A DNA stretch of 64,000 nucleotides, from the NCBI GenBank assembly GCA_043815245.1, contig JBDRJD010000034.1, positions 1,507 to 65,506 of the forward strand. Direction: 5' to 3'. The position numbers and the translations under genes were made by a program. Source of the stretch: an archaeon (GTDB taxonomy: Archaea > Nanobdellota > Nanobdellia > Pacearchaeales > GW2011-AR1). Under the pieces are notes generated by a model. The model was not told the DNA's origin. It saw only the letters and a list, made by a program, of their open reading frames with translations, and did no database searches. Below are positions 1 to 64,000 of the stretch, piece after piece. Numbering within the stretch: position 1 is the first letter of the stretch; each line of letters begins with the position of its first letter.

Positions 1-1
1 T

Positions 2-1450
2 ATAGATAAGATAAGTATCGGTTGTCAAGAAAAAGTAATTTCAAAAACTTTTTTTACAAATAATGTAGAGAAAATCCAAAATATTTTAGACGACCAAAAG
101 ACTATTGATAAAATTTGTATAAATTTAGGGGTTAGTATTGAAATTTCAAAGGAAAAAATAGTTCCAAAACTCAAGAAAAAAGAAGAAGATACAGAGGAAG
201 TGGTAGCTAAAAATCTTAAAATAATCTCTTGCCCAGCGCCAAATATTAAGAAATTGAAAGTTGAAGACTTTGTAAAGTATTTTAGGGTTAGGTTTACTGA
301 ACTAAAAGAGATTCTTCAGACCAGGCCAGAATTGGAAAATTTGACTTCTATAAATAAGATTAGTGGAGACAGACAAGGAGTTTCTATTATTGGGATGGTA
401 TCCACCAAAAGGGTTACAAAAAATAAAAATATCCTTCTGACTTTGGAAGACCTGACAGGAAAAATCTCTGTTTTAATTAATAACAATAAACCTGTTTATG
501 AGAAAGCAAAAAATATCCTTTTAGATGATATTATAGGGGTGAAGGGGAGTGGGAGTAAAGAGATACTTTTTGCAAATGATATAATCTATCCTGATATAAT
601 TTTGCCTGAAAAAATCGGAATTGATAGAGATGAATATGCTGCTTTTATTGCAGATATACACCTTGGTAGCACTAATTTTTTGGAAGAGAATTTTTTGAAG
701 TTTATAAGCTGGTTGAATGGGGAGATGGGTGATGAAAAACAAAAATTGGAAGCTAAAAAAATTAAGTACTTATTTATAACCGGCGATAGTGTAGATGGTG
801 TTGGAGTTTTCCCTGGCCAGGAGGAATTGCTAAGTATTAAAGATGTTAAGGAACAGTATGATCAGCTAGCTTATTATTTTAGCAAGATTAGAAAAGATGT
901 TACTATTATCATGGCTCCAGGACAACATGATGCGGTGAGGGTAGCTGAACCTCAACCAATTTTAGATAGAAAGTACGCTGAAGCAATTTATACCTTAGAT
1001 AATGTCGTCTTAGTAACAAATCCAAGCATGGTTGAGATTACTAATAATGGTAAGAGGGGGCTGAGAGTTTTAATGTATCATGGAGCTAGCATGCACCATT
1101 TCATTACTGAGATCGACTACTTAAGACTTAATAAGGGACATGATACCCCCGCGAAGGTTGTGAAGGAAATGCTAGTTAGGCGACATCTAGCGCCAATTCA
1201 CTCTTCTGTGACTTATATCCCTAATGACAAGCAGGATTTTTTAGCAATAAGGGAAGTGCCAGATGTTATCACTACAGCTGATCTTCACAGAACTGATATT
1301 GATACTTATAACAATATCCTGATTATTTGTAGTTCGTGTTGGCAGTCTATGACTCCTTTTGAAGAAAAAGTGGGAAATAATCCAGATCCGTGTAAGGTTC
1401 CTGTTTTGAATTTAAAGACCAGGGCGATTAAAATTTTAGATTTTTCATAG
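2..1450 (+). CDS. DNA polymerase II (PolD) small subunit DP1; 5-prime end cut by the window edge
   Basis: Frame 2 is open from nt 2 with no stop before the GTG at 200, so the gene starts upstream of the window. Calcineurin-like phosphoesterase motifs FIADIHLGS, ITGDSVDGVG, APGQHD, YHGAS. Sits directly upstream of DP2. Confidence 0.9.
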   Translation: MDKISIGCQEKVISKTFFTNNVEKIQNILDDQKTIDKICINLGVSIEISKEKIVPKLKKKEEDTEEVVAKNLKIISCPAPNIKKLKVEDFVKYFRVRFTELKEILQTRPELENLTSINKISGDRQGVSIIGMVSTKRVTKNKNILLTLEDLTGKISVLINNNKPVYEKAKNILLDDIIGVKGSGSKEILFANDIIYPDIILPEKIGIDRDEYAAFIADIHLGSTNFLEENFLKFISWLNGEMGDEKQKLEAKKIKYLFITGDSVDGVGVFPGQEELLSIKDVKEQYDQLAYYFSKIRKDVTIIMAPGQHDAVRVAEPQPILDRKYAEAIYTLDNVVLVTNPSMVEITNNGKRGLRVLMYHGASMHHFITEIDYLRLNKGHDTPAKVVKEMLVRRHLAPIHSSVTYIPNDKQDFLAIREVPDVITTADLHRTDIDTYNNILIICSSCWQSMTPFEEKVGNNPDPCKVPVLNLKTRAIKILDFS

Positions 1451-1457
1451 TTTCAAA

Positions 1458-4400
1458 ATGGCAATCCACACATATTTTAAAGAGTTAGAAGATAAAGTCA
1501 AAGTCGCGTATAGTGTTGCTGAAGAGGCCAGGAAAAAAGGATTGGATCCTAAAAGCAGGGTGGAAATACCTTTAGCAAAGAGTATGGCAGAGAGAGTTGT
1601 AGGTTTAATTTCTACAGTTTATCCTCAATTGTCGGATAAGGTTTCTAAAAGAATTAGTGAGTTAGAAAAAGAGCATGGTAAACTTGATCCTGCTGTAAGT
1701 TTGCATATTGCTGAAGAGGTTGCAAAAGAGAGATTTTGCAAATTTAAAGATTTACATGAAGCAATTGATGCCGGAATAAGGGTGGGCATAGCGTATATGA
1801 CTATGGGGGTGGTAAGCAGTCCAATTGAAGGGTATACTGAGTTAAAGATAATGAAAACAAAAGATGGAAAAGATTATTTTTGCGCGTACTACTCTGGGCC
1901 AATTAGAAGTGCAAGTGGCACTATGGCTGCGTTTTCTTTAGTCATTATAGATTATTTAAGGGAGATTTTTGGTTTTGAAAAATATGATCCCACAGAAGTG
2001 GAGATTAAAAGAGTAGTTACAGAGTTGTATGATTATCATGAAAGGGTTACTAACTTGCAATATCTCCCTGTTGAGAAGGAAGTGGAATCAATGGCAAGAG
2101 GTCTTCCCATCCAAATTGCCGGGGATCCAAGTGTTGAAAGAGAGGTGAGTAATTATAAGGATTTGGAGAGAGTGGATACTAATATGATCAGGAGTGGATT
2201 TTGCCTGGTTTTAGGAGAGGGGATATTGCAAAAAGCACCGAAGGTGCTTGCGATTGTTGATGGGCTTAGAAAGAAAGGTTTTAAGCTTGCTGGCTGGGAC
2301 TTTTTAAAAGAGTTCTGCGTTTTGCAAAAGAAATTAAGGGATGTTAAATCAGATCGTAAAGCTGCTGCAGTTTATATTCAAGACTTAGTTGCAGGGAGAC
2401 CTGTTTTTGGACATCCCTCTAGATCTGGTAGCTTTAGATTAAGGTATGGGCGGACAAGGGTGACCGGATATTCAGCTTTAGCAATACATCCTGCTACGAT
2501 GCATATTTTAAATAAGTTTATTGCAACTGGTACGCAACTTAAAACTGAAAGGCCCACTAAAGGTGCTGCTATGGGGGGATGTAGCACCATAGATGGTCCG
2601 ATTGTAAGGCTACAGGATGGAAGCGTTAAGAAAATTCAGTCTATGGAGCGAGTTGAAAAGTATGGAAAACTTGTAAAAGAAATAATTTATGCAGGAGACA
2701 TTCTTATTCCTTATGGAGATTTCCTAAATCGTAATCATGTTTTGATGCCCCCAGGTTATGTGGAGCAGCGATGGTTTTTGGAGCTGAAAAAAGCCGTGAA
2801 AGAGCAGGGGGGGAATATTGAAATCGAGGATATTTATAATGTTGATTTTGAAAAAGCTGTGGAATTAAGTGAGAAGTATAAAATCCCCTTGTATCCTAAA
2901 TTTATTTATTATTGGAGCCAGGTAAGCTATGAATCTTTTTTGGATTTTTTAGATTGGCTGAGCCATGGTATGATTAATAAGAAAATTCTTCTTCCGTATA
3001 ATAAGTCAGAGCAGGAGAGATTTAGAAAGGGAAAACGCGCATTGGAGATAATTGGAATTGAGCATGATGTTGCAACTGAAAACGTGGTTTTAGGCAAGGA
3101 AGATAGTAAGGTCTTGTTACTCACCTTGGGATTAGACCCCTCTTTAGTAGAAGAGGAAGGATTTTCCTTAGGAGATATGATTCAAGAGTATTGTAAGAAA
3201 ATCCAAAATCAAGAAGTCCTAGAAGTTATAAATCAATTTTCTAAGTTTGAAATAAGAGATAAGGCTGGCACTTTTATAGGTGCAAGAATGGGCCGGCCTG
3301 AAAAAGCTAAGCTAAGAAAGCTGGTTGGAAGTCCAAATGTTTTATTTCCTGTTGGTGAAGAAGGGGGGCGGTTGAGAAGTGTTCAGGAAGCGGTTTCTGT
3401 AGGGAGTATAAAAGCAGATTTTCCAATTTACTATTGTAAGGCGTGTGAGAAGGAAACCATTTATTATCTTTGTGAAGACTGTGGAAAAGAAACTGAAAAA
3501 ATGAATTATTGCAGAGAGTGTAAACAGAAGTTTGCTTCTTCAAAGTGCCCCCACCACGCTATAGGCCAGAGCTATATGGCAAGAAGGATTGATTCTAAGC
3601 ATTATTTTAATGCAGCTGTTAAGAAATTAAATATGCTTCCTGTAGAAACCCCTAAGTTAGTCAAAGGAGTTAGGGGAACTAGCAATCAAAATCATGTGCC
3701 TGAGAATCTTGCAAAGGGGTTGTTGAGGGCTTTTTTTAATTTGCAGGTGAATAAAGATGGAACTATTAGATTTGATGGAACTGAATTTCCGATTACCCAC
3801 TTTAAGCCTAAAGAGATAGGTACAAGTCTTGAAAAATTAAAAGAGCTAGGGTACAAGCGAGATGTTCATGGAAAAGAATTAGTTGATGAGGACCAGGTCT
3901 TGGAGATTATGCCCCATGATATTTTACTTCCTGCATGTCCTGAGAGCTTAGATGAGAAAGCAGACGATGTTTTTATTAAAATTGCTAGATTCATTGATTC
4001 ACTTTTAGTGAGGTTTTATGATCTAAAACCTTATTATAATATAAGGGGCCGGGAGGATTTAGTGGGCCACTTGGTTGCGTGTATTGCCCCCCATAATTGC
4101 GCAGGAGTTGTGGGGAGAATTTTAGGTTTTTCAAAAACTCAGACCTTCTTAGCTTCCCCTTATATTCATGCCGCTATGAGAAGAGATTGTGATGGCGATG
4201 AAGCTGCTATTATGCTCCTTTTAGATATGCTTATTAATTTTTCACGAGAGTTCTTGCCTGCACATAGGGGCGGTACTCAGGATTCTCCCTTAGTTTTAAA
4301 CTCTAAGATTAGTGCTGGAGAGGTGGATGATATGATTTTTGATATAGATATAGAGAGAGAGCTTCCCTTGGAATTATATGAGGCTGCAGACCAATCCTTA

Positions 4401-4931
4401 CATCCTTCTAAGGTAAAGATAGAGCAGATAAGAAGTAGGCTGGGAAAAGATGAGTTCAATAATTTATGGTACGATTATGAGACTGATGATATTAATGATG
4501 GGGTACTATGCTCTGATTATAAGAAGCTGGCTACGATGGCTGAGAAAGTTGCTAGTCAGATGGATATTGCTGAAAAACTGAGGGCGGTTGATACCGCGGA
4601 TGTTGCGAGGTTAATTATTGAAAGGCATTTTATCAGGGATATTAGAGGAAATCTGAGGAAGTTTTCTCAGCAGGTATTTAGGTGTAGCACTTGTAATGAA
4701 AAGTTTCGTAGGCCTCCTTTAAATGGTAAGTGTTCAAATTGTAATGGGAAAATTATTTTCACAATTTCTGAAGGAAGTATTGTTAAATATTTAGAACCTG
4801 CAATAAGTTTGAGTGAGAATTATGCGGTTCCGCCGTATGTTAAACAGAGCTTAGAGTTGGCGAAAAGTTATATCGAGAGTATTTTTGGCAGGGATACTGA
4901 AAAACAGGAAGCTCTTGGCAAGTGGCTGTAA
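1458..4931 (+). CDS. DNA polymerase II (PolD) large catalytic subunit DP2, no intein
   Basis: 1157-aa ORF 8 nt after DP1. Zinc-cluster regions CKACEKE..CEDCGKE..CRECKQ..CPHH and CSTCNEKF..CSNCNGK. Length and layout are typical of archaeal DP2. Confidence 0.92.
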   Translation: MAIHTYFKELEDKVKVAYSVAEEARKKGLDPKSRVEIPLAKSMAERVVGLISTVYPQLSDKVSKRISELEKEHGKLDPAVSLHIAEEVAKERFCKFKDLHEAIDAGIRVGIAYMTMGVVSSPIEGYTELKIMKTKDGKDYFCAYYSGPIRSASGTMAAFSLVIIDYLREIFGFEKYDPTEVEIKRVVTELYDYHERVTNLQYLPVEKEVESMARGLPIQIAGDPSVEREVSNYKDLERVDTNMIRSGFCLVLGEGILQKAPKVLAIVDGLRKKGFKLAGWDFLKEFCVLQKKLRDVKSDRKAAAVYIQDLVAGRPVFGHPSRSGSFRLRYGRTRVTGYSALAIHPATMHILNKFIATGTQLKTERPTKGAAMGGCSTIDGPIVRLQDGSVKKIQSMERVEKYGKLVKEIIYAGDILIPYGDFLNRNHVLMPPGYVEQRWFLELKKAVKEQGGNIEIEDIYNVDFEKAVELSEKYKIPLYPKFIYYWSQVSYESFLDFLDWLSHGMINKKILLPYNKSEQERFRKGKRALEIIGIEHDVATENVVLGKEDSKVLLLTLGLDPSLVEEEGFSLGDMIQEYCKKIQNQEVLEVINQFSKFEIRDKAGTFIGARMGRPEKAKLRKLVGSPNVLFPVGEEGGRLRSVQEAVSVGSIKADFPIYYCKACEKETIYYLCEDCGKETEKMNYCRECKQKFASSKCPHHAIGQSYMARRIDSKHYFNAAVKKLNMLPVETPKLVKGVRGTSNQNHVPENLAKGLLRAFFNLQVNKDGTIRFDGTEFPITHFKPKEIGTSLEKLKELGYKRDVHGKELVDEDQVLEIMPHDILLPACPESLDEKADDVFIKIARFIDSLLVRFYDLKPYYNIRGREDLVGHLVACIAPHNCAGVVGRILGFSKTQTFLASPYIHAAMRRDCDGDEAAIMLLLDMLINFSREFLPAHRGGTQDSPLVLNSKISAGEVDDMIFDIDIERELPLELYEAADQSLHPSKVKIEQIRSRLGKDEFNNLWYDYETDDINDGVLCSDYKKLATMAEKVASQMDIAEKLRAVDTADVARLIIERHFIRDIRGNLRKFSQQVFRCSTCNEKFRRPPLNGKCSNCNGKIIFTISEGSIVKYLEPAISLSENYAVPPYVKQSLELAKSYIESIFGRDTEKQEALGKWL

Positions 4932-4963
4932 AGGTTTTTAATTGGTTTTTTCTTTAATAGAAT

Positions 4964-5224
4964 ATGACTTTATTATCTATACTTGCAACTGTTTTTGGAG
5001 TTATTAATGGATTTGCTAATTTTCCACAAATTTATAAAATTTTTAAAAGAAAGAGCTCAAAAGATATAGCGGTATCTACTTATCTAATTTTAAGTATTGG
5101 GAGCATTGTGTGGATTTTTTATGGTGCTGAAATCAAAAGCATCCCTGTATTGGTGATGAATGGACTTGCATTAGTAGAATTTGTATTCATTTTAATTGGA
5201 TGTTATTTGTATGGGAGAAAATAG
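4964..5224 (+). CDS. SemiSWEET / PQ-loop 3-TM sugar transporter
   Basis: 86 aa with three hydrophobic helices. PQ motif in helix 1 (FANFPQIYKIFKRKSSKDIAVSTYL). Confidence 0.7.
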   Translation: MTLLSILATVFGVINGFANFPQIYKIFKRKSSKDIAVSTYLILSIGSIVWIFYGAEIKSIPVLVMNGLALVEFVFILIGCYLYGRK

Positions 5225-5335
5225 TAAATTTAGCACCTGTCCACGAGCAAGGTAAATTATTCAGTATTTATATACTTTTAAAGCTTCTGGTTTGAGGTAG
5301 CTTAGGTTTAAAAAGCACTTTTTTCTTCAATAAAG

Positions 5336-5647
5336 ATGAGATTTTGTCCAAACTGTGAGAATATTCTGCATCCTGATGAGGGAAGGTTAGTTTGTCGTAA
5401 TTGTAATTTTTATGTGGAGGGGATATTGGAAAGCAGTGAGAAGATGAAAGAAAAAGAGAAAATAGGCGTAGGGGTTGTTGATGGGATTAATATATTTGCG
5501 GATTATGATTTTGAATGTATGAAGTGTGGATTTAATAAAGCGCAAGTAATTGAGAGAGGGCCCGAGTTTTCTGATGAGGATTCAATTACTATGCTTAAGT
5601 GTGGAAAATGTGGGAATGTTAAGGACTTGACTAGGAAGAAACATTAA
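5336..5647 (+). CDS. tfs: Transcription elongation/cleavage factor TFS (RpoM-like)
   Basis: 103 aa. N-terminal zinc ribbon CPNC..CRNC and C-terminal zinc ribbon CMKCG..CGKCG with an acidic loop (SDEDS). Confidence 0.8.
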   Translation: MRFCPNCENILHPDEGRLVCRNCNFYVEGILESSEKMKEKEKIGVGVVDGINIFADYDFECMKCGFNKAQVIERGPEFSDEDSITMLKCGKCGNVKDLTRKKH

Positions 5648-5700
5648 TATATATCTTCTAGTATAGTGGAATTTAAAAAGCAGGTCTTGCTTGGATTTTT

Positions 5701-7290
5701 ATGCCAGCTGATATGGATTTGAGGTGTGAGTGTGGCGTTGGAGGGATTTATTTAAAAAAGGGGTTTAATCCCCGGGAACTGCCTGATTTAAACCGTATGA
5801 TGCTAGTTGCTCTCCAGCATAGGGGGCAGTTAAGTGCGGGATTTACGATTTATGATCCTGAGTATTCTGGAAGACTTAAAATCAGAAAAGAGATTGGTAG
5901 GGTTGGAGATTTGTTTAAGATTCATGTTAAGGAAAGAAATAGGGGGATTGTTAGGAATTCTGAAGGCGTTGCTTCTCTTAATCATGTAAGATATGCCACT
6001 AGTGGTGCTGATGAAAGGAGTTACGAAGAGTTAATGGAAGAGGCGCTTCCGCTTTTAAGGGATCATCCTAATCCTTGGAAGAAATTTTCAATTGTTTATA
6101 ATGGAACACTAGCGAATCAAGATGCCTTGTTGAAGGAGATTAAACAGAGGTATCTTTTTCATCCTGAAGTTGATACTGCAGTTATTAGGGAGTCAATTTC
6201 AAGAGGGCTAAACCAGCTTTCTAATCCTTCTGGAGAAAAGCCGGATTTTTTCAATGTGAGCAGGGGTGTAATGGAGAGATTAGATGGGGGGTATGCGGTA
6301 GGTTTGTTGTTTGCAGATGGGGATATGGCTGTTTGGAGAGATCCTCTTGGAATAAGACCGATGGTTTATGGCGAGAATAAGGATTATTTTGCTTTTGCTT
6401 CTGAAAGCAGTGTATTAAGAAAGATTGGAATTTCCCGAGATGAAATTTTTTCTGTTGAACCTGGTAGTTGTTTATTATATAATGGGGAAGGCCTTCAAGC
6501 AAAACAACTTTTTCCTGAAAATTCAAAAAGAGCTTTATGTCATTTTGAACTTGTTTATTTTGCTAAAGCAAGATCGATTATAGACGGGATTTCTGTTAAT
6601 TCTGTGAGGGAGAATTTAGGGGGGTATTTGGCAGATAATGAACCTTTACTGGATAAAATAAGGGAGGCTCCAGATGACTGGATTGTGGTTCCTGTGCCGA
6701 GAACCTCTATACCTGCGACTGAAGAGTATGCTTTTAAGAGGGGTATAAGGTTTAAGGAGGCAATAGAAGTTGATGAGGTTTTAAGGGGTTTTATCAATAG
6801 AGCTAAGGATAGAGAGATGATTATGGGAGATAAGTATGATGCTATTGAGGAAAGAGTTCGGGGCAAGCATGTGATCGTTATAGATGATAGTTTAGTGAGG
6901 GGATCAACTAGCAGAAAAATTGTTAGGATGATCAGGGGTGCTGGAGCCTTATCTCTTCATATGAGGTCTACTGAGCCGCCAATTACTTCACCTTGCTTTT
7001 ATGGGATTGATACTCCTACTTATGATGAGCTTTTAGCTGCAAATTTTGCAATTAAGAGGGGGGTGGATTTAAACGAGGTGTCTAAGAGATTCGAGAAGGA
7101 TGCTGCTTTTAAACGAGATTTGGAAGCGTATGTTGCTGAGGCAATTGGGGCAGACAGCATGGGTTATCCCACTGTTAGCGGTTTAGTTAAAGCAATTGGA
7201 TGGAGGGAAGAGGATTTATGCTTAGCTTGTGTGACCAATAATTATCCTACTGTGGCGGGTCAGAAAAATGCTTCCTTACTGCTGGCATGA
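5701..7290 (+). CDS. purF: Amidophosphoribosyltransferase (class II glutamine amidotransferase + PRTase)
   Basis: Short propeptide then the nucleophile Cys (RCE-CGVGGIY). PRPP-binding loop VIVIDDSLVRGSTS. C-terminal CLACVTNNYP resembles the Fe-S ligand region of B. subtilis-type PurF. Confidence 0.8.
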   Translation: MPADMDLRCECGVGGIYLKKGFNPRELPDLNRMMLVALQHRGQLSAGFTIYDPEYSGRLKIRKEIGRVGDLFKIHVKERNRGIVRNSEGVASLNHVRYATSGADERSYEELMEEALPLLRDHPNPWKKFSIVYNGTLANQDALLKEIKQRYLFHPEVDTAVIRESISRGLNQLSNPSGEKPDFFNVSRGVMERLDGGYAVGLLFADGDMAVWRDPLGIRPMVYGENKDYFAFASESSVLRKIGISRDEIFSVEPGSCLLYNGEGLQAKQLFPENSKRALCHFELVYFAKARSIIDGISVNSVRENLGGYLADNEPLLDKIREAPDDWIVVPVPRTSIPATEEYAFKRGIRFKEAIEVDEVLRGFINRAKDREMIMGDKYDAIEERVRGKHVIVIDDSLVRGSTSRKIVRMIRGAGALSLHMRSTEPPITSPCFYGIDTPTYDELLAANFAIKRGVDLNEVSKRFEKDAAFKRDLEAYVAEAIGADSMGYPTVSGLVKAIGWREEDLCLACVTNNYPTVAGQKNASLLLA

Positions 7291-7355
7291 GAAGCTTATT
7301 TTTTGAATAGGAAGATTTTTAAGTTTGGTTGAAGATATTGTTTAAAGAGGTCAGA

Positions 7356-7820
7356 ATGAAAAAAGAGGAATATATTGTTTTAGGAATTGCGGTTGTTGCT
7401 TTGCTTTTAGCTATTTACGGGGTGTATACTGGGTCCCAAGTCCACAAAGAATTAGAAAACTTTAATACAAATTTAGACAATTTTAAGAAAGAGATACTTG
7501 CTGAAACTGACAATTTAAACACCGAAGTGAGTGACTTAAAGAACTTTGGAGGAATTTCTCAGAAATGTGAGGTTGATTTGAAGGAGTGCCCTGATAAGTG
7601 GCCTGCTTTTGAAGAGCGGGGATTTTCTAAACAGATTTACTCTGGAAACCTTAAGGTAGTAAGGCCAAGCAGAAATGAGTATCCTGGAGCACAGTTTTGT
7701 TGTAATATCTTAGCTGATGGAAATCATGAAGAGGTGTGCTTTGCAATCTGGCAAAAGCCTGATTGTGTTAAAATTTTGATTTACGGGGACAAATATGATG
7801 AAAGTAACTGGTTAACTTAA
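7356..7820 (+). CDS. Hypothetical N-terminally anchored, Cys-containing extracytoplasmic protein
   Basis: ATG at 7356 is preceded by aaagaggtcaga (GAGG); the ORF track start at 7329 is a TTG. One N-terminal TM helix (YIVLGIAVVALLLAIYGVY). I recognised no family. Confidence 0.5.
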   Translation: MKKEEYIVLGIAVVALLLAIYGVYTGSQVHKELENFNTNLDNFKKEILAETDNLNTEVSDLKNFGGISQKCEVDLKECPDKWPAFEERGFSKQIYSGNLKVVRPSRNEYPGAQFCCNILADGNHEEVCFAIWQKPDCVKILIYGDKYDESNWLT

Positions 7821-7839
7821 TGCTCTTGATTTAAGGTAT

Positions 7840-8913
7840 ATGATAGACCAAGCATATGAAAAGGCAAAAGAGGTAATTAGGAATTGTAGTACTAAGCAGG
7901 GGTTATTTGCATCTGGAGGTAAGGATGGTTATCGGGGGGTGTGGGCGAGGGATAGTATGATTTCTATGCTGGGTGCTTCACTGGATAAAGAGTTTCAGGA
8001 AGTGTTTAAGAAAAGCTTGATTACACTAAAAAATACTCAGAGCAAAAAGGGCCAGATACCTAATGCGGTACTGAATGGGAAGGTAGACTATAAGTCTATT
8101 GATTCTTCGATGTGGTTTATTATTGGAGAGTATGTTTATAAAAAAAGGTTTGGGAGCAAGTTGTTTAGGGAACATAAAGAATCAATTGGAAAGGCTCTTG
8201 TCTGGCTTTCTTATCAAGACGTGGGGGAAGATGAAATGTTGGAACAGCTACCTACTACAGATTGGCAAGATGCTTTCCCGCATAGATATGGGCATACAAT
8301 TAATACTCAGGCATTATACTATAAAGTCTTAAAGCTATCTGGTAAAAAAAGAGCGGCAAGGAATCTAAGAAAAAAAGTTAGTAAAGATAAAGAGGATAAA
8401 TTGTGGGCAGAGCACTATTATCTGCCTTGGAGATGGAAAAATCATGGAATGTACAAGGAAATGGGGGACTGGTTCGATTCACTTGGAAACTTGCTGGCAA
8501 TTGTTTTTGGTTTGGCAAATAGAAAACAAAGTAAAAAGATTTTAGCTTACATTGAAAAAAAGAAAATTAATTATCCTTATGCGATGAAAGCTATCTGGCC
8601 GCCAATTAAAAAAGGGAGTAAGGGCTGGCAAGATTATTTTCAGGATTGCAATGCAAAAAACCCGGACAATTATCTTAATGGGGGAATCTGGCTTTTTATT
8701 GGCGGGTTTTATGTTCTTGCCCTGATTAAACTTAAAAGGTTTAATGATGCTGAAAAAGAATTAGAGAAATTAGCAGAGGCTAATTTAAAAGGAAATTTTC
8801 CTGAGTGGATTCATCCAAAAACAAAGAAGAACTATGGAAAGCTGCAAGCGTGGAATGCGGGAATGTATCTTTTAGCTTATGAATCCTTGAAACGAAAAAA
8901 GGTCCTGATCTAG
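7840..8913 (+). CDS. Six-hairpin (alpha/alpha)6 glycoside hydrolase, GDE_C / amylo-alpha-1,6-glucosidase-like
   Basis: Motifs GVWARDSMISMLGA, TDWQD and PEWIHP..GKLQAWNAG are typical of GDE_C/neutral-invertase-like barrels. Confidence 0.6.
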   Translation: MIDQAYEKAKEVIRNCSTKQGLFASGGKDGYRGVWARDSMISMLGASLDKEFQEVFKKSLITLKNTQSKKGQIPNAVLNGKVDYKSIDSSMWFIIGEYVYKKRFGSKLFREHKESIGKALVWLSYQDVGEDEMLEQLPTTDWQDAFPHRYGHTINTQALYYKVLKLSGKKRAARNLRKKVSKDKEDKLWAEHYYLPWRWKNHGMYKEMGDWFDSLGNLLAIVFGLANRKQSKKILAYIEKKKINYPYAMKAIWPPIKKGSKGWQDYFQDCNAKNPDNYLNGGIWLFIGGFYVLALIKLKRFNDAEKELEKLAEANLKGNFPEWIHPKTKKNYGKLQAWNAGMYLLAYESLKRKKVLI

Positions 8914-9010
8914 GATGAAAGATTCCCCTTTCCAATCCCAGAACAATTTGAAGAACTTTAGGGGATAGATCCATAGCAAGGGTTAAAAATATTCAATTCT
9001 ACTTCATTAT

Positions 9011-10195
9011 ATGCATTTAAGAAAAAGAGGGTTTAGATTCAAGGCAATTGATAAATTGGGCATATCTTATTTAGTTTCACTACTTGGAATTTCTTCTGTT
9101 GGGGCAATATGGTCTATTTATCTTGATTCGTTTTTACATAGTGCGGCTTATGTTGGTTTTGCCACAACTTTATTTACTTTTATAAGTTTTTTATCATATT
9201 TTTGTTTAATTCCAATTCTTGAGAGATATAGCAAATCCAAATTATATTTTCTATCCTTATTTGTATTTTTTGTTTCTTATTTGATTTTTGCTTTTTATTC
9301 TAATTTTCCCCTAGTGATTATTCTAGGAGTGGTAATGGCTATTTTTGTGAGTTTGAGAATATCTGCTTTTGGAATAATTGTAAGAGATAAATCTAAAGAT
9401 GAGGAGGTTTCTAAAAATGAAGGGTGGATATATACTATTTTTAACTTTGGCTGGTTTATCGGACCTTTGTTTGCAGGATATATTGCAAGTATGTTCGGTT
9501 TTAAAACCGTGTTCTTATATTCTGCCGTTGCGATTTTTTTGACCCTGGTTTTTCTAAAATTATTTAAAATTAAAGATGATAGGAAGGAGAAGAGAATAGA
9601 CTATAATATTTTTAAAGTCAGTTTAGATTATTTTAGAAATAAAGAAAGAGTATTTGCTTATTTGACTGGAGGAGGCGTTAATTTTTGGTTAGCGTTAATT
9701 TATGTTTTTATCCCAGTTTATATTATTGAAAGCGGATTTAGCGATATTTGGGTGGGGATATTTTTGGCAGGAGTAGTCATACCCACTATTTTAACTGAAT
9801 ATTATTTTGGGAAGCTTGCTGGAAGGAAGGGTTTTAAGAAAATGTTTTTTATAGGGTATTTGATATTAAGTATTGCTGCCCTTTTGTGTTTCTTTTTTTC
9901 AAATGTTTATTATATAAGTCTTATTATTATTTTTTCTGGCTTTGGCGCTTCAATGATTGAACCTACAACCGAATCTTATTTCTTTGATGTAGTTAATAAA
10001 AAGCAAAGAGATAGATACTATGGACCATATAACACTTCGATTGATGTGGGGAACGGAATTGCTACTTTAGTTTCTGGAATAATCTTATTATTTTTACCCT
10101 TTAAGTTTATATTTTTGTTTTTTGGTGTGGTGATGTTGGGGATAGCTTTATATTCATTAAAAATTAAAGATATATATGAATTCAAAAGGAGGTGA
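9011..10195 (+). CDS. MFS-type transporter (about 12 TM)
   Basis: 394 aa, hydrophobic throughout, with a central charged loop (KIKDDRKEKRIDY) splitting two 6-TM halves. Confidence 0.6.
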   Translation: MHLRKRGFRFKAIDKLGISYLVSLLGISSVGAIWSIYLDSFLHSAAYVGFATTLFTFISFLSYFCLIPILERYSKSKLYFLSLFVFFVSYLIFAFYSNFPLVIILGVVMAIFVSLRISAFGIIVRDKSKDEEVSKNEGWIYTIFNFGWFIGPLFAGYIASMFGFKTVFLYSAVAIFLTLVFLKLFKIKDDRKEKRIDYNIFKVSLDYFRNKERVFAYLTGGGVNFWLALIYVFIPVYIIESGFSDIWVGIFLAGVVIPTILTEYYFGKLAGRKGFKKMFFIGYLILSIAALLCFFFSNVYYISLIIIFSGFGASMIEPTTESYFFDVVNKKQRDRYYGPYNTSIDVGNGIATLVSGIILLFLPFKFIFLFFGVVMLGIALYSLKIKDIYEFKRR

Positions 10196-10197
10196 GT

Positions 10198-11331
10198 ATG
10201 GTTAAGTTAAAGGAAGATAAAGTCTTATTCAGGCCTGAAGATGTCAAGCCTACTTCTGATGATTTTAAAGTGTTGGGGGTTTTCAATCCTGGTGCGATGA
10301 GGTTGAAAAGTGGTGAGGTGCTCCTTTATGTTAGAATTTGGGAGAAATTAAAAAAAGATTTTGATGGAAAGTTTTACTACTCCCCTAGGTGTGTAGGCAA
10401 GAAAGAATTGGAGATAAAGTTGGATCCAATTAAGAAAAATCTCGTTAGGAGGAGAGGAGATTTAGATTTTCTTTTTAAAGATGGCACTAAGAGGTTAAAT
10501 TATATTTCTCATTTAAGGAGAGTCTTGCTTGATAAGGACGGACTTAGTATAAGGGAGGTTGAGCAGACGCCTAGTTTTTTTGGATTGGAGGATGATGGGG
10601 AGTTTGGGATTGAAGATCCTAGGATTATCAAGATTGGGAAGAAGTATATAATGACTTATGTGAGTTTGTCCATGCAAGGTGGAATTTCTACTAGTTATGC
10701 GGTTTCTTCTGATTGTATGAATTGGAAGCGAAAAGGAATAATTTTTGAGCAGCAGAACAAGGACGTCATACTCTATCCCGAGAAGATTAATCGGAAATAT
10801 GTAGCAGTTCATAGGCCTGAAGGAAATTTTTCATTTACTCATCCACATATGTGGATTTGTTACTCTGATGATCTGGAAGCTTGGGAAAACCCCTCTTCGC
10901 TTAATATTGCTAAGAGGGGCAACTGGGACTCTGGAAGAGTGGGAGCAGGTCCGCCTCCAATTAAAACTAGGAGGGGGTGGCTTTTACTGTACCACGGAGT
11001 TGTTGAGACCAAAGATAGAAAGTATAAGAAGGCTTTTATTGATTATGCTAAGCGAATGTTGGAATCAAAATTTATTGATGGTTATTATGTGGGGGCTGCA
11101 CTATTTGATTTAAAAAATCCAGAGAAACTTATTGCCAAATCTCCTTTTCCTGTCTTATACCCTATGATGAGATATGAGAAAAGTGTGTTCGACCATAGGA
11201 AGATAATCTTTCCTTCTGGTCTTGTTCAGGATGGAAAAGATGTAATTGTTTATTCTGGAGGTGGTGACGGAGTGGTGAGTGCGAAAAAGATGGCTTTAGA
11301 AGAAATAATGAGGCAATTAAAAAGGGTTTAG
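10198..11331 (+). CDS. GH130-family glycoside phosphorylase/hydrolase (DUF377, beta-mannoside phosphorylase-like)
   Basis: Motifs GVFNPGAM, GIEDPRI, HRPEG, LLLYHGV. ATG at 10198 lies 5 nt after aaggagg; the ORF track start is a GTG at 10192. Confidence 0.7.
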   Translation: MVKLKEDKVLFRPEDVKPTSDDFKVLGVFNPGAMRLKSGEVLLYVRIWEKLKKDFDGKFYYSPRCVGKKELEIKLDPIKKNLVRRRGDLDFLFKDGTKRLNYISHLRRVLLDKDGLSIREVEQTPSFFGLEDDGEFGIEDPRIIKIGKKYIMTYVSLSMQGGISTSYAVSSDCMNWKRKGIIFEQQNKDVILYPEKINRKYVAVHRPEGNFSFTHPHMWICYSDDLEAWENPSSLNIAKRGNWDSGRVGAGPPPIKTRRGWLLLYHGVVETKDRKYKKAFIDYAKRMLESKFIDGYYVGAALFDLKNPEKLIAKSPFPVLYPMMRYEKSVFDHRKIIFPSGLVQDGKDVIVYSGGGDGVVSAKKMALEEIMRQLKRV

Positions 11332-12344
11332 GGGAGTAGGTTTTTGATTTCTTTAAGGTTAAGCTTGTAAGCGCGGACAAAAGAGTCATTTACATGGCAG
11401 AAAAGAATACCTTTATCTTTTTCTGTTTGAATAAAGTCTGAAGCAAAAGTTATTGTTGTAGCATCAGGATCTTCAAATAAATGTTTTTCTGAAATCCAAG
11501 GGATTTCGCCTGTCTGCGGATTGAAGAGGATTAGGCCTGGGCGAAATTTTCTATAAATTTTTTTATTGCTTATAATCTTTGATGGTTCTCTGCCATTTAT
11601 TATTCCAACCAATAAATTTTTATGTTCTCCTATAAATCTGCAGGGAGAAAGATGCCCTTTGCACCAATTGAATTTTTGTTTATGTGGGTCTAATAATATT
11701 TTTAAAAATTTCCACTCCTTACTAATATCTTCTATTTTTGAAAGAGTAATTATAGACCTGTCTTTATTTTCTTCATTTAACAATGCTTCATTTAAAGCAA
11801 ACCTTTCTTCTTTTGTTTTTACTGGAGAAATTGAACATTCTTTAAAGCCCGATATTTTTTGATCTTTAAGAGGACTTAGGGAAGGTGTAGTTGCAGTTAA
11901 ATTATCTAAAGAAGAACCTTGAGCATGCCCTAGAAAGACCTCATATCCCCATTTTTTCTTGTACTTAAATGCAATTGTGAAGTAAACATGCTTGATATCT
12001 TTTTCAACAAAAATATCTGGATCTTCCAACCCTATAAAATATTTATCATTTGAAGATAATTTTTTAATAAATTCTTTTATTCCATAAATTTTTAAATCAC
12101 CAACTTTTTTCCAGTTAAGTAAATCTAAGCTTGAAACAATTATTAGCTTTCCTTCATCAATAAATCCTGGGATGTCTACGTTTCCTTGGGAGTGTGTAAT
12201 TTTTCGAGCTAGGCCTAGTTTGATTTTATTTTTTAGAGTAGATTTGTCAGTAGAAAGGGACAGACATCTAATCTTAGGATTTACTTCGCCAAGAACCGGC
12301 TTTTCATAATAAGAAACCACCCTGTTTATTTTTTTCCATGACAT
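11328..12344 (-). CDS. Divergent 5-bladed-propeller glycosidase-like protein (GH130/DUF377-like)
   Basis: GLEDPDIF parallels the GIEDPRI motif of the neighbouring gene, and the length is similar. The assignment is weak. Confidence 0.4.
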   Translation of the reverse strand: MSWKKINRVVSYYEKPVLGEVNPKIRCLSLSTDKSTLKNKIKLGLARKITHSQGNVDIPGFIDEGKLIIVSSLDLLNWKKVGDLKIYGIKEFIKKLSSNDKYFIGLEDPDIFVEKDIKHVYFTIAFKYKKKWGYEVFLGHAQGSSLDNLTATTPSLSPLKDQKISGFKECSISPVKTKEERFALNEALLNEENKDRSIITLSKIEDISKEWKFLKILLDPHKQKFNWCKGHLSPCRFIGEHKNLLVGIINGREPSKIISNKKIYRKFRPGLILFNPQTGEIPWISEKHLFEDPDATTITFASDFIQTEKDKGILFCHVNDSFVRAYKLNLKEIKNLLP

Positions 12345-12374
12345 GAATACATTAAGGTGATAATACTTATAAAA

Positions 12375-13514
12375 CTAACTCAATCCCAGCTTTTGTTTTG
12401 TGATTTCAAGCATCTTTTTGGATGTAACTCTGTAATCTAAGTTTTGGACTACATGCTCTCTTCCTGCAAGGCCCATTTGTTTACACAGTGACTCGCTATT
12501 TAATAATCTTAATGTAAATTCCTGTAAGTCATTTATATCAGCGCGATAAGCAAATGTTTTAGGCGAGTTGAACTTTATAATCTGCTTTGTAGAAAATCCC
12601 ATAGAGGGATAGGCCCATTCTTCATCTAGTTTTATTTCTTCAGCAACTCTCGCAAGGAAGCCTGTTTTTTCATGAAGGATGGTTTCTGCTGGACCCCCTG
12701 CATTAATTGAGATTACTGGCTTGCCACATGCCATTGCTTCTACCTGTATCATTCCAAATCCTTCTATGCGTGATGGGGCAGCATAGATGTCGCATGCATT
12801 TATTACTTCTGCCATAAATTCTTGAGAAAATTCATCGTCTAAAAATACAACCTTATCTTGCAGGCCAAGCTCCTCAATTAATCTTTCTTCTTTTTCACGC
12901 CATTCATGTGCGCATTCACTTGGCCAAGACTTGCAGACATATCTCCAGTCTTTAAATTCTTTATTTACTAATGAGAGAGCGCGAAACATTTCTTGAGCGC
13001 CTTTTGAAGTTACATCTCCCCCAATTGTAAGAATCATTTTTTCACTGTCTTTCACCCCAAGCATTCTTCTTACAGCTAGCTTTCTTTCGGGGTCATTGAC
13101 TGGCTTAAACAAGTCTGTATCAATTCCTATATGTGCCGGATATATTTTGCTCACGTCTACGCCATCTCTTTCATAGATATCTCTTACCCATTTAGAAGTT
13201 GTAAACATTAAATCTAGGCTATTGAACTCTTGTTTGTAGTTGGCTACCCATCCGTCTGCATTAAACCATGGAACCGGCTTAACACCAAATTTTAAAGGTT
13301 CGCGAATTATTTGAGGAACATTGCCCCAAAAACCCACTCCAAAGGCGAAATCTGGCTTTGAGTGGCGAAGGTAGAATTCTTTTTGTACCCCGTTCCTGTA
13401 ATCACAGGGGATGGCTTCTACCCCGTTATGTAGTAACCCTTTGTAAAGCAAATCTCCTTGAAGGCTTACGCCGTCGTTTTCAACTGGATAAGGATAAAGC
13501 ACTAAGCAGCGCAT
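12375..13514 (-). CDS. GT4-family (group 1) glycosyltransferase
   Basis: C-terminal donor-binding motif EGFGMIQVEAMACGKPVI with a GT-B-like layout. Confidence 0.8.
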   Translation of the reverse strand: MRCLVLYPYPVENDGVSLQGDLLYKGLLHNGVEAIPCDYRNGVQKEFYLRHSKPDFAFGVGFWGNVPQIIREPLKFGVKPVPWFNADGWVANYKQEFNSLDLMFTTSKWVRDIYERDGVDVSKIYPAHIGIDTDLFKPVNDPERKLAVRRMLGVKDSEKMILTIGGDVTSKGAQEMFRALSLVNKEFKDWRYVCKSWPSECAHEWREKEERLIEELGLQDKVVFLDDEFSQEFMAEVINACDIYAAPSRIEGFGMIQVEAMACGKPVISINAGGPAETILHEKTGFLARVAEEIKLDEEWAYPSMGFSTKQIIKFNSPKTFAYRADINDLQEFTLRLLNSESLCKQMGLAGREHVVQNLDYRVTSKKMLEITKQKLGLS

Positions 13515-14092
13515 TTTAAGGCCTCTTTATCTTTAGATGATTTTACTTCAAAACTTTTTTTATCAAAGCCATAAACTTTATGGATGAGATTTTGTTTCAT
13601 ATTAAACTGAGGCGGTTTGAGATTTATAACTATATCTGCACTGGAATCTATATTACAAGAAGAACCTTTTCTGAGATATGAAAAGAAATAAAGCTTTTTA
13701 CACTTTAGTTTTTTTTCGCTAAGCATTTTTTTTACCGCCTTATGCACTTCAATGTGGCGGATATGTCCGTATTCTCCATTCTCCCCGTGTGTGAAAATAT
13801 AATCATATTTTTTCTTTTTGGTTATTGATTTTACTTTACTAATAATCTCTCTTAAATTAATAGGTTTTAATTTATCATCTTCTATATTAAACATGTAATC
13901 TTTAGCATTTAGTAGTTTGCATACTCTTTTGAATTTTGGTGCGCGGTCTTCGTCATTTCCCCTACACAAACTGATAATTGTCGTTTTCCACTTTGTTTTA
14001 TTCTTTAATAGTAATCCTCCAATCCAGATTGTTTCGTCGTCTGGATGAGCGACAATTACTAGCACTTTTTTCTTAAACATTTTTTTTTCCAA
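13502..14092 (-). CDS. LmbE / PIG-L family N-acetylglucosaminyl deacetylase
   Basis: Signature VLVIVAHPDDETIWIGG plus downstream His residues (HGENGEYGHIRHIEVH). Overlaps the GT4 gene by 13 nt. Confidence 0.75.
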   Translation of the reverse strand: MEKKMFKKKVLVIVAHPDDETIWIGGLLLKNKTKWKTTIISLCRGNDEDRAPKFKRVCKLLNAKDYMFNIEDDKLKPINLREIISKVKSITKKKKYDYIFTHGENGEYGHIRHIEVHKAVKKMLSEKKLKCKKLYFFSYLRKGSSCNIDSSADIVINLKPPQFNMKQNLIHKVYGFDKKSFEVKSSKDKEALKCAA

Positions 14093-14701
14093 TAATTGTT
14101 CAAGTTTTCTTTTGTTAGAGTTTGATTCATTTTTTCAATCAAATAATCAATCTCTTTCTTTGATAGATATTTTTTATAATTGTCTGGTTTTGCCCAGCCT
14201 TTTTTTCTAATTTGCTTTAAAACTTTATTTTTGTTTGATGTAATTTCAAGAACATCAATTAGCATTATTTCTCTATTTTCAATGCCTAAATTTGAGAATA
14301 ATTTAAATGTTTTTTCATGAATTCCATAAGACCAAAGTTTTAACAAAAATTTTGTAGTTTTATCTATTAATTTCAGTCTTTCTTTTTCATTCAATTTTTT
14401 TAAGAATTCACTTAAGGGAATAACTTTTTTTTGTTTTATTTTCCCCCCATTTATAAATTCCAAATCTGCCAAATATTTCTTAGGGATTTTTGATTTTTTT
14501 ACTATACTTTCAGAATTTTTTATATCTAAAATAATTTTATCTGTTTTTTTTTTCCAAATCTCCAAGTTTATTTTTCCATCTCAGGAATTTTTCAACTTCT
14601 TCTTTGATTTCTTCCCTACTCTTTGGAGTTTTAATGACATAATTGTCATATAAATCAACCCAACATTGCCAGCCACCTAGTCTTTTCCTTTTGTATTCCA
14701 T
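14059..14701 (-). pseudogene. Small kinase-like protein split by a frameshift in an A10 run (T10 at 14544-14553 on the + strand)
   Basis: ATG at 14701 opens a 54-codon ORF (MEYKRKRLGGWQCWVDLYDNYVIKTPKS..) that stops at 14537. The 168-aa ORF (14565..14059) continues in another frame. Removing one A joins them (..NKLGDLEKKTDKIIL..). The N-terminal G-x-G...VIK pattern suggests a protein-kinase-like fold, but only weakly. Confidence 0.45.
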
Positions 14702-14743
14702 GTTGACAGCAAGGTTTATAATTAGTTAAATCTTTTGATTATT

Positions 14744-15583
14744 ATGAAGGTGATAAAAGAGGTTGTAGCTCCGGTTAGAATTGACTTTGCAGGGGGGACT
14801 ACAGATATAAGGCCATTTACATTTGATCACGGGGGAGCTGTACTGAATGCAACTATTAATCATTATGTTTCTGGAAAACTTTTAGCTAGTGATAAAGGGG
14901 TTGGTTTAAATTATCATGCAAATGTTCCTACTTCTTCTGGACTAGGGACCAGTGGGGTGATGAATCTAGTATGGCTAGCTTTAATTTCACAATACAAAGA
15001 CAAAATCAAACTTGCTGAAAATGTTTATAATCTAGAGCAGGCCACTGGATTAGTTGGGGGGAAGCAAGATCAGTATGCAGCTGCTGTTGGGGGAATTAAT
15101 TTTTTTGAATTTAAAGGTGATAGTGTAAAAGTGATTCCCCTTAATTTGGATAAGAAAACAATTAAGGAGTTAGAGAAAAAACTAGTCTTGGTCTATACTG
15201 GTGCACATTATTCTGGTATGTTAAACAAGTTGTCAATTGATAATCTTTTAAAGGGTAAGAATACAAATAGCTTGCTTAGAATTAAAGAGATTGCTTATCA
15301 AATGAAAAATGCGCTTTTACAGAATAAGCTTCTTAGTTTTGCTGAGCTTATGGATGAAGAAACAAAAGCTAGAAAGAAACTGCATAAATCTATTGTTCCT
15401 ATGAGTACTGAAAAGATGATTTTAAAGGGTAAGAAAAACGGAGCTATTTCTGCGAAAGTGTGTGGGGCAGGCGGTGGAGGGAGTGTATTGTTTTTTGCTG
15501 AAGATAGAAAGAAATTAGAGAGAGCATTTAAGGAAAGTGTAATTGACTTTAAATTTGAATTTAAAGGGCTAAGATTTCTTTAA
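14744..15583 (+). CDS. GHMP-family sugar kinase (HddA/fucokinase-like anomeric kinase)
   Basis: VAPVRIDFAGGTTDI and GHMP motif II NVPTSSGLGTSGV, then CGAGGGGS. ATG at 14744 lies about 25 nt after ggtttataatt; the ORF track start is a TTG at 14735. Confidence 0.7.
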   Translation: MKVIKEVVAPVRIDFAGGTTDIRPFTFDHGGAVLNATINHYVSGKLLASDKGVGLNYHANVPTSSGLGTSGVMNLVWLALISQYKDKIKLAENVYNLEQATGLVGGKQDQYAAAVGGINFFEFKGDSVKVIPLNLDKKTIKELEKKLVLVYTGAHYSGMLNKLSIDNLLKGKNTNSLLRIKEIAYQMKNALLQNKLLSFAELMDEETKARKKLHKSIVPMSTEKMILKGKKNGAISAKVCGAGGGGSVLFFAEDRKKLERAFKESVIDFKFEFKGLRFL

Positions 15584-17796
15584 ACCCCTCTTATTTTAGC
15601 TTCTTCTAAGAATAAGCGAGCCATTAGGTATGAGATGGTTGATTCTGCTCCCTGATTTAAGTTTATAGATTCTTTTGAAAGCCCGTCATAGCAACCACCT
15701 GTAGACTCGTTGTAGACCATCTGGTTTAGGTAGTTTTTTCCAAGAAACCAGTTAAATGAAAGAACTGCTTTTTGATAGTACTCTCTTTTTTTAGTAGTAT
15801 AATAAGCAATCAAATAAGTCTGAGCCATGGCCGATGCATCAACTGGTTGTTGGTCAAAGAATGCTCTTTCACCACTTCTCTTGTACCATCCGTTCTGTCC
15901 TATTGGAGCTAGTTTCCCTTCTATGAAGACCATATCAGATAAGAAGTTAAGTGTTTTTTCTGCTATTTCCAGGTATTTTTCATTTTTTGTAAGCCTATAT
16001 GCAAAAAATAGGGCTTCAGGAATTTTTGAGTTCGCATAAGTAAGGCTCTGCTCAAACCAGTGCCAGTTTTCTGATGTTTCTCTTTCATATAGTTCGACTA
16101 GTTCATCAGCAATGTTTTTTATTTTTGTGAGAGCTTCTTGATTTGGATTTTTTTTGTAATAGTAATAAAGGCCCACTAAGGAAAACGCTTTTGATCTTGG
16201 GTATTTTAGCTTTTCTACATGCTTGTAGGATTTACTAAACATTTCTTCTGCTTTTTGTGCCAGTTCCTGGTTTTTACTCTTACTTATTGTAAAACCTAGG
16301 GCCCAAAGCGCCCTACCAAATGCGTCTTCACTATCGCATAGAACCTTATTATCTTTTATGATATTATTGAACCACCCTTCACTGTCCTGGCTGTTCTCTA
16401 GAAAATTTAAATATGTTTTAGCTAGTTTTAGGGAGTTTTTGGATTTGAAGAGATTGCTATGTAGAACTGTGGCGATTAGTGCCCTTGAATTATCATCCAC
16501 TGTGTAACCTGATTCCTTATCTGGGGTGGTGAGTTTTGAGAATTGTATTATTCCGGTTTCATCTGTCAGATTATTTAGGTGGCGTAGTCTTACATAAGGG
16601 AATTTTTTAGTTGTGTCTTCCCTTAACTGTGTTATTTGGTTGAATATTCTTAGGTAACCTGTTGCTACATTTTGCCATATCATCTGGCGGGAAAAAGAAT
16701 AAGCATTTTCTCTTAGTTTATCTGCTAGAGATTTATCTGTAAGTATTTTATCAATTGCTCTTGTATATGAATTTGGATTCTTAAACTCTACAACTATCCC
16801 CCGTTCTTTTGCAAGGACTTCTTCTGCATAAATTGATGGTGTGGAAATGATTGCGGCACCACATCCCATTGCGTAGGATAGAGTGCCCGAGACTATTTGG
16901 TCTGGATCGTTATTTGTGCAGACATAGATATCACTGGCTTTAAGATACTCGGTTATCTCTTGCAAGGTTAGATATTTGTTGTAAAACTTTACGTGATCTT
17001 TTAATCCTAGTTTTTTTACTAAACTCACAAGTGAGTTTCTGTATGTCTCTCCTTCCTCCCTTCTTACATTGGGGTGAGTCTCTCCCACTATTAAATATAA
17101 AAGATTGGGATATTTTTTTACTAATGGTGGAAGGGCCTTGATCATATATTCTACTGCTTTGTTTCTGCTCAAAAGCCCGAATGTTAAGATTACATCTTTT
17201 CCCTCTAGCTTAAGATGTTTTTTTGTAATGGAACTATCTTGGAGGGGCATATCTGGAATTCCGTGATAAACTAGATGTATTTTTGAGGGGTCTGCTTCGT
17301 ATTCTCTTTCAAGGATTTCAATAGCTTTTTCAGCCATTACCACTACTCCCGCAGATTTTTCGCAGATGTATTGGACTATTCTTTTCCTAACTTTATCTGG
17401 ATCTGGTAGTACACTGTGAAATGTTGTTACGACTGGTTTTTCAATTGTTTCCATAAATGGGACTAGATAACTTCCGTATTCTCCTCCAAAAATTCCAAAC
17501 TCGTGCTGAATACAGACTATTTTTATTTCATCTGAATTATTTATTCTTTTTGCGAGATTAATAAACTCCTCTATATCTTCCCGATTTGCTTCAAGAATCA
17601 CTTTTTTGTTATAATGATAGACACATTCCTCGTCGTTAAGAGCGATTATGCGTGATTTTAAGCGAGGGTTCCATTTTTTATTCATAGCTGTGGCTAGGTC
17701 TTTTGTGAATGTTGCTATCCCACACTCTTTTGGAGGATAGTTCCCTAGAAAGCAACAGATTTTAGTAGGATCTGTCTTAGTCCTCTCTTTTGTCAT
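15580..17796 (-). CDS. Fusion protein: N-terminal GT4 glycosyltransferase + C-terminal six-hairpin-like domain
   Basis: The first ~390 aa look GT-B/GT4 (HEFGIFGG, CGAAIISTP). The last ~340 aa have alpha/alpha-barrel-like motifs (DDNSRAL, FGRALWALG). Confidence 0.6.
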   Translation of the reverse strand: MTKERTKTDPTKICCFLGNYPPKECGIATFTKDLATAMNKKWNPRLKSRIIALNDEECVYHYNKKVILEANREDIEEFINLAKRINNSDEIKIVCIQHEFGIFGGEYGSYLVPFMETIEKPVVTTFHSVLPDPDKVRKRIVQYICEKSAGVVVMAEKAIEILEREYEADPSKIHLVYHGIPDMPLQDSSITKKHLKLEGKDVILTFGLLSRNKAVEYMIKALPPLVKKYPNLLYLIVGETHPNVRREEGETYRNSLVSLVKKLGLKDHVKFYNKYLTLQEITEYLKASDIYVCTNNDPDQIVSGTLSYAMGCGAAIISTPSIYAEEVLAKERGIVVEFKNPNSYTRAIDKILTDKSLADKLRENAYSFSRQMIWQNVATGYLRIFNQITQLREDTTKKFPYVRLRHLNNLTDETGIIQFSKLTTPDKESGYTVDDNSRALIATVLHSNLFKSKNSLKLAKTYLNFLENSQDSEGWFNNIIKDNKVLCDSEDAFGRALWALGFTISKSKNQELAQKAEEMFSKSYKHVEKLKYPRSKAFSLVGLYYYYKKNPNQEALTKIKNIADELVELYERETSENWHWFEQSLTYANSKIPEALFFAYRLTKNEKYLEIAEKTLNFLSDMVFIEGKLAPIGQNGWYKRSGERAFFDQQPVDASAMAQTYLIAYYTTKKREYYQKAVLSFNWFLGKNYLNQMVYNESTGGCYDGLSKESINLNQGAESTISYLMARLFLEEAKIRGV

Positions 17797-17897
17797 ACAA
17801 TGTAGTGGGATTTAAAGTTTATAATCTTTTCCCATTTAGTTAGATTTATAAGTTTCCTTAACTTTTATTTTTATAACAGTTATTAAAAGAGGTTAAG

Positions 17898-18776
17898 ATG
17901 AATATTGAAAAACAACTTACTGCGTTTCCTGAATTAATTGAACAGGCCCTAGTTATCAAGGATAAGGTTAAATTAGGGGGAATTAACAAGTTGGTAATTG
18001 CAGGCATTGGGGGGAGTGGAGTTGCTGGGGACTTGTTAAGAGATTATCTTATTGATAAAATTAAACTTCCAATTGTCACCGTTAAAAATACTATTCCAAT
18101 TGTGGACAGTAAGACGCTGGCTTTTGTTGTGAGCTATTCGGGGAATACTAGGGAGACAATTAATATTTATAAGGGATTAAAGAAACAGAAAGCTAAGATA
18201 GTTGTTTTTTGTTCTGGGGGTAAGCTTTTGAATACAAAAGAAAAAAAGATCATGATCCCTAAAGGATATGAGCCGAGGATGGCTATTTCATTTCAGTTTT
18301 TTGCAATGTTAAAACTTTTGGGAATAAATGAAGATGCGGAAGATGTTTTAAAAGTAGTTAAGGAGTTTGATGAAAAAGATGCCGAAGATATTGTGGAGGA
18401 TATTGTCGGCATGATTCCTGTTATTTATGCTTCTAACGAGAAACTAAAGACTCTGGCTTATAAGTGGAAGACTGATTTTAATGAAACTGCCAAGATTCCT
18501 GCTGTTTACAATTATTTTACTGAGATAAACCATAATGAAATTGAGGCTGAGCTTGATGACAATGAATTTTGCGTTTTATTTTTGGGCGAGGGGGATAAGG
18601 AGGTTGAGAAGGCCATGAAGTTTATTAAAGGAGATAAGATTATTTTAAGAGGTAAGACTGAACTTGGAAGACTCTTTTATGGACTCTTATTAGGGGAGTA
18701 TGTTTCCTATTATCTGGCTAAAATAAAGAAAAAAGATCCTGAGGCTACTCCGAGGATTGATCAGTTGCATGGCTAA
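17898..18776 (+). CDS. Bifunctional phosphoglucose/phosphomannose isomerase (archaeal PGI/PMI, SIS domains)
   Basis: 292 aa. SIS motif VIAGIGGSGVAGDL and SYSGNTRET. Size is typical of the crenarchaeal-type PGI/PMI family. Confidence 0.75.
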   Translation: MNIEKQLTAFPELIEQALVIKDKVKLGGINKLVIAGIGGSGVAGDLLRDYLIDKIKLPIVTVKNTIPIVDSKTLAFVVSYSGNTRETINIYKGLKKQKAKIVVFCSGGKLLNTKEKKIMIPKGYEPRMAISFQFFAMLKLLGINEDAEDVLKVVKEFDEKDAEDIVEDIVGMIPVIYASNEKLKTLAYKWKTDFNETAKIPAVYNYFTEINHNEIEAELDDNEFCVLFLGEGDKEVEKAMKFIKGDKIILRGKTELGRLFYGLLLGEYVSYYLAKIKKKDPEATPRIDQLHG

Positions 18777-18819
18777 GCTTTATTAAGGTAAATTTGTTTT
18801 TTAGTCTATAAAAAAGAGA

Positions 18820-19806
18820 ATGAAAGTTGCAATTAATGGTTTAGGTAGAATTGGCAGGCTTGTTTTAAAAGTAGGTCTTGAAAAAGGGCTAAATATTGTT
18901 GCAGTAAATGATTTAGTCGATACAAAGACTTTGGCTTATTTAATTCATTATGATTCTGTTTATGGAAATTATCATGGGAAGGTGGAGTATGGTGAGAACT
19001 TTTTGAAGATTAATGGAAAGAAGATTCGTGTTTTTGCTGAAAAAGATCCTATTGACCTGCCCTGGCATGAGTTGGGAGTTGAATTGGTTTTAGAGTGCAC
19101 AGGAAAGTTTACTGAAAGAATTGGAGCTAGCAAACATCTGAAGTCTGGAGCTAAGAGAGTTTTAGTTTCTGCACCTTGTAAGGGAGATAATGCGGATGTA
19201 ACTATTGTTTTAGGAGTTAATGAAGAAAAGCTAAAAAAAGAGCATAAGATAATTTCAATGGGAAGCTGCACCACAAATTGTTTGGCCCCTGTTGTAAAGG
19301 TTTTAAATGATAAATTTGGAATCAAAAAGGGTTTTATGAACACGGTTCATGCTTATACTATCTCGCAGGGGATAGTGGACAGACCTGATAAGAAATTAAG
19401 AAGGGGTAGAGCTGCTGCAATTAATATTGTTCCGACTACCTCTGGAGCTACAACTGCTGTAAGTCAAGTTATTCCTGCGATGGAAGGAAAGCTGGATGGG
19501 TTGGCCTTGAGAGTTCCTCTTGCTAGCGGAAGTATTGTTGATTTTACTGCTGAATTAAATAAGGCTGTGACAAGTGAGAAAATAAATGCGGCATTTAAGG
19601 AAGCCGCAACGAAAAAGATGAAGGGGCTTTTGAGGTACTCTGAAGATGAGCTGGTATCCTCGGATATTATCGGAGATCAGCATATATCTATTTTTAGTGC
19701 TGTAGACACACAGGTGATAGGTAATATGGTGAAGGTGTTGGCTTGGTATGATAATGAGTACGGATATAGCGCAAAGTTTGTTGAGTTGGCTAAGAGGTTG
19801 AGATGA
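18820..19806 (+). CDS. gap: Glyceraldehyde-3-phosphate dehydrogenase, type I (bacterial/eukaryotic type)
   Basis: INGLGRIGR N-terminus, active site SCTTNCLAP, C-terminal WYDNEYGYS. Confidence 0.92.
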   Translation: MKVAINGLGRIGRLVLKVGLEKGLNIVAVNDLVDTKTLAYLIHYDSVYGNYHGKVEYGENFLKINGKKIRVFAEKDPIDLPWHELGVELVLECTGKFTERIGASKHLKSGAKRVLVSAPCKGDNADVTIVLGVNEEKLKKEHKIISMGSCTTNCLAPVVKVLNDKFGIKKGFMNTVHAYTISQGIVDRPDKKLRRGRAAAINIVPTTSGATTAVSQVIPAMEGKLDGLALRVPLASGSIVDFTAELNKAVTSEKINAAFKEAATKKMKGLLRYSEDELVSSDIIGDQHISIFSAVDTQVIGNMVKVLAWYDNEYGYSAKFVELAKRLR

Positions 19807-20369
19807 GGTTGAAGGATTTTCTTAGACCGAGTGTTGGAAAGTTAATATTACCTGTGATAATTATTGTTTTTTTGCTTGTTCTTTTTTTTATGAGTAAGAG
19901 TGTAATTCCTTTTCTTGGAGAGGTTAGTTGTATGATGGTTGATTTTAATGAACAGTCTATTTTGTTGGGGGGGCAGAATAATACTGGACTATTAGACCAG
20001 AAGGCATTAGAGTTCTCTGAAACAATAGAAGAAAGAAGAAGTGAAATCGGCGAAATTAAACTTGCCTTTGTTTTATTTTCAAATCAAATTATTGGCCGTG
20101 TCGATCCCTTGTATCCTGTTCCTTGCTCTATTTTAAGTAGTGGTTTTTGCGGTTTTTACATTTCTCAAGAGGGATATAATTGTCTTCTGACTCTTTTTTC
20201 AGATGTGAAAAGTATGGACTCGCTTTTTTCTTTAGGTGAAATTAAAGATTATAGGTCTGTTAGTTACTTAGCTTTAGTTATGAATTTACTACTGATTTTT
20301 ATTATCTTTTATTTAATTTCTTGTTTAGTGGCATTTATTTATAATGAAATGAGGAAGAAGAATGTATGA
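19803..20369 (+). CDS. Hypothetical membrane protein
   Basis: TM helices at both the N- and C-terminus. ATGA overlap with gap, and overlaps trxB. Confidence 0.45.
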   Translation: MRLKDFLRPSVGKLILPVIIIVFLLVLFFMSKSVIPFLGEVSCMMVDFNEQSILLGGQNNTGLLDQKALEFSETIEERRSEIGEIKLAFVLFSNQIIGRVDPLYPVPCSILSSGFCGFYISQEGYNCLLTLFSDVKSMDSLFSLGEIKDYRSVSYLALVMNLLLIFIIFYLISCLVAFIYNEMRKKNV

Positions 20370-21282
20370 CTTAATTATAGTTGGGGCAGGACCAGCCGGG
20401 ATGACTGCGGCGATTTACGCAGCGAGACGGAAGATTGATTTCTTAATAATTGGGCTTGAAGTGGGTGGACAAATGGCTTGGAGTTCTGATGTTGAAAACT
20501 ATCCTGGACTGCATTTTATGTCGGGTTTAGAAATGACTCAGAGATTCCAGCATCATCTGAATGATTATAAGGTTAAAATCAATCAAGAAGAGGTTGTAGG
20601 AGTAAAAAAGAAGGGTAAAGTTGTTTTTGTGATCACAAAGAAAAATACGTATGGATGTAAGGCGGTGATTGTTGCGTGTGGGAAGTCTCCTAAAAAGTTA
20701 AATGTTCCAGGAGAAGATAAATATCTTGGGAAAGGAGTTAACTACTGTGCTGTTTGTGATGCCCCTTTGTTTAAGAATAAAACTGTGGCAGTAGTTGGGG
20801 GCGGGAATAGTGGTCTGGACTCAGCAGATTTTTTGGCCAAGTATGCTAATAAAGTTTATATTATCAATTTGGCAAAAAAATTAACTGGGGAGCCCTACTT
20901 GAGGGGAAAAGTAGAGAGTAATAAAAAGATTGTAGTTATTAATAATGCTGAGCCTACTGAGATTTTAGGAGATAAGTTTGTTTCAGGGATTAAGTTCACA
21001 AAAGAAGGGAGAGAGCAAACTCTGAAGCTTGACAGCATTTTTGTTGAAGTGGGACTGGTGACTAAAACAGATTTTTTAAAGGAAGTTAAAAAAAACAGAT
21101 GGGGTGAGATTATGATTTTTCGTAGCACTAAAACACATGAAGAGAATATGACTAGCGTGAAAGGAATTTTTGCTGCAGGGGATGTGACTGATATTCCTAG
21201 TAAGCAGATTGCAGCTGCTGTGGGGGAGGGGTGCAAGGCGGCGATGGCTGCTTTTGATTATATTGACAGGTGGAAAAAATGA
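20362..21282 (+). CDS. trxB: Thioredoxin-disulfide reductase family flavoprotein (low-Mr TrxR)
   Basis: FAD motif GAGPAGMTAA, redox CAVC (NYCAVCDAP), second dinucleotide motif VVGGGNSGLDSA, C-terminal FAAGDV. Confidence 0.85.
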   Translation: MYDLIIVGAGPAGMTAAIYAARRKIDFLIIGLEVGGQMAWSSDVENYPGLHFMSGLEMTQRFQHHLNDYKVKINQEEVVGVKKKGKVVFVITKKNTYGCKAVIVACGKSPKKLNVPGEDKYLGKGVNYCAVCDAPLFKNKTVAVVGGGNSGLDSADFLAKYANKVYIINLAKKLTGEPYLRGKVESNKKIVVINNAEPTEILGDKFVSGIKFTKEGREQTLKLDSIFVEVGLVTKTDFLKEVKKNRWGEIMIFRSTKTHEENMTSVKGIFAAGDVTDIPSKQIAAAVGEGCKAAMAAFDYIDRWKK

Positions 21283-22118
21283 AATTTAATTTTATAACTA
21301 AAACATTAATAGTATCTGTGGTATTTACAATTTTATTATACTTGTTCCCTGAGAGCCTGTTTATTAATAATGTTTCTGATTTGTTCACAGCCGTGGCGTT
21401 ACTTTTTGGAATTATTTCCGGTTTTTTTATTGCTGCGACTTTGAATAATTACTTTAGGTTACAATCTTTAGTTGCAGATGAGACTGCAGGACTTATTTCA
21501 ATTTATAAGCTCGTAATGTTACTTTCACCTAAATTAAAAAAACAGATAAATAGGGCAATAGATAACTATCTAATTGATTCATTCGATCATGAATTTGAGG
21601 TTTATGTAGACAAAACTTGGGATGAGTTTGATGAAATATGCAATGTTGTTAGTAAAGTAAAAAAAAGGGAAACAGATGTTTATTCCCAGTTGATAAATAC
21701 TCAGAACAATTTGATTAGGATTAGGCAGGAGATGACTTTGACTGGAAGAAGAATAATCGGATTAAGCCACTGGATTACTTTAGTTGTCCTGGCTGTGACT
21801 ACTATTTTCCTACTTTTTGTAATGAATGAGCCAACTTTAGAGTCTTCAATTTTTACTGTTTTATTATCCTCCACTACTTGTCTTGTTCTTTTTTTACTTT
21901 ATGAAATAGATAGTAATTACTTTGCAGAGGAACAGATTGCATTTTCAGTTTATAGAAATGCATTTCGTGAACTTGGTAATATCCCTTATTACTCTGAACT
22001 TGATATTAAGAAGAGAAGAATTAAACTCCCAAAAAAAGGAGTTTATAGGTTAGGGGAGTATGTTAATTATCCTAAATCCCTTGAGAAAAAAATAAAGTTG
22101 ATAAATAAAAATGGTTAA
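21279..22118 (+). CDS. Membrane protein, paralog of 22359..23195 (possibly DUF4239-like)
   Basis: ATG at 21279 forms an ATGA overlap with the trxB stop. Shares a block with its paralog: LLFGIISGFFIAATLNNYFRLQSLVADETAGLISIYKL versus FLFAIIAGFFISRLGNRYNSIRELIADQDALFLSLYKL. Confidence 0.5.
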   Translation: MKFNFITKTLIVSVVFTILLYLFPESLFINNVSDLFTAVALLFGIISGFFIAATLNNYFRLQSLVADETAGLISIYKLVMLLSPKLKKQINRAIDNYLIDSFDHEFEVYVDKTWDEFDEICNVVSKVKKRETDVYSQLINTQNNLIRIRQEMTLTGRRIIGLSHWITLVVLAVTTIFLLFVMNEPTLESSIFTVLLSSTTCLVLFLLYEIDSNYFAEEQIAFSVYRNAFRELGNIPYYSELDIKKRRIKLPKKGVYRLGEYVNYPKSLEKKIKLINKNG

Positions 22119-22359
22119 AATAACTGTAGGTCAGATAATTAAGACATCCTTAGTTACAGCTTTTACTATAGCTACTGCTTTGATTTGGAAAGATGTAATT
22201 TTGAATGCCGTCCAGGTGTTTTTTCCTCATGATATTTTACTTTATGAGTTTTTAGCGGCTGTGGTAGCTACTATCTTAATAGTTATTTTAATTTATATTA
22301 TTCTAGAAACAGAAGAAGGAGTAGAGGTGGCTTGGAGGAAGCTGCATAAGAAGAAATAA
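22111..22359 (+). CDS. Small 2-TM membrane protein (possibly DUF5654-like)
   Basis: 82 aa between the two paralogs, overlapping both neighbours. Confidence 0.45.
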   Translation: MVKITVGQIIKTSLVTAFTIATALIWKDVILNAVQVFFPHDILLYEFLAAVVATILIVILIYIILETEEGVEVAWRKLHKKK

Positions 22360-23195
22360 TGAAATATTTACATGCCATTCAGGGAGCATTTATTGCTTTG
22401 ATTATTTTCATAGTGGCGGTTATTTATATTCCTGGAGCCGGACCTAGTAATGAGGTAGAAATCATATTGACAATAAGCACTTTTTTATTTGCAATTATAG
22501 CTGGCTTTTTTATTTCTAGACTTGGAAATAGGTATAATAGCATAAGAGAACTAATTGCGGACCAAGACGCTTTATTTTTATCATTGTATAAATTATCCCA
22601 GTTGTATGGTGCAGAATTTTCAAAAAAAATTGCCAAACATATTGATAACTTCTATATTGTGGCCTATGATTTTATTATTGGTGCAGTGTACAAAGAGAAT
22701 TTAGGTTACTTTATGGAGTTATGGGACGAATTTATTAATAATTTTAAGAAAAAGAAAGATATTAGGGAGACTGAATATGTTTTTGAAGTTTTAGATAATA
22801 TTGAAAAAACGAGGAATAAAACTACTGCTTTATATTATGAAACATTAAGCTATGGTCAGTGGGCAATATTAATTATACTAAGCGGAATTATTTTATTTAG
22901 TATTTTTTATTTGAAGACAGAAGCTTTATATTCCCAAATTATAACTGTTTTGCTTTCAACTGCTTTAGTCTTAGTTTTACTTATTATTAGAGACTTGCAG
23001 AATTTTATGCTAGGTGGAAGTGTTTTACTTGAAGAATCTGGTCAGGAAGTCTTAGAATTGATTGGAAAGAAGAGGTATTATAATAATAAGTGGTTGAAGA
23101 AGGGGATTAATAAGGTGCCTAAAAATGTAAAGGTCTATAGGGTTGGTATGCATAATCCTGGTAAGAAGTTTAATATTAAGGTGGTGCGAAGATGA
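22359..23195 (+). CDS. Membrane protein, paralog of 21279..22118
   Basis: Same architecture and shared sequence blocks as the upstream paralog. Confidence 0.5.
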   Translation: MKYLHAIQGAFIALIIFIVAVIYIPGAGPSNEVEIILTISTFLFAIIAGFFISRLGNRYNSIRELIADQDALFLSLYKLSQLYGAEFSKKIAKHIDNFYIVAYDFIIGAVYKENLGYFMELWDEFINNFKKKKDIRETEYVFEVLDNIEKTRNKTTALYYETLSYGQWAILIILSGIILFSIFYLKTEALYSQIITVLLSTALVLVLLIIRDLQNFMLGGSVLLEESGQEVLELIGKKRYYNNKWLKKGINKVPKNVKVYRVGMHNPGKKFNIKVVRR

Positions 23196-24341
23196 GAAAG
23201 CTGAAAACTTTATCTGATTTTAATTTTAAGGGCATGAAAGTTTTAGTTAGAGCTGACTTAAATTCAAATGTAGTGAACGGTAAGGTGCAGTTATCTGAAA
23301 GAATAAAGTATTCTTCTATCACAATTAAAGAACTGAAAAGGAAGAAAGCTAAGGTAGTAGTAATTGCACATCAGAGTAGGCCTGGAAAGAAAGACTTTAT
23401 TTCCTTAAGACAGCATGCAAAATTATTGAACAAGTTCACTAAGATTACTTTTGTAGAGGATATCACTTTAATGAAGGCTCGGATGGCTATAAGAGGCATG
23501 CAGGAGGGGGGAGGCTTTGCTTTTGGAAAATATTAGAATGGAAAAAGATGAATTCAGACCTGAAAAAGGCAAGGAAAATCGTTTAATTAGAAAATTAGCT
23601 CCTTTGTTTGATTTTTATGTTGATGATGCGTTTTCTAATTGTCATAGGAAGCATGCTTCAATGGTGTTATTCCCGAGATTTCTTCCTAGCTGTGCTGGAA
23701 GACTGTTAGAACACGAAGTTAAAGCGCTGAATAAAATCAAGCTTAGAAATACCCTCTATATTTTAGGAGGGGCTAAGCCAGAAGATGATATTAAACTTTT
23801 AAAGGGAAATAAAGTTTTAGCCTGTGGACTGTTTGGCCAGGCTTGCTTAATTGCACAAGGAAAAAATTTAGGTGCGCAGAATAAGTATCTACGAGAAGAA
23901 AAGGTAATTGATGGAGAGATTCTTAAAAAACTAAGAACAAGGATGAAGAAGGTTAAAACTCCCATTGATTTTGCCATTAAAGTTAATGGTAAGAGAAAGG
24001 AGATGGATTTAGAACACTTTCCGAGTATGTACGAGATTTTTGATATTGGAAATGAAACAATCGGGGCCTTTACGGCTGAAATACGGAAAGCTAAGAGCAT
24101 CTATATGAAAGGGCCTGCAGGATTTTCAAGTGATCGGAAATTTTCCAAGGGGACCAGGAAGATATTAAGGGCGGTTGCTAAAAATAAGGGATTTTCTGTA
24201 ATTGGTGGAGGGCATTTAAGTGATTCTATTGTTAAGTACCGGATTAATAAAAATAAGTTTAATCATATTAGTTTATCTGGAGGGGCGCTTCTTCGGTATA
24301 TTGCGGGAGAAAAGCTTCCCGGGATAGAGGCTTTAAAATAA
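23192..24341 (+). CDS. pgk: Phosphoglycerate kinase, read as two ORFs (23192..23536 and 23517..24341) because of a frameshift in a G6 run
   Basis: The N-terminal ORF has VLVRADLN and IAHQSRPG. The second has LLENIRMEKDE and DDAFSNCHRKHASM. Deleting one G from 23506-23511 gives ..MQEGEALLLENIRM.., the conserved GE-LLLEN-RF block. Confidence 0.85.
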
Positions 24342-24395
24342 TAATTCTAAGGCGTTATAGATTAGTTTTAAATAAGGGTGTTGCTTAAAATTATT

Positions 24396-24572
24396 ATGAA
24401 AAGAGGCAATCAAGTATTTTGGATATTTGGCATATTGCAAGCTTTGACCTTAGCTTCGATAATTTGGTTTTTGCTTGAAGTCAGCAATATTGGAACCGAT
24501 ACTAGATTAATTTTGAGTACCTTGTTCCCATTGTTTTTGCTTATTGTCGAATATCTGATTTATAAGAAGTGA
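24396..24572 (+). CDS. Small 2-TM membrane protein
   Basis: ATG at 24396 (ORF track GTG at 24378). Hydrophobic 58-64 aa peptide. Confidence 0.35.
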   Translation: MKRGNQVFWIFGILQALTLASIIWFLLEVSNIGTDTRLILSTLFPLFLLIVEYLIYKK

Positions 24573-25483
24573 AAATGAGGTTTGATATTGTTACTTTTGG
24601 AAGTGCAGTAGTTGATGTATTTGTAGATACAGATGTGGCTGAGAAAAAAGGAATGATTAGTTATCCGGTAGGTGCTAAAATTCTTTTGAAAAATCTAAGG
24701 TATGACATTGGTGGAGGCGGGACTAATACTGCTGTGGCTTTTTCTAGACTGGGTTTGAAGACAGGCTGCATATCTAAAATTGGAGAGGATAATGATGGAG
24801 AAGAGATTTTAAGTTTGTTGAAGAGAGAGAAAATTAAATTTTTGGGTAAGGTGGAAAAACAGAGGGTTTCGGGATACTCGATTATTTTAGATTCTAAAGG
24901 GGGCGAAAGGACTATCTTAACTTATAAGGGTATAAATGATGAAATAGAATTTTCCGAGATTAAAAAGCTTAGAACAAAATGGCTGTATTTAACTTCTTTG
25001 TTAGGGGTAAGCTTTCAAAGTCAGAAGAAACTGGCTGCAACTTTGAAATTAAAAGGTGCTAAAATTGCTTATAATCCTAGTGATTACTTGATTAGAAAGT
25101 ATGGGCAAAAGAAACTCGCTTCCTTACTAAGGCTTTGTGACGTCGTTGTGATGAATAAGGAGGAAGCGCGACTATTAACAAAAAATAAAGACTTGTTATT
25201 AGGTTTGCATGATTTGATTTTTAAAAGTGGAATTGTGGTGATCACAGACAAAAACCAGTCAATTCAGGCTTATGATGGTAAGAAGAAATACTCTTTGAAA
25301 CCACATAAAATTAAAGTTATAGAGAGGACTGGGGCCGGAGATGCTTTTGCTTCTGGTTTTGTAGCTGGATTAGTAGTGGGTTTTAATGTGGAAAGAAGTT
25401 TGAAGCTTGGCTTAAAGGAATCTGAATCTGTTATTAGGTATTTTGGAGCTAAGAATAAACTGCTGAGGATGAGGCTGAAATGA
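24569..25483 (+). CDS. PfkB-family carbohydrate kinase (candidate ATP-dependent 6-phosphofructokinase)
   Basis: DIGGGGTN di-Gly region and TGAGDAFASGF anion-hole motif. The PFK role is inferred from context next to aldolase and TPI. Confidence 0.7.
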   Translation: MKMRFDIVTFGSAVVDVFVDTDVAEKKGMISYPVGAKILLKNLRYDIGGGGTNTAVAFSRLGLKTGCISKIGEDNDGEEILSLLKREKIKFLGKVEKQRVSGYSIILDSKGGERTILTYKGINDEIEFSEIKKLRTKWLYLTSLLGVSFQSQKKLAATLKLKGAKIAYNPSDYLIRKYGQKKLASLLRLCDVVVMNKEEARLLTKNKDLLLGLHDLIFKSGIVVITDKNQSIQAYDGKKKYSLKPHKIKVIERTGAGDAFASGFVAGLVVGFNVERSLKLGLKESESVIRYFGAKNKLLRMRLK

Positions 25484-26019
25484 GGAGAATAAATGTGGTG
25501 TTAATTTATGGGCCTCCTGCTGCGGGAAAGTTGACCGTGGCCAGGGAGCTTGCTAAAATTTCAAATTTTAAAGTTTTTCATAATCATTTAGCTAATGATA
25601 TAATTGATGAATTTTTAGAATTTGACAAGGGCAATTATTGGGATTATCCTAAGAAGATAAAATATGTGGTTTTTGAGTTAGCTGTAAGGGAGAAAATCAA
25701 TATCATAGTCACTTCTTGTTATGCAAAAGGCGAAGATGATATACATGTAAAACAATTTATTAAATTTTTTCAGAAACATAAAGCTAAAGTATATTTTGTG
25801 CAGCTATCTTGTGATAAAGATGTTTTGTTTAAAAGAGTGAAGCGTGATTCCAGAAAAGAGTTTAATAAAGCTCGCCATATTAGCAAGGTAAAAAAATCAA
25901 TGAAAATATGGGATCTATGCTCACCTATTCCCTTTGTTGATAGTTTTGTTATTGATAATACTAAATTATCTGCGAGAAAAGCGGCTGAAATGATAAAGAG
26001 GCATTACCAATTAAAATGA
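25480..26019 (+). CDS. P-loop kinase-like protein (AAA_33 / shikimate-kinase-like fold), substrate unknown
   Basis: Walker A YGPPAAGKLTVA at the N-terminus; 179 aa. Confidence 0.5.
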   Translation: MRRINVVLIYGPPAAGKLTVARELAKISNFKVFHNHLANDIIDEFLEFDKGNYWDYPKKIKYVVFELAVREKINIIVTSCYAKGEDDIHVKQFIKFFQKHKAKVYFVQLSCDKDVLFKRVKRDSRKEFNKARHISKVKKSMKIWDLCSPIPFVDSFVIDNTKLSARKAAEMIKRHYQLK

Positions 26020-26762
26020 AACTAAACAAAATTACTACCAAAGGAAAAGCTTTATTTTTAGCTTATGACCAGGGATTAGAGCATGGGCCAGTAGACTTTA
26101 ATGATAAAAATGTGGACCCTCTTTATATTCTGGAAATTGCAAAAAAAGGAAAATTTAATGCTATTATTTTTCAAAAGGGAATTGCGGAAAAGTATTATAA
26201 AGAGATAAAAAAATCAAAAGTTCCTTTGATTTTAAAGTTAAATGGAAAAACTAATCTTGTAAGGGGAGAGCCTATTTCTGCGCAAATTTCGACTGTTGAA
26301 GAAGCGGTTAAGCTTGGAGCAGCGGCTGTTGGGTTTACAGTTTATATTGGAAGTAAGCATGAAGAAGAAATGCTTGAGGAGTTTGCAAAAATAGAAAAAG
26401 AAGCGCATAAAAAGGGTTTTCCTGTAATTGCTTGGATTTATCCAAGGGGTGAGGGAATTAAGGGGAGGAAAAGCGGGGAGTTAATGGCATATGCCTGCAG
26501 AGTTGGACTTGAAATTGGAGCAGATATAATCAAAGTACAGTATAATGGGAACAAGGAGCAATTAAAATGGGCGGTAAAAAGTGCTGGAAGAGCGAAAGTG
26601 CTTATTGCTGGCGGTATTAAAAAAGGTAATGAGCAATTAATAAAACAAGCAGAAGAAATTATGAAAGCAGGAGCTTCTGGCATGGCAATTGGGAGGAATG
26701 TTTGGCAAGATAAAGAACCTTTAAAAGTTGCAGGGGAACTGAGAAAAATAATCTTAAAATGA
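26016..26762 (+). CDS. Class IA (DhnA/FbaB-type) fructose-bisphosphate aldolase
   Basis: LAYDQGLEHGP, GADIIKVQY (Schiff-base Lys region) and GMAIGRNVWQ are typical of the archaeal class I aldolase/ADH-synthase family. Glycolytic neighbours favour aldolase. Confidence 0.7.
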   Translation: MKLNKITTKGKALFLAYDQGLEHGPVDFNDKNVDPLYILEIAKKGKFNAIIFQKGIAEKYYKEIKKSKVPLILKLNGKTNLVRGEPISAQISTVEEAVKLGAAAVGFTVYIGSKHEEEMLEEFAKIEKEAHKKGFPVIAWIYPRGEGIKGRKSGELMAYACRVGLEIGADIIKVQYNGNKEQLKWAVKSAGRAKVLIAGGIKKGNEQLIKQAEEIMKAGASGMAIGRNVWQDKEPLKVAGELRKIILK

Positions 26763-27067
26763 AACAAAAAGCGAGTTTTGGCCCTAGTATTGGTAAGATG
26801 GCGGTGAGTGTAGTTATAACTGCTGCTTGGATATTTTTGCATATGTTATTGGCTTCTAGATTGGGCTGTAAACTTTGCGATCCGGATTCACTTATAGGCT
26901 GTTCTAATTATTCAAAGTATTTGTTAATTGAGATTTGTAGTTGCGAGTGTATTGCTCTTGGAACGGTGGTTTTACAGTATCTTCAGAATCTTGTATTACC
27001 TTTTTTAGTTGTCTACCTGACAATATCTTTTGTAACCTGGCTGCTCCCTAGTCATAATCACTACTAA
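26759..27067 (+). CDS. Hypothetical Cys-rich membrane protein
   Basis: 102 aa with two hydrophobic segments flanking a Cys-rich loop. No family recognised. Confidence 0.35.
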   Translation: MKQKASFGPSIGKMAVSVVITAAWIFLHMLLASRLGCKLCDPDSLIGCSNYSKYLLIEICSCECIALGTVVLQYLQNLVLPFLVVYLTISFVTWLLPSHNHY

Positions 27068-27075
27068 AACAAAAA

Positions 27076-27705
27076 ATGAAACCCATTGTTGTAATAAACC
27101 TGAAAACTTATAGACAAGGAAAAAGAGCTATTGAGCTAGCCAGGATTATTGAGAAAATTGATAAGAATATTCTTGTAGGTGTACAAGCTTCAGACATTTA
27201 TGAGATTAAGAGAAAGACTAAACTTCGGGTGTATGCCCAACATATTGATTATTATTCTCCTGGGAGACATACAGGTTATATTCTTGCTGAAGCTGTAAAG
27301 GTTGATGGGGCAAAAGGTACTTTTTTAAATCATTCTGAACATAAAGTTAGTTTTAGAGTTTTAAAGAGGACGATGAGAAGATGTAAGGAGGTGGGGCTTA
27401 AAACTGTGGTTTTTGCTTCTTCTTTAAGGGAAGCAAGGCGTATTCAGAGGTTAAAACCAGACTATCTTGTAATAGAGCCTCTAGAGTTAGTGGGGGGAAA
27501 GAGGTCTGTTTCCAAATCTAAGCCAGAGTTAATTGAAAAAATAGCAAAAAAGATAAAAGTTAAATTTCTCGTTGGGGCGGGAATTCATGATAAGGAAGAT
27601 TTAAGAATTGCTATGAAACTTGGGGCTTCAGGAATTGCGGTTAGTTCTGCAATTACTAAGGCTAAGAATCCTGGGGTAAAGTTAAGAGAAATTATAAGAT
27701 TATAG
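27076..27705 (+). CDS. tpiA: Triosephosphate isomerase, short archaeal type
   Basis: 209 aa. VINLKTY start, catalytic region GTFLNHSEH, IEPLELVG, VGAGI. Confidence 0.85.
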   Translation: MKPIVVINLKTYRQGKRAIELARIIEKIDKNILVGVQASDIYEIKRKTKLRVYAQHIDYYSPGRHTGYILAEAVKVDGAKGTFLNHSEHKVSFRVLKRTMRRCKEVGLKTVVFASSLREARRIQRLKPDYLVIEPLELVGGKRSVSKSKPELIEKIAKKIKVKFLVGAGIHDKEDLRIAMKLGASGIAVSSAITKAKNPGVKLREIIRL

Positions 27706-28473
27706 GGTGCAAGTCCAACCACCGTCTATTACTAAACACTGGCCAGTAATGTAAGAAGCTGCGTCTGATGCAAGAAAAGCCGTTCCTGTTGCTATATCTT
27801 CTGGCTTGCCAGTTCTTTTTAACGGAATCTTAGCGAGCATTCCACTTTTCTGATTTTTATCTGCAAGAATATCTTTGGTCATAGCTGTTTCAATTACTCC
27901 TGGGCAGATTGCGTTTACTCTTATTCCTCTAGCCCCGTATTCAGAAGCTAGGGATTTAGTGAGCATGACTATTCCACCTTTGCTCGCGCAATAAGCTGCT
28001 GCCATTGGGTATCCAAATAATCCTGCCACCGAGGCTACATTAACTATTGCCCCTTGCTTTTTCTTTAGCATGTGTTTTAAAGCGGCCTGACTGCATTCAA
28101 AATATCCTCTTAAATTAATATTAATTGTTCTTTCCCAAGATTCTTCTGATAGGCTTTCTGTAGGGCTTGGCTGGAATATTCCTGCGTTGTTTACAAGAAT
28201 ATCAATTTTTTTAAATTCTTTAAGTGTTTGATTAATCAGGTTTTCAATGTCAGATTTTTTTGACATATCTGCTTTTACATATACTGATTTTCTTTTTAAC
28301 TTTTGAATTTGTTTTACAGTAGAGTTTCCTGGCAGAATATCAGAAACAACCACATCTGCCCCGTTTTTTGCAAGTTCTATTGCAATTCCAGCTCCGATAC
28401 CTCTTGCTGCACCTGTCACAATTGCAACTTTTCCTTCAACATTTAGTGAATTGTAAGATTTTGAGCCGAACAT
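27700..28473 (-). CDS. Short-chain dehydrogenase/reductase (FabG / glucose-1-dehydrogenase-like)
   Basis: TGAARGIGAGIA cofactor motif, NNAG, catalytic YCASKGG. Confidence 0.85.
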   Translation of the reverse strand: MFGSKSYNSLNVEGKVAIVTGAARGIGAGIAIELAKNGADVVVSDILPGNSTVKQIQKLKRKSVYVKADMSKKSDIENLINQTLKEFKKIDILVNNAGIFQPSPTESLSEESWERTININLRGYFECSQAALKHMLKKKQGAIVNVASVAGLFGYPMAAAYCASKGGIVMLTKSLASEYGARGIRVNAICPGVIETAMTKDILADKNQKSGMLAKIPLKRTGKPEDIATGTAFLASDAASYITGQCLVIDGGWTCTL

Positions 28474-28557
28474 TTTTCCCCTTTATTTCTTTAATTAAGA
28501 AAAATGAGTATTTAAATTTTAAGGTAGATTTTTAAATCTCGGATTTCTCTTTTATTT

Positions 28558-29379
28558 ATGGCAAAAGAGGTAATTGCAGTTGATTTAGGGGGAACTAATT
28601 TAAGAGTCGCTCTTGTGAAAAAAGGCAAAATTTTGAAGTACATTAAGAAGGATACCCCTAAGACTAAAAATGAATTAATTAAAATGTTAGTAGATACTAT
28701 CTCTGAGATGGATACTAAGAAAGTAAGGGGTATAGGTGTTGGATGCCCCGGGCCTCTTGATGCAGAGAAAGGAATCATACTTAATCCACCTAACCTTCCT
28801 TTTAAGAACTTTAATCTCCAAAAGTATCTTGTAAGTAGATTTAAGAAAAAAGTTGTTATTGAGAATGATGCAAACTGCGTAGCTTTGGCCGAAGCTAAGC
28901 TAGGTGTGAAAAAGAAAAACTTTTTTATTCTGACTATTGGGACTGGAGTTGGCGGGGGGATTATAATTAATGGGGAGCTTTACACTGGAAAGGGGTTTGC
29001 AGGAGAGTTAGGGCATATTATTCTTGATAATGGCCGGGATATGGAAAGTTTAGTGGCGTTTAAGAGGCAGAGAGAGCTGACTAGGAAATATTTTGGGAGA
29101 GAGCTTTTAATAAAGGACTTACTGAAAATGAAAGATAAAAGGGCCAAGAAGATTTTAGATGAGATTTTTTCATATCTTGGAATGGGCATTGCAAGTTTGA
29201 TTAATGTTTTTGATCCGGAAGTTATTGTTTTAAGTGGGGGGTTTAAGGAAGCTGGGAGGCCATGTTTGAATATTCTTACTCAGCAGGTGAAAAGATATTC
29301 TATACTTCCAAGAAATACTAAGATTGAGTTTACAAAGCTTGATCATCCTGGAACTTTGGGGGCTGCTTTGTTAATTTAG
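28558..29379 (+). CDS. ROK-family glucokinase
   Basis: DLGGTNLRVA, ENDANCVALAE, GTGVGGGII, GELGH. Confidence 0.8.
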   Translation: MAKEVIAVDLGGTNLRVALVKKGKILKYIKKDTPKTKNELIKMLVDTISEMDTKKVRGIGVGCPGPLDAEKGIILNPPNLPFKNFNLQKYLVSRFKKKVVIENDANCVALAEAKLGVKKKNFFILTIGTGVGGGIIINGELYTGKGFAGELGHIILDNGRDMESLVAFKRQRELTRKYFGRELLIKDLLKMKDKRAKKILDEIFSYLGMGIASLINVFDPEVIVLSGGFKEAGRPCLNILTQQVKRYSILPRNTKIEFTKLDHPGTLGAALLI

Positions 29380-30353
29380 AAGAGAGAGGTAGTAGTTAGA
29401 TGTGCTGATGCAAGATATTCTTTGAAACTGTTTTTTAATCTCGACAGGAATTCATCAAATTTTCCGAAAATTGAGCTACCTATTGGTCCGAGCCCCCAAT
29501 CAGGTTTAGATGGGGGAGTTACGTGGAGTTGGAACATGTATGCGACTTCACCTGTATTTGTAGGTAGTTTGTTATCTCCGTAGCTGGCAGTTACTACAAC
29601 TGTTCCGTATCCAAGTGGCCAGTTAGCTTCTTCGAATACCCCACTAGCTTGTATTGGGATTCTAACCGTTGTTTCCAGGCAGTTTCCTCCAATAGACGCA
29701 GAGTTTGTTACGTTTGTTCCGTTTATTGCTATTTGAAGAGATGAAGGATTTACACCTGCAAAGTCCTTTCCTATTTCATCTTCTGATCCTAAAATACTAT
29801 CTCTAATTCTAATTTCAATTTCTTCATCAAGTCTTACTCTTTCAGCTCCTTGAGGGGGATAGTGAAATTGCACAAAAGGGGTGGTTGAATCTTCAATTAG
29901 TGTGGGATTAAAAAAAGTAGTATCTCCGTATTCTGTATCTGATTTTGAAAATGTTTTAAAGTTAAAATAACCTTCTCCTGTTAATTCAACAGGGCTTCCA
30001 ACGAACTCTTCTGTATATTCTGTTCCATCTGGTAAGGTTCTTACTTCGGTTTGAGGTGTTACGTGTTTGTAGTCTTGGAGAATTATGAATTTCCCCCCTG
30101 TTGGTGCTGGGTCCATAAATCGCCAATATATTGGTTCTTTATCCATTCTTGGAGGATTCATCCCCCCATGTTTAAAAGTGCCGTGTGTAGCATAATCTAC
30201 TCCTGGCTTTGGAAAACTCACTGCCATTACCTTATGTTCGGATTCTTGAGCGTGTGCTTTTGAAAAGTCAAGTTTTTTGCTTGGAAGAAATGGTAATAAG
30301 ACTAGGGCTAGAATTGGGATTGCAAGTGTAGGAACTGCCGCCTCTTTTTTCAT
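29376..30353 (-). CDS. Hypothetical secreted protein (N-terminal signal/anchor)
   Basis: N-terminal hydrophobic segment VPTLAIPILALVLLPFLP, then a T/G/E-rich beta-looking domain. No family recognised. Confidence 0.5.
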   Translation of the reverse strand: MKKEAAVPTLAIPILALVLLPFLPSKKLDFSKAHAQESEHKVMAVSFPKPGVDYATHGTFKHGGMNPPRMDKEPIYWRFMDPAPTGGKFIILQDYKHVTPQTEVRTLPDGTEYTEEFVGSPVELTGEGYFNFKTFSKSDTEYGDTTFFNPTLIEDSTTPFVQFHYPPQGAERVRLDEEIEIRIRDSILGSEDEIGKDFAGVNPSSLQIAINGTNVTNSASIGGNCLETTVRIPIQASGVFEEANWPLGYGTVVVTASYGDNKLPTNTGEVAYMFQLHVTPPSKPDWGLGPIGSSIFGKFDEFLSRLKNSFKEYLASAHLTTTSLF

Positions 30354-30565
30354 AAAAGGAAAAGTAGAGCTTGTTATTTAAATATTTATGAAGTGGAGTA
30401 TAGAATTCTTATGCTTACTGAATCCAAAAAAAGCAATAAATGTGGAGTATACTAATAAACTTGTAAGTCCCCCTCTAAAAATATTTGGAGCTATGCTTGG
30501 AAATTCCATTATTGCCCCTTTTATTCCCATTTTGTTTGTAGGGATTTTTGCTTTTTAAACCTTTT

Positions 30566-30715
30566 CTATAGATACATCGCCATTAGTTCTAATATTCCGA
30601 ATATTAAGAACCATAACCCCACGAAATATCTTAAAAACTTTGGGAAAGTTAATACTAGAATTCCCAAGATTACTGATACTATTGGCGCTGCAACATTTAA
30701 AACCAAACTTGCCAT
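30566..30715 (-). CDS. Unlisted 49-aa 2-TM membrane peptide (DUF3096-like)
   Basis: ATG at 30715 is preceded by ggaggtttaaaataaa. Translation: MASLVLNVAAPIVSVILGILVLTFPKFLRYFVGLWFLIFGILELMAMYL. Shorter than any ORF listed in the track. Confidence 0.5.
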   Translation of the reverse strand: MASLVLNVAAPIVSVILGILVLTFPKFLRYFVGLWFLIFGILELMAMYL

Positions 30716-30738
30716 TTTATTTTAAACCTCCTTTTGTT

Positions 30739-31872
30739 TTATTTAGAATATTTCACTTCTATCCTGTCTGCGCGGTATTCAGAGGAGAGCATTTTATTTG
30801 ATTCAGTCATAATATGAGTTGTAGCCAGCTCAAATATTGGTTGGAATCTATCATAATCTTCTTCCCACGCCTTAAATATTCTTACTCGCGTCATCTCTTC
30901 TAACTCATCTACTGCGTGTAAGTTAGCGTGTTTTTCTTTTGATTTAAAATCTTTTCTGCAGTATTCAAATATTTCTGGTAGGGAGATTGGTTTTCCATAT
31001 CTTACTCTTAAGGAAATTGGATCTGCACGTTTTCTGACTAGGAAATCGTCTAGGATCTTAAACAAGTGTGTCCAGTGTTGACTTTTATGGAAAAGTTTGT
31101 CTGTATCCATTATTGCTGTAGGAACTACTCTTCCATTATATTCAAATATTAATTGAGTCACCCCCGTTTTTACTGGGCGTATTTTGCCTGTTGTGCTTCG
31201 AGTGCCTTCTGGATAGATAAGAATTGGTTTTCCTTCCCTTATACAGACACCTGTATTTTGAGCTGTGTGTATTAGGGAGGCGCGAGTATTTTCTTGAACT
31301 TTACGTATTAAAGATTCTTCTGGTTTTTGAGGGTCGTGATCAAGTGCTTTTAGGTAGACTGACTCAAAAAGTTGTCTTGGATTTCCGGTGAATGCTTTTC
31401 TTTCTTCTTCAGAAAGGTGATCTTTAAGGAATTTTGTTTTTACTTTTGAGCTGCTGGATTTCCATATTTTTTCAAATTCCCAGTAGGTGTTTGTTACGGG
31501 GATTTGTTTTCCCCATTGTAGGACATGGCCGAAGAAAGGGAAGGTATAGTATTTTTCTTTTGCAACTGCTGCTATTACCTGGCCCAGTATTTCCTGAGGG
31601 GACATTCTTCCCTCTACAATCTTATCATGGATCTCTTTCATTATTACAAAATGATCTGTAAAACTAAGATGATTTGCTGCCAGAAATAATCCGTCTGAAT
31701 GTGCCTTACTTCTTTCAAAGGTATGATACTTTTCAATTTCTGATTCTATGTTTTCTATACCTTCACTTACTATTTCTATACCCGTCCAGTTAAGTAAGGG
31801 GACTGCCCACCACTCTACAAATCTAAAGCTTGCTGGACCTCGTGCAGGGTCAAAGTATCTGGTTTTGCCCAT
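30739..31872 (-). CDS. PlsC/LPLAT-family acyltransferase (1-acyl-glycerol-3-phosphate acyltransferase-like)
   Basis: Motif I NHLSFTDH (HX4D) and motif III YPEGTRS. Confidence 0.75.
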   Translation of the reverse strand: MGKTRYFDPARGPASFRFVEWWAVPLLNWTGIEIVSEGIENIESEIEKYHTFERSKAHSDGLFLAANHLSFTDHFVIMKEIHDKIVEGRMSPQEILGQVIAAVAKEKYYTFPFFGHVLQWGKQIPVTNTYWEFEKIWKSSSSKVKTKFLKDHLSEEERKAFTGNPRQLFESVYLKALDHDPQKPEESLIRKVQENTRASLIHTAQNTGVCIREGKPILIYPEGTRSTTGKIRPVKTGVTQLIFEYNGRVVPTAIMDTDKLFHKSQHWTHLFKILDDFLVRKRADPISLRVRYGKPISLPEIFEYCRKDFKSKEKHANLHAVDELEEMTRVRIFKAWEEDYDRFQPIFELATTHIMTESNKMLSSEYRADRIEVKYSK

Positions 31873-31915
31873 GTTTATCTTGGATATATGGAGTATAAAA
31901 GTATTATTGCAGTGA

Positions 31916-33124
31916 TTAAAAAGGTAGATAAAGCAGGATAGTTGGGAGCATTAGACTCCCCATCAGGTGGGTGCGACGTATTCCTGAGAGAATTGCGACT
32001 AGACCTGTGAATGTTGCAATTATGAAAACAAGTAGGCCCATAAAACCTGAAAAAATTAAACTCATTAATGCCAGAAAACCTATTAATCCCCAGGAAAGTT
32101 TTCTATAGTTAAACTGAGCAATTATTTTTGCAAAAAACCTTGCGATAAAAATGGCTAGGAAGAATGAGGCGATGGCTGATAGCACCACAGTTACTAAAAT
32201 AAGATTAAGTTGGTAAAGTGAGAGGCTTGTAAGCTGTTGTATTGTTGCCGCGGCTCCAGTTCTGGCACGAGAAATTGCAAATAAAGTTACAAAAGATAAA
32301 CCCATCACAACTGTGTTAATTGTTCCTAGCAATACTAGGAATTCCTTTCTGCTTACATTTCCTAAAACATCTATTCCGATGACTGCAGCTTGGTTGCTTC
32401 CTAACGAAGGCAAAAAGCTACAGATTGGTGCCGATAAGATGCTAGCTAGCGATACACGTGCTAGCTCTGCTTTCTTCAGCTTTATTTTTTTTAGGCTTGT
32501 TAACTTTTGCCTTGGAATTTTTTGTTTTTTGATAATACTTGTGATTAATGAAGAGCTACCAAATAAGCCTGTTAGGAGAGGCATTAGACTATTTTCAATA
32601 TTAAGATTAAGCGTTGATATTCCTAGAAATCCTGCTATCATAAAAACTATTAATGCAAGGAATTTGTCATTTTCTTCTTTTAGTACCAAATAAACTGAGG
32701 AGATCAATAAGATGAAGAACATTCCGCTTTGTAGATATTCAAATATTTTGGGAAGTAAGAAAATAAAAAGAGGTGCGAGAAGGAGGATTATTGGGATTGC
32801 TATTAAGCTGCCGTATAGTGTGTAGATTATTGCTTCGTACCCCTTGCCTTTGTTTAGGAAGTGGTGGCCGGGCAAAATTGATAGCCCTGTGTCATCATCT
32901 GGACTTCCAAGAAAAATGCTGGGTATAAAATCAATAAAAGTGTGAGTTATTGACATTGAGACTATGAATACTAGGAGTGCGTTGAGGGGAAAATAGGTTA
33001 GTAAGAATGGAGAAATTGTTAGGAGAGCAAGTGCGATAAGGTTTACGTGTATGCCTGGGATGAGGCCTGTGATGGTGCCAGCTATTAATCCGATGATTAT
33101 TGCTAATATAATCTCAAAGATCAT
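31916..33124 (-). CDS. Polytopic membrane protein, DUF112/TctA-like transporter
   Basis: 402 aa, about 10-12 TM, N-terminal GLIPGIHVN-type motif. Assigned from memory of the family pattern. Confidence 0.45.
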   Translation of the reverse strand: MIFEIILAIIIGLIAGTITGLIPGIHVNLIALALLTISPFLLTYFPLNALLVFIVSMSITHTFIDFIPSIFLGSPDDDTGLSILPGHHFLNKGKGYEAIIYTLYGSLIAIPIILLLAPLFIFLLPKIFEYLQSGMFFILLISSVYLVLKEENDKFLALIVFMIAGFLGISTLNLNIENSLMPLLTGLFGSSSLITSIIKKQKIPRQKLTSLKKIKLKKAELARVSLASILSAPICSFLPSLGSNQAAVIGIDVLGNVSRKEFLVLLGTINTVVMGLSFVTLFAISRARTGAAATIQQLTSLSLYQLNLILVTVVLSAIASFFLAIFIARFFAKIIAQFNYRKLSWGLIGFLALMSLIFSGFMGLLVFIIATFTGLVAILSGIRRTHLMGSLMLPTILLYLPF

Positions 33125-33188
33125 CCTTTATTCGGATAGGTTTATATATTAAAAATTGTTTTGTTTATTAACTAAAAAGGAGGGTAAT

Positions 33189-33632
33189 ATGGATTTGTTA
33201 ACTTTACAAGATCTTGCTGTGAGTGCTAGCCAGATTGACTCTAATTTTGCTGCTTTTGCTGCTTTAGGGATCGTTATATTTCTACTTGCTTTAGTTTTGC
33301 TTATAGCTGTTTATGTATATGTCTCTTTGGCTTTTGTAGGAATTGCAAGAAAAGCAAAATACAAGTCTCCAGGAATTGTGTGGATTCCTATTGTTGGACC
33401 TGCTATAATTTTAAGTAGTTCAGCTGGAATGCATTGGTGGCCTATACTGCTTTTGATAGGAACACTGATACCTTTCGTAGGGATCTTATTTGGCATTGCT
33501 TTTGCAGTATTCTTTACAATCTGGACATGGAAGACGTTCGAGAAGATAAAGAAGCCGGGATGGTGGTCAATTTTATGCCTTATATCTCCGCTTAACTTAA
33601 TCTTTTGGGGAATTGCTGCGTGGAGTAAGTAA
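33189..33632 (+). CDS. Hypothetical 4-TM membrane protein
   Basis: ATG at 33189 follows aaaggagggtaat (strong RBS); the ORF track TTG at 33156 is less likely. Confidence 0.5.
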   Translation: MDLLTLQDLAVSASQIDSNFAAFAALGIVIFLLALVLLIAVYVYVSLAFVGIARKAKYKSPGIVWIPIVGPAIILSSSAGMHWWPILLLIGTLIPFVGILFGIAFAVFFTIWTWKTFEKIKKPGWWSILCLISPLNLIFWGIAAWSK

Positions 33633-33675
33633 ATTTTATTTTTTATTTTTTAAACTTAAGTAAGATTATATTAAT

Positions 33676-34017
33676 ATGATAAAAAAAGCAGGATGGTTAC
33701 TTACTGGATTTTTATTTATTTTTTTAGCTGGTAATATGACAGGATTTACCTTACTGGATGATACTTTAAACTACTATGAAACATATCAAACAGGTTTTTT
33801 AATTGGCGCTGGGGTTTTTATTTTAGTTATTATTTTACTAATTATTTTAGTTGTTTTTAAAAGAAAAAAGAAGCCTAGTAGATATGCACTGATGCTAACA
33901 TCTTCTATTAGCGCTTTAAGAGAAATGGGTTATGATGACTCTGAAGTTCAAGAAGCCTTAATAAGAAAAAAGTGGCCGCAAGAAATTATTGATGAAGCTT
34001 TCAAGATTTTGGAGTGA
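33676..34017 (+). CDS. Hypothetical 2-TM protein with a C-terminal GY-D-E(V/I) helical module
   Basis: Two TM helices, then LREMGYDDSEVQEALIRKKWPQEIIDEAF. A similar module occurs at the N-terminus of 51207..51995. Confidence 0.45.
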   Translation: MIKKAGWLLTGFLFIFLAGNMTGFTLLDDTLNYYETYQTGFLIGAGVFILVIILLIILVVFKRKKKPSRYALMLTSSISALREMGYDDSEVQEALIRKKWPQEIIDEAFKILE

Positions 34018-34336
34018 TTTTTTCAGCCTGAATCTGCAAACTTTCTTTGTATTCTACCACTTCTCCTATTACTTCTACATTTAAACCTGTATAATTGCTT
34101 TTGCAGTAGCAGGTTACTTGAATATTGCATGACTCTTGCTGAAGTGTTAAGACTTTAAGGGATTTGTATTGCTCTTGTTTTATGATTTTTCCAGTTATCC
34201 TGACTGATTTTTCTAAGAGGGGGTTTGAAATATCTCCACAAGATATCTCTTTTGGTTTTAGGATTATGGAGAGTGATAAAAGAAGGAATATTCCGCAAAT
34301 TGAAATTAATAGGGCTACCTTTAGCAGTTTTTCCAT
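34001..34336 (-). CDS. Membrane-anchored OB-fold-like protein
   Basis: N-terminal TM helix, then VRITGKII..LKVLTLQ..IQVTCY..VEVIGEVVEY, a beta-rich OB-like pattern. Confidence 0.4.
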   Translation of the reverse strand: MEKLLKVALLISICGIFLLLSLSIILKPKEISCGDISNPLLEKSVRITGKIIKQEQYKSLKVLTLQQESCNIQVTCYCKSNYTGLNVEVIGEVVEYKESLQIQAEKITPKS

Positions 34337-34409
34337 TCTAAAGATAAGGAAACGTTTTCTTTAAAACTTTCTTTTAATAAACCTTTATAAATCCTAGGCG
34401 GTTATTAAT

Positions 34410-34889
34410 ATGATGAATAAAAAGGGATTGTTTGGCATTATTGGAATTGCTTTGATAGTAATTGCCTTTGTTTTTGGAGTTTATTTTGGAGTTAAGTATT
34501 ATATTAAGTATGGGGAGGATGTTGAAAATATAGTTTGTCCCGATGATGCGATGGTTTGCCCTGATGGTAGCACTGTTTCAAGGGTCTTACCTGATTGTGA
34601 GTTTGGAGAGTGCCCCGATGTTATTATTGTAGACGGAGATGATTCTCAGGGTTGTTCTGTCGCAGGAGAATTGGCCTTTGATGATGCTACTGGAGACTTA
34701 AAAGAGTGCTGTGATGGTTTACAGGAGGTAGCAAATATTCCTGATGCGGATACTAATCAGGAATGTGAAAATTATTTGAATATGGAAGGATTTGGTTCAA
34801 TTTGTGTAGAATGCGGTAATGGAATCTGTGAAGGGTGGGAGAACAGATGCAACTGTGCATTGGACTGTTTAAATAACACTGCAGCATAA
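34410..34889 (+). CDS. Secreted/anchored Cys-rich protein with a prepilin-like N-terminus
   Basis: MMNKKG-LFGIIGIALIVIAFVF N-terminus. The ectodomain has 15 Cys, counted from the translation (CPDDAMVCPDG..CEFGECPD..CVECGNGIC). Confidence 0.55.
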   Translation: MMNKKGLFGIIGIALIVIAFVFGVYFGVKYYIKYGEDVENIVCPDDAMVCPDGSTVSRVLPDCEFGECPDVIIVDGDDSQGCSVAGELAFDDATGDLKECCDGLQEVANIPDADTNQECENYLNMEGFGSICVECGNGICEGWENRCNCALDCLNNTAA

Positions 34890-35224
34890 AGTTTATATAC
34901 TTCTTACTTTTGTTTTGAGTATGGCTCTAAAAAGTACCTATTATTTTTGGTATTATTTCTTTAGTTAGAGCCTTCATAAATTTTTCTTTTGATGGTATGA
35001 TGGCTTCTGATAAGTATCTTTTAGTTTCCGACTGCCCCGCAGGGCTTTATGATAGAGAGAATAATATTTGCAGACAATCTGGAACTTATTGCCACTGTAC
35101 TAATGGGTTGCTGAGGCCAGAAGATTGTAATATTGCTAGAGCCTTTACAGTTAATTTAAATCTGATTGTAGAGAGAACTCTGCGAGATAAGGGTATTCTA
35201 AATGGTAAGCTTTAATAAGTTAAA

Positions 35225-36253
35225 ATGATAGAAAGAAATATGGATATAGATAAAAGATTTGAACTGATAAAGAAGGATGTTTTAGAGGTTGTTGATGAAA
35301 AGGAACTCAGGGATTTGTTAAAGAAGAAGAAATCCCCTGTAATTTATCATGGTTTTGAACCTTCTGGAGAGGGATTGCATATAGGTTGCATAATCGGGAT
35401 TAATAAGCACATTGATTTTCAAAAAGCTGGTTTGAAATTAAAACTTCTATGTGCAGATTTTCATGCATATTTAAATGAAAAAGGAAGTTTAGAAAAAATT
35501 AGAAAGATTGCCCAGCTTTATGTTGCAGGTTTTGATGCACTTGGTGTAGATATGAAAAAAGCCGAAGTAGTTTATGGTAGTGATTTTCAACTTAAGAAAG
35601 AGTATTTTCAGGATGTTATGAAGATGGCTCTTAAGGTGAGGATCTTGAGGGCAAAGAGGAGCATGTCGGTTATTGCTAGGGAAGAAGAGGACCCACATGT
35701 TGCTCAGATATTATACCCTCTGATGCAGTCTTTAGACATGAAATATTTAGGTGTAGATATGGCTTTTGGAGATATGGCTCAGAGGAAGGTTCATATGATT
35801 GCAAGAGAAGAACTACCCAACTTAGAATTTCATAAGCCCATAATGATTCACCATGATGGTATGACGGGGTTGACTGGAGGGAAGATGTCTGCAAGTATTC
35901 CTGACTCAAGAATTATGATTGATGAATCCCCTGAAGAGATTCTGAGAAAAATAAACAAGGCGTTTTGTCCTGCCAATCAGGTTAAGGATAATCCTGTCCT
36001 GCAGATATGCAAATATATTATTTTTCTAAGAGCGGGAAAGTTAAAAATTGAGAGGGATAAGAAATATGGGGGGGATTTAAAATATGAAAATTATGAAGAT
36101 TTGGAAAAGGACTTTTTAAAAGCGGCTTTGCATCCCCAAGATTTAAAGACTGCTGTAGGAAAAGCTTTAGTTGAAGTTTTGGCCCCTGTAAGGAAGAAGA
36201 TGTCTTCTGCAAAGATTCTACAAGTTAAGAAAGAAATTTCTAAGATGAAGTAG
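35225..36253 (+). CDS. tyrS: Tyrosyl-tRNA synthetase, archaeal type
   Basis: YHGFEPSGEGLHIGC (HIGH variant), KMSAS (KMSKS variant), class Ic length and layout. Confidence 0.8.
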   Translation: MIERNMDIDKRFELIKKDVLEVVDEKELRDLLKKKKSPVIYHGFEPSGEGLHIGCIIGINKHIDFQKAGLKLKLLCADFHAYLNEKGSLEKIRKIAQLYVAGFDALGVDMKKAEVVYGSDFQLKKEYFQDVMKMALKVRILRAKRSMSVIAREEEDPHVAQILYPLMQSLDMKYLGVDMAFGDMAQRKVHMIAREELPNLEFHKPIMIHHDGMTGLTGGKMSASIPDSRIMIDESPEEILRKINKAFCPANQVKDNPVLQICKYIIFLRAGKLKIERDKKYGGDLKYENYEDLEKDFLKAALHPQDLKTAVGKALVEVLAPVRKKMSSAKILQVKKEISKMK

Positions 36254-37168
36254 CTACTTTTTATGAAACTCTACTATATCCTTGTCTTTTAGGATATGCT
36301 GGAGGCCTACCTTTTGATTTGGAAACTTGGATGATGGGCCAGTTACTCTCGTTTCTCTTACTTCTTCTGCAAGGCCATGAAATATTTTGTTTGCAACATC
36401 TTTAACAGTTGAACTCTTTGGAACGATTACGGGTTCATGGTCATAGGCTTTTCCGGGTTCTTTGGTGTAGATGCGTATCTTGCCAAAACTTAGAAATATT
36501 TTTTCTTTTAGTTCAGGAAGATTCTCACAGGTTTTTCCTGAAAATAGGATGAATTGCTTTTTCTTGGACTTGAGTGTAGCTTCAATTTTCCTTTTTTCTG
36601 TGTTATTCAGGGTGTCTGTTTTATTAAAAATGTATAACCTTTCACCCTTCGCTTTTTCTAGAAAAGCTTCTATTTTAGTAATATCTTGAATTTTTGTGAG
36701 GACTACTAGGAGAAGATCCGCTGTATTTGCTAATCCTTGATCAAACATATCCGACTCTATTGCTGGAAGGTCTATAAGTTGTACCTTTGTGCCTTCATAA
36801 TGCATTGTTCCTAACGCAGCTTGCTTTGTTGTAAAGTGATAACTTGCTATTAGAGGACTAGCGTTTGTTAGACATGAAAGAACTGAGGATTTTCCAGAAT
36901 TTGTTAAGCCAATAAGGACGGCCTGCATATCCCCCTTTTTTATCCCCACCTTCCCCCTAGTTTTTTTTTGCTTTTTTACACTTTCAATTTTTCCTTGAAG
37001 CTTTTTATACCTTGTTTTCAGATTTGCGCGCATTGATTCTCCGGCCTTATGCTTTGGGCAGAATCTTATCATTTCTTCTAGGGCAATTATTCTTTCTTCA
37101 TCGGTTTTACAGGCGAGATATTTTTTCTGCGCTGTAATAAACTCTGGGGACTGATTTGTTGAAGCCAT
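36254..37168 (-). CDS. DRG/Obg-family GTPase with C-terminal TGS domain
   Basis: G1 GLTNSGKSS, G3 IDLPA, G4 NKTD. The C-terminal segment ..KDKDIVEFHKK is TGS-like. Confidence 0.75.
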   Translation of the reverse strand: MASTNQSPEFITAQKKYLACKTDEERIIALEEMIRFCPKHKAGESMRANLKTRYKKLQGKIESVKKQKKTRGKVGIKKGDMQAVLIGLTNSGKSSVLSCLTNASPLIASYHFTTKQAALGTMHYEGTKVQLIDLPAIESDMFDQGLANTADLLLVVLTKIQDITKIEAFLEKAKGERLYIFNKTDTLNNTEKRKIEATLKSKKKQFILFSGKTCENLPELKEKIFLSFGKIRIYTKEPGKAYDHEPVIVPKSSTVKDVANKIFHGLAEEVRETRVTGPSSKFPNQKVGLQHILKDKDIVEFHKK

Positions 37169-37208
37169 TTTACTGCAATTAGATAGGAATACAAATTTAA
37201 AAAGGTGA

Positions 37209-37817
37209 TTATGCTGCTATATGGACTCTTTTTTTTCTTACTACCTGCATAAACTTTTCATGAGGCGCTACTACATCTATTTCATGTATTCTTGCTTCTA
37301 AATTTAGATTTCTAAAAATCCAATTAGCCATTCCGTGTGCAAATCCAATAGAGGTATTTGTATTATACATCGTCTTACTTCTGCCAGTATTTGTTTTGGA
37401 CTTTACAACATCTTTTATGTGTATTTTTGAAGGATCTATAAGAGTTTTTTCAGAAACCAGCTTTCTAAGTAATTTAATACGCCCGTTACTATGATAGCCA
37501 TCAAGGTAAATATCCATCTCGTCTTGTCCGTTTTTAAGGGGAAGAATTAGTTGGGAAGCGACTTCATAGGCCCACTTGTGTCGACCGAAGATTTGGATAT
37601 ATTCTTGTGGAATGAGTGCGTATCTAAAGTCTCTGCCGTCGTGCTTAATCAAACCAGCCCTTAGCTCTGCGTGGCTTCTAATTTTCCTTACTTCTTCTCT
37701 TACTGTTCCATCCCTCGGGTTAGTGCTAGCTACCGCCACCATCACTGTAGGATATTGTCCGTTGTTTGATTCATCAATTCCTACGATATATTTTCTTTGG
37801 CTGGATCCTTCGACCAT
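37209..37817 (-). CDS. Hypothetical protein with an RNase H-like N-terminal motif
   Basis: YIVGIDESNNGQYPTVMVAV resembles the GIDEAGRG start of RNase HII-type folds, and a later DIYLDGY follows. Not confidently assignable. Confidence 0.3.
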   Translation of the reverse strand: MVEGSSQRKYIVGIDESNNGQYPTVMVAVASTNPRDGTVREEVRKIRSHAELRAGLIKHDGRDFRYALIPQEYIQIFGRHKWAYEVASQLILPLKNGQDEMDIYLDGYHSNGRIKLLRKLVSEKTLIDPSKIHIKDVVKSKTNTGRSKTMYNTNTSIGFAHGMANWIFRNLNLEARIHEIDVVAPHEKFMQVVRKKRVHIAA

Positions 37818-37876
37818 ATAACCTAAGAAAACTGGAGGTATAAAAACTTTTATAGTGTAAACTACATACCTTTTGA

Positions 37877-38551
37877 ATGAAAAAAGCTTGTGTTTTATTC
37901 TCAGGAGGAAAAGACTCAGCTTTAGCTTTATTTAAGGCAAGTAAAAAGTATAAGATTGAATTTTTGCTGAATATGGTTCCGGAAAATAAAGATAGCTTTA
38001 TGTTTCATAAGCCAGAATTGAAACTGTTGAAAAAGCAGGCTGAGATGCTTGGAATCAAGTTAGTTATAGGAAAAACAAAAGGGGAAAAAGAAAAAGAATT
38101 AAAAGATTTAAAGAGGTTGATTGAAAAAGTTAAAGATAAGGTGGAAGTGATTGTTATTGGAGGATTGGCTAGTAACTATCAGGGAGATAGAATTAATAAG
38201 ATTGCTTCTGAACTCGGGCTAGATGTTTATGCCCCCCTTTGGGATTATTCAGCAGAGGAATTATGGAATGAGCTGCTTGGGGAAGGATTTGAGGTGGTTC
38301 TTACAAAGATAGCTTGCGAGGGGATTCCTTTAGCTTACTTGGGAAGAGTTATAGATGAGTTAGTTTTAGAAGATTTGAAAAAGTTAGCAAAGACTTATAA
38401 GTTTAGGTTGGATTTTGAAGGTGGGGAAGCGGAGTCGGTGGTTTTGTTTATGCCGGGATTTAAGAAAAGAATAAAAATACGGTATGATATTGAAAGTGAG
38501 GATAAATATAGACATTTTATCAAGAATTTAGAAATAAAAGAAGTTGAGTGA
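37877..38551 (+). CDS. Diphthine-ammonia ligase-like ATP pyrophosphatase (Dph6 / MJ0570 family)
   Basis: PP-loop VLFSGGKDS, GGLASNYQGDRINKIASELGL..APLW. Confidence 0.75.
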   Translation: MKKACVLFSGGKDSALALFKASKKYKIEFLLNMVPENKDSFMFHKPELKLLKKQAEMLGIKLVIGKTKGEKEKELKDLKRLIEKVKDKVEVIVIGGLASNYQGDRINKIASELGLDVYAPLWDYSAEELWNELLGEGFEVVLTKIACEGIPLAYLGRVIDELVLEDLKKLAKTYKFRLDFEGGEAESVVLFMPGFKKRIKIRYDIESEDKYRHFIKNLEIKEVE

Positions 38552-38957
38552 AATGAAAATAAGAAAAGCTAATAAAGAGGATGTAAAAGATTGCTTAGAG
38601 ATTCAGGAATTAGACAGGAAAATCTCTTTTAAGGCAAGTGATCTAAAAGAAGCTATTAAAAATAAAGATGTCATCTTTGTAGTTGGAGAAGAGGGTCAGA
38701 AGGTTATAGGCTATACCTTGGGTTTTGTTGATCCCTGCATGAGGAATGACGTTTTAATTTCTGAAACGAGAGTAGACAGAAGATTCAGAAAAAAAGGTAT
38801 TGGGACTCAACTTGTTCAGGCTTTTTGTAAGGAATGCTTTAAAAGAAATAAAAAATCAGTAGTTGCTTTAATTAAGTCAGAACATTTGAAATTTTACGTT
38901 GGTTCGTGTAAGTTTAAAAAAAGGACTAGTTGGATAGATGTAGTGAGGAAAAAATGA
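38544..38957 (+). CDS. GNAT-family N-acetyltransferase
   Basis: IRKANKEDV start and acetyl-CoA motif RRFRKKGIGTQLV. Confidence 0.75.
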   Translation: MSEMKIRKANKEDVKDCLEIQELDRKISFKASDLKEAIKNKDVIFVVGEEGQKVIGYTLGFVDPCMRNDVLISETRVDRRFRKKGIGTQLVQAFCKECFKRNKKSVVALIKSEHLKFYVGSCKFKKRTSWIDVVRKK

Positions 38958-40150
38958 GCAGCCCAGAGTTTTATAAAAAGAAGTTAAAGAACGGTTTAAC
39001 AGTTTTATTTGAAAGTAGGAAACAGCCGGTTGTTTCTGTATGCTCTGCCGTCCAGTATGGCTCGGGCCATGAGCCTACTTTAACTAAGGGTGCTGCACAC
39101 TTAATTGAGCATATGACTTTCAAGGGCACTAAAACCAGGACTCATGATCAAATTGCCAGGGAAATTGAAAAAAAAGGAGGAGTGATTAATGCGACAACAG
39201 GGGAGGAAGTAACATTTTACTGGAATAAGCTTCCTTCTAAACATCTCAAGGCTGGAATCGATATTTCTTCTGATTTAATTTTGAACCCCCTGCTAGATGC
39301 AAAAGAATTTGAGAAGGAAAAAAAGGTTGTTTTGGAAGAGATTAAGATGTACAGAGATAATCCTCGATATCATGTTATGGAAAAAATTAAAGAAATGCTT
39401 TACAAAGAGCCTTTCTCTATTTTCGGGGCAGGCACCCCAGACACGGTTAGTAAGCTTACACGGGAGGATATTTTTAAGATATACAACACTAACTATTCTA
39501 CTAACAACATGATTTTATGCGTTGTAGGAAAAGCTGATTTTGAAGAGATTTGTAAGCTAGCGGAAAAAAACTTTCCTGGAAGAATCGGCAAGACTGCCCC
39601 AATCAAACCTGTTTTGACTAATAAGAACGAAGTTGAAATAAGGAAGGGAATAGATCAAGCAAATTTTATGTTTGGGGTTCATTGTCCAAAAAGAGGACCG
39701 GATAGTTACGCTTTTCGAGTTTTGTTAATGTATCTTGCTGGGGGGATGAGCTCTGTGTTGCACGAAGAGATAAGGGAGAAAAGAGGACTGGTCTACACTA
39801 TTCGGGGAGATCTAGACATTGGTGCGAGTTATGGTTATGCAACTATTTATGCTGGAACCATGAAGAAAAATATAAGTAAAATTAAAGGGCTAATTCTTGA
39901 GGAGCTTAAGAAAATAAAAAACTTAAATCGAAAAGAGCTTGAAGAAACAAAAGAACAGCTAATAGGGCTAAGCGGGATTGCTTCTGAAGATTCTACTAAT
40001 GTTATGGAGATGTTAATTCAGGAAGAGATTGCAGGCGGTGCAGAAAGGTATTATGATTACGAAAAATTGATTAGTCAGGTTAAATTAGATGACGTGAGAA
40101 AAGCGGCTAAGATAAAGAGTTATTCTACTTTTGCTTTGGTTCCGCAGTAA
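38954..40150 (+). CDS. M16-family (pitrilysin-like) zinc peptidase
   Basis: Inverted zinc motif HLIEHMTFKG (HxxEH). ATG at 38954 forms an ATGA overlap with the GNAT stop. Confidence 0.8.
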   Translation: MSSPEFYKKKLKNGLTVLFESRKQPVVSVCSAVQYGSGHEPTLTKGAAHLIEHMTFKGTKTRTHDQIAREIEKKGGVINATTGEEVTFYWNKLPSKHLKAGIDISSDLILNPLLDAKEFEKEKKVVLEEIKMYRDNPRYHVMEKIKEMLYKEPFSIFGAGTPDTVSKLTREDIFKIYNTNYSTNNMILCVVGKADFEEICKLAEKNFPGRIGKTAPIKPVLTNKNEVEIRKGIDQANFMFGVHCPKRGPDSYAFRVLLMYLAGGMSSVLHEEIREKRGLVYTIRGDLDIGASYGYATIYAGTMKKNISKIKGLILEELKKIKNLNRKELEETKEQLIGLSGIASEDSTNVMEMLIQEEIAGGAERYYDYEKLISQVKLDDVRKAAKIKSYSTFALVPQ

Positions 40151-40171
40151 AATAAAGAAAAAAATAAAAAA

Positions 40172-40357
40172 TTAAGACTTATAGTTCATTACTAGCTTGT
40201 TTATACCAACAGCTAAGACTATTACCGCTATTAACCATCCTAAGATGCTGCTTTCTATTGGTGATCCCAGTACAGAGATGTCTAGCAGCATTAAGACTAA
40301 GTTGACAACTAACAGTAATCCTAGGGCAGTTACAAGCCAGGCAGTTATTTTTCCCAT
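40172..40357 (-). CDS. Small 2-TM membrane protein
   Basis: 61 aa. Strong RBS (aaaggaggtcaaaATG on the coding strand). Confidence 0.5.
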   Translation of the reverse strand: MGKITAWLVTALGLLLVVNLVLMLLDISVLGSPIESSILGWLIAVIVLAVGINKLVMNYKS

Positions 40358-40369
40358 TTTGACCTCCTT

Positions 40370-40807
40370 TTATTTAAAAGCTCCTTTTACTTTTGAGCTG
40401 AATATTAGATAAATTCCAATAGCTAAATTGATTATTAAACCTACAATGCTTCTGTATTGCAACTGTATAAGTGAGGCAATTGCGGTTAAAGTTCCGAGCA
40501 CAGAAAAAGCGATTATTACTATTCTTGCCCAGTTTCTTAACTGCCAAAGTTTTCTCCCAATTATCAACCCAATAATTCCAAATAATATAAACCCAATTCC
40601 CATTGTTATCAAGGCGCCACCGATTACTTCCCTTCCACTTTCAATTATCTGAGCCTTTAGAGCATCTGATATCCCGGTAGCTATATCTGAAGAGCCCAAT
40701 AGGAACAATATTCCAATTATTATTGTGAAGACTGAAGCTAGATAGTATAGAATAGATATTACTTTTACCCCGCGGGGAATTTTATTAAACTGTGCCTCTT
40801 TTTTCAT
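40370..40807 (-). CDS. Hypothetical 4-TM membrane protein
   Basis: 145 aa with four hydrophobic helices, in tandem with the 61-aa gene. Confidence 0.5.
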   Translation of the reverse strand: MKKEAQFNKIPRGVKVISILYYLASVFTIIIGILFLLGSSDIATGISDALKAQIIESGREVIGGALITMGIGFILFGIIGLIIGRKLWQLRNWARIVIIAFSVLGTLTAIASLIQLQYRSIVGLIINLAIGIYLIFSSKVKGAFK

Positions 40808-40867
40808 TTTATCTCTTTCTAATCATAGTAAATATACATTTAAAAATGTTTAGAATTTAAGAACAGA

Positions 40868-41662
40868 ATGCAATTAATGAGAGTTCCAGGTATAAACGGG
40901 CTGGAGAAAACTAAGGGATGTCGGAACGCGGGGACTGCTATCATAGCCGCGCTTAGAGATATTAAAACCAGTGAGAAGGGTAAACCAATTAATGTGAGTT
41001 TGCTTGATTTGGAAGAGTCTCATGTGGATAATAGTAATTTGGAAGAACAGGAGGGTTTAATCTACAAAAATTCTAAAAATGCTTTCGAGACACAGAATAA
41101 AATTATTTTTTTAGGGGGAGATCATTCGATTACTTTTCCAATCACAAGAGCTTTTAAGGATAGCTTTGAAGATCCGTGCCTTATTGTTTTTGATGCACAT
41201 GCAGACTCTATGAAGCCTATGAAGCAGCCCACACATGAAGAGTGGTTGAGAGCTTTAGTTGAAGACGGATTTCCAAAAGAGAGCATTCTATTAGTCGGTG
41301 CCAGAAATATTGAACAAGAAGAGTTAATCTGGCTGAACAAAGAAGGGATAAAAAGAATAGATATCGGTGAGCTAATAAATAATATTGAGGATACTACAGA
41401 TGCTATTATGGAGTTTTCTTCAAGAAAGAATTTATATGTTAGCTTGGATATTGATGTGGTGGATCCTGTTTATGCGCCCTCAACTAATTATCCTGAGGCT
41501 GCTGGACTTTCGAGTCGACAGCTGATTTATATTTTTCAAAGAATTGCGATGATGAAAAACTTGAAAGCTGTTGATATTGTGGAAGTTGATTCTGAGAAAG
41601 ATAAGAAAAAAGATAATGTTACAGTTAAGCTAGCTGCTAAAATCGTGGCAGAGTTGGTTTAA
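40868..41662 (+). CDS. Ureohydrolase (agmatinase/arginase family)
   Basis: Mn-binding motifs GGDHSITFP, FDAHADS, SLDIDVVDP. Confidence 0.8.
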   Translation: MQLMRVPGINGLEKTKGCRNAGTAIIAALRDIKTSEKGKPINVSLLDLEESHVDNSNLEEQEGLIYKNSKNAFETQNKIIFLGGDHSITFPITRAFKDSFEDPCLIVFDAHADSMKPMKQPTHEEWLRALVEDGFPKESILLVGARNIEQEELIWLNKEGIKRIDIGELINNIEDTTDAIMEFSSRKNLYVSLDIDVVDPVYAPSTNYPEAAGLSSRQLIYIFQRIAMMKNLKAVDIVEVDSEKDKKKDNVTVKLAAKIVAELV

Positions 41663-41663
41663 T

Positions 41664-42116
41664 ATGAAAATTAAAAAGCCGAATTATAACGAAGAAGATA
41701 AAGAAGATTATTCTGGGGTGCACGCTATTATTAAAGATGATAATGGTAGGATATTAATGCAAAAGCATGTTAAGTACGGATTTTGGACTATTCCTATTGG
41801 CAAGGTCAAGCTTGGAGGAGATATTGAAGAGGGTTTTAAAAAAGAAGTTTTTGAAGAGTGTGGCATAAGAGTGAAGAAAATGAAGAAATTAAATGAGAGG
41901 GAAGATGTCTATGATATTGAGGGCAAGAAAATCAAAGATTATAAGATACAGTTTGAAATCTTGGAATATGGGGGCCAGATTGAAAATAAAGAGCCAGAAA
42001 AACATGAAGAGCAGAGGTTTATGGGTGTTGAAGAAATAAAATCAATTCCACATTTATCTGATGGCACTGTGCTTTATCTGGCTAGCTTGGGAATTAAGAG
42101 AAAAGCACTAATTTGA
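41664..42116 (+). CDS. NUDIX hydrolase
   Basis: Nudix box GKVKLGGDIEEGFKKEVFEECGI. Confidence 0.8.
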   Translation: MKIKKPNYNEEDKEDYSGVHAIIKDDNGRILMQKHVKYGFWTIPIGKVKLGGDIEEGFKKEVFEECGIRVKKMKKLNEREDVYDIEGKKIKDYKIQFEILEYGGQIENKEPEKHEEQRFMGVEEIKSIPHLSDGTVLYLASLGIKRKALI

Positions 42117-42164
42117 TAAGTTTTTTAAAGAGCCATTTGTTTAATTTAAAAAAGAGATGATAAG

Positions 42165-42794
42165 ATGATTAAGATTAATCGTGTGATCTGGTTACTGATA
42201 CTTTCTGATATACTTATAGTTTCAAGTTTTGGATTGATTTCTCCAATCTTTGCAATTTTTATGAAAGATGGCATCCCTGGAGGAAGTGTAGTCGCTGCTG
42301 GAACAGCAGCTACTGTTTACTGGCTTGTAAAATCTGTTTTACAATTGCCGTTTTCACTTTACTTAGATAAGAAAAGACATAAGTTGAGCTTTCTTTATGT
42401 TGGAACTTTTTTAATTATAATGGTTCCTATTATTTATGCGATTGCTAAAGATGTTTATTGGATCTATGCAGCCCAGATTTTTTATGCCTTGGGAGCTGCA
42501 ATGGCTGTTCCTACTTGGCTGTGTTTGTTTACAATGCATATTGATAGTAAGCATAGGGGATTTGAATGGGCTTTATGGAGTACTTCAATAGGTCTTGGAA
42601 CTGCTTTAGCGGCTTTTCTTGGAGCTGAATTAGTAGGGATAATCGGGTTTAAAGTCTTGTTTTTTATAGTTAGTGGTATTTCTTTTCTTGGATTTTTAAT
42701 TTTAATAGGATTGAGTAGGAAACACCTAATTCCTGAGAAAAAAGTGAAGCGCACAAGTCATATTCATAAGGCTAGTGCTGCTGTTAAAAAATAA
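42165..42794 (+). CDS. Six-TM half-size MFS-like membrane protein
   Basis: 209 aa with six predicted helices. Resembles one MFS half (DKKRHK loop after TM2). Confidence 0.4.
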   Translation: MIKINRVIWLLILSDILIVSSFGLISPIFAIFMKDGIPGGSVVAAGTAATVYWLVKSVLQLPFSLYLDKKRHKLSFLYVGTFLIIMVPIIYAIAKDVYWIYAAQIFYALGAAMAVPTWLCLFTMHIDSKHRGFEWALWSTSIGLGTALAAFLGAELVGIIGFKVLFFIVSGISFLGFLILIGLSRKHLIPEKKVKRTSHIHKASAAVKK

Positions 42795-42845
42795 AGGGCG
42801 CCGAGGCAAGGATAATTTTTTATACTTCTGTTTCCTGATAAAGAG

Positions 42846-43382
42846 GTGAGAGCTTTTATTAGTATTGAACTAAGTGAAGAAGCTAAAAAAGAGGCAGAAA
42901 GAGTAGGAAAACTAATTTGGGAAAAAGATATTGTGAGGGGGAGGTTTGTCAAGGGTGAAAATTTACATTTAACTTTAAAGTTTCTTGGTGAGTTGACTGA
43001 CTTAGAGGTTGAAAAAACTAAAAAAGCGTTGTCTGGATTAAAGCTGAAAAAATTTAAGGTAAGGCTCAAGGATGCGGGATTCTTTTCTCCAACTTTTGTA
43101 AAGGTCTTATGGGTGGGGCTTGAGGGGGAGGGGGTTTTTAAGCTGCAGGAGCAGATTGATAATTTGTTAAAGGATATTTTTCCAAAGGAGAAGAGTTTTG
43201 TAAGTCATATCACAATTGCAAGGGTAAAAAAGATATTAGACAAAGAGAAATTCATGAAATTTTTTAATGAACTAAAGGTAGAAGAAGTTGAGTTTGATGT
43301 ATCTGAAGTTAAACTTAAAAAATCTGAGCTTTCTAAAGAGGGTCCGGTTTATGAAAATGTTTTAGAGGTGAAGCTAAAATAG
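42846..43382 (+). CDS. thpR: RNA 2',3'-cyclic phosphodiesterase (ThpR/LigT, 2H family)
   Basis: Two H-x-T/S motifs, HLTLKF and HITIAR. GTG start reading MRAFISIEL. Confidence 0.8.
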   Translation: MRAFISIELSEEAKKEAERVGKLIWEKDIVRGRFVKGENLHLTLKFLGELTDLEVEKTKKALSGLKLKKFKVRLKDAGFFSPTFVKVLWVGLEGEGVFKLQEQIDNLLKDIFPKEKSFVSHITIARVKKILDKEKFMKFFNELKVEEVEFDVSEVKLKKSELSKEGPVYENVLEVKLK

Positions 43383-43488
43383 AAATATAAGTAAGAAAGA
43401 GGCCTGGATTTTATATACTTTTTGTTTTCTAATATATATCTCTTGGAATAACTTTCTTTATATATCTTACAAGTTTGATAGTATTTTA

Positions 43489-43779
43489 ATGGAAGAATTT
43501 TCAAGAGAGTCAAATACGGTTATAGGGGGGTATAATACGGAGTGTGACGCTGAACTTTTGTTTAGGGCTTTTTCTAACATGTATGAGCGTCCAAGAAATC
43601 CTAAAGGGAGCAAGAGATATATTGTTATTGGAGGGGGGAGTGAGACTGAGAGGAGGGATTTGCAAGATAGATTAAGAAGAATAATGCCTCTTGATACTGC
43701 TTATATCTTCTTAGCAGAAGTTATTGGGAGGGAAGCTATGCATGATTCACATGCGTTTAATATTAATTTAGATAATTAA
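43489..43779 (+). CDS. Hypothetical protein (orphan)
   Basis: 96-aa ORF downstream of several TATA-like boxes. No family recognised. Confidence 0.4.
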   Translation: MEEFSRESNTVIGGYNTECDAELLFRAFSNMYERPRNPKGSKRYIVIGGGSETERRDLQDRLRRIMPLDTAYIFLAEVIGREAMHDSHAFNINLDN

Positions 43780-43790
43780 AGGAGGTTAAA

Positions 43791-44153
43791 ATGGGAGGAT
43801 TAGATTTAAAGAGTTTTTCTAAGTGTTATGTCTCTACGGCATTGAGGCTAGCAAAAAGCCAACCAACTGCAGAGGATTTTTATGAGGTCTTGTACTCTGA
43901 GGTTTCTACAGAGTTGGGAATAACCGAAACAGACGTTAAAGAATTACATCACCCCTTTCATTGGGTGTTTTTTAATAACAAGAATGGAAGTCCTTTTGAG
44001 TATGTGCAATCTGGAAGGCCAGGAGAGAAACCTTATGTGAGGCTTAAAGAGGAAGTCAGAGAAGAAACTGCAGAGGAGTTAGCAGGCTTAGTTTTAAGGG
44101 GGCATGAAGTCCACCTTAAGGCGAGGGCTGATAAGATTTTTCAGCTAGAGTAA
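43791..44153 (+). CDS. Hypothetical protein (orphan)
   Basis: 120 aa. Strong RBS aaaggaggttaaaATG, 11 nt after the previous stop. Confidence 0.5.
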   Translation: MGGLDLKSFSKCYVSTALRLAKSQPTAEDFYEVLYSEVSTELGITETDVKELHHPFHWVFFNNKNGSPFEYVQSGRPGEKPYVRLKEEVREETAEELAGLVLRGHEVHLKARADKIFQLE

Positions 44154-44808
44154 ATATCTCAGCTTTTTTTCCGATTTCAGCTTTTAGTTCTTCTAGAGGG
44201 GCATTAATTATATTTTTAATCGTGTTGTATTTTTTTAAGAGTTTTTTAGCTGTTTTAGGCCCTATTCCCGGAAAACCTTCTAAGATAAATTGCATTTGTT
44301 CTTTTTTATTCCTGCTTTTTTTCTTTGCTCTTAATCCTAAGTTATATTCTTGAGGTTTTTTTGCAAGGATGTAAAGAAATTTGGCTGTATCTGCGCTGTC
44401 TTTTGTAAAAATTATCGGTACTTGGTATTCTAAGATAATTGATAAAAGAAAGCCACGTATTGCGTTGCCATGGACTCCTTCTGGAGAATCATCATATAGC
44501 TCCTGATGGTCCGCACCTTCAATTAACAATAAGTGCTTAGGATATTGCTTTATTTCTTCCAATTGACGAGTCAGCCTTTTGTTAATCATACTGTTTACAA
44601 AGTCGTTTATTGTTTTTCTTTCAATAGCTATATCTTTGATTAAATAATCGGCTACTGGAAGATTTTTGAATTCAACATCAACTGACAAATCAGCTAATTC
44701 CGATATAACCATGGAATTTTTCTCGTGTAAATCTGCTATTAGCTTTAACTTTGGTTTTTCTTTTTTAATTATCCTCTTTGCGGAAAATATATTTTCAAAT
44801 AGTGGCAT
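44116..44808 (-). CDS. ERCC4-type nuclease with tandem HhH (XPF / Hef nuclease half)
   Basis: VADYLIKDIAIERKTINDFVNSM (GDY..ERK..D signature) and C-terminal (HhH)2 FPGIGPKTAKKLL. Confidence 0.85.
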   Translation of the reverse strand: MPLFENIFSAKRIIKKEKPKLKLIADLHEKNSMVISELADLSVDVEFKNLPVADYLIKDIAIERKTINDFVNSMINKRLTRQLEEIKQYPKHLLLIEGADHQELYDDSPEGVHGNAIRGFLLSIILEYQVPIIFTKDSADTAKFLYILAKKPQEYNLGLRAKKKSRNKKEQMQFILEGFPGIGPKTAKKLLKKYNTIKNIINAPLEELKAEIGKKAEIFTLAEKSYQPSP

Positions 44809-45334
44809 TTTCTAATTTCTTTAGTATTTTCTCTGCTGTTTCCCCAATAGTGAGATTAGAGGTATTTATTATTATATCATAATTGTTTTTATCGTGGTAG
44901 TCTACATTGTAAATTTTCTTCCACCTTCCTTCTAATTCCAATCGCTTTTTTATATTTTTTTGTGTTAATTCCAGGCTCTTATTTTCTTTTTCATCTTCTC
45001 TTTTATGTGCAAAGATTCTTTGAGCCGCAATTTCAGAATCTATGTCAAGAAAGATTTTAATTGAATCTGGAATGAACTGGAAGGCGATTTTAGAATCAAA
45101 AATAAAGTCATCTTCTTTTTCTCCAATGGAGATTACTTTTTCGTCGATTTCTTTGTCAATTGAAATATCTGTTTTAGCCAGTTCACATATTTCGAGCAAA
45201 GAAATCTTCCTTTCTTTAGCAATATCTCTCATCATTTGCCCCGTATGATAGAACTTCAGGTTTAGTTTTTCTGCCAGAATTTTTGCAACTGAAGTTTTCC
45301 CAGCCCCATGTTTTCCTGTGATTGTGATTTTCAC
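44795..45334 (-). CDS. cmk: Cytidylate kinase, archaeal type
   Basis: P-loop ITGKHGAGKTSVAKILAEKLNL, then GQMMRDIAKERKISL. 179 aa. Confidence 0.7.
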   Translation of the reverse strand: MKITITGKHGAGKTSVAKILAEKLNLKFYHTGQMMRDIAKERKISLLEICELAKTDISIDKEIDEKVISIGEKEDDFIFDSKIAFQFIPDSIKIFLDIDSEIAAQRIFAHKREDEKENKSLELTQKNIKKRLELEGRWKKIYNVDYHDKNNYDIIINTSNLTIGETAEKILKKLENATI

Positions 45335-45511
45335 TTTAACCTTGCCAGCATGAATTTATAATTTTTACAAAATAATTTGCAGTAAGGTAGATGGTGGAGC
45401 ATATTAATTTTTTTCTTGTGAATGTGGCATTTTTCATTAGTTATCTTTTTTCCAAATAGCTTGTGCGGGAGGCGGTGTGGAGGGCATGTTTTGGAATTGC
45501 TTATTTTTATT

Positions 45512-47080
45512 TTATCTTTCACTTTGAAATTCCCCAAGTGACTTTTGATTTGGTTCAGATTCCATCTCTTCCTTTAATCCATCAATGGCTTTATACATCT
45601 TTTTTTCTTTTTGAAAAGCGGACCAGTGGTAGCTTTCATCACGCGTATTTTTAGTTATTAATATGGTGAGATTTCCTTTTATGAGTCTTGCTGTCCTTCC
45701 AGCTCTTTGAATCTTCCTTATGGCTGAAGCAACTGGTTCATAGAACACTACTTTGTTTACCTCTGGAATGTCTAGGCCTTCCTCCCCTATTGATGTCGAG
45801 CAAAGAATATTTATTTTTCCGAGTGAGAATTCCCTTATAAGGGCCTGTTGTTCTTTCTGGCTCAACCCGGTTTCATCTTTTCCTCTGGAAGTTTTTTTAG
45901 CCTGCCCTACAAAAACACGTGCATTAACTCCTGGAATAGAATTTAGTTCTTTACAGATTCTTGTTACTGTATCCCGATATGTTGAAAAGACAATTACCTT
46001 TACTTTTGGATTCTTCTTAAAATCTGCTTCAATTATTTCTCTTAGCTTTATCAGTTTAGGATGCTCTTGTTTTCCGGCCATTAAATCCATTGTCTTCGTA
46101 TAGGCGAGATTAAACTCCTTGGTTTTTACTAAGTTTTGAACTGCTTTTGATTTCTCTTTTTTAGCTTGGTCTAGCAATTCGTAAAGATAGTTGCTGAAGC
46201 TGGAAAGAGTCTGAGTTTCCAATAATTCTAAGGCATGCTGCATTTTTATTGTGGTGGCACAGGCAGAAGCCCCCACAAGAAGATTGAAATTTTTATTTCC
46301 AGAAGCTATTGAACGCATAATTTTGTGCTGAACTTCCAATAAATTAAATTTAGTTGCTGGTTTGAATAAAAGCTTTCTTTTCTTGAGTTCGTCTACTTTT
46401 TTATTAAGAATCACCCTTAATAATTCCCTTATTTCTGCAAATTCTCCTGGAAAATCCACTTTCACTATATCAAATTTTAATTCTTGTATGTAAGGTTTAA
46501 CATCTTCACTTTCACGTGTTCTGACTTCAACGGTCTTAATTCCAAGGTTTTTGCATATCTCTTTAATTTTTTGTTTTTCATAACCTGGAGAAGCTGTCAG
46601 TCCAAGAACGTGGGCAGATTTTGCCTGCTCCATGTATTTTTTAGCAACATAGGTGTAGGAGTAATTTTTAATACACCGATGAGCTTCATCTTCTATTAGC
46701 AGAGAAATTTCAGCTAGATTATATAAATTGTTTTTTACATCATTCCCTATGCATTGGGGTGTGGAGAAAATTATATCTGCATTTTGCCAGAGCTTTTTAC
46801 GATTATCAGCTGAAGTTTTGCCTGTGAAAAGTTCCATTGTGGCGTATAGTTCTGGAAGGTGCTTTTTAAAGTAATCAAGGTGCTGCTGTGCAAGGGGTCT
46901 TGTAGGGGCTAAAAAGAGAATCTTTTTGTCTGGATGCTCTTTTGTTTTATGAATTGCTAGCATCAAAGCAAGAAGGGTTTTTCCGATGCCTGTTGGAAGC
47001 ACTACTAGGCAGGACTTCTCCTTGCACACTTCAAATATTTCCTGCTGATACCTTCGGGGAGTTATGTTTTGTAGAGGCAT
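45512..47080 (-). CDS. Hef/FANCM-like SF2 helicase (helicase half only)
   Basis: Motif I VLPTGIGKT, motif II DEAH, motif III LTASP, motif VI QRAGRTAR, with an insertion domain between the RecA lobes. Confidence 0.8.
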   Translation of the reverse strand: MPLQNITPRRYQQEIFEVCKEKSCLVVLPTGIGKTLLALMLAIHKTKEHPDKKILFLAPTRPLAQQHLDYFKKHLPELYATMELFTGKTSADNRKKLWQNADIIFSTPQCIGNDVKNNLYNLAEISLLIEDEAHRCIKNYSYTYVAKKYMEQAKSAHVLGLTASPGYEKQKIKEICKNLGIKTVEVRTRESEDVKPYIQELKFDIVKVDFPGEFAEIRELLRVILNKKVDELKKRKLLFKPATKFNLLEVQHKIMRSIASGNKNFNLLVGASACATTIKMQHALELLETQTLSSFSNYLYELLDQAKKEKSKAVQNLVKTKEFNLAYTKTMDLMAGKQEHPKLIKLREIIEADFKKNPKVKVIVFSTYRDTVTRICKELNSIPGVNARVFVGQAKKTSRGKDETGLSQKEQQALIREFSLGKINILCSTSIGEEGLDIPEVNKVVFYEPVASAIRKIQRAGRTARLIKGNLTILITKNTRDESYHWSAFQKEKKMYKAIDGLKEEMESEPNQKSLGEFQSER

Positions 47081-47081
47081 T

Positions 47082-47717
47082 TTAGAGAATTAAAGCAAAG
47101 GCCAAGCCAATTACTGTAATTGCGGCTATTATAAAATAAGCTAACTGCGAGCCAAAAAATAACTTGCAACCGTCTAATTTGCTTATTGGAAGCATGTTAA
47201 AAGCTACATAAAATATTGATAGCTTTGCGAGTTCTGGAAGATTAATTAGATAGGCTATTAAAGCCACTGCCAAATTAGCTACAAAAGCCCACCCTGCTAT
47301 CATTCCAATATGGAACTCGGTGAGCTCTGAAAAGGAATAGTAATCATGCTTCCTAGACGCGCGATATTTTAGGGGAGTAACATTATACTGGAGAGAAGCA
47401 TACCACGGAATTATTCCTAGTGAAGCAATTGCAAGAACAAATGGAACTAATATTCCCATCGGAATTGGTGTACGAAAGTATTGGCGCTCTTTCATTCCAT
47501 ACCTTTCGAGGTGCCAAATTTTTATTTCTGTTTCAGTGTCATAAAAATAGGCCACCAATTTTTTAAAAAAAGTGTTAAATCCCAAGATTATTATAAATAA
47601 AAGGAAGGAAAGCCCAAATGCGTATGCTGATAGTTCTCTGAAAAATGACCAGGAGGCTACAAAAGATAGGATAATCAGGGCAAGGACAAGATGGCCCAAT
47701 TCACTTGTTTTTATCAT
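47082..47717 (-). CDS. Site-2-protease (M50)-like membrane protein with a degenerate zinc motif
   Basis: NMLPISKLDGCKLF matches the NxxPxxxLDG motif of S2P. The expected HExxH reads SELGH at the N-terminus. Confidence 0.4.
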   Translation of the reverse strand: MIKTSELGHLVLALIILSFVASWSFFRELSAYAFGLSFLLFIIILGFNTFFKKLVAYFYDTETEIKIWHLERYGMKERQYFRTPIPMGILVPFVLAIASLGIIPWYASLQYNVTPLKYRASRKHDYYSFSELTEFHIGMIAGWAFVANLAVALIAYLINLPELAKLSIFYVAFNMLPISKLDGCKLFFGSQLAYFIIAAITVIGLAFALIL

Positions 47718-47802
47718 GGTTAAATAAGGGGCGGGAATTTTATAAACTTTGCCATCGAAACGTTACCTTAAACCTTAAATATAATCAATTCTCGCTTCTA
47801 AT

Positions 47803-48360
47803 ATGTTTGAAGTTGAGAAACGAAGTTTGCTAAAGAATGAGCAAGAATTCCAAAAACTTAAGAAATACTTAGATTCTAATGCAGAGTTTTTAGTGGTGAA
47901 GGAGATGGTATCTTTTCTTTTTAGAGAACCTAACTATCTTCGTATTAGGCTTATAAGAGGTAATGATAAGGCAGTCATCACAATAAAAGAGGGAGAGTAT
48001 ACAGATGCTGCTAGGAAAGAAGTGGAGGAGGAAGTAAATATTAACAAATTAGACAAATATATCCAAAGAATCACTAAAGAGGGATATTCAAGTTGCTCTG
48101 AAGTACGCACGCAGAGATATTCTTATAGGTTGGATGGATTGAATGTTGAGCTAAATAGGATTGATTATCTAGGTTTGATTATTGAAATAGAGGCTTTAAC
48201 GGATGATGAGAGCAAAGTGTTAGATTTGGAGAAAAAGATATGGCGACTCATGAAAAAACTAAAGTTAGCTGAGTTGAGTGGAGAGACTTACCAGCAGATG
48301 CTTAATAGTATGTACTCTAAAACTTTAAAGAGGATTTCAGAGCATAGTTTTAGGATATGA
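47803..48360 (+). CDS. CYTH-domain triphosphate tunnel metalloenzyme
   Basis: N-terminal FEVEKRSLL (ExExK) and alternating charged beta-strand pattern (IEIE). Confidence 0.65.
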   Translation: MFEVEKRSLLKNEQEFQKLKKYLDSNAEFLVVKEMVSFLFREPNYLRIRLIRGNDKAVITIKEGEYTDAARKEVEEEVNINKLDKYIQRITKEGYSSCSEVRTQRYSYRLDGLNVELNRIDYLGLIIEIEALTDDESKVLDLEKKIWRLMKKLKLAELSGETYQQMLNSMYSKTLKRISEHSFRI

Positions 48361-48407
48361 TTTACTAACACAGAAAAGTATATAAATATCAAAGCGTAGG
48401 TTTGGGT

Positions 48408-48695
48408 ATGTTAAGGATTAAAAAAATAAGTGACGTAATTGGAAAGAGAGTATATACTGACTCTGGAGACTTCTTCGGAGAGGTAGAAGAGGTGAACTTG
48501 GTTGAAAATAAAGTTGACGGCTGGCGTATAAAGGTTACTAGTGGTGCTGCTGGTTTACTGGGAGGGGCAAGAGGAGTGATTGTGCCTCATCAGTTTATTA
48601 AGGCAATTGGAGATGTAGTGGTAGTGAATAAGTCAGCTTTACCAGAAAGACAGGAGACAGAAGTAGAAGAAGACTTAGGCATGGAAGAGATGTAA
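48408..48695 (+). CDS. PRC-barrel domain protein
   Basis: VIGKRVYTDSGDFFGEVEEVNLVENKVDGWRIKV..VIVPHQFIKAIGDVVVV. ATG at 48408 lies about 25 nt after tatataaata. Confidence 0.7.
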   Translation: MLRIKKISDVIGKRVYTDSGDFFGEVEEVNLVENKVDGWRIKVTSGAAGLLGGARGVIVPHQFIKAIGDVVVVNKSALPERQETEVEEDLGMEEM

Positions 48696-48697
48696 CG

Positions 48698-49216
48698 ATG
48701 GCAGATACCTTCCTTTCTAATGTTATTTTTACTGAAGTAGTTTTACCCTTTTTACTTGTTTTTACTATTGTTTTTGCTGTACTGCAAAAAACCAAGCTTT
48801 TTGGAGAAAACCAGAAGCGAATTAACGCTTTAGTAGCATTAGCTGTGGGGATTATCTTAGTGGCTTTTTCTTATCCTACCGGGATTATAGTTAAGTTAAT
48901 GCCTTTTTTAGCTGTCGTTTTAGTTATTCTCTTTGTGTTTATGCTTTTATTTGGGTTTGTTTCAGGCGGGGATCAAGGATTTACAATGCCTAAGGGGTTG
49001 AAGATAACTTTTGGCATCCTAATTGGAATTGCATTAGTTATTGCTGTTCTTGTTTTTACTGAGTGCTCTGGAGGAACTTGCTGGGATTGGCTTTTGAATT
49101 ATGTTTTTGAAGATGTAGAGACAAATATGGTTGCTTCTGGCTTGTTTATTGTGGCCATTGTTGTTGCAATGGTGGTAGTTTTGTGGAATCCTGGGAGTTC
49201 TAACACCAATCATTAG
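48698..49216 (+). CDS. Membrane protein, paralog family member 1 of 3
   Basis: Shares the block VVLPFLLVFTIVFAVLQKTKLFGENQKRINALVALAVG with the next two genes. Confidence 0.55.
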   Translation: MADTFLSNVIFTEVVLPFLLVFTIVFAVLQKTKLFGENQKRINALVALAVGIILVAFSYPTGIIVKLMPFLAVVLVILFVFMLLFGFVSGGDQGFTMPKGLKITFGILIGIALVIAVLVFTECSGGTCWDWLLNYVFEDVETNMVASGLFIVAIVVAMVVVLWNPGSSNTNH

Positions 49217-49310
49217 GATTTACTTAATATTTCTATAATATAGAATTTGTATGATTGGTTTATAGTCAATTAGACGAAAGATATTTAAAGTAAATTATAG
49301 TTGATAGAAT

Positions 49311-49850
49311 ATGTTAAAAGGGTTGATGTTGCAGTGGCTTGGAAGTGGAAGTGGAACTTATTATGATTTAATTGCTGAATTAGAAGATGTAGGATTTTTT
49401 CACTTAGTTCTTCCTTTTTTGCTTATTTTTGCTTTGGTCTACGGTATTATGTCTAAGATAGAGATGTTTAAGGACAATAAAGGAGTTAATGCGATTATTT
49501 CTTTGGCAGTTGGTTTACTAGCTTTATGGCAGGGGTATGTTACTGAGTTCTTTGCAATTATATTTCCTAGGGCGGGAATTGGTCTGAGTATATTACTGGT
49601 TATGCTGATTATGGTGGGGATTTTTGTACCTTTTGATTGGACTAATAAGGCCTGGGGAAATTATATCTTTTTAGGAGTTGGAGCTTTTATATTTCTAATT
49701 GTGACTTTTACTTCCCTAGATACTTTTACTTGGTGGAATGGAGGATTTAGCACTGAATACTGGTCAAGTATTTTTGTTGCTATACTAATTATTGCTGCAA
49801 TTGTGGTTGTGATTGCAACTTCAAGTAGGAGTGGAGCGGCTCCTCATTGA
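49311..49850 (+). CDS. Membrane protein, paralog family member 2 of 3
   Basis: LVLPFLLIFALVYGIMSKIEMFKDNKGVNAIISLAVG. Confidence 0.55.
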   Translation: MLKGLMLQWLGSGSGTYYDLIAELEDVGFFHLVLPFLLIFALVYGIMSKIEMFKDNKGVNAIISLAVGLLALWQGYVTEFFAIIFPRAGIGLSILLVMLIMVGIFVPFDWTNKAWGNYIFLGVGAFIFLIVTFTSLDTFTWWNGGFSTEYWSSIFVAILIIAAIVVVIATSSRSGAAPH

Positions 49851-50335
49851 ACATGGCTGAGATTTTAGATGTATCTGGATTGGAATTTTATATGCCTATT
49901 TTTGCATTCTTATTTGTGTTTGTAATCATGTATGCTTTAATTGCTAAGACTAAAATTCTTGGAGATAATAAATTTGTTAACCTTGTGGTAAGTTTTGTGA
50001 TAGCTGTCATCTTTACTTTAATTTCTAGTATTAGAACTTATATTGAGACTGTAATCCCATGGTTTGCTGTATTGATAGTTTTGGCTTTTTTTGCCCTGCT
50101 TATTGTACATTTTGTACATGAAAAGCCTGGAGATATTCTTAAGCCTTGGTTTGCGTGGGTTTTTGTTGCTTTGTTAGTAATTATTTTCTTAGCAGGTGCA
50201 ATAATAGTTTTTCCAGATACTTTAGAACCCTTGTATGATGATTTTACTGACTGGGCTGATGGAGGGGGAATTGCCGGGGGAATAATTCTTTTAGTAGTGG
50301 CGATTATTGCTGCTTGGGTGCTGGCGAAAAGTTAG
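49847..50335 (+). CDS. Membrane protein, paralog family member 3 of 3
   Basis: YMPIFAFLFVFVIMYALIAKTKILGDNKFVNLVVSFVIA. 4-nt overlap with member 2. Confidence 0.55.
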   Translation: MNMAEILDVSGLEFYMPIFAFLFVFVIMYALIAKTKILGDNKFVNLVVSFVIAVIFTLISSIRTYIETVIPWFAVLIVLAFFALLIVHFVHEKPGDILKPWFAWVFVALLVIIFLAGAIIVFPDTLEPLYDDFTDWADGGGIAGGIILLVVAIIAAWVLAKS

Positions 50336-50365
50336 TTTTATAAACCCTGGATTAATGCTAATTTT

Positions 50366-50887
50366 ATGACATTATTAAGTAAGGTTGAAGAGAATCTAGT
50401 TTCAAATACAGATTTAGTTGTCGGAAGAAGAGGTGAGTGGAGTGTAGTCAAGAGTAGTTGGCTTTTACAAGTTATTCATTTAATGGTTTCTCCTAAACAG
50501 GCTATTAGAGATATTGATAAATTGAATAGGTTTCTTCATGATTCAGGGCCTCCTGGCTCCCATGAAGTTGAGGAGTTTAAAAAAGTTAGATATCAGTTGA
50601 GGTTAGGAAGAGTAAGATATTATGAGAAGCCTAAAGAGGCTGGTGACCCTATAGCAATTTCTATTCTAGATTTAGCTGAGCGTCACAATGGGGGTGTGTA
50701 TGTTATTGGCAAGGCGAATTCTCCTCATGATGGAGTAATTAGAGTGCGTGGGTGTGAAAGAGATGTTTATGTTAATTTTTTTCCTAATGAAGAGATAATG
50801 CAGGAGTTAGTTAATTCTGGATTTTTAGAAAGGTATATTACTTATAATAGATTTAAAGAAATCAAAGTGCAAAATGGCGACGTTTGA
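50366..50887 (+). CDS. Hypothetical protein (orphan)
   Basis: 173-aa soluble-looking ORF that overlaps the csaA-like gene by 14 nt. Confidence 0.4.
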   Translation: MTLLSKVEENLVSNTDLVVGRRGEWSVVKSSWLLQVIHLMVSPKQAIRDIDKLNRFLHDSGPPGSHEVEEFKKVRYQLRLGRVRYYEKPKEAGDPIAISILDLAERHNGGVYVIGKANSPHDGVIRVRGCERDVYVNFFPNEEIMQELVNSGFLERYITYNRFKEIKVQNGDV

Positions 50888-51206
50888 GGATTTTGAGAAG
50901 TTAGATATAAGGGTTGGAAAGATAATCGAAGTAGAGGACTTTCCTGAAGCTAGGAATCCTTCTTACAAACTGAAGATTGATTTAGGAAATGAAATTGGCA
51001 TAAAAAAGTCCTGTGCGCAATTAGTAAAGAAATATTCTAAGAAGGATTTAAATGGAAAGCTTGTTTTATGCGTAGTTAACTTTCCGCCTAGACAAATAGG
51101 CCCCGCTCTGTCAGAGGTTTTGACTTTAGGCGTGCCTGATGAAGGCGGAGAATGTATATTGATTGTACCTGATAAAGAAGTTTTTTTAGGTGCAAAATTA
51201 TACTAG
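50874..51206 (+). CDS. tRNA-binding OB-fold protein (CsaA / Trbp111-like)
   Basis: LDIRVGKIIEVEDFPEARNPSYKLKIDLG and VVNFPPRQIG. Confidence 0.75.
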   Translation: MATFEDFEKLDIRVGKIIEVEDFPEARNPSYKLKIDLGNEIGIKKSCAQLVKKYSKKDLNGKLVLCVVNFPPRQIGPALSEVLTLGVPDEGGECILIVPDKEVFLGAKLY

Positions 51207-51995
51207 CTACTTTTTCTTTTTTCTTGGAGCAGCTTTTTTCGAGGTTCTAACTTTATCAATTAGTGGACTAACCACTTTAGAAAAAGATTCTTGAGTTGCA
51301 TCCATCTCAGAGCGAAGAGAATCAACGGCCTTTCCAAAAGTTCCTATCTTGTCGATTATTGAATCTTGGAGATTATCAATTATTTTTTCTATTCGTTTTA
51401 CCCTAGAATCCATATCTCTTAGCTTTGTTTCTGATATGGCTTTGAAATCTGCTATATTACCTATCGCTTTTTTAATTTCTGATATTTTTTCAGCCACAAC
51501 TTGCTCTGAAATTTCTGTAACTGTTTCTGTGTCTGGGCCCCCTCCACTGTACTGTTGATACTGATACTGATCGTAGCCGCCGTACTGATCTTGGGGATAA
51601 GCTTGGGGGGTTGGGGGGTAGGCTTCTTGATATTGATTTTGAGAATTAGGTTGCTGGGGATACTGATCTTGACCAGGGGTAGGTTGTTGCGCGTATTGAT
51701 CTTGGCCCGGAGTAGGAAATTGATTTGGAGCTTGCTGACCCATCATACTTGGCTGCATTGCCTGAGGGTCGCCAGAAGAATAGTCTTGGACTCCTGGATT
51801 CGTTGGCTGTTGCATGTTTTGCATAACTGAATCTTGTACTGCTTCATCTGAGCTAACAGCCGCTTTTATCTGGCTTTGAGAAATTGCATCACTTATTTCC
51901 CTAGGAGAAACGCCTTGTTCTTGTAAGTAATTCATAATATCTTGATCAGCATACCCTTGTGACTGCATTTGTTGGACTTGTTCTAGTGCACCCAT
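51207..51995 (-). CDS. Q/P/Y-rich low-complexity protein with N-terminal GY-D-(D/E)I module and C-terminal coiled coil
   Basis: 262 aa. Residues ~60-150 are Q/P/Y-rich, the C-terminus has a heptad-like pattern (IKKAIGNIADFKAISETKLRDMDSRVKRIEKIIDNLQDSI), and the tail is basic. Confidence 0.55.
   Translation of the reverse strand: MGALEQVQQMQSQGYADQDIMNYLQEQGVSPREISDAISQSQIKAAVSSDEAVQDSVMQNMQQPTNPGVQDYSSGDPQAMQPSMMGQQAPNQFPTPGQDQYAQQPTPGQDQYPQQPNSQNQYQEAYPPTPQAYPQDQYGGYDQYQYQQYSGGGPDTETVTEISEQVVAEKISEIKKAIGNIADFKAISETKLRDMDSRVKRIEKIIDNLQDSIIDKIGTFGKAVDSLRSEMDATQESFSKVVSPLIDKVRTSKKAAPRKKKK
51651..51716 (-). repeat. Tandem 33-nt coding repeat (PTPGQDQY[A/P]QQ x2)
   Basis: Translating the minus strand gives PTPGQDQYAQQ followed directly by PTPGQDQYPQQ. 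Confidence 0.8.
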
Positions 51996-52027
51996 TTTCT
52001 ATTTATCTATATTATTTTGTATTTAAA

Positions 52028-52126
52028 TTTACCCTTTTGACTTCTCTATCATAGCACAGGATACCTACGGTTTCCTCTGCGGCACCTTCCCTCTAAATAG
52101 TTTTACCCCTTTGACTTTTCTATCAT
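52028..52126. repeat. 25-nt direct repeat (23/25 identical) duplicating the last 7 codons and stop of the 52103..52462 gene
   Basis: 52028-52052 tttacccttttgacttctctatcat versus 52102-52126 tttacccctttgacttttctatcat. On the minus strand both encode MIEKSKG-stop. The 49-nt spacer looks more GC-rich. Confidence 0.75.
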
Positions 52127-52462
52127 GTCTTTTACATCTTCGATTCTTGCGAACTTTAGTGGCTCAAACATTTTGAACTGGCGATAAAGAATCATTACTT
52201 CTTCTTTTCTTGCAAGTTCAGATATCTCTTCGAGGATTCTTTCCATGGTATCTTTCATCCTTGAGTTTTCTGCCTTGAGTATTTCTAAGTCTGCCTTTAT
52301 CTGTGCCAGATCTTCTTCTGTTTCTTCACGAGATTCAACTAAATTCTTGCTTACTAGTAGTACGCGGTCCTTCAACAATCTCTGACGCTCTTCTACATCT
52401 CTTAAGACTGTATTGAATTCACCTAGCAGTGGTGAGATATAGTCTCCTTCCTCTTGAGCCAT
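52103..52462 (-). CDS. Coiled-coil protein, divergent from the secretion ATPase
   Basis: Likely start is the ATG at 52462 (aaagaggttaaaATG); the ORF track start at 52558 is upstream. Long heptad-rich helix (LAQIKADLEILKAENSRMKDTMERILEEISELARKEE). Confidence 0.5.
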   Translation of the reverse strand: MAQEEGDYISPLLGEFNTVLRDVEERQRLLKDRVLLVSKNLVESREETEEDLAQIKADLEILKAENSRMKDTMERILEEISELARKEEVMILYRQFKMFEPLKFARIEDVKDMIEKSKG

Positions 52463-52569
52463 TTTAACCTCTTTAATTAAATACTTCTCCTTTAGAATAG
52501 CAGGTAAAGGGGGTTTAAAATTCTTCCGACAGTAAAGTATTTTAACTGAGTTTTGCATTTAGTTTTAAG

Positions 52570-54849
52570 ATGATGTTTAAAAAAGGGACTGTGCTTTATG
52601 CGTATGAGGTTATGCGAGAGTCTGGTGAAGATATCATGTATATCAATTATCTTGGAGCTCCGCTTGTGCCAAGTCTAGCTGATTCTGCTGAGGCTATGGG
52701 GCGAGCAATTGACTCTTTGTTAGCCACACCAAACGTTTCCAGGATGGTTTTTGTTCAGCAGAGAAATTACAGTTATGACTTTCAGCAGATTTCTCTGCTT
52801 ATTGAATTAGCCCAGCTGTATACTTATTTTTTAAAACAAGAAAAAATTCTTTCTCCTTCGAGGCTAGTTTTTCAGTGCCAGCAGTGTTTGGGAAATAGGC
52901 ATAACGATATGGTTTATTTTCTTTCTCTTCTTAAGACAGACCCTATTTATGCGTATGTGGAAGTTAAGAGGTTCTTACTCAGGGAGAGGGTGATGCTAGA
53001 GAAACTTCCTGCAGATTGCAAGGCTTGCCAGATGAATTATATTAGACTGCTAGAGAAGCTGTCCAGTTTTATGGAAAATACAACTTTGATTAAGCAGGCC
53101 GCAAATTATTTGGGAGACTATAAGTCTAGAGACCGAGAGATCTACAAAAACTTTTTCAGGCCTGATGTGATTCCGAATTTTACTTTTACGAGGCTAGTGG
53201 CGAGTTTACCAAAAAATGCTGAGATTGTGGAAGAGTATGAGATTGGCGAAAATTATGATAAAAGTTTAGTAACTATTTTAAAGAAAAGAGAGGAGGCCAA
53301 GTACCTTTATCATCTCATGCCCCCCGAATATTCTTTAGGGGAAGATCACCATCTGCTCCTGAACCTTGCAAGAAATGTTTTAATTGAGCATAAGCCCAAG
53401 GCAGAAGAATTCACAGATCCTGAAAGAACAAGGCAGGTTTTTTTTAATGTGGCTAGAGATTTATTGCAGGAGCTGGCTACTAATAAGAAAGTTTCTTTAA
53501 GTTATACTGATTTGAACAAGCTTGCGAAGATTTTGGTAAGACATACGATTGGTTTTGGTTTGATAGAGGTATTACTACAAGATACTAATTTACAAGATAT
53601 AGTGCTTAATGCTCCAATTTCCCAGAATCCGATTTTTGTGAGACATAATGAGTTTGACGAGTGCATGACTAATATTGTTCCAAATTATGAAGATGCAGAT
53701 TCTTGGGCTGCTAAACTTAGAATGATTTCTGGCAGGCCTTTAGATGAAGCTAATCCTGTGTTAGATACTGACCTATCTCTTGAAAAAACAAGAGCAAGAG
53801 TTGCGGTAATTCAGCAGCCTCTATCGCCTTACGGAATTTCTTATGCTTTGAGAAGGCATAGAGATGAACCGTGGACCCTGCCTTTATTTATTAAGTGTAA
53901 TATGTTGAATTCTTTTGCCGCGGGCCTAATGAGTTTTTTAGTGGATGGGAGTAGAACTCTGCTGGTTGCTGGCACTAGGTCTGCTGGAAAGACTTCTTTA
54001 TTGGGAAGCTTAATGTTGGAGATAATGCCTAAGTTCAGAGTAATTGTTATTGAAGATACCCTTGAGCTGCCTGCTGAGGCCTTAAGGAAGATTGGATATG
54101 ATATTTTAAGGATGAAAGTCAGAAGTGCTTTATTGCAAACTACTACTGAAGTGGAGGCTGCAGAAGGGATAAGAACTAGCTTGAGATTTGGGGATTCTTG
54201 TTTGATTATTGGGGAGGTTAGAAGTTCAGAAGCTAAGGCTTTATATGAGGCTATGAGAGTTGGAGCCTTAGCTAATGTTGTTGCGGGGACTATTCATGGT
54301 GCTTCTGCTTATGCTGTTTTTGACAGAGTCGTTAATGATCTTGGAGTGCCGGTTACTAGTTTTAAGGCTACTGATGCAGTAATCGTTGCTAACCCGGTTA
54401 AGTCTGCTGATGGGCTGCATTCGTGGAGAAGAGTTGTGCAGTTATCAGAAGTGAGGAAACACTGGACCAAGGATCCACTTGAAGAGAAGGGATTTGTTGA
54501 TTTGTTGAAGTATAATGTTGAAAAGGATATTTTAGAGCCTACTCAAGAGTTGATAAATGGGGAGTCTGAAATAGTTAAGGCTGTGGCTGCAAATGTTAAG
54601 GGCTGGGCGGGGAATTGGGATGCGGTTTATGATAATATTTTATTGAGAGGAAAGATAAAACAGGCAATTGTGGATATTGCTGAACAAACTAAGAAGCCTG
54701 ATTTATTAGAAGCTAAATTTAATTCCCTGTCTAATACTATTTTTTATGAGATTTCTGATGAGATAAGGCAGGAGATAGGTTTGCCTTTAAGCGAAAGGGT
54801 TTTTCCTGAATGGGAGAAGTGGATGAAAAAGTATGTGAAGAAGCTGTAA
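52570..54849 (+). CDS. Type II/IV secretion-family ATPase (FlaI/PilB/VirB11 superfamily) with a ~440-aa N-terminal extension
   Basis: Walker A AGTRSAGKTS (53971-53997), Asp box VIVIEDTLEL, Walker B LIIGEVRSSEA, His box GTIHGAS. 759 aa. Confidence 0.8.
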   Translation: MMFKKGTVLYAYEVMRESGEDIMYINYLGAPLVPSLADSAEAMGRAIDSLLATPNVSRMVFVQQRNYSYDFQQISLLIELAQLYTYFLKQEKILSPSRLVFQCQQCLGNRHNDMVYFLSLLKTDPIYAYVEVKRFLLRERVMLEKLPADCKACQMNYIRLLEKLSSFMENTTLIKQAANYLGDYKSRDREIYKNFFRPDVIPNFTFTRLVASLPKNAEIVEEYEIGENYDKSLVTILKKREEAKYLYHLMPPEYSLGEDHHLLLNLARNVLIEHKPKAEEFTDPERTRQVFFNVARDLLQELATNKKVSLSYTDLNKLAKILVRHTIGFGLIEVLLQDTNLQDIVLNAPISQNPIFVRHNEFDECMTNIVPNYEDADSWAAKLRMISGRPLDEANPVLDTDLSLEKTRARVAVIQQPLSPYGISYALRRHRDEPWTLPLFIKCNMLNSFAAGLMSFLVDGSRTLLVAGTRSAGKTSLLGSLMLEIMPKFRVIVIEDTLELPAEALRKIGYDILRMKVRSALLQTTTEVEAAEGIRTSLRFGDSCLIIGEVRSSEAKALYEAMRVGALANVVAGTIHGASAYAVFDRVVNDLGVPVTSFKATDAVIVANPVKSADGLHSWRRVVQLSEVRKHWTKDPLEEKGFVDLLKYNVEKDILEPTQELINGESEIVKAVAANVKGWAGNWDAVYDNILLRGKIKQAIVDIAEQTKKPDLLEAKFNSLSNTIFYEISDEIRQEIGLPLSERVFPEWEKWMKKYVKKL

Positions 54850-54851
54850 AA

Positions 54852-55457
54852 ATGGGAACGAAACAAAAAAAGGCTAGAAAAAAGAAATCAAAACCAGCTG
54901 GCTATGTTTTTCTTATTAAAAATTATAAGGCAGGGGCAGAACAGATGTGGGAGGCATATCACACCTGGAAGAATCAGGATTTTATCTCTGACAAAAAATT
55001 TAAGGAATTTAGAGAAAAATCAAAACCAGTTAGCAAGGCAGCGGCCTTAGAATATTTTAGAAGTGTGCTGAAGCACTTAAATACGCTTTACAAGCTGGAG
55101 GAAACAAGGAGTTTCTTGCGTTTAATGAAAATTCGCAGAAAAATCAAGCAAACTCAAAAGATTTTGGATTCTTATGAGGAACATTATGATGATATTGTTA
55201 AAGTGGCTTATAAAGGAGAAAGAAAGCACCCGAAACTAAGTCTACTGAAAAAGATTAGTTTATCTTTAATTTCTTTCATAGTATTTTTGTTGGGGATAAC
55301 TATGGTGGCTAGGAATCTTACTGGGAGTATGATTTCTCCTTTATTTGGATTAGCTGATTCTTTAGTTGCTTTGCTTTTTGTGGTTTTAGGATTTTATGGA
55401 ATTTACTATTGTGTTCTGAAGCCTATGAAAATTTTCAAAGTTGAGTTTTTAAAATGA
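54852..55457 (+). CDS. Hypothetical protein: basic N-terminus and two C-terminal TM helices
   Basis: ATG at 54852 lies 2 nt after the ATPase stop. MGTKQKKARKKKSKP.. then two hydrophobic helices at the C-terminus. Confidence 0.5.
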   Translation: MGTKQKKARKKKSKPAGYVFLIKNYKAGAEQMWEAYHTWKNQDFISDKKFKEFREKSKPVSKAAALEYFRSVLKHLNTLYKLEETRSFLRLMKIRRKIKQTQKILDSYEEHYDDIVKVAYKGERKHPKLSLLKKISLSLISFIVFLLGITMVARNLTGSMISPLFGLADSLVALLFVVLGFYGIYYCVLKPMKIFKVEFLK

Positions 55458-55498
55458 GGATTAGGAAGGCCAGAATTGAGGATGCTAAAGGGCAGTAA

Positions 55499-55534
55499 GC
55501 TTTATATAGTTACTTTAAGTTACTAAAAGTAACT
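55499..55534 (+). promoter_or_regulatory. TATA-like box plus operator-like repeats directly upstream of the RHH gene
   Basis: gctttatata, then agttact (55508-14), agttact (55518-24), aaa, agtaact (55528-34), then ATG at 55535. The last two copies form a perfect 7-bp inverted repeat with a 3-nt spacer. Confidence 0.45.
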
Positions 55535-55726
55535 ATGGATGCAGTTGTGAAGATTGATTCTGAACTTAAAAAGAAAGCTGAAGCTTTAGTTAAAGAAAAG
55601 AGATTTGATTATCCTAATTTGAAGAATTTTGTAGACAAGGCAATTTTAATGTTATTGGAAAAGGAAGGTATAAAAAACAAAAAAACAATTAAAGTTGGTA
55701 AAAGGGGCAAAAACAATGAAAATTAA
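55535..55726 (+). CDS. Small ribbon-helix-helix (CopG/Arc-like) DNA-binding protein
   Basis: 63 aa. A beta-strand-like VVKIDSEL is followed by two helices (KKKAEALVKE; LKNFVDKAILMLLEKE) and a basic tail. Confidence 0.5.
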   Translation: MDAVVKIDSELKKKAEALVKEKRFDYPNLKNFVDKAILMLLEKEGIKNKKTIKVGKRGKNNEN

Positions 55727-55767
55727 AAATTTTCAAGCATTTAAATTTCCTTGGGAGAAATTCAAAT

Positions 55768-57924
55768 ATGACTGATATAGATAAGATATTTAGTAAGTAT
55801 AGCTCAAAGATAGAGAAGAAAATGCAGCCGGGGGTGAGTGAAGTAGGAGAGAGTTATAGCAAGGATTTTATGCAGTTTAAAGAGGACATGATGCCTAGGC
55901 ATTCCAGGTATGAGAAGCTGTGCAATTCTCTTGGAAGCTTAGTTACTATGAAAGTAGCTAAAAAGGATGAAGTAAAGATTCAGAGGCATATTGATATTGC
56001 TCATTTGGATATTACTCCAAGCCAAGCCCTGACTCTTGCTTTGTTATCTCTGCTTGTAACTTTCTTTATTGGAGTTCTGATTTTTGTTGCTATTTATTTA
56101 ATTACAGGAGGATTGCCTTTATTGTTTTTCTTTTTAGTAGTTTTAACTGCGCTATTTTTGTTTTATTATGCTTATTCAACTCCTGCCAGGCTTGCTAATG
56201 TGTGGAGATTAAAGGCAAGTTCTCAGATGGTTCCTGCTATTTTATATATTGTAGCTTATATGAAACACACAAGTAATTTAGAAAGAGCAATTGCTTTTGC
56301 CTCTTCGCACCTGCAGGCTCCACTTTCTCTGGATTTTAAGAAAGTTTTCTGGGATGTTGAGACGAGTAAGTTCTCAACTGTTAGAGAGAGTTTAGACTCT
56401 TATATTGAGACTTGGAGGGATTATAATATTGAATTTGTTGAAAGCTTTCATTTGATTGAGAGTAGTTTGTTTGAGCCTAGTGAGGATAGGAGAATTGCTG
56501 TTTTGGAAAGGGCACTTCAAGTGATTCTGGATGGAGTTTATGAGCATATGCTTAAATATACTCATACAATCAGGAGCCCCTTGACTAATTTGTATATGCT
56601 TGGAATTGTTCTTCCTACTTTAGCATTAGCTTTACTTCCCCTAGCCTCTACCTTGCTTCAGGGCGTGATAAAGTGGTATCATATTTTTATATTTTTTAAT
56701 ATCTTAATTCCGTTTTTTGTTTATTACTTAACTAGTCAGATTATGCTTAAAAGACCGGGGGGATATGGAGAAACTGATATTTTAGAGATGAATCCTCTTT
56801 ATCCCAAGTATAATAGTAAAAGGCCTTATGTGATTGCCTTGTTAGTTACTTTGCCTTTGCTCATAATTGGACTGCTGCCTTTTTTGTTTCAGTTTACTCC
56901 TTTTCCAGAATTAGTTGGACTACAAACTGATTATACTTTTAAGGAAATAGGGGTGAGTTTTTTTGGTGATGCAAAACTTTTTGGGTTTTTAACTGATGTT
57001 GATGGACATACAGTCGGGCCATTTGGATTACTTGCTTTAATTTTAAGTTTTTTTATCCCCTTAGGAATTGCAATGTTCTTTTCAATTTCCTATAAACTAA
57101 AAAGCAAGGATCTGATAAAAAGCAGAGAAGATTCTAAGCAGCTTGAGCAAGAGTTTACTAATGCTTTATTCCAGCTTGGAAACAGGCTTGGGGATGGGAT
57201 GCCTGCTGAAATAGCTTTTGCTAGAATGAGTGAGTCTTCAAGAGGATTAGTGACTGAAGATTTTTTCAAGACTGTTAATACTAATGTTCAACAGATGGGA
57301 ATGAGTTTAGAAAATGCTATTTTTCATCCTAGGAGGGGGGCGATTATTTATTATCCTTCTGCTTTAATTAGCATTAGTATGAAAATACTGGTTGATGGTG
57401 TGAAAAAGGGGTTGCAGGTTGCTGCCAGAAGCTTGATGAGTATTTCTGAGTATGTAAAGAATATTCATAAGATTAATCAGAGATTGAGAGATTTGCTTGC
57501 TGAAGTTGTAAGTGATATGAAGAGCAATATGACTTTTTTAGCTCCTTTACTGGCTGGGATAGTAGTGGGGTTAGCAGCTATGATTACTATGATTTTAGGC
57601 AAGCTACAGAGTATGTTTGAATTTGGCACTTCAAGTGAGGTGGCGGGTTTTGGATTGGAAGCTGTTTTAGATATATTTAATGTAACTGCGATGATTCCGC
57701 CGTATTACTTGCAGCTTGCTATTGGGATTTACTTAGTCCAGATTGTGTTTATTTTAACTTCAACTCTGGTAACTGTAGATGCAGGTGAGGATAGACTAAA
57801 GAGGATTTACGAAACTGGGAGGAATTTGAAGTCAGGATTAACACTTTATACTATTGCTGCTTTGATTGCTGTAATTTCACTGGCTTTCCTTGCAATGATT
57901 GCCCTGGGCGGAATGGGAACTTAA
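55768..57924 (+). CDS. Type IV filament platform protein (FlaJ/TadC/PilC-like, two T2SSF-like repeats)
   Basis: 718-aa polytopic protein. It has two cytoplasmic helical domains, each followed by TM bundles (LERAIAFASSHLQAPLSLDF.. and LEQEFTNALFQLGNRLGDGMPAEIAFARM..GMSLENAI). Sits next to the ATPase. Confidence 0.65.
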   Translation: MTDIDKIFSKYSSKIEKKMQPGVSEVGESYSKDFMQFKEDMMPRHSRYEKLCNSLGSLVTMKVAKKDEVKIQRHIDIAHLDITPSQALTLALLSLLVTFFIGVLIFVAIYLITGGLPLLFFFLVVLTALFLFYYAYSTPARLANVWRLKASSQMVPAILYIVAYMKHTSNLERAIAFASSHLQAPLSLDFKKVFWDVETSKFSTVRESLDSYIETWRDYNIEFVESFHLIESSLFEPSEDRRIAVLERALQVILDGVYEHMLKYTHTIRSPLTNLYMLGIVLPTLALALLPLASTLLQGVIKWYHIFIFFNILIPFFVYYLTSQIMLKRPGGYGETDILEMNPLYPKYNSKRPYVIALLVTLPLLIIGLLPFLFQFTPFPELVGLQTDYTFKEIGVSFFGDAKLFGFLTDVDGHTVGPFGLLALILSFFIPLGIAMFFSISYKLKSKDLIKSREDSKQLEQEFTNALFQLGNRLGDGMPAEIAFARMSESSRGLVTEDFFKTVNTNVQQMGMSLENAIFHPRRGAIIYYPSALISISMKILVDGVKKGLQVAARSLMSISEYVKNIHKINQRLRDLLAEVVSDMKSNMTFLAPLLAGIVVGLAAMITMILGKLQSMFEFGTSSEVAGFGLEAVLDIFNVTAMIPPYYLQLAIGIYLVQIVFILTSTLVTVDAGEDRLKRIYETGRNLKSGLTLYTIAALIAVISLAFLAMIALGGMGT

Positions 57925-57954
57925 GTTTAAATATTTTAGAAGATGAAGATAAAT

Positions 57955-58095
57955 ATGAAAAAAGGTGATGTGGAAATTGATAAGCTTATTATTTGGATAA
58001 TTGTAGTTTTAGGCCTTGCTGTATTAGTTTTAGGAATTTTGTTTTTTACTAAGCGACTAGATCCAAGTAATCTTCTCAAATTATTTAGACCATGA
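57955..58095 (+). CDS. Unlisted 46-aa prepilin-like mini-protein
   Basis: MKKG-DVEIDKLIIWIIVVLGLAVLVLGILFFTKRLDPSNLLKLFRP. Its stop overlaps the next ATG (ATGA at 58092-58095). Confidence 0.5.
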   Translation: MKKGDVEIDKLIIWIIVVLGLAVLVLGILFFTKRLDPSNLLKLFRP

Positions 58096-58862
58096 AAGCG
58101 CAAATAGCTATAGGTAAGATGATTGGAATAGTTTTAGGAATTTTAGTTGTAGTTGTATTTGCATTTGTTTTAACACATAGTGATGGAGCTTATGCTGCGG
58201 TTGATAATCTAATTCCTAATTGGGGAAGTGGTGGCGGGGGTGGGGGGAATGTGGTGATTATTGATAGTGATAAAGGAAGTGCTAGTTCTGGGAGTGTTTT
58301 TGATATGGTGCAGTATGTTCAGGCTAATGGTATCAGGAATAGTGCAAATGAACTTAAAACTTGCAAGGAAGATTATTCTAAGTGGATTGAGCAATATGCT
58401 GCTGAAGAAAATATTAATCCTACATTGATTTTGGCTTTGATGATGCAGGAAAGTGACTGTCAGCAAGCTACTGAATCAGAGGCTGAAGGTGATAAAAAAT
58501 CCTGGGGAGTTATTCAGATTAATAAGGAAACTTATGATGATATTTGTAAAGGTGTTGGAAGCGGATTTGAAGATATAAAGGCTAGTGCTGAAAAAAGTGT
58601 CCAGTGTGGCATTAAGATATTAAAGAAAAAGTATGATTTATATGGGGCGTATGGTAAGCAAGATTATTATCAGGGTAAGGTGGAATCTAAATGTAATGAT
58701 CCACAGTATCTGCCTAAGTATCTTACCTATACTGGGTGGGATGCTGCATTAAGGGGGTATAATGGATTAGGGTGTATCCCTCCCTTGGCTGATACAGATT
58801 ATGTAGAGAAAATAAATGCAATTAAAACTGCTTTGGAAAGTGTGCAAAATGCTGAAAGATAA
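58092..58862 (+). CDS. Membrane-anchored lytic transglycosylase (SLT / GH23 domain)
   Basis: N-terminal TM helix, a Gly6 linker, then the three SLT motifs: LILALMMQES (Glu codon at 58449-58451), SWGVIQIN and AALRGYNGLG. Confidence 0.75.
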   Translation: MKAQIAIGKMIGIVLGILVVVVFAFVLTHSDGAYAAVDNLIPNWGSGGGGGGNVVIIDSDKGSASSGSVFDMVQYVQANGIRNSANELKTCKEDYSKWIEQYAAEENINPTLILALMMQESDCQQATESEAEGDKKSWGVIQINKETYDDICKGVGSGFEDIKASAEKSVQCGIKILKKKYDLYGAYGKQDYYQGKVESKCNDPQYLPKYLTYTGWDAALRGYNGLGCIPPLADTDYVEKINAIKTALESVQNAER

Positions 58863-59889
58863 AAAAGGAGCTGCTGAATTTGTATGGAAGGTTTTGACTA
58901 TTTTACTTTCTGTGATTTGCGTTTTAGCTTTAATTTTTATTGCTTATAAGATTTATAGTGTAGTTAATCACACTTCTGCAACAAAGCAGGCGCAGGCACA
59001 TATGGATGAGCTTGAAATTAAAATAAAAGAGCTTGTGCAGCAAGGAAATGGAGCGATTTTTGATGGTTATCTTGTATTGGGGCCTAAGGGGTGGAGGTTT
59101 ATTACTTTTGATAAGGATGATCCAAAACCAAAGCAGTGCAAGAAGGATTATTGTTTTTGTATTTGTGATGGAGAGAATGCAGATGATTGCAATAAGGCAG
59201 GAGTTTGTAAAGATACTGACAAGAGAGTAAGTTTATCTTTTGCAGGATTTGGCGATAAGTCTTTTGAAATCCTGGAGCATATGGCTTCTTTGGGAGTCAG
59301 GATAGTTAATGAAGAAGAGAGAATTGTTATTGGTGATCCGGATTATGCTCCTATCGGCAGCAAGCCTGATTTTATTTTTGATGATAATTATTTTAGTTAT
59401 CCTCAGAGCACTTCACCAGATGCTGTTCATCGAGAATTAGACGACAGTAAAATGAAAAATCTCCTAGAGGAAGATAATGTGCCTACTACTTCAGGGTTTA
59501 TAAGAGGGGCAATTTCACCTTCTGAATCTTATAATATTAATCCGCTAGTAGCTCTTGCTATTATAAAAATTAAGTATAATAATGTTGAGGATGCAGTTAA
59601 AAATAATAAACAAGATGAGATTGATTATGCAAAAAATTTAGGAGTTGATTGTGCTGAAAAAGGGCTTGCAACCTTAAGTTTATGCATTGGCAAAACTTTG
59701 GAAGAAGGGTTTGATGGCAAGGCAGATGCAGACGGTTTTAAAGCAGGAGTGGAAAAAGAGATAAATGGTAAGAAATTCACCCCAGATAATAAGGCCAGTG
59801 CAGTTTTATACTGGTATACTAGAGATTATGATAAGGCAATTGAAATAGCTCAGAAGGTAAGTGTTTACAGAGACTTTTATAATAGTTAA
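58849..59889 (+). CDS. Prepilin-like protein with a large Cys-rich ectodomain
   Basis: MLKDKKG-AAEFVWKVLTILLSVICVLALIFIA N-terminus, starting at the ATG at 58849. The ectodomain contains CKKDYCFCICDG..CNKAGVC. The C-terminal INPLVALAII segment weakly resembles an SLT start but has no ES. Confidence 0.55.
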   Translation: MLKDKKGAAEFVWKVLTILLSVICVLALIFIAYKIYSVVNHTSATKQAQAHMDELEIKIKELVQQGNGAIFDGYLVLGPKGWRFITFDKDDPKPKQCKKDYCFCICDGENADDCNKAGVCKDTDKRVSLSFAGFGDKSFEILEHMASLGVRIVNEEERIVIGDPDYAPIGSKPDFIFDDNYFSYPQSTSPDAVHRELDDSKMKNLLEEDNVPTTSGFIRGAISPSESYNINPLVALAIIKIKYNNVEDAVKNNKQDEIDYAKNLGVDCAEKGLATLSLCIGKTLEEGFDGKADADGFKAGVEKEINGKKFTPDNKASAVLYWYTRDYDKAIEIAQKVSVYRDFYNS

Positions 59890-59890
59890 A

Positions 59891-60019
59891 ATGAAAAATA
59901 TAAAATATAAAAAAGCATTTATAAGCTGGCAGTTACTTAAGATAGCGTTAGTGGTAGGAATAGTTTTGATATTTATGTTTGCTATGTATTATGCACTTAA
60001 AGCGCTAGGAATCATGTAA
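59891..60019 (+). CDS. Unlisted 42-aa single-TM mini-protein
   Basis: MKNIKYKKAFISWQLLKIALVVGIVLIFMFAMYYALKALGIM. It fills the gap between its neighbours exactly (1-nt spacers). Confidence 0.4.
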   Translation: MKNIKYKKAFISWQLLKIALVVGIVLIFMFAMYYALKALGIM

Positions 60020-60020
60020 A

Positions 60021-61034
60021 ATGAGGAAACTAAAAGCAAGAAAAAAAGGTGAGCTGACTTCGAGCCAGCTGGCATTGTTGATTTTAGCTGTAATGAGTTT
60101 TTTAGTTTTACTTGGATTCTGGTATATGCTTAATATAGAGCATGAAATGAATAGCTGGTGGTGTCATTTTAGTGTTGTTTTAAGAGCTACTTTAAATAAA
60201 ATTGGAGGGGGTGCTCTGGAACTTGGGCAGTATATTGAGCTGGCGTGCAGGACTGAGAAAGTTTGTGTTCAAGAGGGTGGAGAGGGGTGTGGGGGGATTA
60301 TTGGCACTAAGGATAATCCGATTCAAAATGAAAAAGTTGATGATAAAAGAGATGTGATGAATGTGATGGCTGAAAAATTATATGAGTGTAATTCTGTTCT
60401 AGGAGAGGGAAAGATTAATTTTATGCCTTCACAGACCTTTAAGCAGAATTATTGTTTAATTTGCAGTAGAATTGCCTTTGATGATAAGGTGAAGGGAGAT
60501 ATAAAGCAAATTGGGGTGGGGGAGCTGTATCAGTATATGGAAGAAGAAAAGAAAAACAGAAGAGGAGATTCTTATTTAAGTGTTATTTATCCTGGGTGGA
60601 GCTCTTGGAAAGATTATGAAGAGCATTTTGCAGAAATGAAAAATAAAGATGATGCTATGCAAGAGGAAAGCGAGAGAAAGCTGACTGGTATTGATAATCC
60701 TGAGCAGTGGATTTATGATTTAGAACATGATGAGACTGGTTATGCTGTTGTATTTCAAATGCAAAAGAAGGGGAAGTTTTTGTCAATGTCTGCCTCAGCT
60801 CTTTCTGCAATAGGGGTGGTAATTGCTATTCCTTTTGCTGCATCAGGAGTTGGGTTGCCTATTGGATTGGGGATTATTGGAGCCTCACTGCAGGCGGGAG
60901 CTTTAGTTGGGGGAGGAGTTTATTGGTATTCTAATCCTAATGGAGAATTTGAGTATGCGCCTCCCGTGATTTTACCTTATAATGCAGGGATTCTCGATGG
61001 GTTAAAATGTACAGAATTTAATACTGCTTTTTAG
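60021..61034 (+). CDS. Prepilin-like protein with Cys-containing ectodomain and a C-terminal Gly-rich TM segment
   Basis: MRKLKARKKG-ELTSSQLALLILAVMSFLVLLGF N-terminus. C-terminal segment GVVIAIPFAASGVGLPIGLGIIGASLQAGALVGGG. Confidence 0.55.
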   Translation: MRKLKARKKGELTSSQLALLILAVMSFLVLLGFWYMLNIEHEMNSWWCHFSVVLRATLNKIGGGALELGQYIELACRTEKVCVQEGGEGCGGIIGTKDNPIQNEKVDDKRDVMNVMAEKLYECNSVLGEGKINFMPSQTFKQNYCLICSRIAFDDKVKGDIKQIGVGELYQYMEEEKKNRRGDSYLSVIYPGWSSWKDYEEHFAEMKNKDDAMQEESERKLTGIDNPEQWIYDLEHDETGYAVVFQMQKKGKFLSMSASALSAIGVVIAIPFAASGVGLPIGLGIIGASLQAGALVGGGVYWYSNPNGEFEYAPPVILPYNAGILDGLKCTEFNTAF

Positions 61035-62758
61035 CCATAGGTTAATCTGAATTTTCCAAGTGCCCACTTTTCAGGATTTGCACCTTTTTCATTGTCTACT
61101 ATCCCTATTGCGTGTGTGTCTGATATTATTATTGGGGGGCTACGAGGCATCCACTGAGAATCACGCAGTTTATTACGTTCACTAGTATGTATTTCAAATA
61201 TGGGTTGTTGGTTTCCATGGGTGTCAGATACCCCTAGAATATATGTCTCTCTTCCTTGCCAAAACTTTGCAGTATGGAATGTAAACATTTTACTGTCTGT
61301 AGACCATTGAGGGCGGTATGAGAAAAAAGTTCCACGAACCCATCCTGCACTTCTTCTCATACATGTTGTGGAGTCATAATACTCTAGTTCTTCTCTTTTC
61401 TTTATATCCTTTATAAACAGAATCTTTTTTCCATCTGGTGAGGTGTTTGCAAAACTCGTTCCATTTTCACCACTTATTTTACATCCGCGAAAGTATGTTC
61501 CATCAGCTCTTTTTTCAACTTGACCAGGGAGTATATCTGGAAAATGTATGTCTGTTGATTCAATTTCTTTAATTTCTCCTGTGCTTAGGTTAATTTCATG
61601 AATCTGAGAGCCCTGATACATTAACACGTTGTTTTTATCTTTAAATCTTGTAGGCATCTCTATAGCCCCCCTGTCTGTCACGCCTATTCGTGGGGTGTAC
61701 TTAACCCTAACTAACTCTTTATTCTTAAAGTCAGCACTCGTGACTCTCAAGTACCCTGCAGGCATTGTTGCCTCTACTGAAAGAATCCTATTAGTAGAAG
61801 GGTCAAAATCGCACAAGTGGGGAACTTGTGCTCTATCATCAACTTCTTCTAAAATCATGCCAGTAGGCAGTCCTCCTACTTTTATCCCGAGCTTTCCAAG
61901 CTCTTTCGAGTATTTTTGGAGAGTTTCTGCAGAACCTATTGGGACTAGGACTTCTAAATGAGAACGCCTGCTTCCAAGAGAGTCAAGTGAAGGAGTAAAC
62001 TTATCAGTGTTAGTTGTTATTTTTGCAATTGCTAAATAATTTTCTGATGCTGTGGGATAGCGCCGTATTTTGAAGCTTTCTGCAACTTTATTTCCAAGCG
62101 AGAAAGAGGCCATATCCTCTAAACCATTAATTTCATTGTTTGTAAGTGCAATGTAATTTTTTCCCAGTACTTTTTCAATTGCATCTTCGAGATTGTCTAT
62201 GCTTGGTTTTTCTTGAGAAGCCCGCCCTGATTCAGCTGAGGTTTGAGCAGTGCCTGCATAGGGTATTTGCGCGCGGGTAATTTGCCACATTAGTTCTGTT
62301 ACACTTTTTAGATATGGCTGTGAAAGCAGGTCTTCCCACACTGGCTTTCCAAGCTTGCCTACAGCTTTTCTTTTTTCTGAAACTTCTGCTTCTTTTAGTT
62401 CTGTTCCACTAGGCACGAATATATCTACTTTAGAAACAAGTTGCATAATTGTTTTTTCAGTTGGGTCTATTGGTGCGATGTTAATGTAAATATGGGTTCT
62501 GCTAATACCTGTTTGTACTAGAAAGTCAAGAGTATCATTTGTTGAACGCCCTGCACCTGTTGTTGGGCTTACTTTAAAAGTTTGTGCATAGGACCTTTCT
62601 GCATTGTGCGCTGTTTCAAGATGAGAGCCTTCAAAGGTATTCCCTTCTGCAGATACTGAAGGAGGCAGAACTAGATTTGCTCCCATTGCCCAGAGTCCCG
62701 TGCCCGCTGCAGCTACTGGAAAATCTCTGAATAACCACTGTCTTCTTGTGCTTCCCAT
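61031..62758 (-). CDS. Secreted protein with twin-arginine-like signal and C-terminal TolB/PD40-like beta-propeller repeats
   Basis: MGSTRRQWLFRDFPVAAAGTGLWAMGA (S-T-R-R-x-W-L). PD40-like TSPDGKKILFIKD and YRPQWSTDSKMFTF. Confidence 0.55.
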   Translation of the reverse strand: MGSTRRQWLFRDFPVAAAGTGLWAMGANLVLPPSVSAEGNTFEGSHLETAHNAERSYAQTFKVSPTTGAGRSTNDTLDFLVQTGISRTHIYINIAPIDPTEKTIMQLVSKVDIFVPSGTELKEAEVSEKRKAVGKLGKPVWEDLLSQPYLKSVTELMWQITRAQIPYAGTAQTSAESGRASQEKPSIDNLEDAIEKVLGKNYIALTNNEINGLEDMASFSLGNKVAESFKIRRYPTASENYLAIAKITTNTDKFTPSLDSLGSRRSHLEVLVPIGSAETLQKYSKELGKLGIKVGGLPTGMILEEVDDRAQVPHLCDFDPSTNRILSVEATMPAGYLRVTSADFKNKELVRVKYTPRIGVTDRGAIEMPTRFKDKNNVLMYQGSQIHEINLSTGEIKEIESTDIHFPDILPGQVEKRADGTYFRGCKISGENGTSFANTSPDGKKILFIKDIKKREELEYYDSTTCMRRSAGWVRGTFFSYRPQWSTDSKMFTFHTAKFWQGRETYILGVSDTHGNQQPIFEIHTSERNKLRDSQWMPRSPPIIISDTHAIGIVDNEKGANPEKWALGKFRLTYG

Positions 62759-62850
62759 TGTTTTTACTATATAGTAGTTATTTATAAACTTTACTATTTA
62801 AGTGTATTAGTTTACATTAAGTTTAAATTAGCTGGATTTTTATTATAAGT

Positions 62851-63237
62851 ATGCTTAGAAAAAGAGGTATGAGTGAGCTACTTGAAAGGATTTTATTTAT
62901 AGTGCTAAATATAATATTTTTCTCTATTGTTTTGCTGTTTGTGTCGGGGGCTTTTTCAGGTGCTTTGCTGTTAGAAAAAAGCTATGCTAAACAGTTTGCA
63001 CTGACGATTGATTCAGCGAGTGAGGGAAGTGAGTTTATAATTGATTTTTCTGAAGGATTAGAAATGGCAAAAAGCAGGGGAGTTAATCCGGAAGTTAGTG
63101 TAGACAATAAAAGAAATGTTGTTAAAGTAAAACTAGATAATGGAAAGGGATATGAGTATGATTTTTTTAATGATGTTGAAGTTGAGCTTGGATTTCAGGA
63201 TATGAGTATGGATAAAATTAAGATTGTTATAAAATGA
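62851..63237 (+). CDS. Prepilin-like protein
   Basis: MLRKRG-MSELLERILFIVLNIIFFSIVLLFV, followed by a ~90-aa beta-looking domain. Confidence 0.55.
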   Translation: MLRKRGMSELLERILFIVLNIIFFSIVLLFVSGAFSGALLLEKSYAKQFALTIDSASEGSEFIIDFSEGLEMAKSRGVNPEVSVDNKRNVVKVKLDNGKGYEYDFFNDVEVELGFQDMSMDKIKIVIK

Positions 63238-63650
63238 ATCGAAAGGGAACTAATTTAATGAGTGTATGGTGGTTTGTTGTGCTTATAGCTGTTACTTTTT
63301 TTATTAGTGCAAGTGTTGTGATGATTAGGGCTAAGGAAGTTGATGTAAGAACTTTGGAAGCTCAGATATTGAATAGTAAGATTTATGATTGTTTACAGGA
63401 AAAAGAGAAGCTAGATAACTTGATTTCAGATGATTTTGGGAGTTTGAACGAAGAATGTGGATTGAAGCTTGATAATGAATTCTATGTTTATATTAAAGTA
63501 AATGAAAAGGAGTTAAAATTTGGCAATCCGGATGCTGAAGTGGCGTGTCAGTTAGATGTGAAGAACAGGAAAAAACTTCCGCAGTGTTATTTAAGGGATG
63601 GAGATATTGAGATTTTAACTGCTGTGTTTAAGGTGGAGCAAAATGTTTAG
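63234..63650 (+). CDS. Prepilin-like protein
   Basis: MNRKG-TNLMSVWWFVVLIAVTFFISASVV. ATGA overlap with the upstream gene. Confidence 0.55.
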   Translation: MNRKGTNLMSVWWFVVLIAVTFFISASVVMIRAKEVDVRTLEAQILNSKIYDCLQEKEKLDNLISDDFGSLNEECGLKLDNEFYVYIKVNEKELKFGNPDAEVACQLDVKNRKKLPQCYLRDGDIEILTAVFKVEQNV

Positions 63651-64000
63651 GAAAGGTCAGATTGGGGCGCTGTTGACTTGGCTTCCTTCGTTAGTTATAA
63701 TCTTGATGGTGGGATTTATCTTACTTGCAGTTGTGTTGAGTATGGAGATTAAAGATTTGGATGCCAGTGAAGAGTTAAATGCAGGGGATTTGGCTTCAAG
63801 TAGTTTAGTGAGTTTTATGAATTCAGAAGTGCCTTTTCAGGAACAGGTTTGGAAGATGACTGATTTGATTGCTTATTGGGCTGTTTCAGAAGATGAAGAA
63901 GCTGCTAAAATTATTGAAAGTGAGGTCGAGCTGTTTTTTCCTGAAAGAGGGTTTGAACAGTACACTTTTCAAATTAATGGTAAGAATATGGGGTCTAGTT
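63643..64000 (+). CDS. Prepilin-like protein; 3-prime end cut by the window edge (not in the ORF track)
   Basis: ATG at 63643 overlaps the previous gene by 8 nt. MFRKG-QIGALLTWLPSLVIILMVGFILLAVVL is a textbook archaeal class III signal shape (KG then Q). The frame stays open to nt 64000. Confidence 0.6.
   Translation, partial: MFRKGQIGALLTWLPSLVIILMVGFILLAVVLSMEIKDLDASEELNAGDLASSSLVSFMNSEVPFQEQVWKMTDLIAYWAVSEDEEAAKIIESEVELFFPERGFEQYTFQINGKNMGSS

What the first reader, a model, noticed from the sequence alone, without database searches (positions are those of the whole stretch)
52570..64000. Type IV filament locus with oversized ATPase and platform and a run of prepilin-like proteins carrying large ectodomains
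This block is co-oriented apart from one antisense gene, and most of its genes abut or overlap their neighbours. It holds a 759-aa T2SS/T4P-family ATPase (Walker A, Asp box, Walker B and His box all visible) and a basic membrane protein. An RHH regulator and a 718-aa platform protein with two T2SSF-like repeats follow. At least six ORFs then have N-termini of the form [KR]-G, a few polar residues, then ~20 hydrophobic residues (57955, 58849, 60021, 62851, 63234, 63643). That is the archaeal class III (prepilin) signal shape. Both the ATPase and the platform are much longer than I expect for FlaI/FlaJ-type proteins (about 540-600 aa, from memory). Several of the 'pilins' are 130-350 aa with Cys-rich ectodomains rather than minimal pilins. 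One cargo is a murein-type lytic transglycosylase. In a reduced-genome archaeon this looks like a surface filament that displays enzymes or adhesins, a plausible host-contact apparatus. No prepilin peptidase, archaellum stator (FlaG/F/H) or chemotaxis genes lie in the window, so it is not a canonical archaellum operon.
Basis: partly seen in the sequence, partly recalled or inferred. Interest (0 to 1): 0.85.

Follow-up and report, generated by a model that had tools for sequence, protein, structure and literature searches.

The report
DPANN pilus locus carrying wall-cutting enzymes
This is a real, strongly conserved type IV pilus-like assembly locus of tiny symbiotic (DPANN) archaea; in several genomes its pilin-like proteins are fused to enzymes that cut bacterial cell walls, which hints that these archaea attach to or feed on bacteria.

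Summary
Window 52570-64000 encodes a T2SSE-family ATPase of 759 aa with all four motifs. It also encodes a 718-aa membrane protein that is a divergent TadC/FlaJ-type platform, and eight consecutive ORFs whose N-termini have the class III shape ([KR][GA], then a hydrophobic helix). One protein carries an SLT lytic transglycosylase domain.

The gene order is conserved in dozens of Pacearchaeota, Woesearchaeota and Nanoarchaeota genomes. It also includes two divergently transcribed coiled-coil proteins upstream of the ATPase.

- The first ORF after the platform belongs to a near-universal family of about 50-aa Flp/Tad-like minimal pilins.
- A canonical pilin family (KRG|QGLS...) lies just beyond the window end in related loci.
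- Peptidoglycan hydrolase domains (SLT, Amidase_2, Phage_lysozyme2) are fused to four different pilin-like scaffolds in nine loci.

Still unproven are pilin processing (no A24 peptidase in the window or near any locus), the pilin fold (low-confidence model) and the RHH call.

Type IV pilus-like loci with coiled-coil proteins in these lineages (Hamm 2024) and their lytic transglycosylases (Castelle 2021) are already published. I did not find their physical fusion within one machine described. Verdict: a new variant of a known kind, of moderate to high interest.

The parts
51207..51995 (-). Acidic protein of 262 aa, Q/P-rich with a C-terminal coiled coil, transcribed divergently from the ATPase. 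No signal peptide or TM helix, so probably a cytoplasmic partner or regulator.
   Evidence: Homolog next to the ATPase in 70 of 81 loci. It stays with the ATPase even where the rest of the locus is rearranged (L026, L040). Only weak coiled-coil Pfam hits.
52103..52558 (-). Small coiled-coil protein. The ORF is 151 aa, but the likely true start is the Met at about 52462, giving about 119 aa. It is the immediate divergent neighbour of the ATPase.
   Evidence: Homolog in 71 of 81 loci. Called as 117 aa in L082 and 107 aa in L001. The FlaC_arch hit is only E=0.04.
52570..54849 (+). Assembly ATPase of the T2SSE/VirB11 superfamily, 759 aa, with a conserved extra N-terminal region of about 190 aa.
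   Evidence: Pfam T2SSE 4.8e-15. NCBIfam FlaI and TadA about 1e-34, both below their cutoffs. PDB 2oap 2.7e-30 aligning from query residue 216. Motifs located. Homologs are 67-84% identical and 756-766 aa long in Pace-, Woese- and Nanoarchaeota. Invariant residues run throughout the N-terminus.
54810..55457 (+). Basic protein of 215 aa (pI 9.8) with two C-terminal TM helices. It occupies a variable insertion slot between the ATPase and the platform and is not a conserved component.
   Evidence: No homolog in any of 81 loci. This slot holds unrelated genes in other loci.
55535..55726 (+). Small basic protein of 63 aa. It may be a DNA-binding regulator, but the RHH assignment is unverified.
   Evidence: Homologs at the same position in 5 loci, plus a 61-aa gene in L082. 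No Pfam or PDB hit.
55768..57924 (+). Polytopic membrane platform protein of 718 aa: a divergent TadC/FlaJ-type protein with two T2SSF-like repeats.
   Evidence: No direct hit. 39 of 68 divergent family members hit Pfam T2SSF. The AF2 model (pLDDT 75) matches the EpsF and OutF cytoplasmic domains with probability 0.95-0.98. Internal repeat at residues ~120-209 versus ~429-518, P=6e-4. Distant relatives are named 'type II secretion system F family protein' in Aenigmarchaeota.
57943..58095 (+). Tiny prepilin-like protein ('family A', 50 aa): a basic leader ending in KKG, then a mature peptide of about 42 aa made of one hydrophobic helix and a short polar tail. Candidate Flp/Tad-like major pilin.
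   Evidence: Hits the family A HMM at 5.4e-13. The family is present in 25 of 26 loci with enough downstream sequence. The [KR][GA] lies in one alignment column and is followed by acidic and aromatic residues.
58092..58862 (+). Lytic transglycosylase of 256 aa: N-terminal hydrophobic helix, Gly-rich linker, then an SLT (GH23) domain.
   Evidence: Pfam SLT 3e-9, 36.9 bits against a cutoff of 21.3. QES at residue 119, GVIQ at 139, GYNG at 222. SLT proteins sit at the same position in L082 (488 aa) and L043. The N-terminus does not reach significance against the family B HMM.
58816..59889 (+). Pilin-like protein 'p357' (likely start 58849, MLKDKKG|AAEF...) with a Cys-rich ectodomain (10 Cys).
   Evidence: Family present in 24 of 26 loci. 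[KR][GA] precedes the hydrophobic helix in 31 of 32 members.
59861..60019 (+). Small single-helix ORF (52 aa; likely start 59891, MKNIKYKKA|F...). Similar mini-ORFs lie just before p337 in a few loci.
   Evidence: L019, L029 and L043 have analogous 40-47-aa ORFs. It is a weakly supported gene.
60021..61034 (+). Pilin-like protein 'p337' (KKG|ELTSSQ...). Its ectodomain has three nearly invariant Cys, and its C-terminal segment is Gly-rich and hydrophobic.
   Evidence: Family present in 26 of 26 loci. Motif in 40 of 46 members, with E at +1 in 27. Conserved Cys. Gly-zipper hits in two members of the combined p337/p357 alignment.
61031..62758 (-). Antisense gene of 575 aa with a Tat-like 'TRRQWLF' N-terminus and a weak beta-propeller signal. 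It is an insertion, not a conserved part of the locus.
   Evidence: No homolog in 81 loci. TolB-propeller hit only 0.003.
62851..63237 (+). Pilin-like protein 'p128' (RKRG|MSELLERILFIVLN...). Candidate minor pilin.
   Evidence: Family present in 26 of 26 loci. Motif in 39 of 39 members. The AF2 model shows a long N-terminal helix and six strands, but pLDDT is only 61 and Foldseek finds no pilin match.
63234..63650 (+). Pilin-like protein 'p138' (NRKG|TNLMSVWWF...). Candidate minor pilin.
   Evidence: Family present in 25 of 26 loci. In other loci members of this family carry Amidase_2 or SLT domains.
63643..64000 (+). Pilin-like protein 'pEnd' (FRKG|QIGALLTW...), cut off by the end of the window.
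   Evidence: Translation. Family present in 22 of 26 loci. The L061 member carries Amidase_2.
48698..50335 (+). Three paralogous 5-TM proteins of 162-179 aa. They are conserved neighbours of the locus. Their function is unknown, and whether they belong to the machine is unproven.
   Evidence: Homologs upstream of the coiled-coil genes in 44-61 of 81 loci. No Pfam or PDB hit.

Best explanation
This is a lineage-specific type IV filament (Tad/Epd-like) assembly locus of a Pacearchaeota-type DPANN archaeon.

Shown:
- A TadA/FlaI-superfamily ATPase with an extra conserved N-terminal domain.
- A fused two-repeat TadC/FlaJ-type platform.
- A conserved downstream series of proteins whose N-termini have the class III signal shape.

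Inferred mechanism:
1. The ATPase hexamer docks on the platform.
2. Pilin-like proteins are inserted into the membrane.
3. A class III signal peptidase encoded elsewhere trims them after [KR][G/A].
4. They are then extracted into a filament.
5. The bulk subunit is the roughly 42-46-aa Flp-like 'family A' peptide (57943-58095), the canonical 'family D' pilin that lies beyond the window end, or both.
6. p357, p337, p128, p138 and pEnd act as minor pilins that prime or tip the filament.
7. Peptidoglycan hydrolase modules ride on, or sit beside, these scaffolds. In this window the module is the SLT protein at 58092-58862; elsewhere it is Amidase_2 or a phage-type lysozyme. At the point of contact they would nick the wall of a bacterial partner, since the archaeon itself should have no murein.
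8. The two coiled-coil proteins next to the ATPase are probably cytoplasmic regulators or scaffolds.

My probabilities: type IV filament-type machine about 0.85; it makes an external filament about 0.6; the hydrolases are physically presented by it and act on bacterial hosts about 0.35.
For: - ATPase family and motifs.
- Platform is T2SSF-like by transitive Pfam hits, fold match and internal repeat.
- [KR][GA] lies directly before the hydrophobic helix in 142 of 153 members of five families, against 151 of 409 control ORFs with an N-terminal TM helix.
- Eight such ORFs lie in a row in the last 6 kb of the window, against about four genuine cases in the other 58 kb.
- The N-terminal modules of the families resemble each other, hhalign P from 3e-6 to 1e-3.
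- Gene order is kept across dozens of species-level genomes. In 26 loci with at least 7 kb after the platform the counts are A 25, B 18, p357 24, p337 26, p128 26, p138 25, pEnd 22, D 23.
- Family A matches the published description of Tad pilins: 40-60 residues, no globular domain, a conserved aromatic residue near +6, a polar C-terminal patch (PMC10710030).
- Family D has a textbook KRG|QGLS leader, like the EppA substrates KGQV and KGQI (PMC4371748).
- Peptidoglycan hydrolase domains are fused to position B, p128, p138 and pEnd scaffolds in nine loci.
- The closest relative, L082, keeps an SLT protein at the same position.
- SLT catalytic motifs are present.
- Pacearchaeota were enriched in the >2.5 um size fraction, read by the authors as host attachment (bioRxiv 10.1101/2020.05.14.094862), and are proposed to bind bacterial walls (PMC8204110).
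Against: - No class III signal peptidase was found in the 64-kb window, or by a TM-count plus GxGD motif screen (not a profile search) within 10 kb of the ATPase in any of 82 related loci.
- No member of any pilin-like family reaches a curated archaeal pilin or flagellin model in Pfam or NCBIfam.
- The only structure model of a pilin-like protein is of low confidence and matches no pilin.
- The window's SLT protein, L082's SLT protein and the short 'family B' proteins lack a basic leader, so they may simply be membrane-anchored.
- Hydrophobic helices inflate profile-profile similarity.
- Part of the synteny (helicase, M50-like protein, PRC barrel) is probably lineage-wide conservation of gene order rather than functional linkage.
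- There is no expression, imaging or biochemical data for this lineage.
Confidence: 0.6

Rival explanations
1. Bindosome- or pseudopilus-like surface assembly system. The ATPase and platform do not build a long pilus. They build a short, cell-bound pseudopilus or envelope scaffold that positions enzymes with pilin-like anchors at the cell surface. This would resemble the Sulfolobus Bas system, which positions class III sugar-binding proteins, or a T2SS pseudopilus that pushes cargo out.
For: - Many different pilin-like proteins with large, variable ectodomains, including enzymes.
- NCBIfam BasE hit at 9.4e-16.
- The concept of 'functionalised' archaeal type IV filament machines with class III cargo is current (bioRxiv 10.64898/2026.04.22.720090).
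Against: - The BasE score (57.6 bits) is far below its cutoff and weaker than the FlaI and TadA scores.
- Near-universal Flp-like and canonical small pilins fit a true filament better.
- No substrate-binding proteins are in the locus.
Confidence: 0.2
2. The hydrolases serve the machine rather than acting as cargo. As with VirB1-type enzymes of bacterial envelope-spanning secretion and pilus systems (from my own knowledge, not checked here), the lytic transglycosylase or amidase would open a wall layer so that the apparatus can assemble. That layer could be the archaeon's own wall or the interface layer.
For: - The peptidoglycan hydrolase genes are embedded in the locus directly after the platform.
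- The SLT proteins at position B (window, L082) have a plain N-terminal anchor.
Against: - Archaea of this group are not known to make murein, and the published reading is that these enzymes target bacterial walls (PMC8204110, PMC9723730, PMC12352652).
- Only about nine of roughly 50 loci carry a hydrolase, so it is not required for assembly.
- Fusions to p128, p138 and pEnd scaffolds argue for presentation rather than a housekeeping role.
Confidence: 0.1
3. An uptake machine rather than an adhesion or attack machine. A retractile Tad/Com-like filament would capture extracellular DNA or other polymers for a nucleotide-scavenging organism. The hydrolases would be unrelated membrane ectoenzymes kept nearby by conserved gene order.
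For: - Weak ComGA similarity of the ATPase, 4.6e-10.
- Pacearchaeota are proposed to live on scavenged nucleotides (PMC8204110).
- Some synteny around the locus is clearly lineage-wide rather than functional.
Against: - No ComEC or DprA-type genes, and no second (retraction) ATPase, among the locus genes scanned.
- Hydrolase domains are fused to the locus-specific pilin-like families themselves, not merely encoded nearby.
Confidence: 0.1

Closest known systems
Type IV pilus-like loci with coiled-coil proteins of 'cluster 2' DPANN archaea (Hamm et al. 2024, Nat Commun, PMC11291902, Fig. 4)
   Same: The lineages match: Pacearchaeota, Woesearchaeota and Nanoarchaeota, with Aenigmarchaeota relatives of the platform. 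The core also matches: a CpaF/TadA-like ATPase, TadC, adjacent coiled-coil protein genes, and pilin-like genes in one locus.
   Different: That paper centres on Nanohaloarchaeota and on the coiled-coil proteins. In the text and supplements I could read, it does not describe the mini Flp-like pilins, the set of five to eight pilin-like families, or the peptidoglycan hydrolase fusions. I could not test homology of the window's coiled-coil proteins to theirs.
Bacterial Tad/Flp (type IVc) pilus
   Same: - TadA/CpaF-like ATPase (TIGR03819 3.5e-34; CpaF structures 1e-19).
- A pilin of about 40-60 residues with no globular domain, a G/A cleavage site, an acidic-aromatic pair near +4/+5 and a polar C-terminal patch (PMC10710030).
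- Several minor pilin-like proteins.
   Different: - One fused platform gene instead of TadB plus TadC.
- The ATPase is about 250 aa longer and scores below the TadA family cutoff (118.5 against 373 bits).
- No TadV-type peptidase, TadZ or secretin in the locus.
- No Pfam family hit (hence no Flp model hit) for the window mini-pilin.
- Pilin-like proteins are fused to wall hydrolases.
Methanococcus Epd pili and other euryarchaeal type IV pili (Makarova 2016 PMC4858521; Pohlschroder & Esquivel 2015 PMC4371748)
   Same: An archaeal ATPase plus TadC and multiple pilins. The KG|Q-type processing sites of EppA substrates resemble pEnd (RKG|QIGA) and family D (KRG|QGLS).
   Different: Epd has two platform genes and a dedicated EppA peptidase. 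No curated pilin model recognises these proteins. The extra ATPase N-domain and the enzyme fusions are not described for Epd.
Sulfolobus bindosome assembly system (Bas) and 'functionalised' type IV filament machines (bioRxiv 10.64898/2026.04.22.720090)
   Same: The idea that non-pilin cargo proteins with class III-type N-termini are assembled at the surface by an ATPase and platform pair.
   Different: The cargo here is peptidoglycan hydrolases and unknown Cys-rich domains, not substrate-binding proteins. The BasE model is far from met (57.6 against 1000 bits).
Murein-like lytic transglycosylases and other peptidoglycan hydrolases of DPANN archaea (Castelle 2021 PMC8204110; Vigneron 2022 PMC9723730; PLoS Biol 2025 PMC12352652)
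   Same: SLT/GH23, amidase and lysozyme domains in Pace-, Woese- and Nanoarchaeota, read as tools against bacterial walls.
   Different: Those studies treat the enzymes as stand-alone secreted proteins. Only 32% had a recognised Sec or Tat signal in PMC12352652. Here a subset sits inside the pilus locus on pilin-like N-terminal modules, which suggests a delivery route.
Type IV pili of episymbiotic Saccharibacteria (CPR) (PMC9894109, PMC11623550)
   Same: Ultrasmall episymbionts that use type IV pili for host contact, which is a functional analogy.
   Different: That is a bacterial T4a-type machine, unrelated at the locus level. I read only the titles and abstracts, which describe pilus-mediated host binding and do not mention wall hydrolases; I did not check the full text for pilin-hydrolase fusions.

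Membership tests
Type IV filament (TFF) superfamily machine | Secretion ATPase of the T2SSE/VirB11 family with Walker A, Asp box, Walker B and His box | tested here: met
   Pfam T2SSE 55.5 bits against a cutoff of 24.9. PDB afGspE, CpaF and FlaI hits. Motifs located.
Type IV filament (TFF) superfamily machine | Polytopic platform protein of the T2SSF (PilC/GspF/TadC/FlaJ) family next to the ATPase | tested here: met
   No direct hit for the window protein. However, 39 of 68 full-length family members hit PF00482 (best 1.1e-15). The fold matches the EpsF and OutF cytoplasmic domains with probability 0.95-0.98. Internal duplication P=6e-4.
Type IV filament (TFF) superfamily machine | Pilin subunits: class III signal peptide plus an N-terminal hydrophobic helix on a pilin fold | tested here: inconclusive
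   The signal shape is conserved in 142 of 153 members, and families A and D look like Flp-type and canonical prepilins. No Pfam or NCBIfam pilin model is hit. The p128 model has pLDDT 61 and no pilin match.
Type IV filament (TFF) superfamily machine | Class III signal (prepilin) peptidase of family A24 in the genome | not testable with these tools
   None in the 64-kb window. None found by a TM-count plus GxGD motif screen within 10 kb of the ATPase in 82 related loci. Whole genomes could not be searched.
Archaellum | FlaI equivalog, plus archaellins (FlaA/B) and FlaF, FlaG and FlaH | tested here: not met
   FlaI model 120 bits against a cutoff of 550. No archaellin or Fla accessory family hit in any locus protein. 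FlaC_arch only E=0.04 for the coiled-coil protein.
Tad/Flp pilus | TadA-family ATPase; separate TadB and TadC; Flp pilin of 40-60 residues; TadV peptidase | tested here: not met
   TadA model 118.5 bits against a cutoff of 373. A single fused platform. A Flp-like mini-pilin is present by architecture, but Pfam returned no family for it. No peptidase. It works like Tad in several respects but is not a member by the curated criteria.
Bindosome assembly system (Bas) | BasE ATPase and BasF, with class III substrate-binding proteins | tested here: not met
   BasE 57.6 bits against a cutoff of 1000. No binding proteins in the locus.
SLT / GH23 lytic transglycosylase (protein at 58092-58862) | SLT domain above the Pfam gathering score, with the catalytic Glu-Ser motif | tested here: met
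   36.9 bits against 21.3. 'QES' at residues 119-121, GVIQ at 139, GYNG at 222. Catalysis itself was not tested.
Cluster 2 DPANN pilus-like locus with coiled-coil proteins (Hamm 2024) | CpaF-like ATPase, TadC and adjacent coiled-coil protein genes in Pace-, Woese-, Nano- or Aenigmarchaeota | tested here: met
   Arrangement and lineages match (PMC11291902, section 8). Sequence homology of the coiled-coil proteins to the Nanohaloarchaeum proteins was not tested.
Ribbon-helix-helix regulator (63-aa ORF) | Match to an RHH/CopG/Arc family model or fold | tested here: not met
   No Pfam or NCBIfam hit. No relevant PDB hit.

The most novel reading that the evidence does not exclude
Pacearchaeota-type DPANN archaea build a Tad-like filament whose minor or tip subunits are modular carriers for murein-cutting enzymes (SLT, amidase, phage-type lysozyme). 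The filament would be a cross-domain 'drill' with which an archaeon attaches to and breaches the wall of a bacterial host. The class III-like N-terminal module would be the missing export signal for many archaeal peptidoglycan hydrolases that lack a Sec or Tat signal.
Probability: 0.3. Interest if true: 0.8.

Novelty: new variant of a known kind. Interest (0 to 1): 0.6.

Why it matters
The hosts and attachment mechanisms of Pacearchaeota and Woesearchaeota are unknown, although these are among the most abundant ultrasmall archaea in groundwater and lakes.

A conserved pilus-type machine whose pilin-like subunits repeatedly acquire peptidoglycan hydrolase domains points to bacteria as partners or prey. 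It names concrete proteins to test: the SLT ectodomain, the mini-pilin and the conserved minor pilins.

It would also offer an export route for archaeal peptidoglycan hydrolases, most of which have no recognised signal peptide (PMC12352652). It would add an archaeal example of an enzyme-armed type IV filament.

It also corrects the statement that type IV pilus components are missing from DPANN genomes (bioRxiv 10.1101/2020.05.14.094862). That statement was used there to assign imaged pili to CPR bacteria.

Tried and rejected
- **Archaellum operon: rejected.** FlaI scores far below its cutoff, and there are no archaellins or Fla accessory genes.
- **Direct T2SSF detection in the window protein: failed.** This was true in Pfam, NCBIfam, PDB phmmer and PDB profile search. 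The first internal-repeat test, with a shallow alignment, gave nothing. Only the diverse alignment worked.
- **Upstream membrane proteins as the prepilin peptidase: rejected.** I tested the 5-TM paralogs (48698-50335) and the 211-aa membrane protein (47082-47717). They have no A24 hit, no conserved GxGD and no PDB hit. The 211-aa protein looks like an M50-type protease instead.
- **Curated pilin models: no significant hits.** I tried Pfam and NCBIfam on the p128/p138, p337/p357 and D families. The best result was UpsA at 0.006 in two members. The family D profile against PDB gave only insignificant N-terminal matches to an archaeal flagellin and a geopilin.
- **Structure of p128: inconclusive.** Only seven homologs were retrievable. 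The model has pLDDT 61, and the top Foldseek hits are ribosomal proteins.
- **RHH call for the 63-aa ORF: no support**.
- **Assigning the window SLT N-terminus to 'family B' by HMM: not significant**. I keep only positional and architectural equivalence.
- **A GC-content argument that the antisense 575-aa gene is foreign: dropped.** Its GC is 0.404 against 0.392 for the ATPase.
- **Reading past the window end: not possible.** Exact-sequence lookup of the window's own contig found no record.

Full report
**What is in the sequence.**
The window comes from a DPANN archaeon. It encodes the archaeal PolD large subunit at 1458-4931. The proteins of the region are identical to records named 'MAG: archaeon'. 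They are 67-84% identical to proteins of Pacearchaeota, Woesearchaeota and Nanoarchaeota MAGs.

From 52570 to the window end all ORFs but one lie on the + strand, and they abut or overlap. The genes are listed here in order.

| Coordinates | Strand | Product |
|---|---|---|
| 52570-54849 | + | 759-aa ATPase |
| 54810-55457 | + | 215-aa basic protein (pI 9.8) with C-terminal TM helices |
| 55535-55726 | + | 63-aa basic protein |
| 55768-57924 | + | 718-aa polytopic protein |
| 57943-58095 | + | 50-aa ORF |
| 58092-58862 | + | 256-aa SLT protein |
| 58816-59889 | + | 'p357' |
| 59861-60019 | + | 52-aa ORF |
| 60021-61034 | + | 'p337' |
| 61031-62758 | - | antisense 575-aa gene |
| 62851-63237 | + | 'p128' |
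| 63234-63650 | + | 'p138' |
| 63643-64000 | + | 'pEnd', cut by the window end |

**The ATPase.**
- Pfam T2SSE scores 4.8e-15, above its cutoff.
- NCBIfam gives near-equal scores to FlaI (1e-34) and TadA (3.5e-34). Both are far below the family cutoffs.
- The best solved relatives are Archaeoglobus GspE 2oap (2.7e-30), CpaF (1e-19) and FlaI (1e-16).
- Walker A, Asp box, Walker B and His box are at residues 468-475, 494-499, 546-551 and 573-577.
- The 2oap alignment starts at query residue 216 and chain residue 27. About 190 N-terminal residues are therefore extra.
- These extra residues are full of invariant positions in a 20-sequence alignment.
- Family members are consistently 756-766 aa long.
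- 'Oversized' is correct, and the extra part is a conserved domain. This fits the recent view that archaeal type IV filament ATPases differ mainly in their N-domains (bioRxiv 10.64898/2026.04.22.720090).

**The platform.**
The window protein has no direct hit in Pfam, NCBIfam or PDB sequences, either alone or as a 24-sequence profile. Three independent indirect tests agree.
1. A profile search of 1.84 billion representatives found 1209 relatives. Of 68 divergent full-length members (23-33% identical to the window protein, E<=1e-78 to the profile), 39 hit Pfam T2SSF on their own, best 1.1e-15. Named members are 'type II secretion system F family protein' of Aenigmarchaeota.
2. The AlphaFold model has pLDDT 75 and pTM 0.70. 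It matches the EpsF and OutF cytoplasmic domains with Foldseek probability 0.95-0.98, TM 0.64-0.70 normalised to the target, and rmsd 3.2-3.5 A over about 115 columns. E-values for the whole 718-aa query are only 2-3.
3. With a diverse alignment, residues ~120-209 align to ~429-518 at P=6e-4.

I accept it as a divergent, fused two-repeat TadC/FlaJ-type platform.

**The pilin-like proteins.**
A permissive scan of the whole window looked for [KR][GA] followed within 9 residues by an 18-residue hydrophobic stretch. It finds eight consecutive ORFs between 57943 and 64000. Elsewhere in 58 kb only about four genuine N-termini match; the other hits are internal starts of multi-pass proteins.

I fetched 80 loci from species-representative genomes through the ATPase, plus L001 and L082. 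I then compared all their ORFs with the window proteins.
- The [KR][GA] motif sits directly before the hydrophobic helix in 142 of 153 members of the p357, p337, p128, p138 and pEnd families.
- The same holds for only 151 of 409 control ORFs with an N-terminal TM helix.
- The N-terminal modules of the families resemble one another in profile-profile comparison, P from 3e-6 to 1e-3. TM helices inflate such scores.
- The processing-site shapes (KKG|ELT, RKG|QIG, KRG|QGL) resemble experimentally known archaeal sites such as KGQI, RAQI and KAIS (PMC4371748).

*Family A.* Immediately after the platform almost every locus has a 48-57-aa ORF.
- The aligned [KR][GA] column is followed by (I/V)(I/E)x(D/E)(Y/M)L(P/G)W, a helix of about 22 residues, and a polar tail ending in ...IKNLFRFG.
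- The window ORF 57943-58095 (KKG|DVEIDKLIIW...NLLKLFRP) is a member, HMM E=5.4e-13.
- The mature length is about 42-46 residues.
- This matches the description of Tad/Flp pilins. They are 40-60 residues long, have no globular domain, carry a conserved aromatic residue near position 6, and have a polar C-terminal patch that forms the filament surface (PMC10710030).

*Family D.* This family is 110-170 aa, reads KRG|QGLSTNAIILIVLGVVVLVVL...GW...NVDT...C..AC, and has four invariant Cys.
- It lies downstream of pEnd in 35 loci.
- The window ends before this position, so the locus is truncated here.

*Family B.* This family is about 50 aa, starts M(A)ELTIxQLIK..., and ends ...VIDFFKNLP.
- It has no basic leader.
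- The same N-terminal module heads large variable proteins of up to 684 aa.

**Conservation of the set.**
The conserved order is as follows:

helicase< M50-like< PRC-barrel> 5-TM paralogs> | Q/P-rich coiled-coil< coiled-coil< ATPase> [variable slot] platform> A> B/variable> p357> p337> p128> p138> pEnd> D>

- In 26 loci with at least 7 kb after the platform, the families are present in 25 (A), 18 (B), 24 (p357), 26 (p337), 26 (p128), 25 (p138), 22 (pEnd) and 23 (D).
- Where rearrangements occur (L026, L040), the two coiled-coil genes stay with the ATPase. They are its tightest partners.
- The 215-aa basic protein, the antisense 575-aa gene and the mini-ORF at 59861 have no BLASTP homolog in the other loci, so they look like insertions or weak gene calls.
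- The refutation test 'the gene set does not stay together' is clearly failed.

**The enzymes.**
The window SLT protein passes Pfam's cutoff and has the ES, GxxQ and YN motifs. Hydrolase domains occur inside the cluster in nine loci.

| Domain | Scaffold or position | Loci |
|---|---|---|
| SLT | position B | window, L082 (488 aa), L043 |
| SLT | p128 family | L081 |
| SLT | p138 family | L052 |
| Amidase_2 | p138 family | L030 (2.5e-17, plus CBM56), L063 |
| Amidase_2 | pEnd family | L061 |
| Phage_lysozyme2 | position B | L001 (1.2e-26) |

Three hydrolase types appear on four different scaffolds. That pattern implies repeated, independent fusion, and it is the strongest argument that the pilin-like modules act as carriers.

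One caveat applies. The window and L082 SLT proteins have a hydrophobic N-helix, a 'FF..'-type motif and a Gly-rich linker, but no basic leader (MKA|QIAIG...; MANQQMTNKIIAL...). They may simply be membrane-anchored.

**What remains open.**
- No A24 peptidase is in the window. A TM-count plus GxGD motif screen also found none within 10 kb of the ATPase in any related locus. Makarova et al. already noted nanoarchaeal genomes with a secretion ATPase but no A24 peptidase (PMC4858521).
- No curated pilin model recognises any of the families.
- The only homolog search possible for a pilin-like protein returned seven sequences. The resulting p128 model has the expected topology, a helix at residues 3-55 and then six strands. 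Its pLDDT is only 61, and Foldseek found no pilin.
- Pilin identity therefore rests on the conserved signal shape, on genomic linkage, and on analogy.

**Comparison with the literature.**
- Hamm et al. [quoted passage not shown] These loci also carry coiled-coil proteins and occur across Nanohalo-, Woese-, Pace-, Nano- and Aenigmarchaeota (PMC11291902). The present locus fits that description.
- Large murein-like lytic transglycosylases of Pace- and Woesearchaeota are also published (PMC8204110, PMC9723730).
- A 2025 survey found peptidoglycan hydrolases prominent in Nanoarchaeota, with only 32% of archaeal peptidoglycan hydrolases carrying a Sec or Tat signal (PMC12352652).
- None of the texts I could search links the hydrolases to the pilus locus or to pilin-like N-termini.
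- One groundwater study even stated that type IV pilus components are missing from DPANN genomes.
- The 2016 and 2026 censuses of archaeal type IV filament systems do not cover this clade in any detail.

**Verdict.**
The locus is real and is a type IV filament-type machine. It works most like a Tad/Epd system but fails the curated membership criteria for Tad, the archaellum and Bas. It is a lineage-specific variant.

Its distinctive feature is the recurrent arming of pilin-like scaffolds with wall hydrolases. I rate it a new variant of a known kind, interest 0.6.

Noticed in passing
window 34410-34889 (+): A 159-aa ORF far from the locus has a textbook class III-like N-terminus (MMNKKG|LFGIIGIALIVIAFVFGV...). 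It may be an orphan pilin that uses the same machine.
   Followed up: no
window 47082-47717 (-): A 211-aa 5-TM protein with an M50 site-2-protease-like 'NMLPISKLDG' motif but 'SELGH' in place of HExxH. It is conserved next to the helicase and PRC-barrel genes upstream of the locus in 50 of 81 loci. It is not an A24 peptidase.
   Followed up: partly
window 48402-50335 (+): A PRC-barrel protein is followed by three paralogous 5-TM proteins of 162-179 aa with a conserved 'LPFLLxF...K(T/I)K(L/I)(F/L)G(E/D)N' start. This block is conserved upstream of the coiled-coil genes in most loci. It has no family assignment and its function is unknown.
   Followed up: partly
proteins P0044, P0062, P0084 (homologs of window 52570-54849): Some ATPase homologs are 1275-1300 aa long and carry intein splicing and LAGLIDADG endonuclease domains. 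The ATPase gene therefore hosts an intein in some lineages.
   Followed up: no
L029 (JAFCCB010000001.1) and L069 (DATKUW010000085.1): Records labelled 'Candidatus Dojkabacteria bacterium' and 'Bacillota bacterium' carry the complete archaeal locus in the usual order. These contigs are most likely mis-binned.
   Followed up: no
window 61031-62758 (-); also L001:17882-19222, L023:15921-17957, L037:8832-10556, L049:15484-17523, L054:17234-18703, L073:17091-20552: Many loci carry a different, unrelated antisense gene inside the pilin run, between the platform and p357, for a large protein; several start with a short hydrophobic, signal-peptide-like N-terminus by eye. In the window the antisense gene sits later, between p337 and p128, and has a Tat-like TRRQWLF motif and a weak propeller signal. 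Why antisense genes for apparently secreted proteins accumulate inside the pilin run is unexplained.
   Followed up: partly
between ATPase and platform: window 54810-55726; L010:9990-13433; L017:6307-11618; L082:9255-9773: The ATPase-platform junction is a hot spot for unrelated insertions. Examples are a 1147-aa protein in L010, a 5-kb block of eight ORFs in L017, and a phosphoribosyltransferase in L082. In several other loci the two genes are only 12-66 bases apart.
   Followed up: partly
L063:8159-9420: The Amidase_2-bearing member of the p138 family appears to be split into two overlapping ORFs (8159-8986 and 8860-9420). This could be a frameshift, a pseudogene or an assembly error.
   Followed up: no
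family B, e.g. L045:10175-10339, L062:7906-8067, L069:14715-14876: These roughly 50-aa proteins begin directly with M(A)ELTIxQLIK. That is the sequence p337-type proteins would expose after leader cleavage (KKG|ELTTQQ). They look like 'pre-processed', leaderless pilin-like peptides.
   Followed up: partly
whole window: GC skew is positive in nearly every 2-kb bin, and the cumulative skew rises steadily across all 64 kb. Most genes lie on the + strand.
   Followed up: no

What the first reader, a model, noticed from the sequence alone, without database searches (positions are those of the whole stretch)
58092..58862. SLT/GH23 lytic transglycosylase in an archaeal genome, embedded in the pilus-like operon
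The 256-aa protein has an N-terminal TM anchor and a Gly6 linker. It then carries all three family-1 SLT motifs in the right order and spacing: catalytic Glu-Ser (LMMQES, Glu codon at 58449-58451), GVIQI, and YNGLG. SLT enzymes cleave the MurNAc-GlcNAc bond of bacterial murein, which archaea do not make. In bacteria, dedicated SLTs sit in T4SS, T3SS and T4P loci (the VirB1/EtgA class) to open the producer's own wall. Here the producer should have no such wall, so the likely substrate is a foreign bacterial sacculus. That points to predation, parasitism or attachment to bacteria, or scavenging of muropeptides. The start overlaps the upstream mini-pilin (ATGA) and the stop overlaps the next prepilin-like gene, so co-expression with the filament genes is likely.
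Basis: partly seen in the sequence, partly recalled or inferred. Interest (0 to 1): 0.8.

Follow-up and report, generated by a model that had tools for sequence, protein, structure and literature searches.

The report
Wall-cutting enzyme in archaeal pilus locus
A tiny symbiotic (DPANN) archaeon that has no bacterial-type cell wall encodes a real bacterial-wall-cutting enzyme inside its pilus gene cluster, and in relatives the same enzyme is fused directly onto pilus subunits, which suggests that these archaea use a pilus to breach or hold on to bacterial cells.

Summary
ORF 58092-58862 encodes a 256-aa protein with an N-terminal helix, a Gly-rich linker and a family-1 SLT/GH23 domain. Pfam SLT scores above threshold, the predicted fold matches Slt/MltC/MltE and goose lysozymes, and the catalytic Glu is kept in 199/201 relatives. 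The contig is archaeal (PolD) and belongs to the Woese-/Pace-/Nanoarchaeota group.

The gene lies in a tightly packed type IV pilus-like locus. The same linkage recurs in at least 19 species-level genomes. In relatives the SLT domain is fused to four different pilin-type modules of this locus. Three loci also carry a pilin with an inserted N-acetylmuramoyl-L-alanine amidase. Two independent murein-specific enzymes on pilins point to bacterial peptidoglycan as the target. Four loci found through a pilin gene, not through the SLT, lack the SLT, so it is an accessory add-on.

Murein transglycosylases in DPANN archaea are already published, but as giant proteins, and GenBank already names this ORF an SLT-domain protein. 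I found no report of the pilin-borne form or of its link to the pilus locus. Function is inferred, and the window's own N-terminus is the least canonical prepilin signal. Verdict: new variant of known kinds; interest 0.63.

The parts
52103..52558 (-). 151-aa coiled-coil protein transcribed divergently from the ATPase gene; a conserved neighbour of the locus
   Evidence: tblastn finds it in the same position in 6 homologous loci at 36-43% identity. Pfam gives only a weak FlaC_arch hint, E=0.04.
52570..54849 (+). 759-aa secretion/pilus-assembly ATPase of the archaeal GspE/TadA/FlaI type
   Evidence: Pfam T2SSE E=4.8e-15. The best PDB sequence matches are A. fulgidus GspE 2oap at 2.7e-30, CpaF at 1e-19 and FlaI at 1e-16. 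NCBIfam FlaI and TadA hits are below threshold. It is 64-76% identical to the ATPase in homologous loci.
54810..55457 (+). 215-aa protein with a C-terminal TM segment, function unknown; not conserved in related loci
   Evidence: ORF; no Pfam family; no tblastn match in other loci.
55535..55726 (+). 63-aa basic protein, function unknown; not conserved in related loci
55768..57924 (+). 718-aa polytopic membrane protein in the position of the pilus platform protein (PilC/TadC/FlaJ-like, inferred)
   Evidence: At least 8 hydrophobic segments. About 58% identity in 21 loci, always directly after the ATPase gene. It has no Pfam, NCBIfam or PDB match of its own. Two homologues give sub-threshold T2SSF hits: L013 C-terminal half E=0.005 and L061 N-terminal half E=3e-4. 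hhalign found no internal repeat.
57943..58095 (+). 50-aa mini-pilin candidate, MKINMKKG|DVEIDKLIIWIIVVLG...
   Evidence: Class III-type N-terminus. Equivalent ~50-aa genes (KRG|IISEYLPW...) follow the platform gene in all related loci. No Pfam family.
58092..58862 (+). The finding: a 256-aa membrane-anchored or pilin-like lytic transglycosylase. Helix at about residues 4-39, disordered Gly-rich linker at about residues 30-66, SLT/GH23 domain at about residues 93-254.
58224..58247 (+). Codons for G45-S46-G47..G52, the Gly-rich flexible linker
   Evidence: Sequence read directly; pLDDT below 50 over residues 30-66.
58449..58451 (+). Codon of the catalytic Glu120 (gaa) in the LMMQES motif
   Evidence: The residue is invariant in A1 and kept in 199/201 family domains. 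It aligns with the E-S motif of MltC.
58849..59889 (+). p357: a 346-aa Cys-rich prepilin-like protein, MLKDKKG|AAEFVWKVLTILLSV...
   Evidence: Class III-type N-terminus. Homologues occur in 11 loci. Its N-module is fused to an SLT domain in L029, E=7e-10. No Pfam family.
59891..60019 (+). 42-aa mini-pilin candidate, MKNIKYKKA|FISWQLLKIALVVGIVLIF...
60021..61034 (+). p337: a 337-aa prepilin-like protein, MRKLKARKKG|ELTSSQLALLILAV...
   Evidence: Class III-type N-terminus; homologues in 22 loci; no Pfam family.
62851..63237 (+). pil128: a 128-aa pilin-like protein, MLRKRG|MSELLERILFIVLNIIFF...
   Evidence: K4, G6 and E12 are invariant, followed by a hydrophobic helix. The AF2 model shows a ~50-residue N-terminal helix plus a beta-sheet, pLDDT 79, but Foldseek found no pilin match. 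Homologues occur in 21 loci. It is fused to an SLT domain in P0018/L071, L018 and L035.
63234..63650 (+). pil138: a 138-aa pilin-like protein, MNRKG|TNLMSVWWFVVLIAV...
   Evidence: The family has 305 members, mostly standalone proteins of about 170 aa in Pace-/Nanoarchaeota. It is fused to SLT in L014, L022 and L023 and carries an inserted Amidase_2 in L071, L018 and L040.
63643..64000 (+). A further pilin-like ORF that runs off the window end, MFRKG|QIGALLTWLPSLVIILMVGF...
   Evidence: weak homologue in L029.

Best explanation
The ORF encodes a catalytically competent family-1 lytic transglycosylase (GH23/SLT). It is an accessory component of a type IV pilus-like (Tad/Epd-like) machine that is widespread in Woese-/Pace-/Nanoarchaeota.

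Shown:
- The enzyme domain, its fold and its catalytic motifs.
- The archaeal host genome.
- The operon-like packing and the conserved synteny.
- In relatives, the SLT domain is grafted onto at least four different pilin-type N-terminal modules of this same locus.
- A second murein-specific enzyme (Amidase_2) is inserted into another pilin of the locus in some species.

Inferred: the protein is exported with its N-terminal helix in the membrane. It is then either processed by the locus's A24 prepilin peptidase and incorporated as a minor or tip subunit of the filament (a 'modular pilin'), or it stays anchored at the machine's base on a flexible linker of about 35 residues. Its SLT head cleaves the MurNAc-GlcNAc bonds of a bacterial cell's peptidoglycan at the point of contact. 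This would let the archaeon attach to, penetrate or feed on a bacterial partner. Because the producer makes no murein, the substrate is foreign.
For: Enzyme:
- Pfam SLT above threshold.
- AF2 core pLDDT of 80-95.
- All top Foldseek PDB hits are Slt, MltF, MltC, MltE, Slt70 or g-type lysozymes, each with probability 1.0.
- Profile matches to MltC at 1.6e-6 run through the E-S and GLMQ motifs.
- Glu is kept in 199/201 domains.

Machine:
- T2SSE ATPase close to archaeal GspE, CpaF and FlaI.
- A polytopic platform-like protein.
- Six of the 9 ORFs (of 151 in the window) that fit a fixed class III rule lie consecutively in 57.9-63.7 kb.
- An A24 prepilin peptidase lies downstream in 18 homologous loci.

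Linkage:
- 19 of 66 species-representative loci carry the SLT inside this locus.
- 19 of the 21 complete short forms are in that context.

Pilin nature:
- Most complete short forms begin with [KR][KR]G followed by a hydrophobic helix.
- Fusions exist to pil128 (E from 1e-19 to 8e-23), pil138 (1e-9 to 1e-10), p357-N (7e-10) and the KRGD pilin, which also exists as a standalone 110-aa protein (4e-12).

Substrate:
- pil138::Amidase_2 (PF01510, E from 9e-20 to 3e-25) sits beside pilin::SLT in L071, L018 and L040.

Other:
- No Mur-type genes were seen among the window ORFs scanned.
- The literature already proposes bacterial interaction for DPANN SLT proteins (PMC8204110, PMC9723730).
- The modular-pilin principle is established in bacteria (PMC8179133).
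Against: - No experiment exists: activity, substrate, processing and localisation are all inferred.
- The window's own N-terminus (MKA|QIAIGKMIGIVLG...) lacks the [KR]-G motif, and the mini-pilin HMMs did not hit it. It may be a simple signal anchor and not a prepilin.
- No A24 peptidase lies in the window. The locus runs into the window end, and the last 1.5 kb of the contig could not be fetched.
- The platform protein has no significant family match.
- The pil128 model has no Foldseek match to solved pilins.
- The SLT is absent from 4 of 4 loci found through a pilin gene, so the pilus works without it.
- Class III signals in archaea also occur on non-filament proteins, such as the Sulfolobus bindosome (established knowledge).
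- A pilus-tip enzyme could not reach the murein of a diderm bacterium without first crossing the outer membrane.
- No host of these lineages is known.
Confidence: 0.55

Rival explanations
1. Surface-anchored scavenging enzyme (bindosome-like). The pilin-type N-terminus serves only to anchor and organise the hydrolases at the cell surface through the T4P-like machinery, as Sulfolobus does with sugar-binding proteins. The enzymes digest free peptidoglycan debris, and the anhydro-muropeptides are taken up as a source of amino sugars and amino acids. No living host is attacked.
For: Class III signals on non-filament proteins are known in archaea, and NCBIfam lists the bindosome ATPase BasE among the sub-threshold matches of the ATPase, E=9e-16. 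SLT plus amidase together produce small muropeptides. One locus (L061) has a GH3 NagZ-type glycosidase next to an SLT protein. DPANN archaea have very limited biosynthesis (PMC8204110). The window's enzyme has only a linker of about 35 residues and an atypical prepilin signal.
Against: The ATPase is closer to FlaI and TadA than to BasE. The locus carries many pilin-like genes, including ~50-aa mini-pilins typical of filament-forming systems. No muropeptide transporter or catabolic genes are linked in the window. The GH3 linkage was seen only once.
Confidence: 0.22
2. Non-murein substrate. The GH23 domain has been re-purposed to cut another GlcNAc-containing polymer, such as chitin, a host archaeal glycan or pseudomurein, or the producer's own glycocalyx. 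It says nothing about bacteria.
For: Some GH23 enzymes act on chitin oligomers; MltE and g-type lysozymes crystallise with NAG oligomers or chitopentaose (titles of the hits). All cultivated DPANN archaea have archaeal hosts (PMC11291902 abstract). The family is highly divergent: only 1,396 representatives match the profile, and extra conserved Cys residues are present.
Against: All three family-1 motifs that contact MurNAc/GlcNAc are intact. Amidase_2, which cleaves the MurNAc-L-Ala bond found only in murein, is grafted onto a pilin of the same locus in three species. Pseudomurein has beta-1,3 links to N-acetyltalosaminuronic acid and resists lysozyme-type enzymes (established knowledge).
Confidence: 0.1
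3. Released antibacterial weapon. The T4P-like machine acts as a type II secretion-like piston, or the enzyme is shed, so that SLT (with or without amidase) kills competing bacteria at a distance, as shown for other archaeal peptidoglycan hydrolases.
For: Archaeal PG hydrolases that kill bacteria are documented (PMC12352652). T2SS and T4P are homologous machines. The enzyme is extracellular.
Against: T2SS substrates are not themselves pilin-like. Here the enzyme carries the pilin-type or anchor helix and is repeatedly fused to pilin bodies, which argues for retention on the machine. A lone lytic transglycosylase is a poor lysin against intact diderm cells (established knowledge).
Confidence: 0.08
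4. Self-wall remodelling (a true VirB1/EtgA/BfpH analogue). The archaeon has a murein-like layer of its own, and the SLT opens it for pilus passage.
For: This is the role of dedicated SLTs in bacterial T3SS, T4SS and T4bP operons (PMC10880428). The operon position is analogous.
Against: Archaea are not known to make murein. No Mur/MraY/PBP-type gene was found among the 30 window ORFs scanned. Four of 4 sampled loci with the same pilus have no SLT, so the pilus does not need it for assembly. The profile search shows no affinity to the EtgA/VirB1 subfamily.
Confidence: 0.04

Closest known systems
[quoted passage not shown] 2021, PMC8204110; GH23 of Vigneron et al. 2022, PMC9723730)
   Same: The SLT domain belongs to the same clade. 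The window's domain is 40-42% identical to those of giant proteins in L005 and L006, and short and giant forms interleave in an NJ tree. The lineages and the proposed target (bacterial murein) are the same.
   Different: The published proteins are 1,000-3,000 aa with Sec-type signals and lie outside pilus loci; 36 of the 66 loci are of that type. This protein is 256 aa, has a pilin-type or anchor helix, and sits inside the pilus operon. Its short relatives are fusions to pilin modules.
Dedicated lytic transglycosylases of bacterial envelope-spanning machines: BfpH (EPEC bundle-forming pilus), PilT of type IVb pili (S. Typhi/R64), EtgA, IagB, IpgF, VirB1 (PMC10880428)
   Same: Each is a small SLT-fold enzyme encoded within the operon of a filament or secretion machine, including type IV pili.
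   Different: Those enzymes open the producer's own sacculus and are periplasmic or lipoproteins. Here the producer has no murein, and the enzyme carries a pilin-like or anchor helix. By sequence it is nearest to MltC, not to the EtgA class.
Modular type IV pilins, such as PilB (vWA module) and PilC (lectin module) of Streptococcus sanguinis (Raynaud et al. 2021, PMC8179133)
   Same: An N-terminal pilin module is joined by a linker to a grafted functional module that is presumed to be displayed at the filament tip. The DPANN pil128::SLT, pil138::SLT, p357N::SLT, KRGD::SLT and pil138::Amidase_2 proteins have this architecture.
   Different: The described modules are mostly adhesins and lectins, plus two predicted peptidases, and the survey covered bacteria via IPR012902. 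No SLT or lysozyme term was found in the held supplement text. Here the modules are murein hydrolases and the organisms are archaea.
E. coli MltC, MltE and Slt70 (family 1 lytic transglycosylases, GH23)
   Same: The catalytic E-S, GLMQ and YNxG motifs and the lysozyme-like helical fold are shared.
   Different: Identity is only about 13-16% in structural alignments. The DPANN clade has extra conserved cysteines and a different N-terminal architecture. The producer is an archaeon.
Tad/Flp and archaeal Epd-type pili (TadA/CpaF ATPase, TadC platform, tiny Flp pilins, TadE/F pseudopilins, A24 peptidase)
   Same: A CpaF/TadA-like ATPase, mini-pilins of about 50 aa, several larger pseudopilin-like proteins, and an A24 peptidase in homologous loci.
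   Different: No component other than the ATPase and the A24 peptidase reaches a Pfam threshold. mini2 gives only a sub-threshold Flp1_like hit, E=7e-4. The locus type is not mentioned together with any hydrolase in the archaeal TFF censuses.

Membership tests
SLT / GH23 family-1 lytic transglycosylase (Pfam PF01464) | Match to the SLT profile above the curated threshold | tested here: met
   E=3e-9, 36.9 bits against a cut-off of 21.3, residues 99-186.
SLT / GH23 family-1 lytic transglycosylase (Pfam PF01464) | Catalytic Glu in an E-S motif at the end of a helix | tested here: met
   LMMQE120S121. The motif is invariant in 21 homologues, Glu is kept in 199/201 family domains, and it aligns with the IMQ(I/T)ESS motif of MltC.
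SLT / GH23 family-1 lytic transglycosylase (Pfam PF01464) | Motif II (G-L-M-Q) and motif III (A/G-Y-N-x-G) in order and spacing | tested here: met
   G139-V-I-Q142-I and R-G-Y223-N-G-L-G. G139, Q142, Y223, N224 and G225 are invariant.
SLT / GH23 family-1 lytic transglycosylase (Pfam PF01464) | Lysozyme-like alpha-helical fold | tested here: met
   The AF2 core has pLDDT 80-95. All 50 top Foldseek PDB hits are lytic transglycosylases or g-type lysozymes, with probability about 1.0 and TM about 0.5 normalised on g-lysozyme. Phage SLT proteins top the BFVD search.
SLT / GH23 family-1 lytic transglycosylase (Pfam PF01464) | Non-hydrolytic cleavage of MurNAc-beta-1,4-GlcNAc giving 1,6-anhydro-MurNAc | not testable with these tools
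   Needs an enzyme assay on sacculi with HPLC-MS of the products.
Type IV pilin / class III signal-peptide protein | Short basic leader ending in G/A, followed by about 20 hydrophobic residues forming an extended helix | tested here: inconclusive
   The window protein reads MKA|QIAIGKMIGIVLGILVVVVFAFVL, with a predicted helix at residues 4-39 but no [KR]-G. Most complete short homologues have a clear [KR][KR]G|hydrophobic N-terminus.
Type IV pilin / class III signal-peptide protein | Cognate A24 prepilin peptidase, assembly ATPase and platform protein encoded with it | tested here: inconclusive
   The ATPase criterion is met. The platform is assigned only by position, TM topology and sub-threshold T2SSF hits in homologues. 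No A24 peptidase is in the window, but one is present in 18 homologous loci plus L073-L075.
Type IV pilin / class III signal-peptide protein | Pilin fold of neighbouring subunits recognisable against solved pilins | tested here: not met
   The pil128 model has the helix-plus-sheet layout, pLDDT 79. Foldseek against the PDB gives no pilin hit; the top match is ribosomal protein uL6 at E=0.017.
Type IV pilin / class III signal-peptide protein | Processing by the peptidase and incorporation into a filament | not testable with these tools
   Needs biochemistry or cryo-EM.
Modular pilins (pilin module plus grafted functional module) | The same functional domain is found covalently joined to bona fide pilin modules of the locus | tested here: met
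   pil128::SLT in P0018 at 1e-19, L018 at 3e-18 and L035 at 8e-23. pil138::SLT in L014, L022 and L023, E from 1e-8 to 1e-10. p357N::SLT in L029. KRGD pilin::SLT, with a standalone KRGD pilin in L071. This is a family-level result; the window protein has only a helix, a linker and the SLT domain.
Machine-dedicated LTs (VirB1/EtgA/IagB/BfpH class) | Encoded in the operon of the envelope-spanning machine | tested here: met
   Start and stop overlap the flanking pilus genes; synteny holds in 19 species.
Machine-dedicated LTs (VirB1/EtgA/IagB/BfpH class) | Sequence affinity to the EtgA/IagB/VirB1 subfamily | tested here: not met
   A profile search of all PDB sequences at E<=1 returns only MltC, MltE and Slt70.
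Machine-dedicated LTs (VirB1/EtgA/IagB/BfpH class) | Acts on the producer's own sacculus and is needed for machine assembly | tested here: not met
   The genome is archaeal. No murein-synthesis gene was found among the scanned window ORFs. The same pilus locus exists without an SLT in 4 of 4 sampled genomes. Only 64 kb of this genome was visible.
DPANN giant SLT-domain surface proteins (Castelle 2021 fam00969) | Homologous SLT domain of the DPANN clade | tested here: met
   40-42% identity to the SLT domains of the 2,052-aa and 3,029-aa ORFs in L005 and L006; the forms are mixed in the NJ tree.
DPANN giant SLT-domain surface proteins (Castelle 2021 fam00969) | Very large multidomain protein (1,000-3,000 aa) with a Sec-type signal | tested here: not met
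   256 aa, consisting of one helix, a linker and the SLT domain.

The most novel reading that the evidence does not exclude
A subset of Woese-/Pace-/Nanoarchaeota arm a type IV pilus with murein-degrading heads: a lytic transglycosylase, sometimes joined by a MurNAc-L-Ala amidase, carried on pilin subunits. This would make the filament a contact-dependent tool for breaching the bacterial wall or anchoring to it. It would be the first molecular device described for archaeon-on-bacterium episymbiosis or predation. The presence or absence of this accessory module would then predict whether a DPANN lineage's host is a bacterium or an archaeon.
Probability: 0.35. Interest if true: 0.85.

Novelty: new variant of a known kind. 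Interest (0 to 1): 0.63.

Why it matters
The hosts and attack mechanisms of the very abundant, uncultivated Woese-/Pacearchaeota are unknown, and every cultivated DPANN archaeon so far lives on another archaeon. A murein-specific enzyme set physically built into pilus subunits gives a concrete, testable mechanism for interaction with bacteria. It also gives a genomic marker (pilin::SLT and pilin::amidase) for picking lineages and samples in which to look for bacterial hosts. It extends the 'modular pilin' principle to archaea and to enzymatic, wall-degrading heads. The ectodomain is small and easy to express, so substrate specificity (murein, pseudomurein or chitin) can be settled quickly.

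Tried and rejected
1. p357 as a degenerate SLT paralogue, suggested by NINPLVALAIIKIKYNN versus NINPTLILALMMQES. BLASTP shows no significant similarity, so this is rejected.
2. Internal duplication of the 718-aa membrane protein as a test for a GspF/TadC-type platform. hhalign found none, but the alignment is shallow (Neff 2). The result is inconclusive.
3. Sequence searches of the platform protein against PDB, Pfam and NCBIfam found nothing.
4. Foldseek of the pil128 model against the PDB found no pilin hit.
5. Phage origin: tblastn of the SLT domain against 50,697 phage genomes gave no match. Only fold-level similarity to phage SLTs exists.
6. Recent horizontal transfer: the gene's GC content of 0.36 equals that of its flanks.
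7. Bacterial mis-bin, or a bacterial (CPR) version of the locus: L012, labelled 'Patescibacteria', carries RadA, aIF2-alpha and RPA. L041, labelled 'bacterium', carries TFB and S3Ae. Both are archaeal.
8. A24 peptidase in the window: none found. Attempts to fetch the remaining 1.5 kb of the contig failed because the window's proteins are not in the gene-position index.
9. The sigma-70 promoter and terminator scan is uninformative for an archaeon.
10. Flp-motif membership of the first mini-pilin: no Pfam Flp hit. mini2 gives only a sub-threshold Flp1_like hit.
11. Mini-pilin HMMs against the window's own N-terminus gave no hit, although some sister proteins are hit.
12. The supplement of the modular-pilin survey contains no SLT or lysozyme terms, but only 32 kb of its text is held.
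13. tRNA and Rfam scans of the window were empty.
Full report
**Observation**

The ORF at 58092-58862 (+) exists as described. Its ATG overlaps the stop of a 50-aa upstream ORF (ATGA), and its last codons overlap the next gene. The product has four parts:
- a hydrophobic N-terminal helix;
- the run WGSGGGGGGN;
- LMMQES, with Glu120 encoded at 58449-58451;
- GVIQI and RGYNGLG.

Pfam's SLT model matches above its gathering score (E=3e-9, 36.9 versus 21.3 bits). The window is archaeal. PolD small and large subunits lie at 200-4931, and the protein is 100% identical to GenBank MFH1501177.1, 'MAG: transglycosylase SLT domain-containing protein [archaeon]', on a 65.5-kb contig. The SLT call itself is therefore already in the public annotation.

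**The enzyme**

An AlphaFold2 model built on 21 homologues has a confident core, with pLDDT 80-95 over about residues 93-189 and 215-254. It also has one long N-terminal helix (residues 4-39) and a disordered linker (residues 30-66). Foldseek against the PDB returns only lytic transglycosylases (Slt, MltF, MltC, MltE, Slt70) and goose-type lysozymes. E-values are modest (2e-3) but probabilities are 1.0. Against viral models it returns phage SLT proteins.

A profile of the family matches the PDB sequences of MltC (1.6e-6), MltE and Slt70, through the catalytic E-S and GLMQ motifs. No EtgA-type enzyme appears. E120, S121, Q142, Y223, N224 and G225 are invariant in the first 21 homologues. Across 204 non-identical family domains, Glu is kept in 199 of 201 ungapped sequences and Ser in 195 of 202.

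**The family**

An exhaustive profile search of 1.84 billion cluster representatives finds only 1,396 proteins at E<=1e-3 and 146 at E<=1e-30. This is a distinct, narrow clade.

A scan of one genome per GTDB species gave 66 loci, almost all labelled Woese-, Pace- or Nanoarchaeota, with a few Aenigmat- and Undinarchaeota. The two 'bacterial' labels that could be tested are wrong:
- L012 ('Patescibacteria') carries RadA, aIF2-alpha and RPA.
- L041 ('bacterium') carries TFB and ribosomal protein S3Ae.

No match exists in 50,697 phage genomes, and the gene's GC content equals that of its flanks. There is thus no sign of recent transfer.

The family has two architectures:
- 36 loci hold giant ORFs of 800-3,000 aa with Sec-type signals and the SLT near the C-terminus. 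[quoted passage not shown]
- 21 loci hold complete short forms of 245-511 aa.

Short and giant domains interleave in a neighbour-joining tree, and the window's domain sits among giant ones. The tree has no support values, so I treat this only as a hint of domain shuffling.

**The locus**

Upstream of the SLT gene lie:
- a 759-aa T2SSE ATPase, closest to A. fulgidus GspE, CpaF and FlaI;
- a 718-aa polytopic membrane protein in the platform position. It has no family match of its own, but two homologues give sub-threshold T2SSF hits, one in each half;
- a 50-aa mini-pilin candidate.

Downstream come five more proteins with [KR]-G/A plus hydrophobic-helix N-termini, and a sixth that runs off the window end. 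Under one fixed motif rule only 9 of 151 window ORFs qualify, and 6 of those 9 are consecutive in 57.9-63.7 kb.

tblastn of these proteins shows the same gene set next to the SLT in 19 of the 66 species loci. The ATPase is 64-76% identical and the platform about 58%. An A24 prepilin peptidase lies just downstream in 18 loci. None is in the window, which ends 350 nt after pil138, and the remaining 1.5 kb of the contig could not be retrieved.

pil128 has an invariant K-x-G and a conserved Glu before its helix. Its model has a ~50-residue helix plus a beta-sheet. Foldseek did not match it to any solved pilin, so its pilin status rests on signature and context only.

**What links enzyme and pilus**

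Most complete short SLT proteins begin with a class III-type signal, for example NKRGD|IPITILVIGVV. More tellingly, the SLT domain is covalently joined to different pilin modules of this same locus in different species:

| Pilin module | Where it is fused to SLT | Evidence |
|---|---|---|
| pil128-type | P0018/L071, L018, L035 | E from 1e-19 to 8e-23 |
| pil138-type | L014, L022, L023 | E from 1e-8 to 1e-10 |
| p357 N-module | L029 | E=7e-10 |
| KRGD pilin | common short form | also exists as a standalone 110-aa protein in L071, E=4e-12 |

In L071, L018 and L040 the pil138-type pilin carries an inserted Amidase_2 domain (N-acetylmuramoyl-L-alanine amidase; Pfam E from 9e-20 to 3e-25), directly beside the pilin::SLT gene. 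Two mechanistically unrelated, murein-specific hydrolases grafted onto subunits of one machine argue strongly that the substrate is true peptidoglycan. Chitin and pseudomurein are much less likely.

**The SLT is accessory**

Searching with the pil138 module finds 305 proteins. The top 120 are all standalone proteins of about 170 aa, and those that carry a name are from Pace- or Nanoarchaeota. Four loci chosen through that pilin (L073-L076) have the same core locus and the same downstream genes (A24 peptidase in L073-L075 but not called in L076; HIT and aEF-1beta in all four; RPA and RadA in L073-L075). None has an SLT or amidase, as checked with 204 domain queries and a six-frame HMM scan. The pilus is therefore a core feature of these archaea, and the hydrolase heads are add-ons in a subset. 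This also argues against a VirB1-like role in assembly.

**Caveat for the window's own protein**

Its N-terminus (MKA|QIAIGKMIGIVLGILVV) lacks the basic-Gly motif. It occupies the position of a second ~55-aa mini-protein (mini2...EQLIKIILGILVV...) that is missing from this locus as a separate gene. Mini-pilin HMMs hit several sister proteins (E from 8e-8 to 2e-5) but not the window's protein. mini2 gives only a sub-threshold Flp1_like hit. This member may be a mini-pilin::SLT fusion or simply a signal-anchored enzyme, and I could not decide between the two.

**Mechanism**

Best-supported reading (confidence 0.55): an active lytic transglycosylase is held on, or built into, a type IV pilus-like machine and acts on foreign bacterial murein at cell contact. 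The main rival is bindosome-like surface anchoring for scavenging of wall debris (0.22). A single GH3/NagZ-type neighbour in L061 hints that way. Lesser rivals are a non-murein substrate (0.10), a released antibacterial weapon (0.08) and self-wall remodelling (0.04).

**Novelty**

Three things are known: SLT/GH23 proteins in DPANN archaea, machine-dedicated SLTs in bacterial pilus operons (BfpH, PilT; PMC10880428), and modular pilins (PMC8179133). Two archaeal type IV filament censuses do not mention any transglycosylase, peptidoglycan or lysozyme. Full-text searches combining these lineages, pili or pilins, and transglycosylase returned nothing. The pilin-borne SLT and amidase, and their conserved pilus linkage, therefore appear to be a new variant of known kinds, within the limits of the open-access library searched.

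Noticed in passing
window 61031-62758 (- strand); compare L071 3471-4928 (- strand): A 575-aa gene on the opposite strand interrupts the pilus locus between p337 and pil128. It has a twin-arginine-like N-terminus (TRRQWLF), a weak TolB beta-propeller hint (E=0.003) and a GC content of 0.39-0.41 against about 0.35 nearby. It has no homologue in any related locus. L071 has an unrelated 485-aa opposite-strand gene inserted at exactly the same position, which suggests an insertion hot spot.
   Followed up: partly
L061 3232-10249: An 852-aa SLT protein lies next to a divergent platform-like membrane protein (T2SSF E=3e-4, below threshold) and a GH3 glycosidase (Glyco_hydro_3, E=2e-35). NagZ-type enzymes of that family process the anhydro-muropeptides that lytic transglycosylases produce. 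This was seen in one locus only.
   Followed up: no
L012, L041, L071/P0018 (public records): Public taxonomic labels are wrong or doubtful. JAHYJW010000004.1, 'Patescibacteria group bacterium', carries RadA, aIF2-alpha and RPA. DAITPU010000001.1, 'bacterium', carries TFB and S3Ae. HTY44074.1, '[Patescibacteria group bacterium]', sits in the DPANN-type pilus locus. Several 'uncultured Methanosarcinales' bins also hold this DPANN family.
   Followed up: partly
window 34410-34889 (+) and 34001-34336 (-): A further pilin-like ORF (MMNKKG|LFGIIGIALIVIAFVF..., 159 aa) and a small divergent membrane ORF lie 18 kb from the pilus locus. They have no Pfam family.
   Followed up: no
L073-L076, L002, L012 (downstream of the pilus locus): The pilus locus has a strikingly conserved genomic neighbourhood across species: A24 peptidase, then a HIT-family protein, aEF-1beta, RPA and RadA. 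The window's copy lies at a contig end, so this could not be checked there.
   Followed up: partly
window 52103-52558 (-): A 151-aa coiled-coil protein, divergent from the ATPase gene, is conserved in the same position in 6 related loci at 36-43% identity. Its only family hint is a weak FlaC_arch hit (E=0.04). It may be a regulatory or accessory subunit of the machine.
   Followed up: no
window 5701-19806: A sugar-metabolism cluster lies in this region. It holds a glutamine amidotransferase, a GDE_C/GH100-like enzyme, an MFS transporter, a GH130 mannoside phosphorylase, two GT4 glycosyltransferases, a PIG-L/LmbE-type de-N-acetylase, a GHMP kinase, a bacterial-type PGI and GAPDH. The de-N-acetylase could act on GlcNAc-containing compounds. 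No murein-synthesis genes were seen.
   Followed up: no
L071 5948-7126; L073 9391-9504: The Amidase_2 domain is inserted inside the pil138-type pilin, not appended to it. The last ~38 residues of the fusion match the C-terminus of standalone pil138. This resembles the way GspK carries a domain inserted into its pilin fold.
   Followed up: partly
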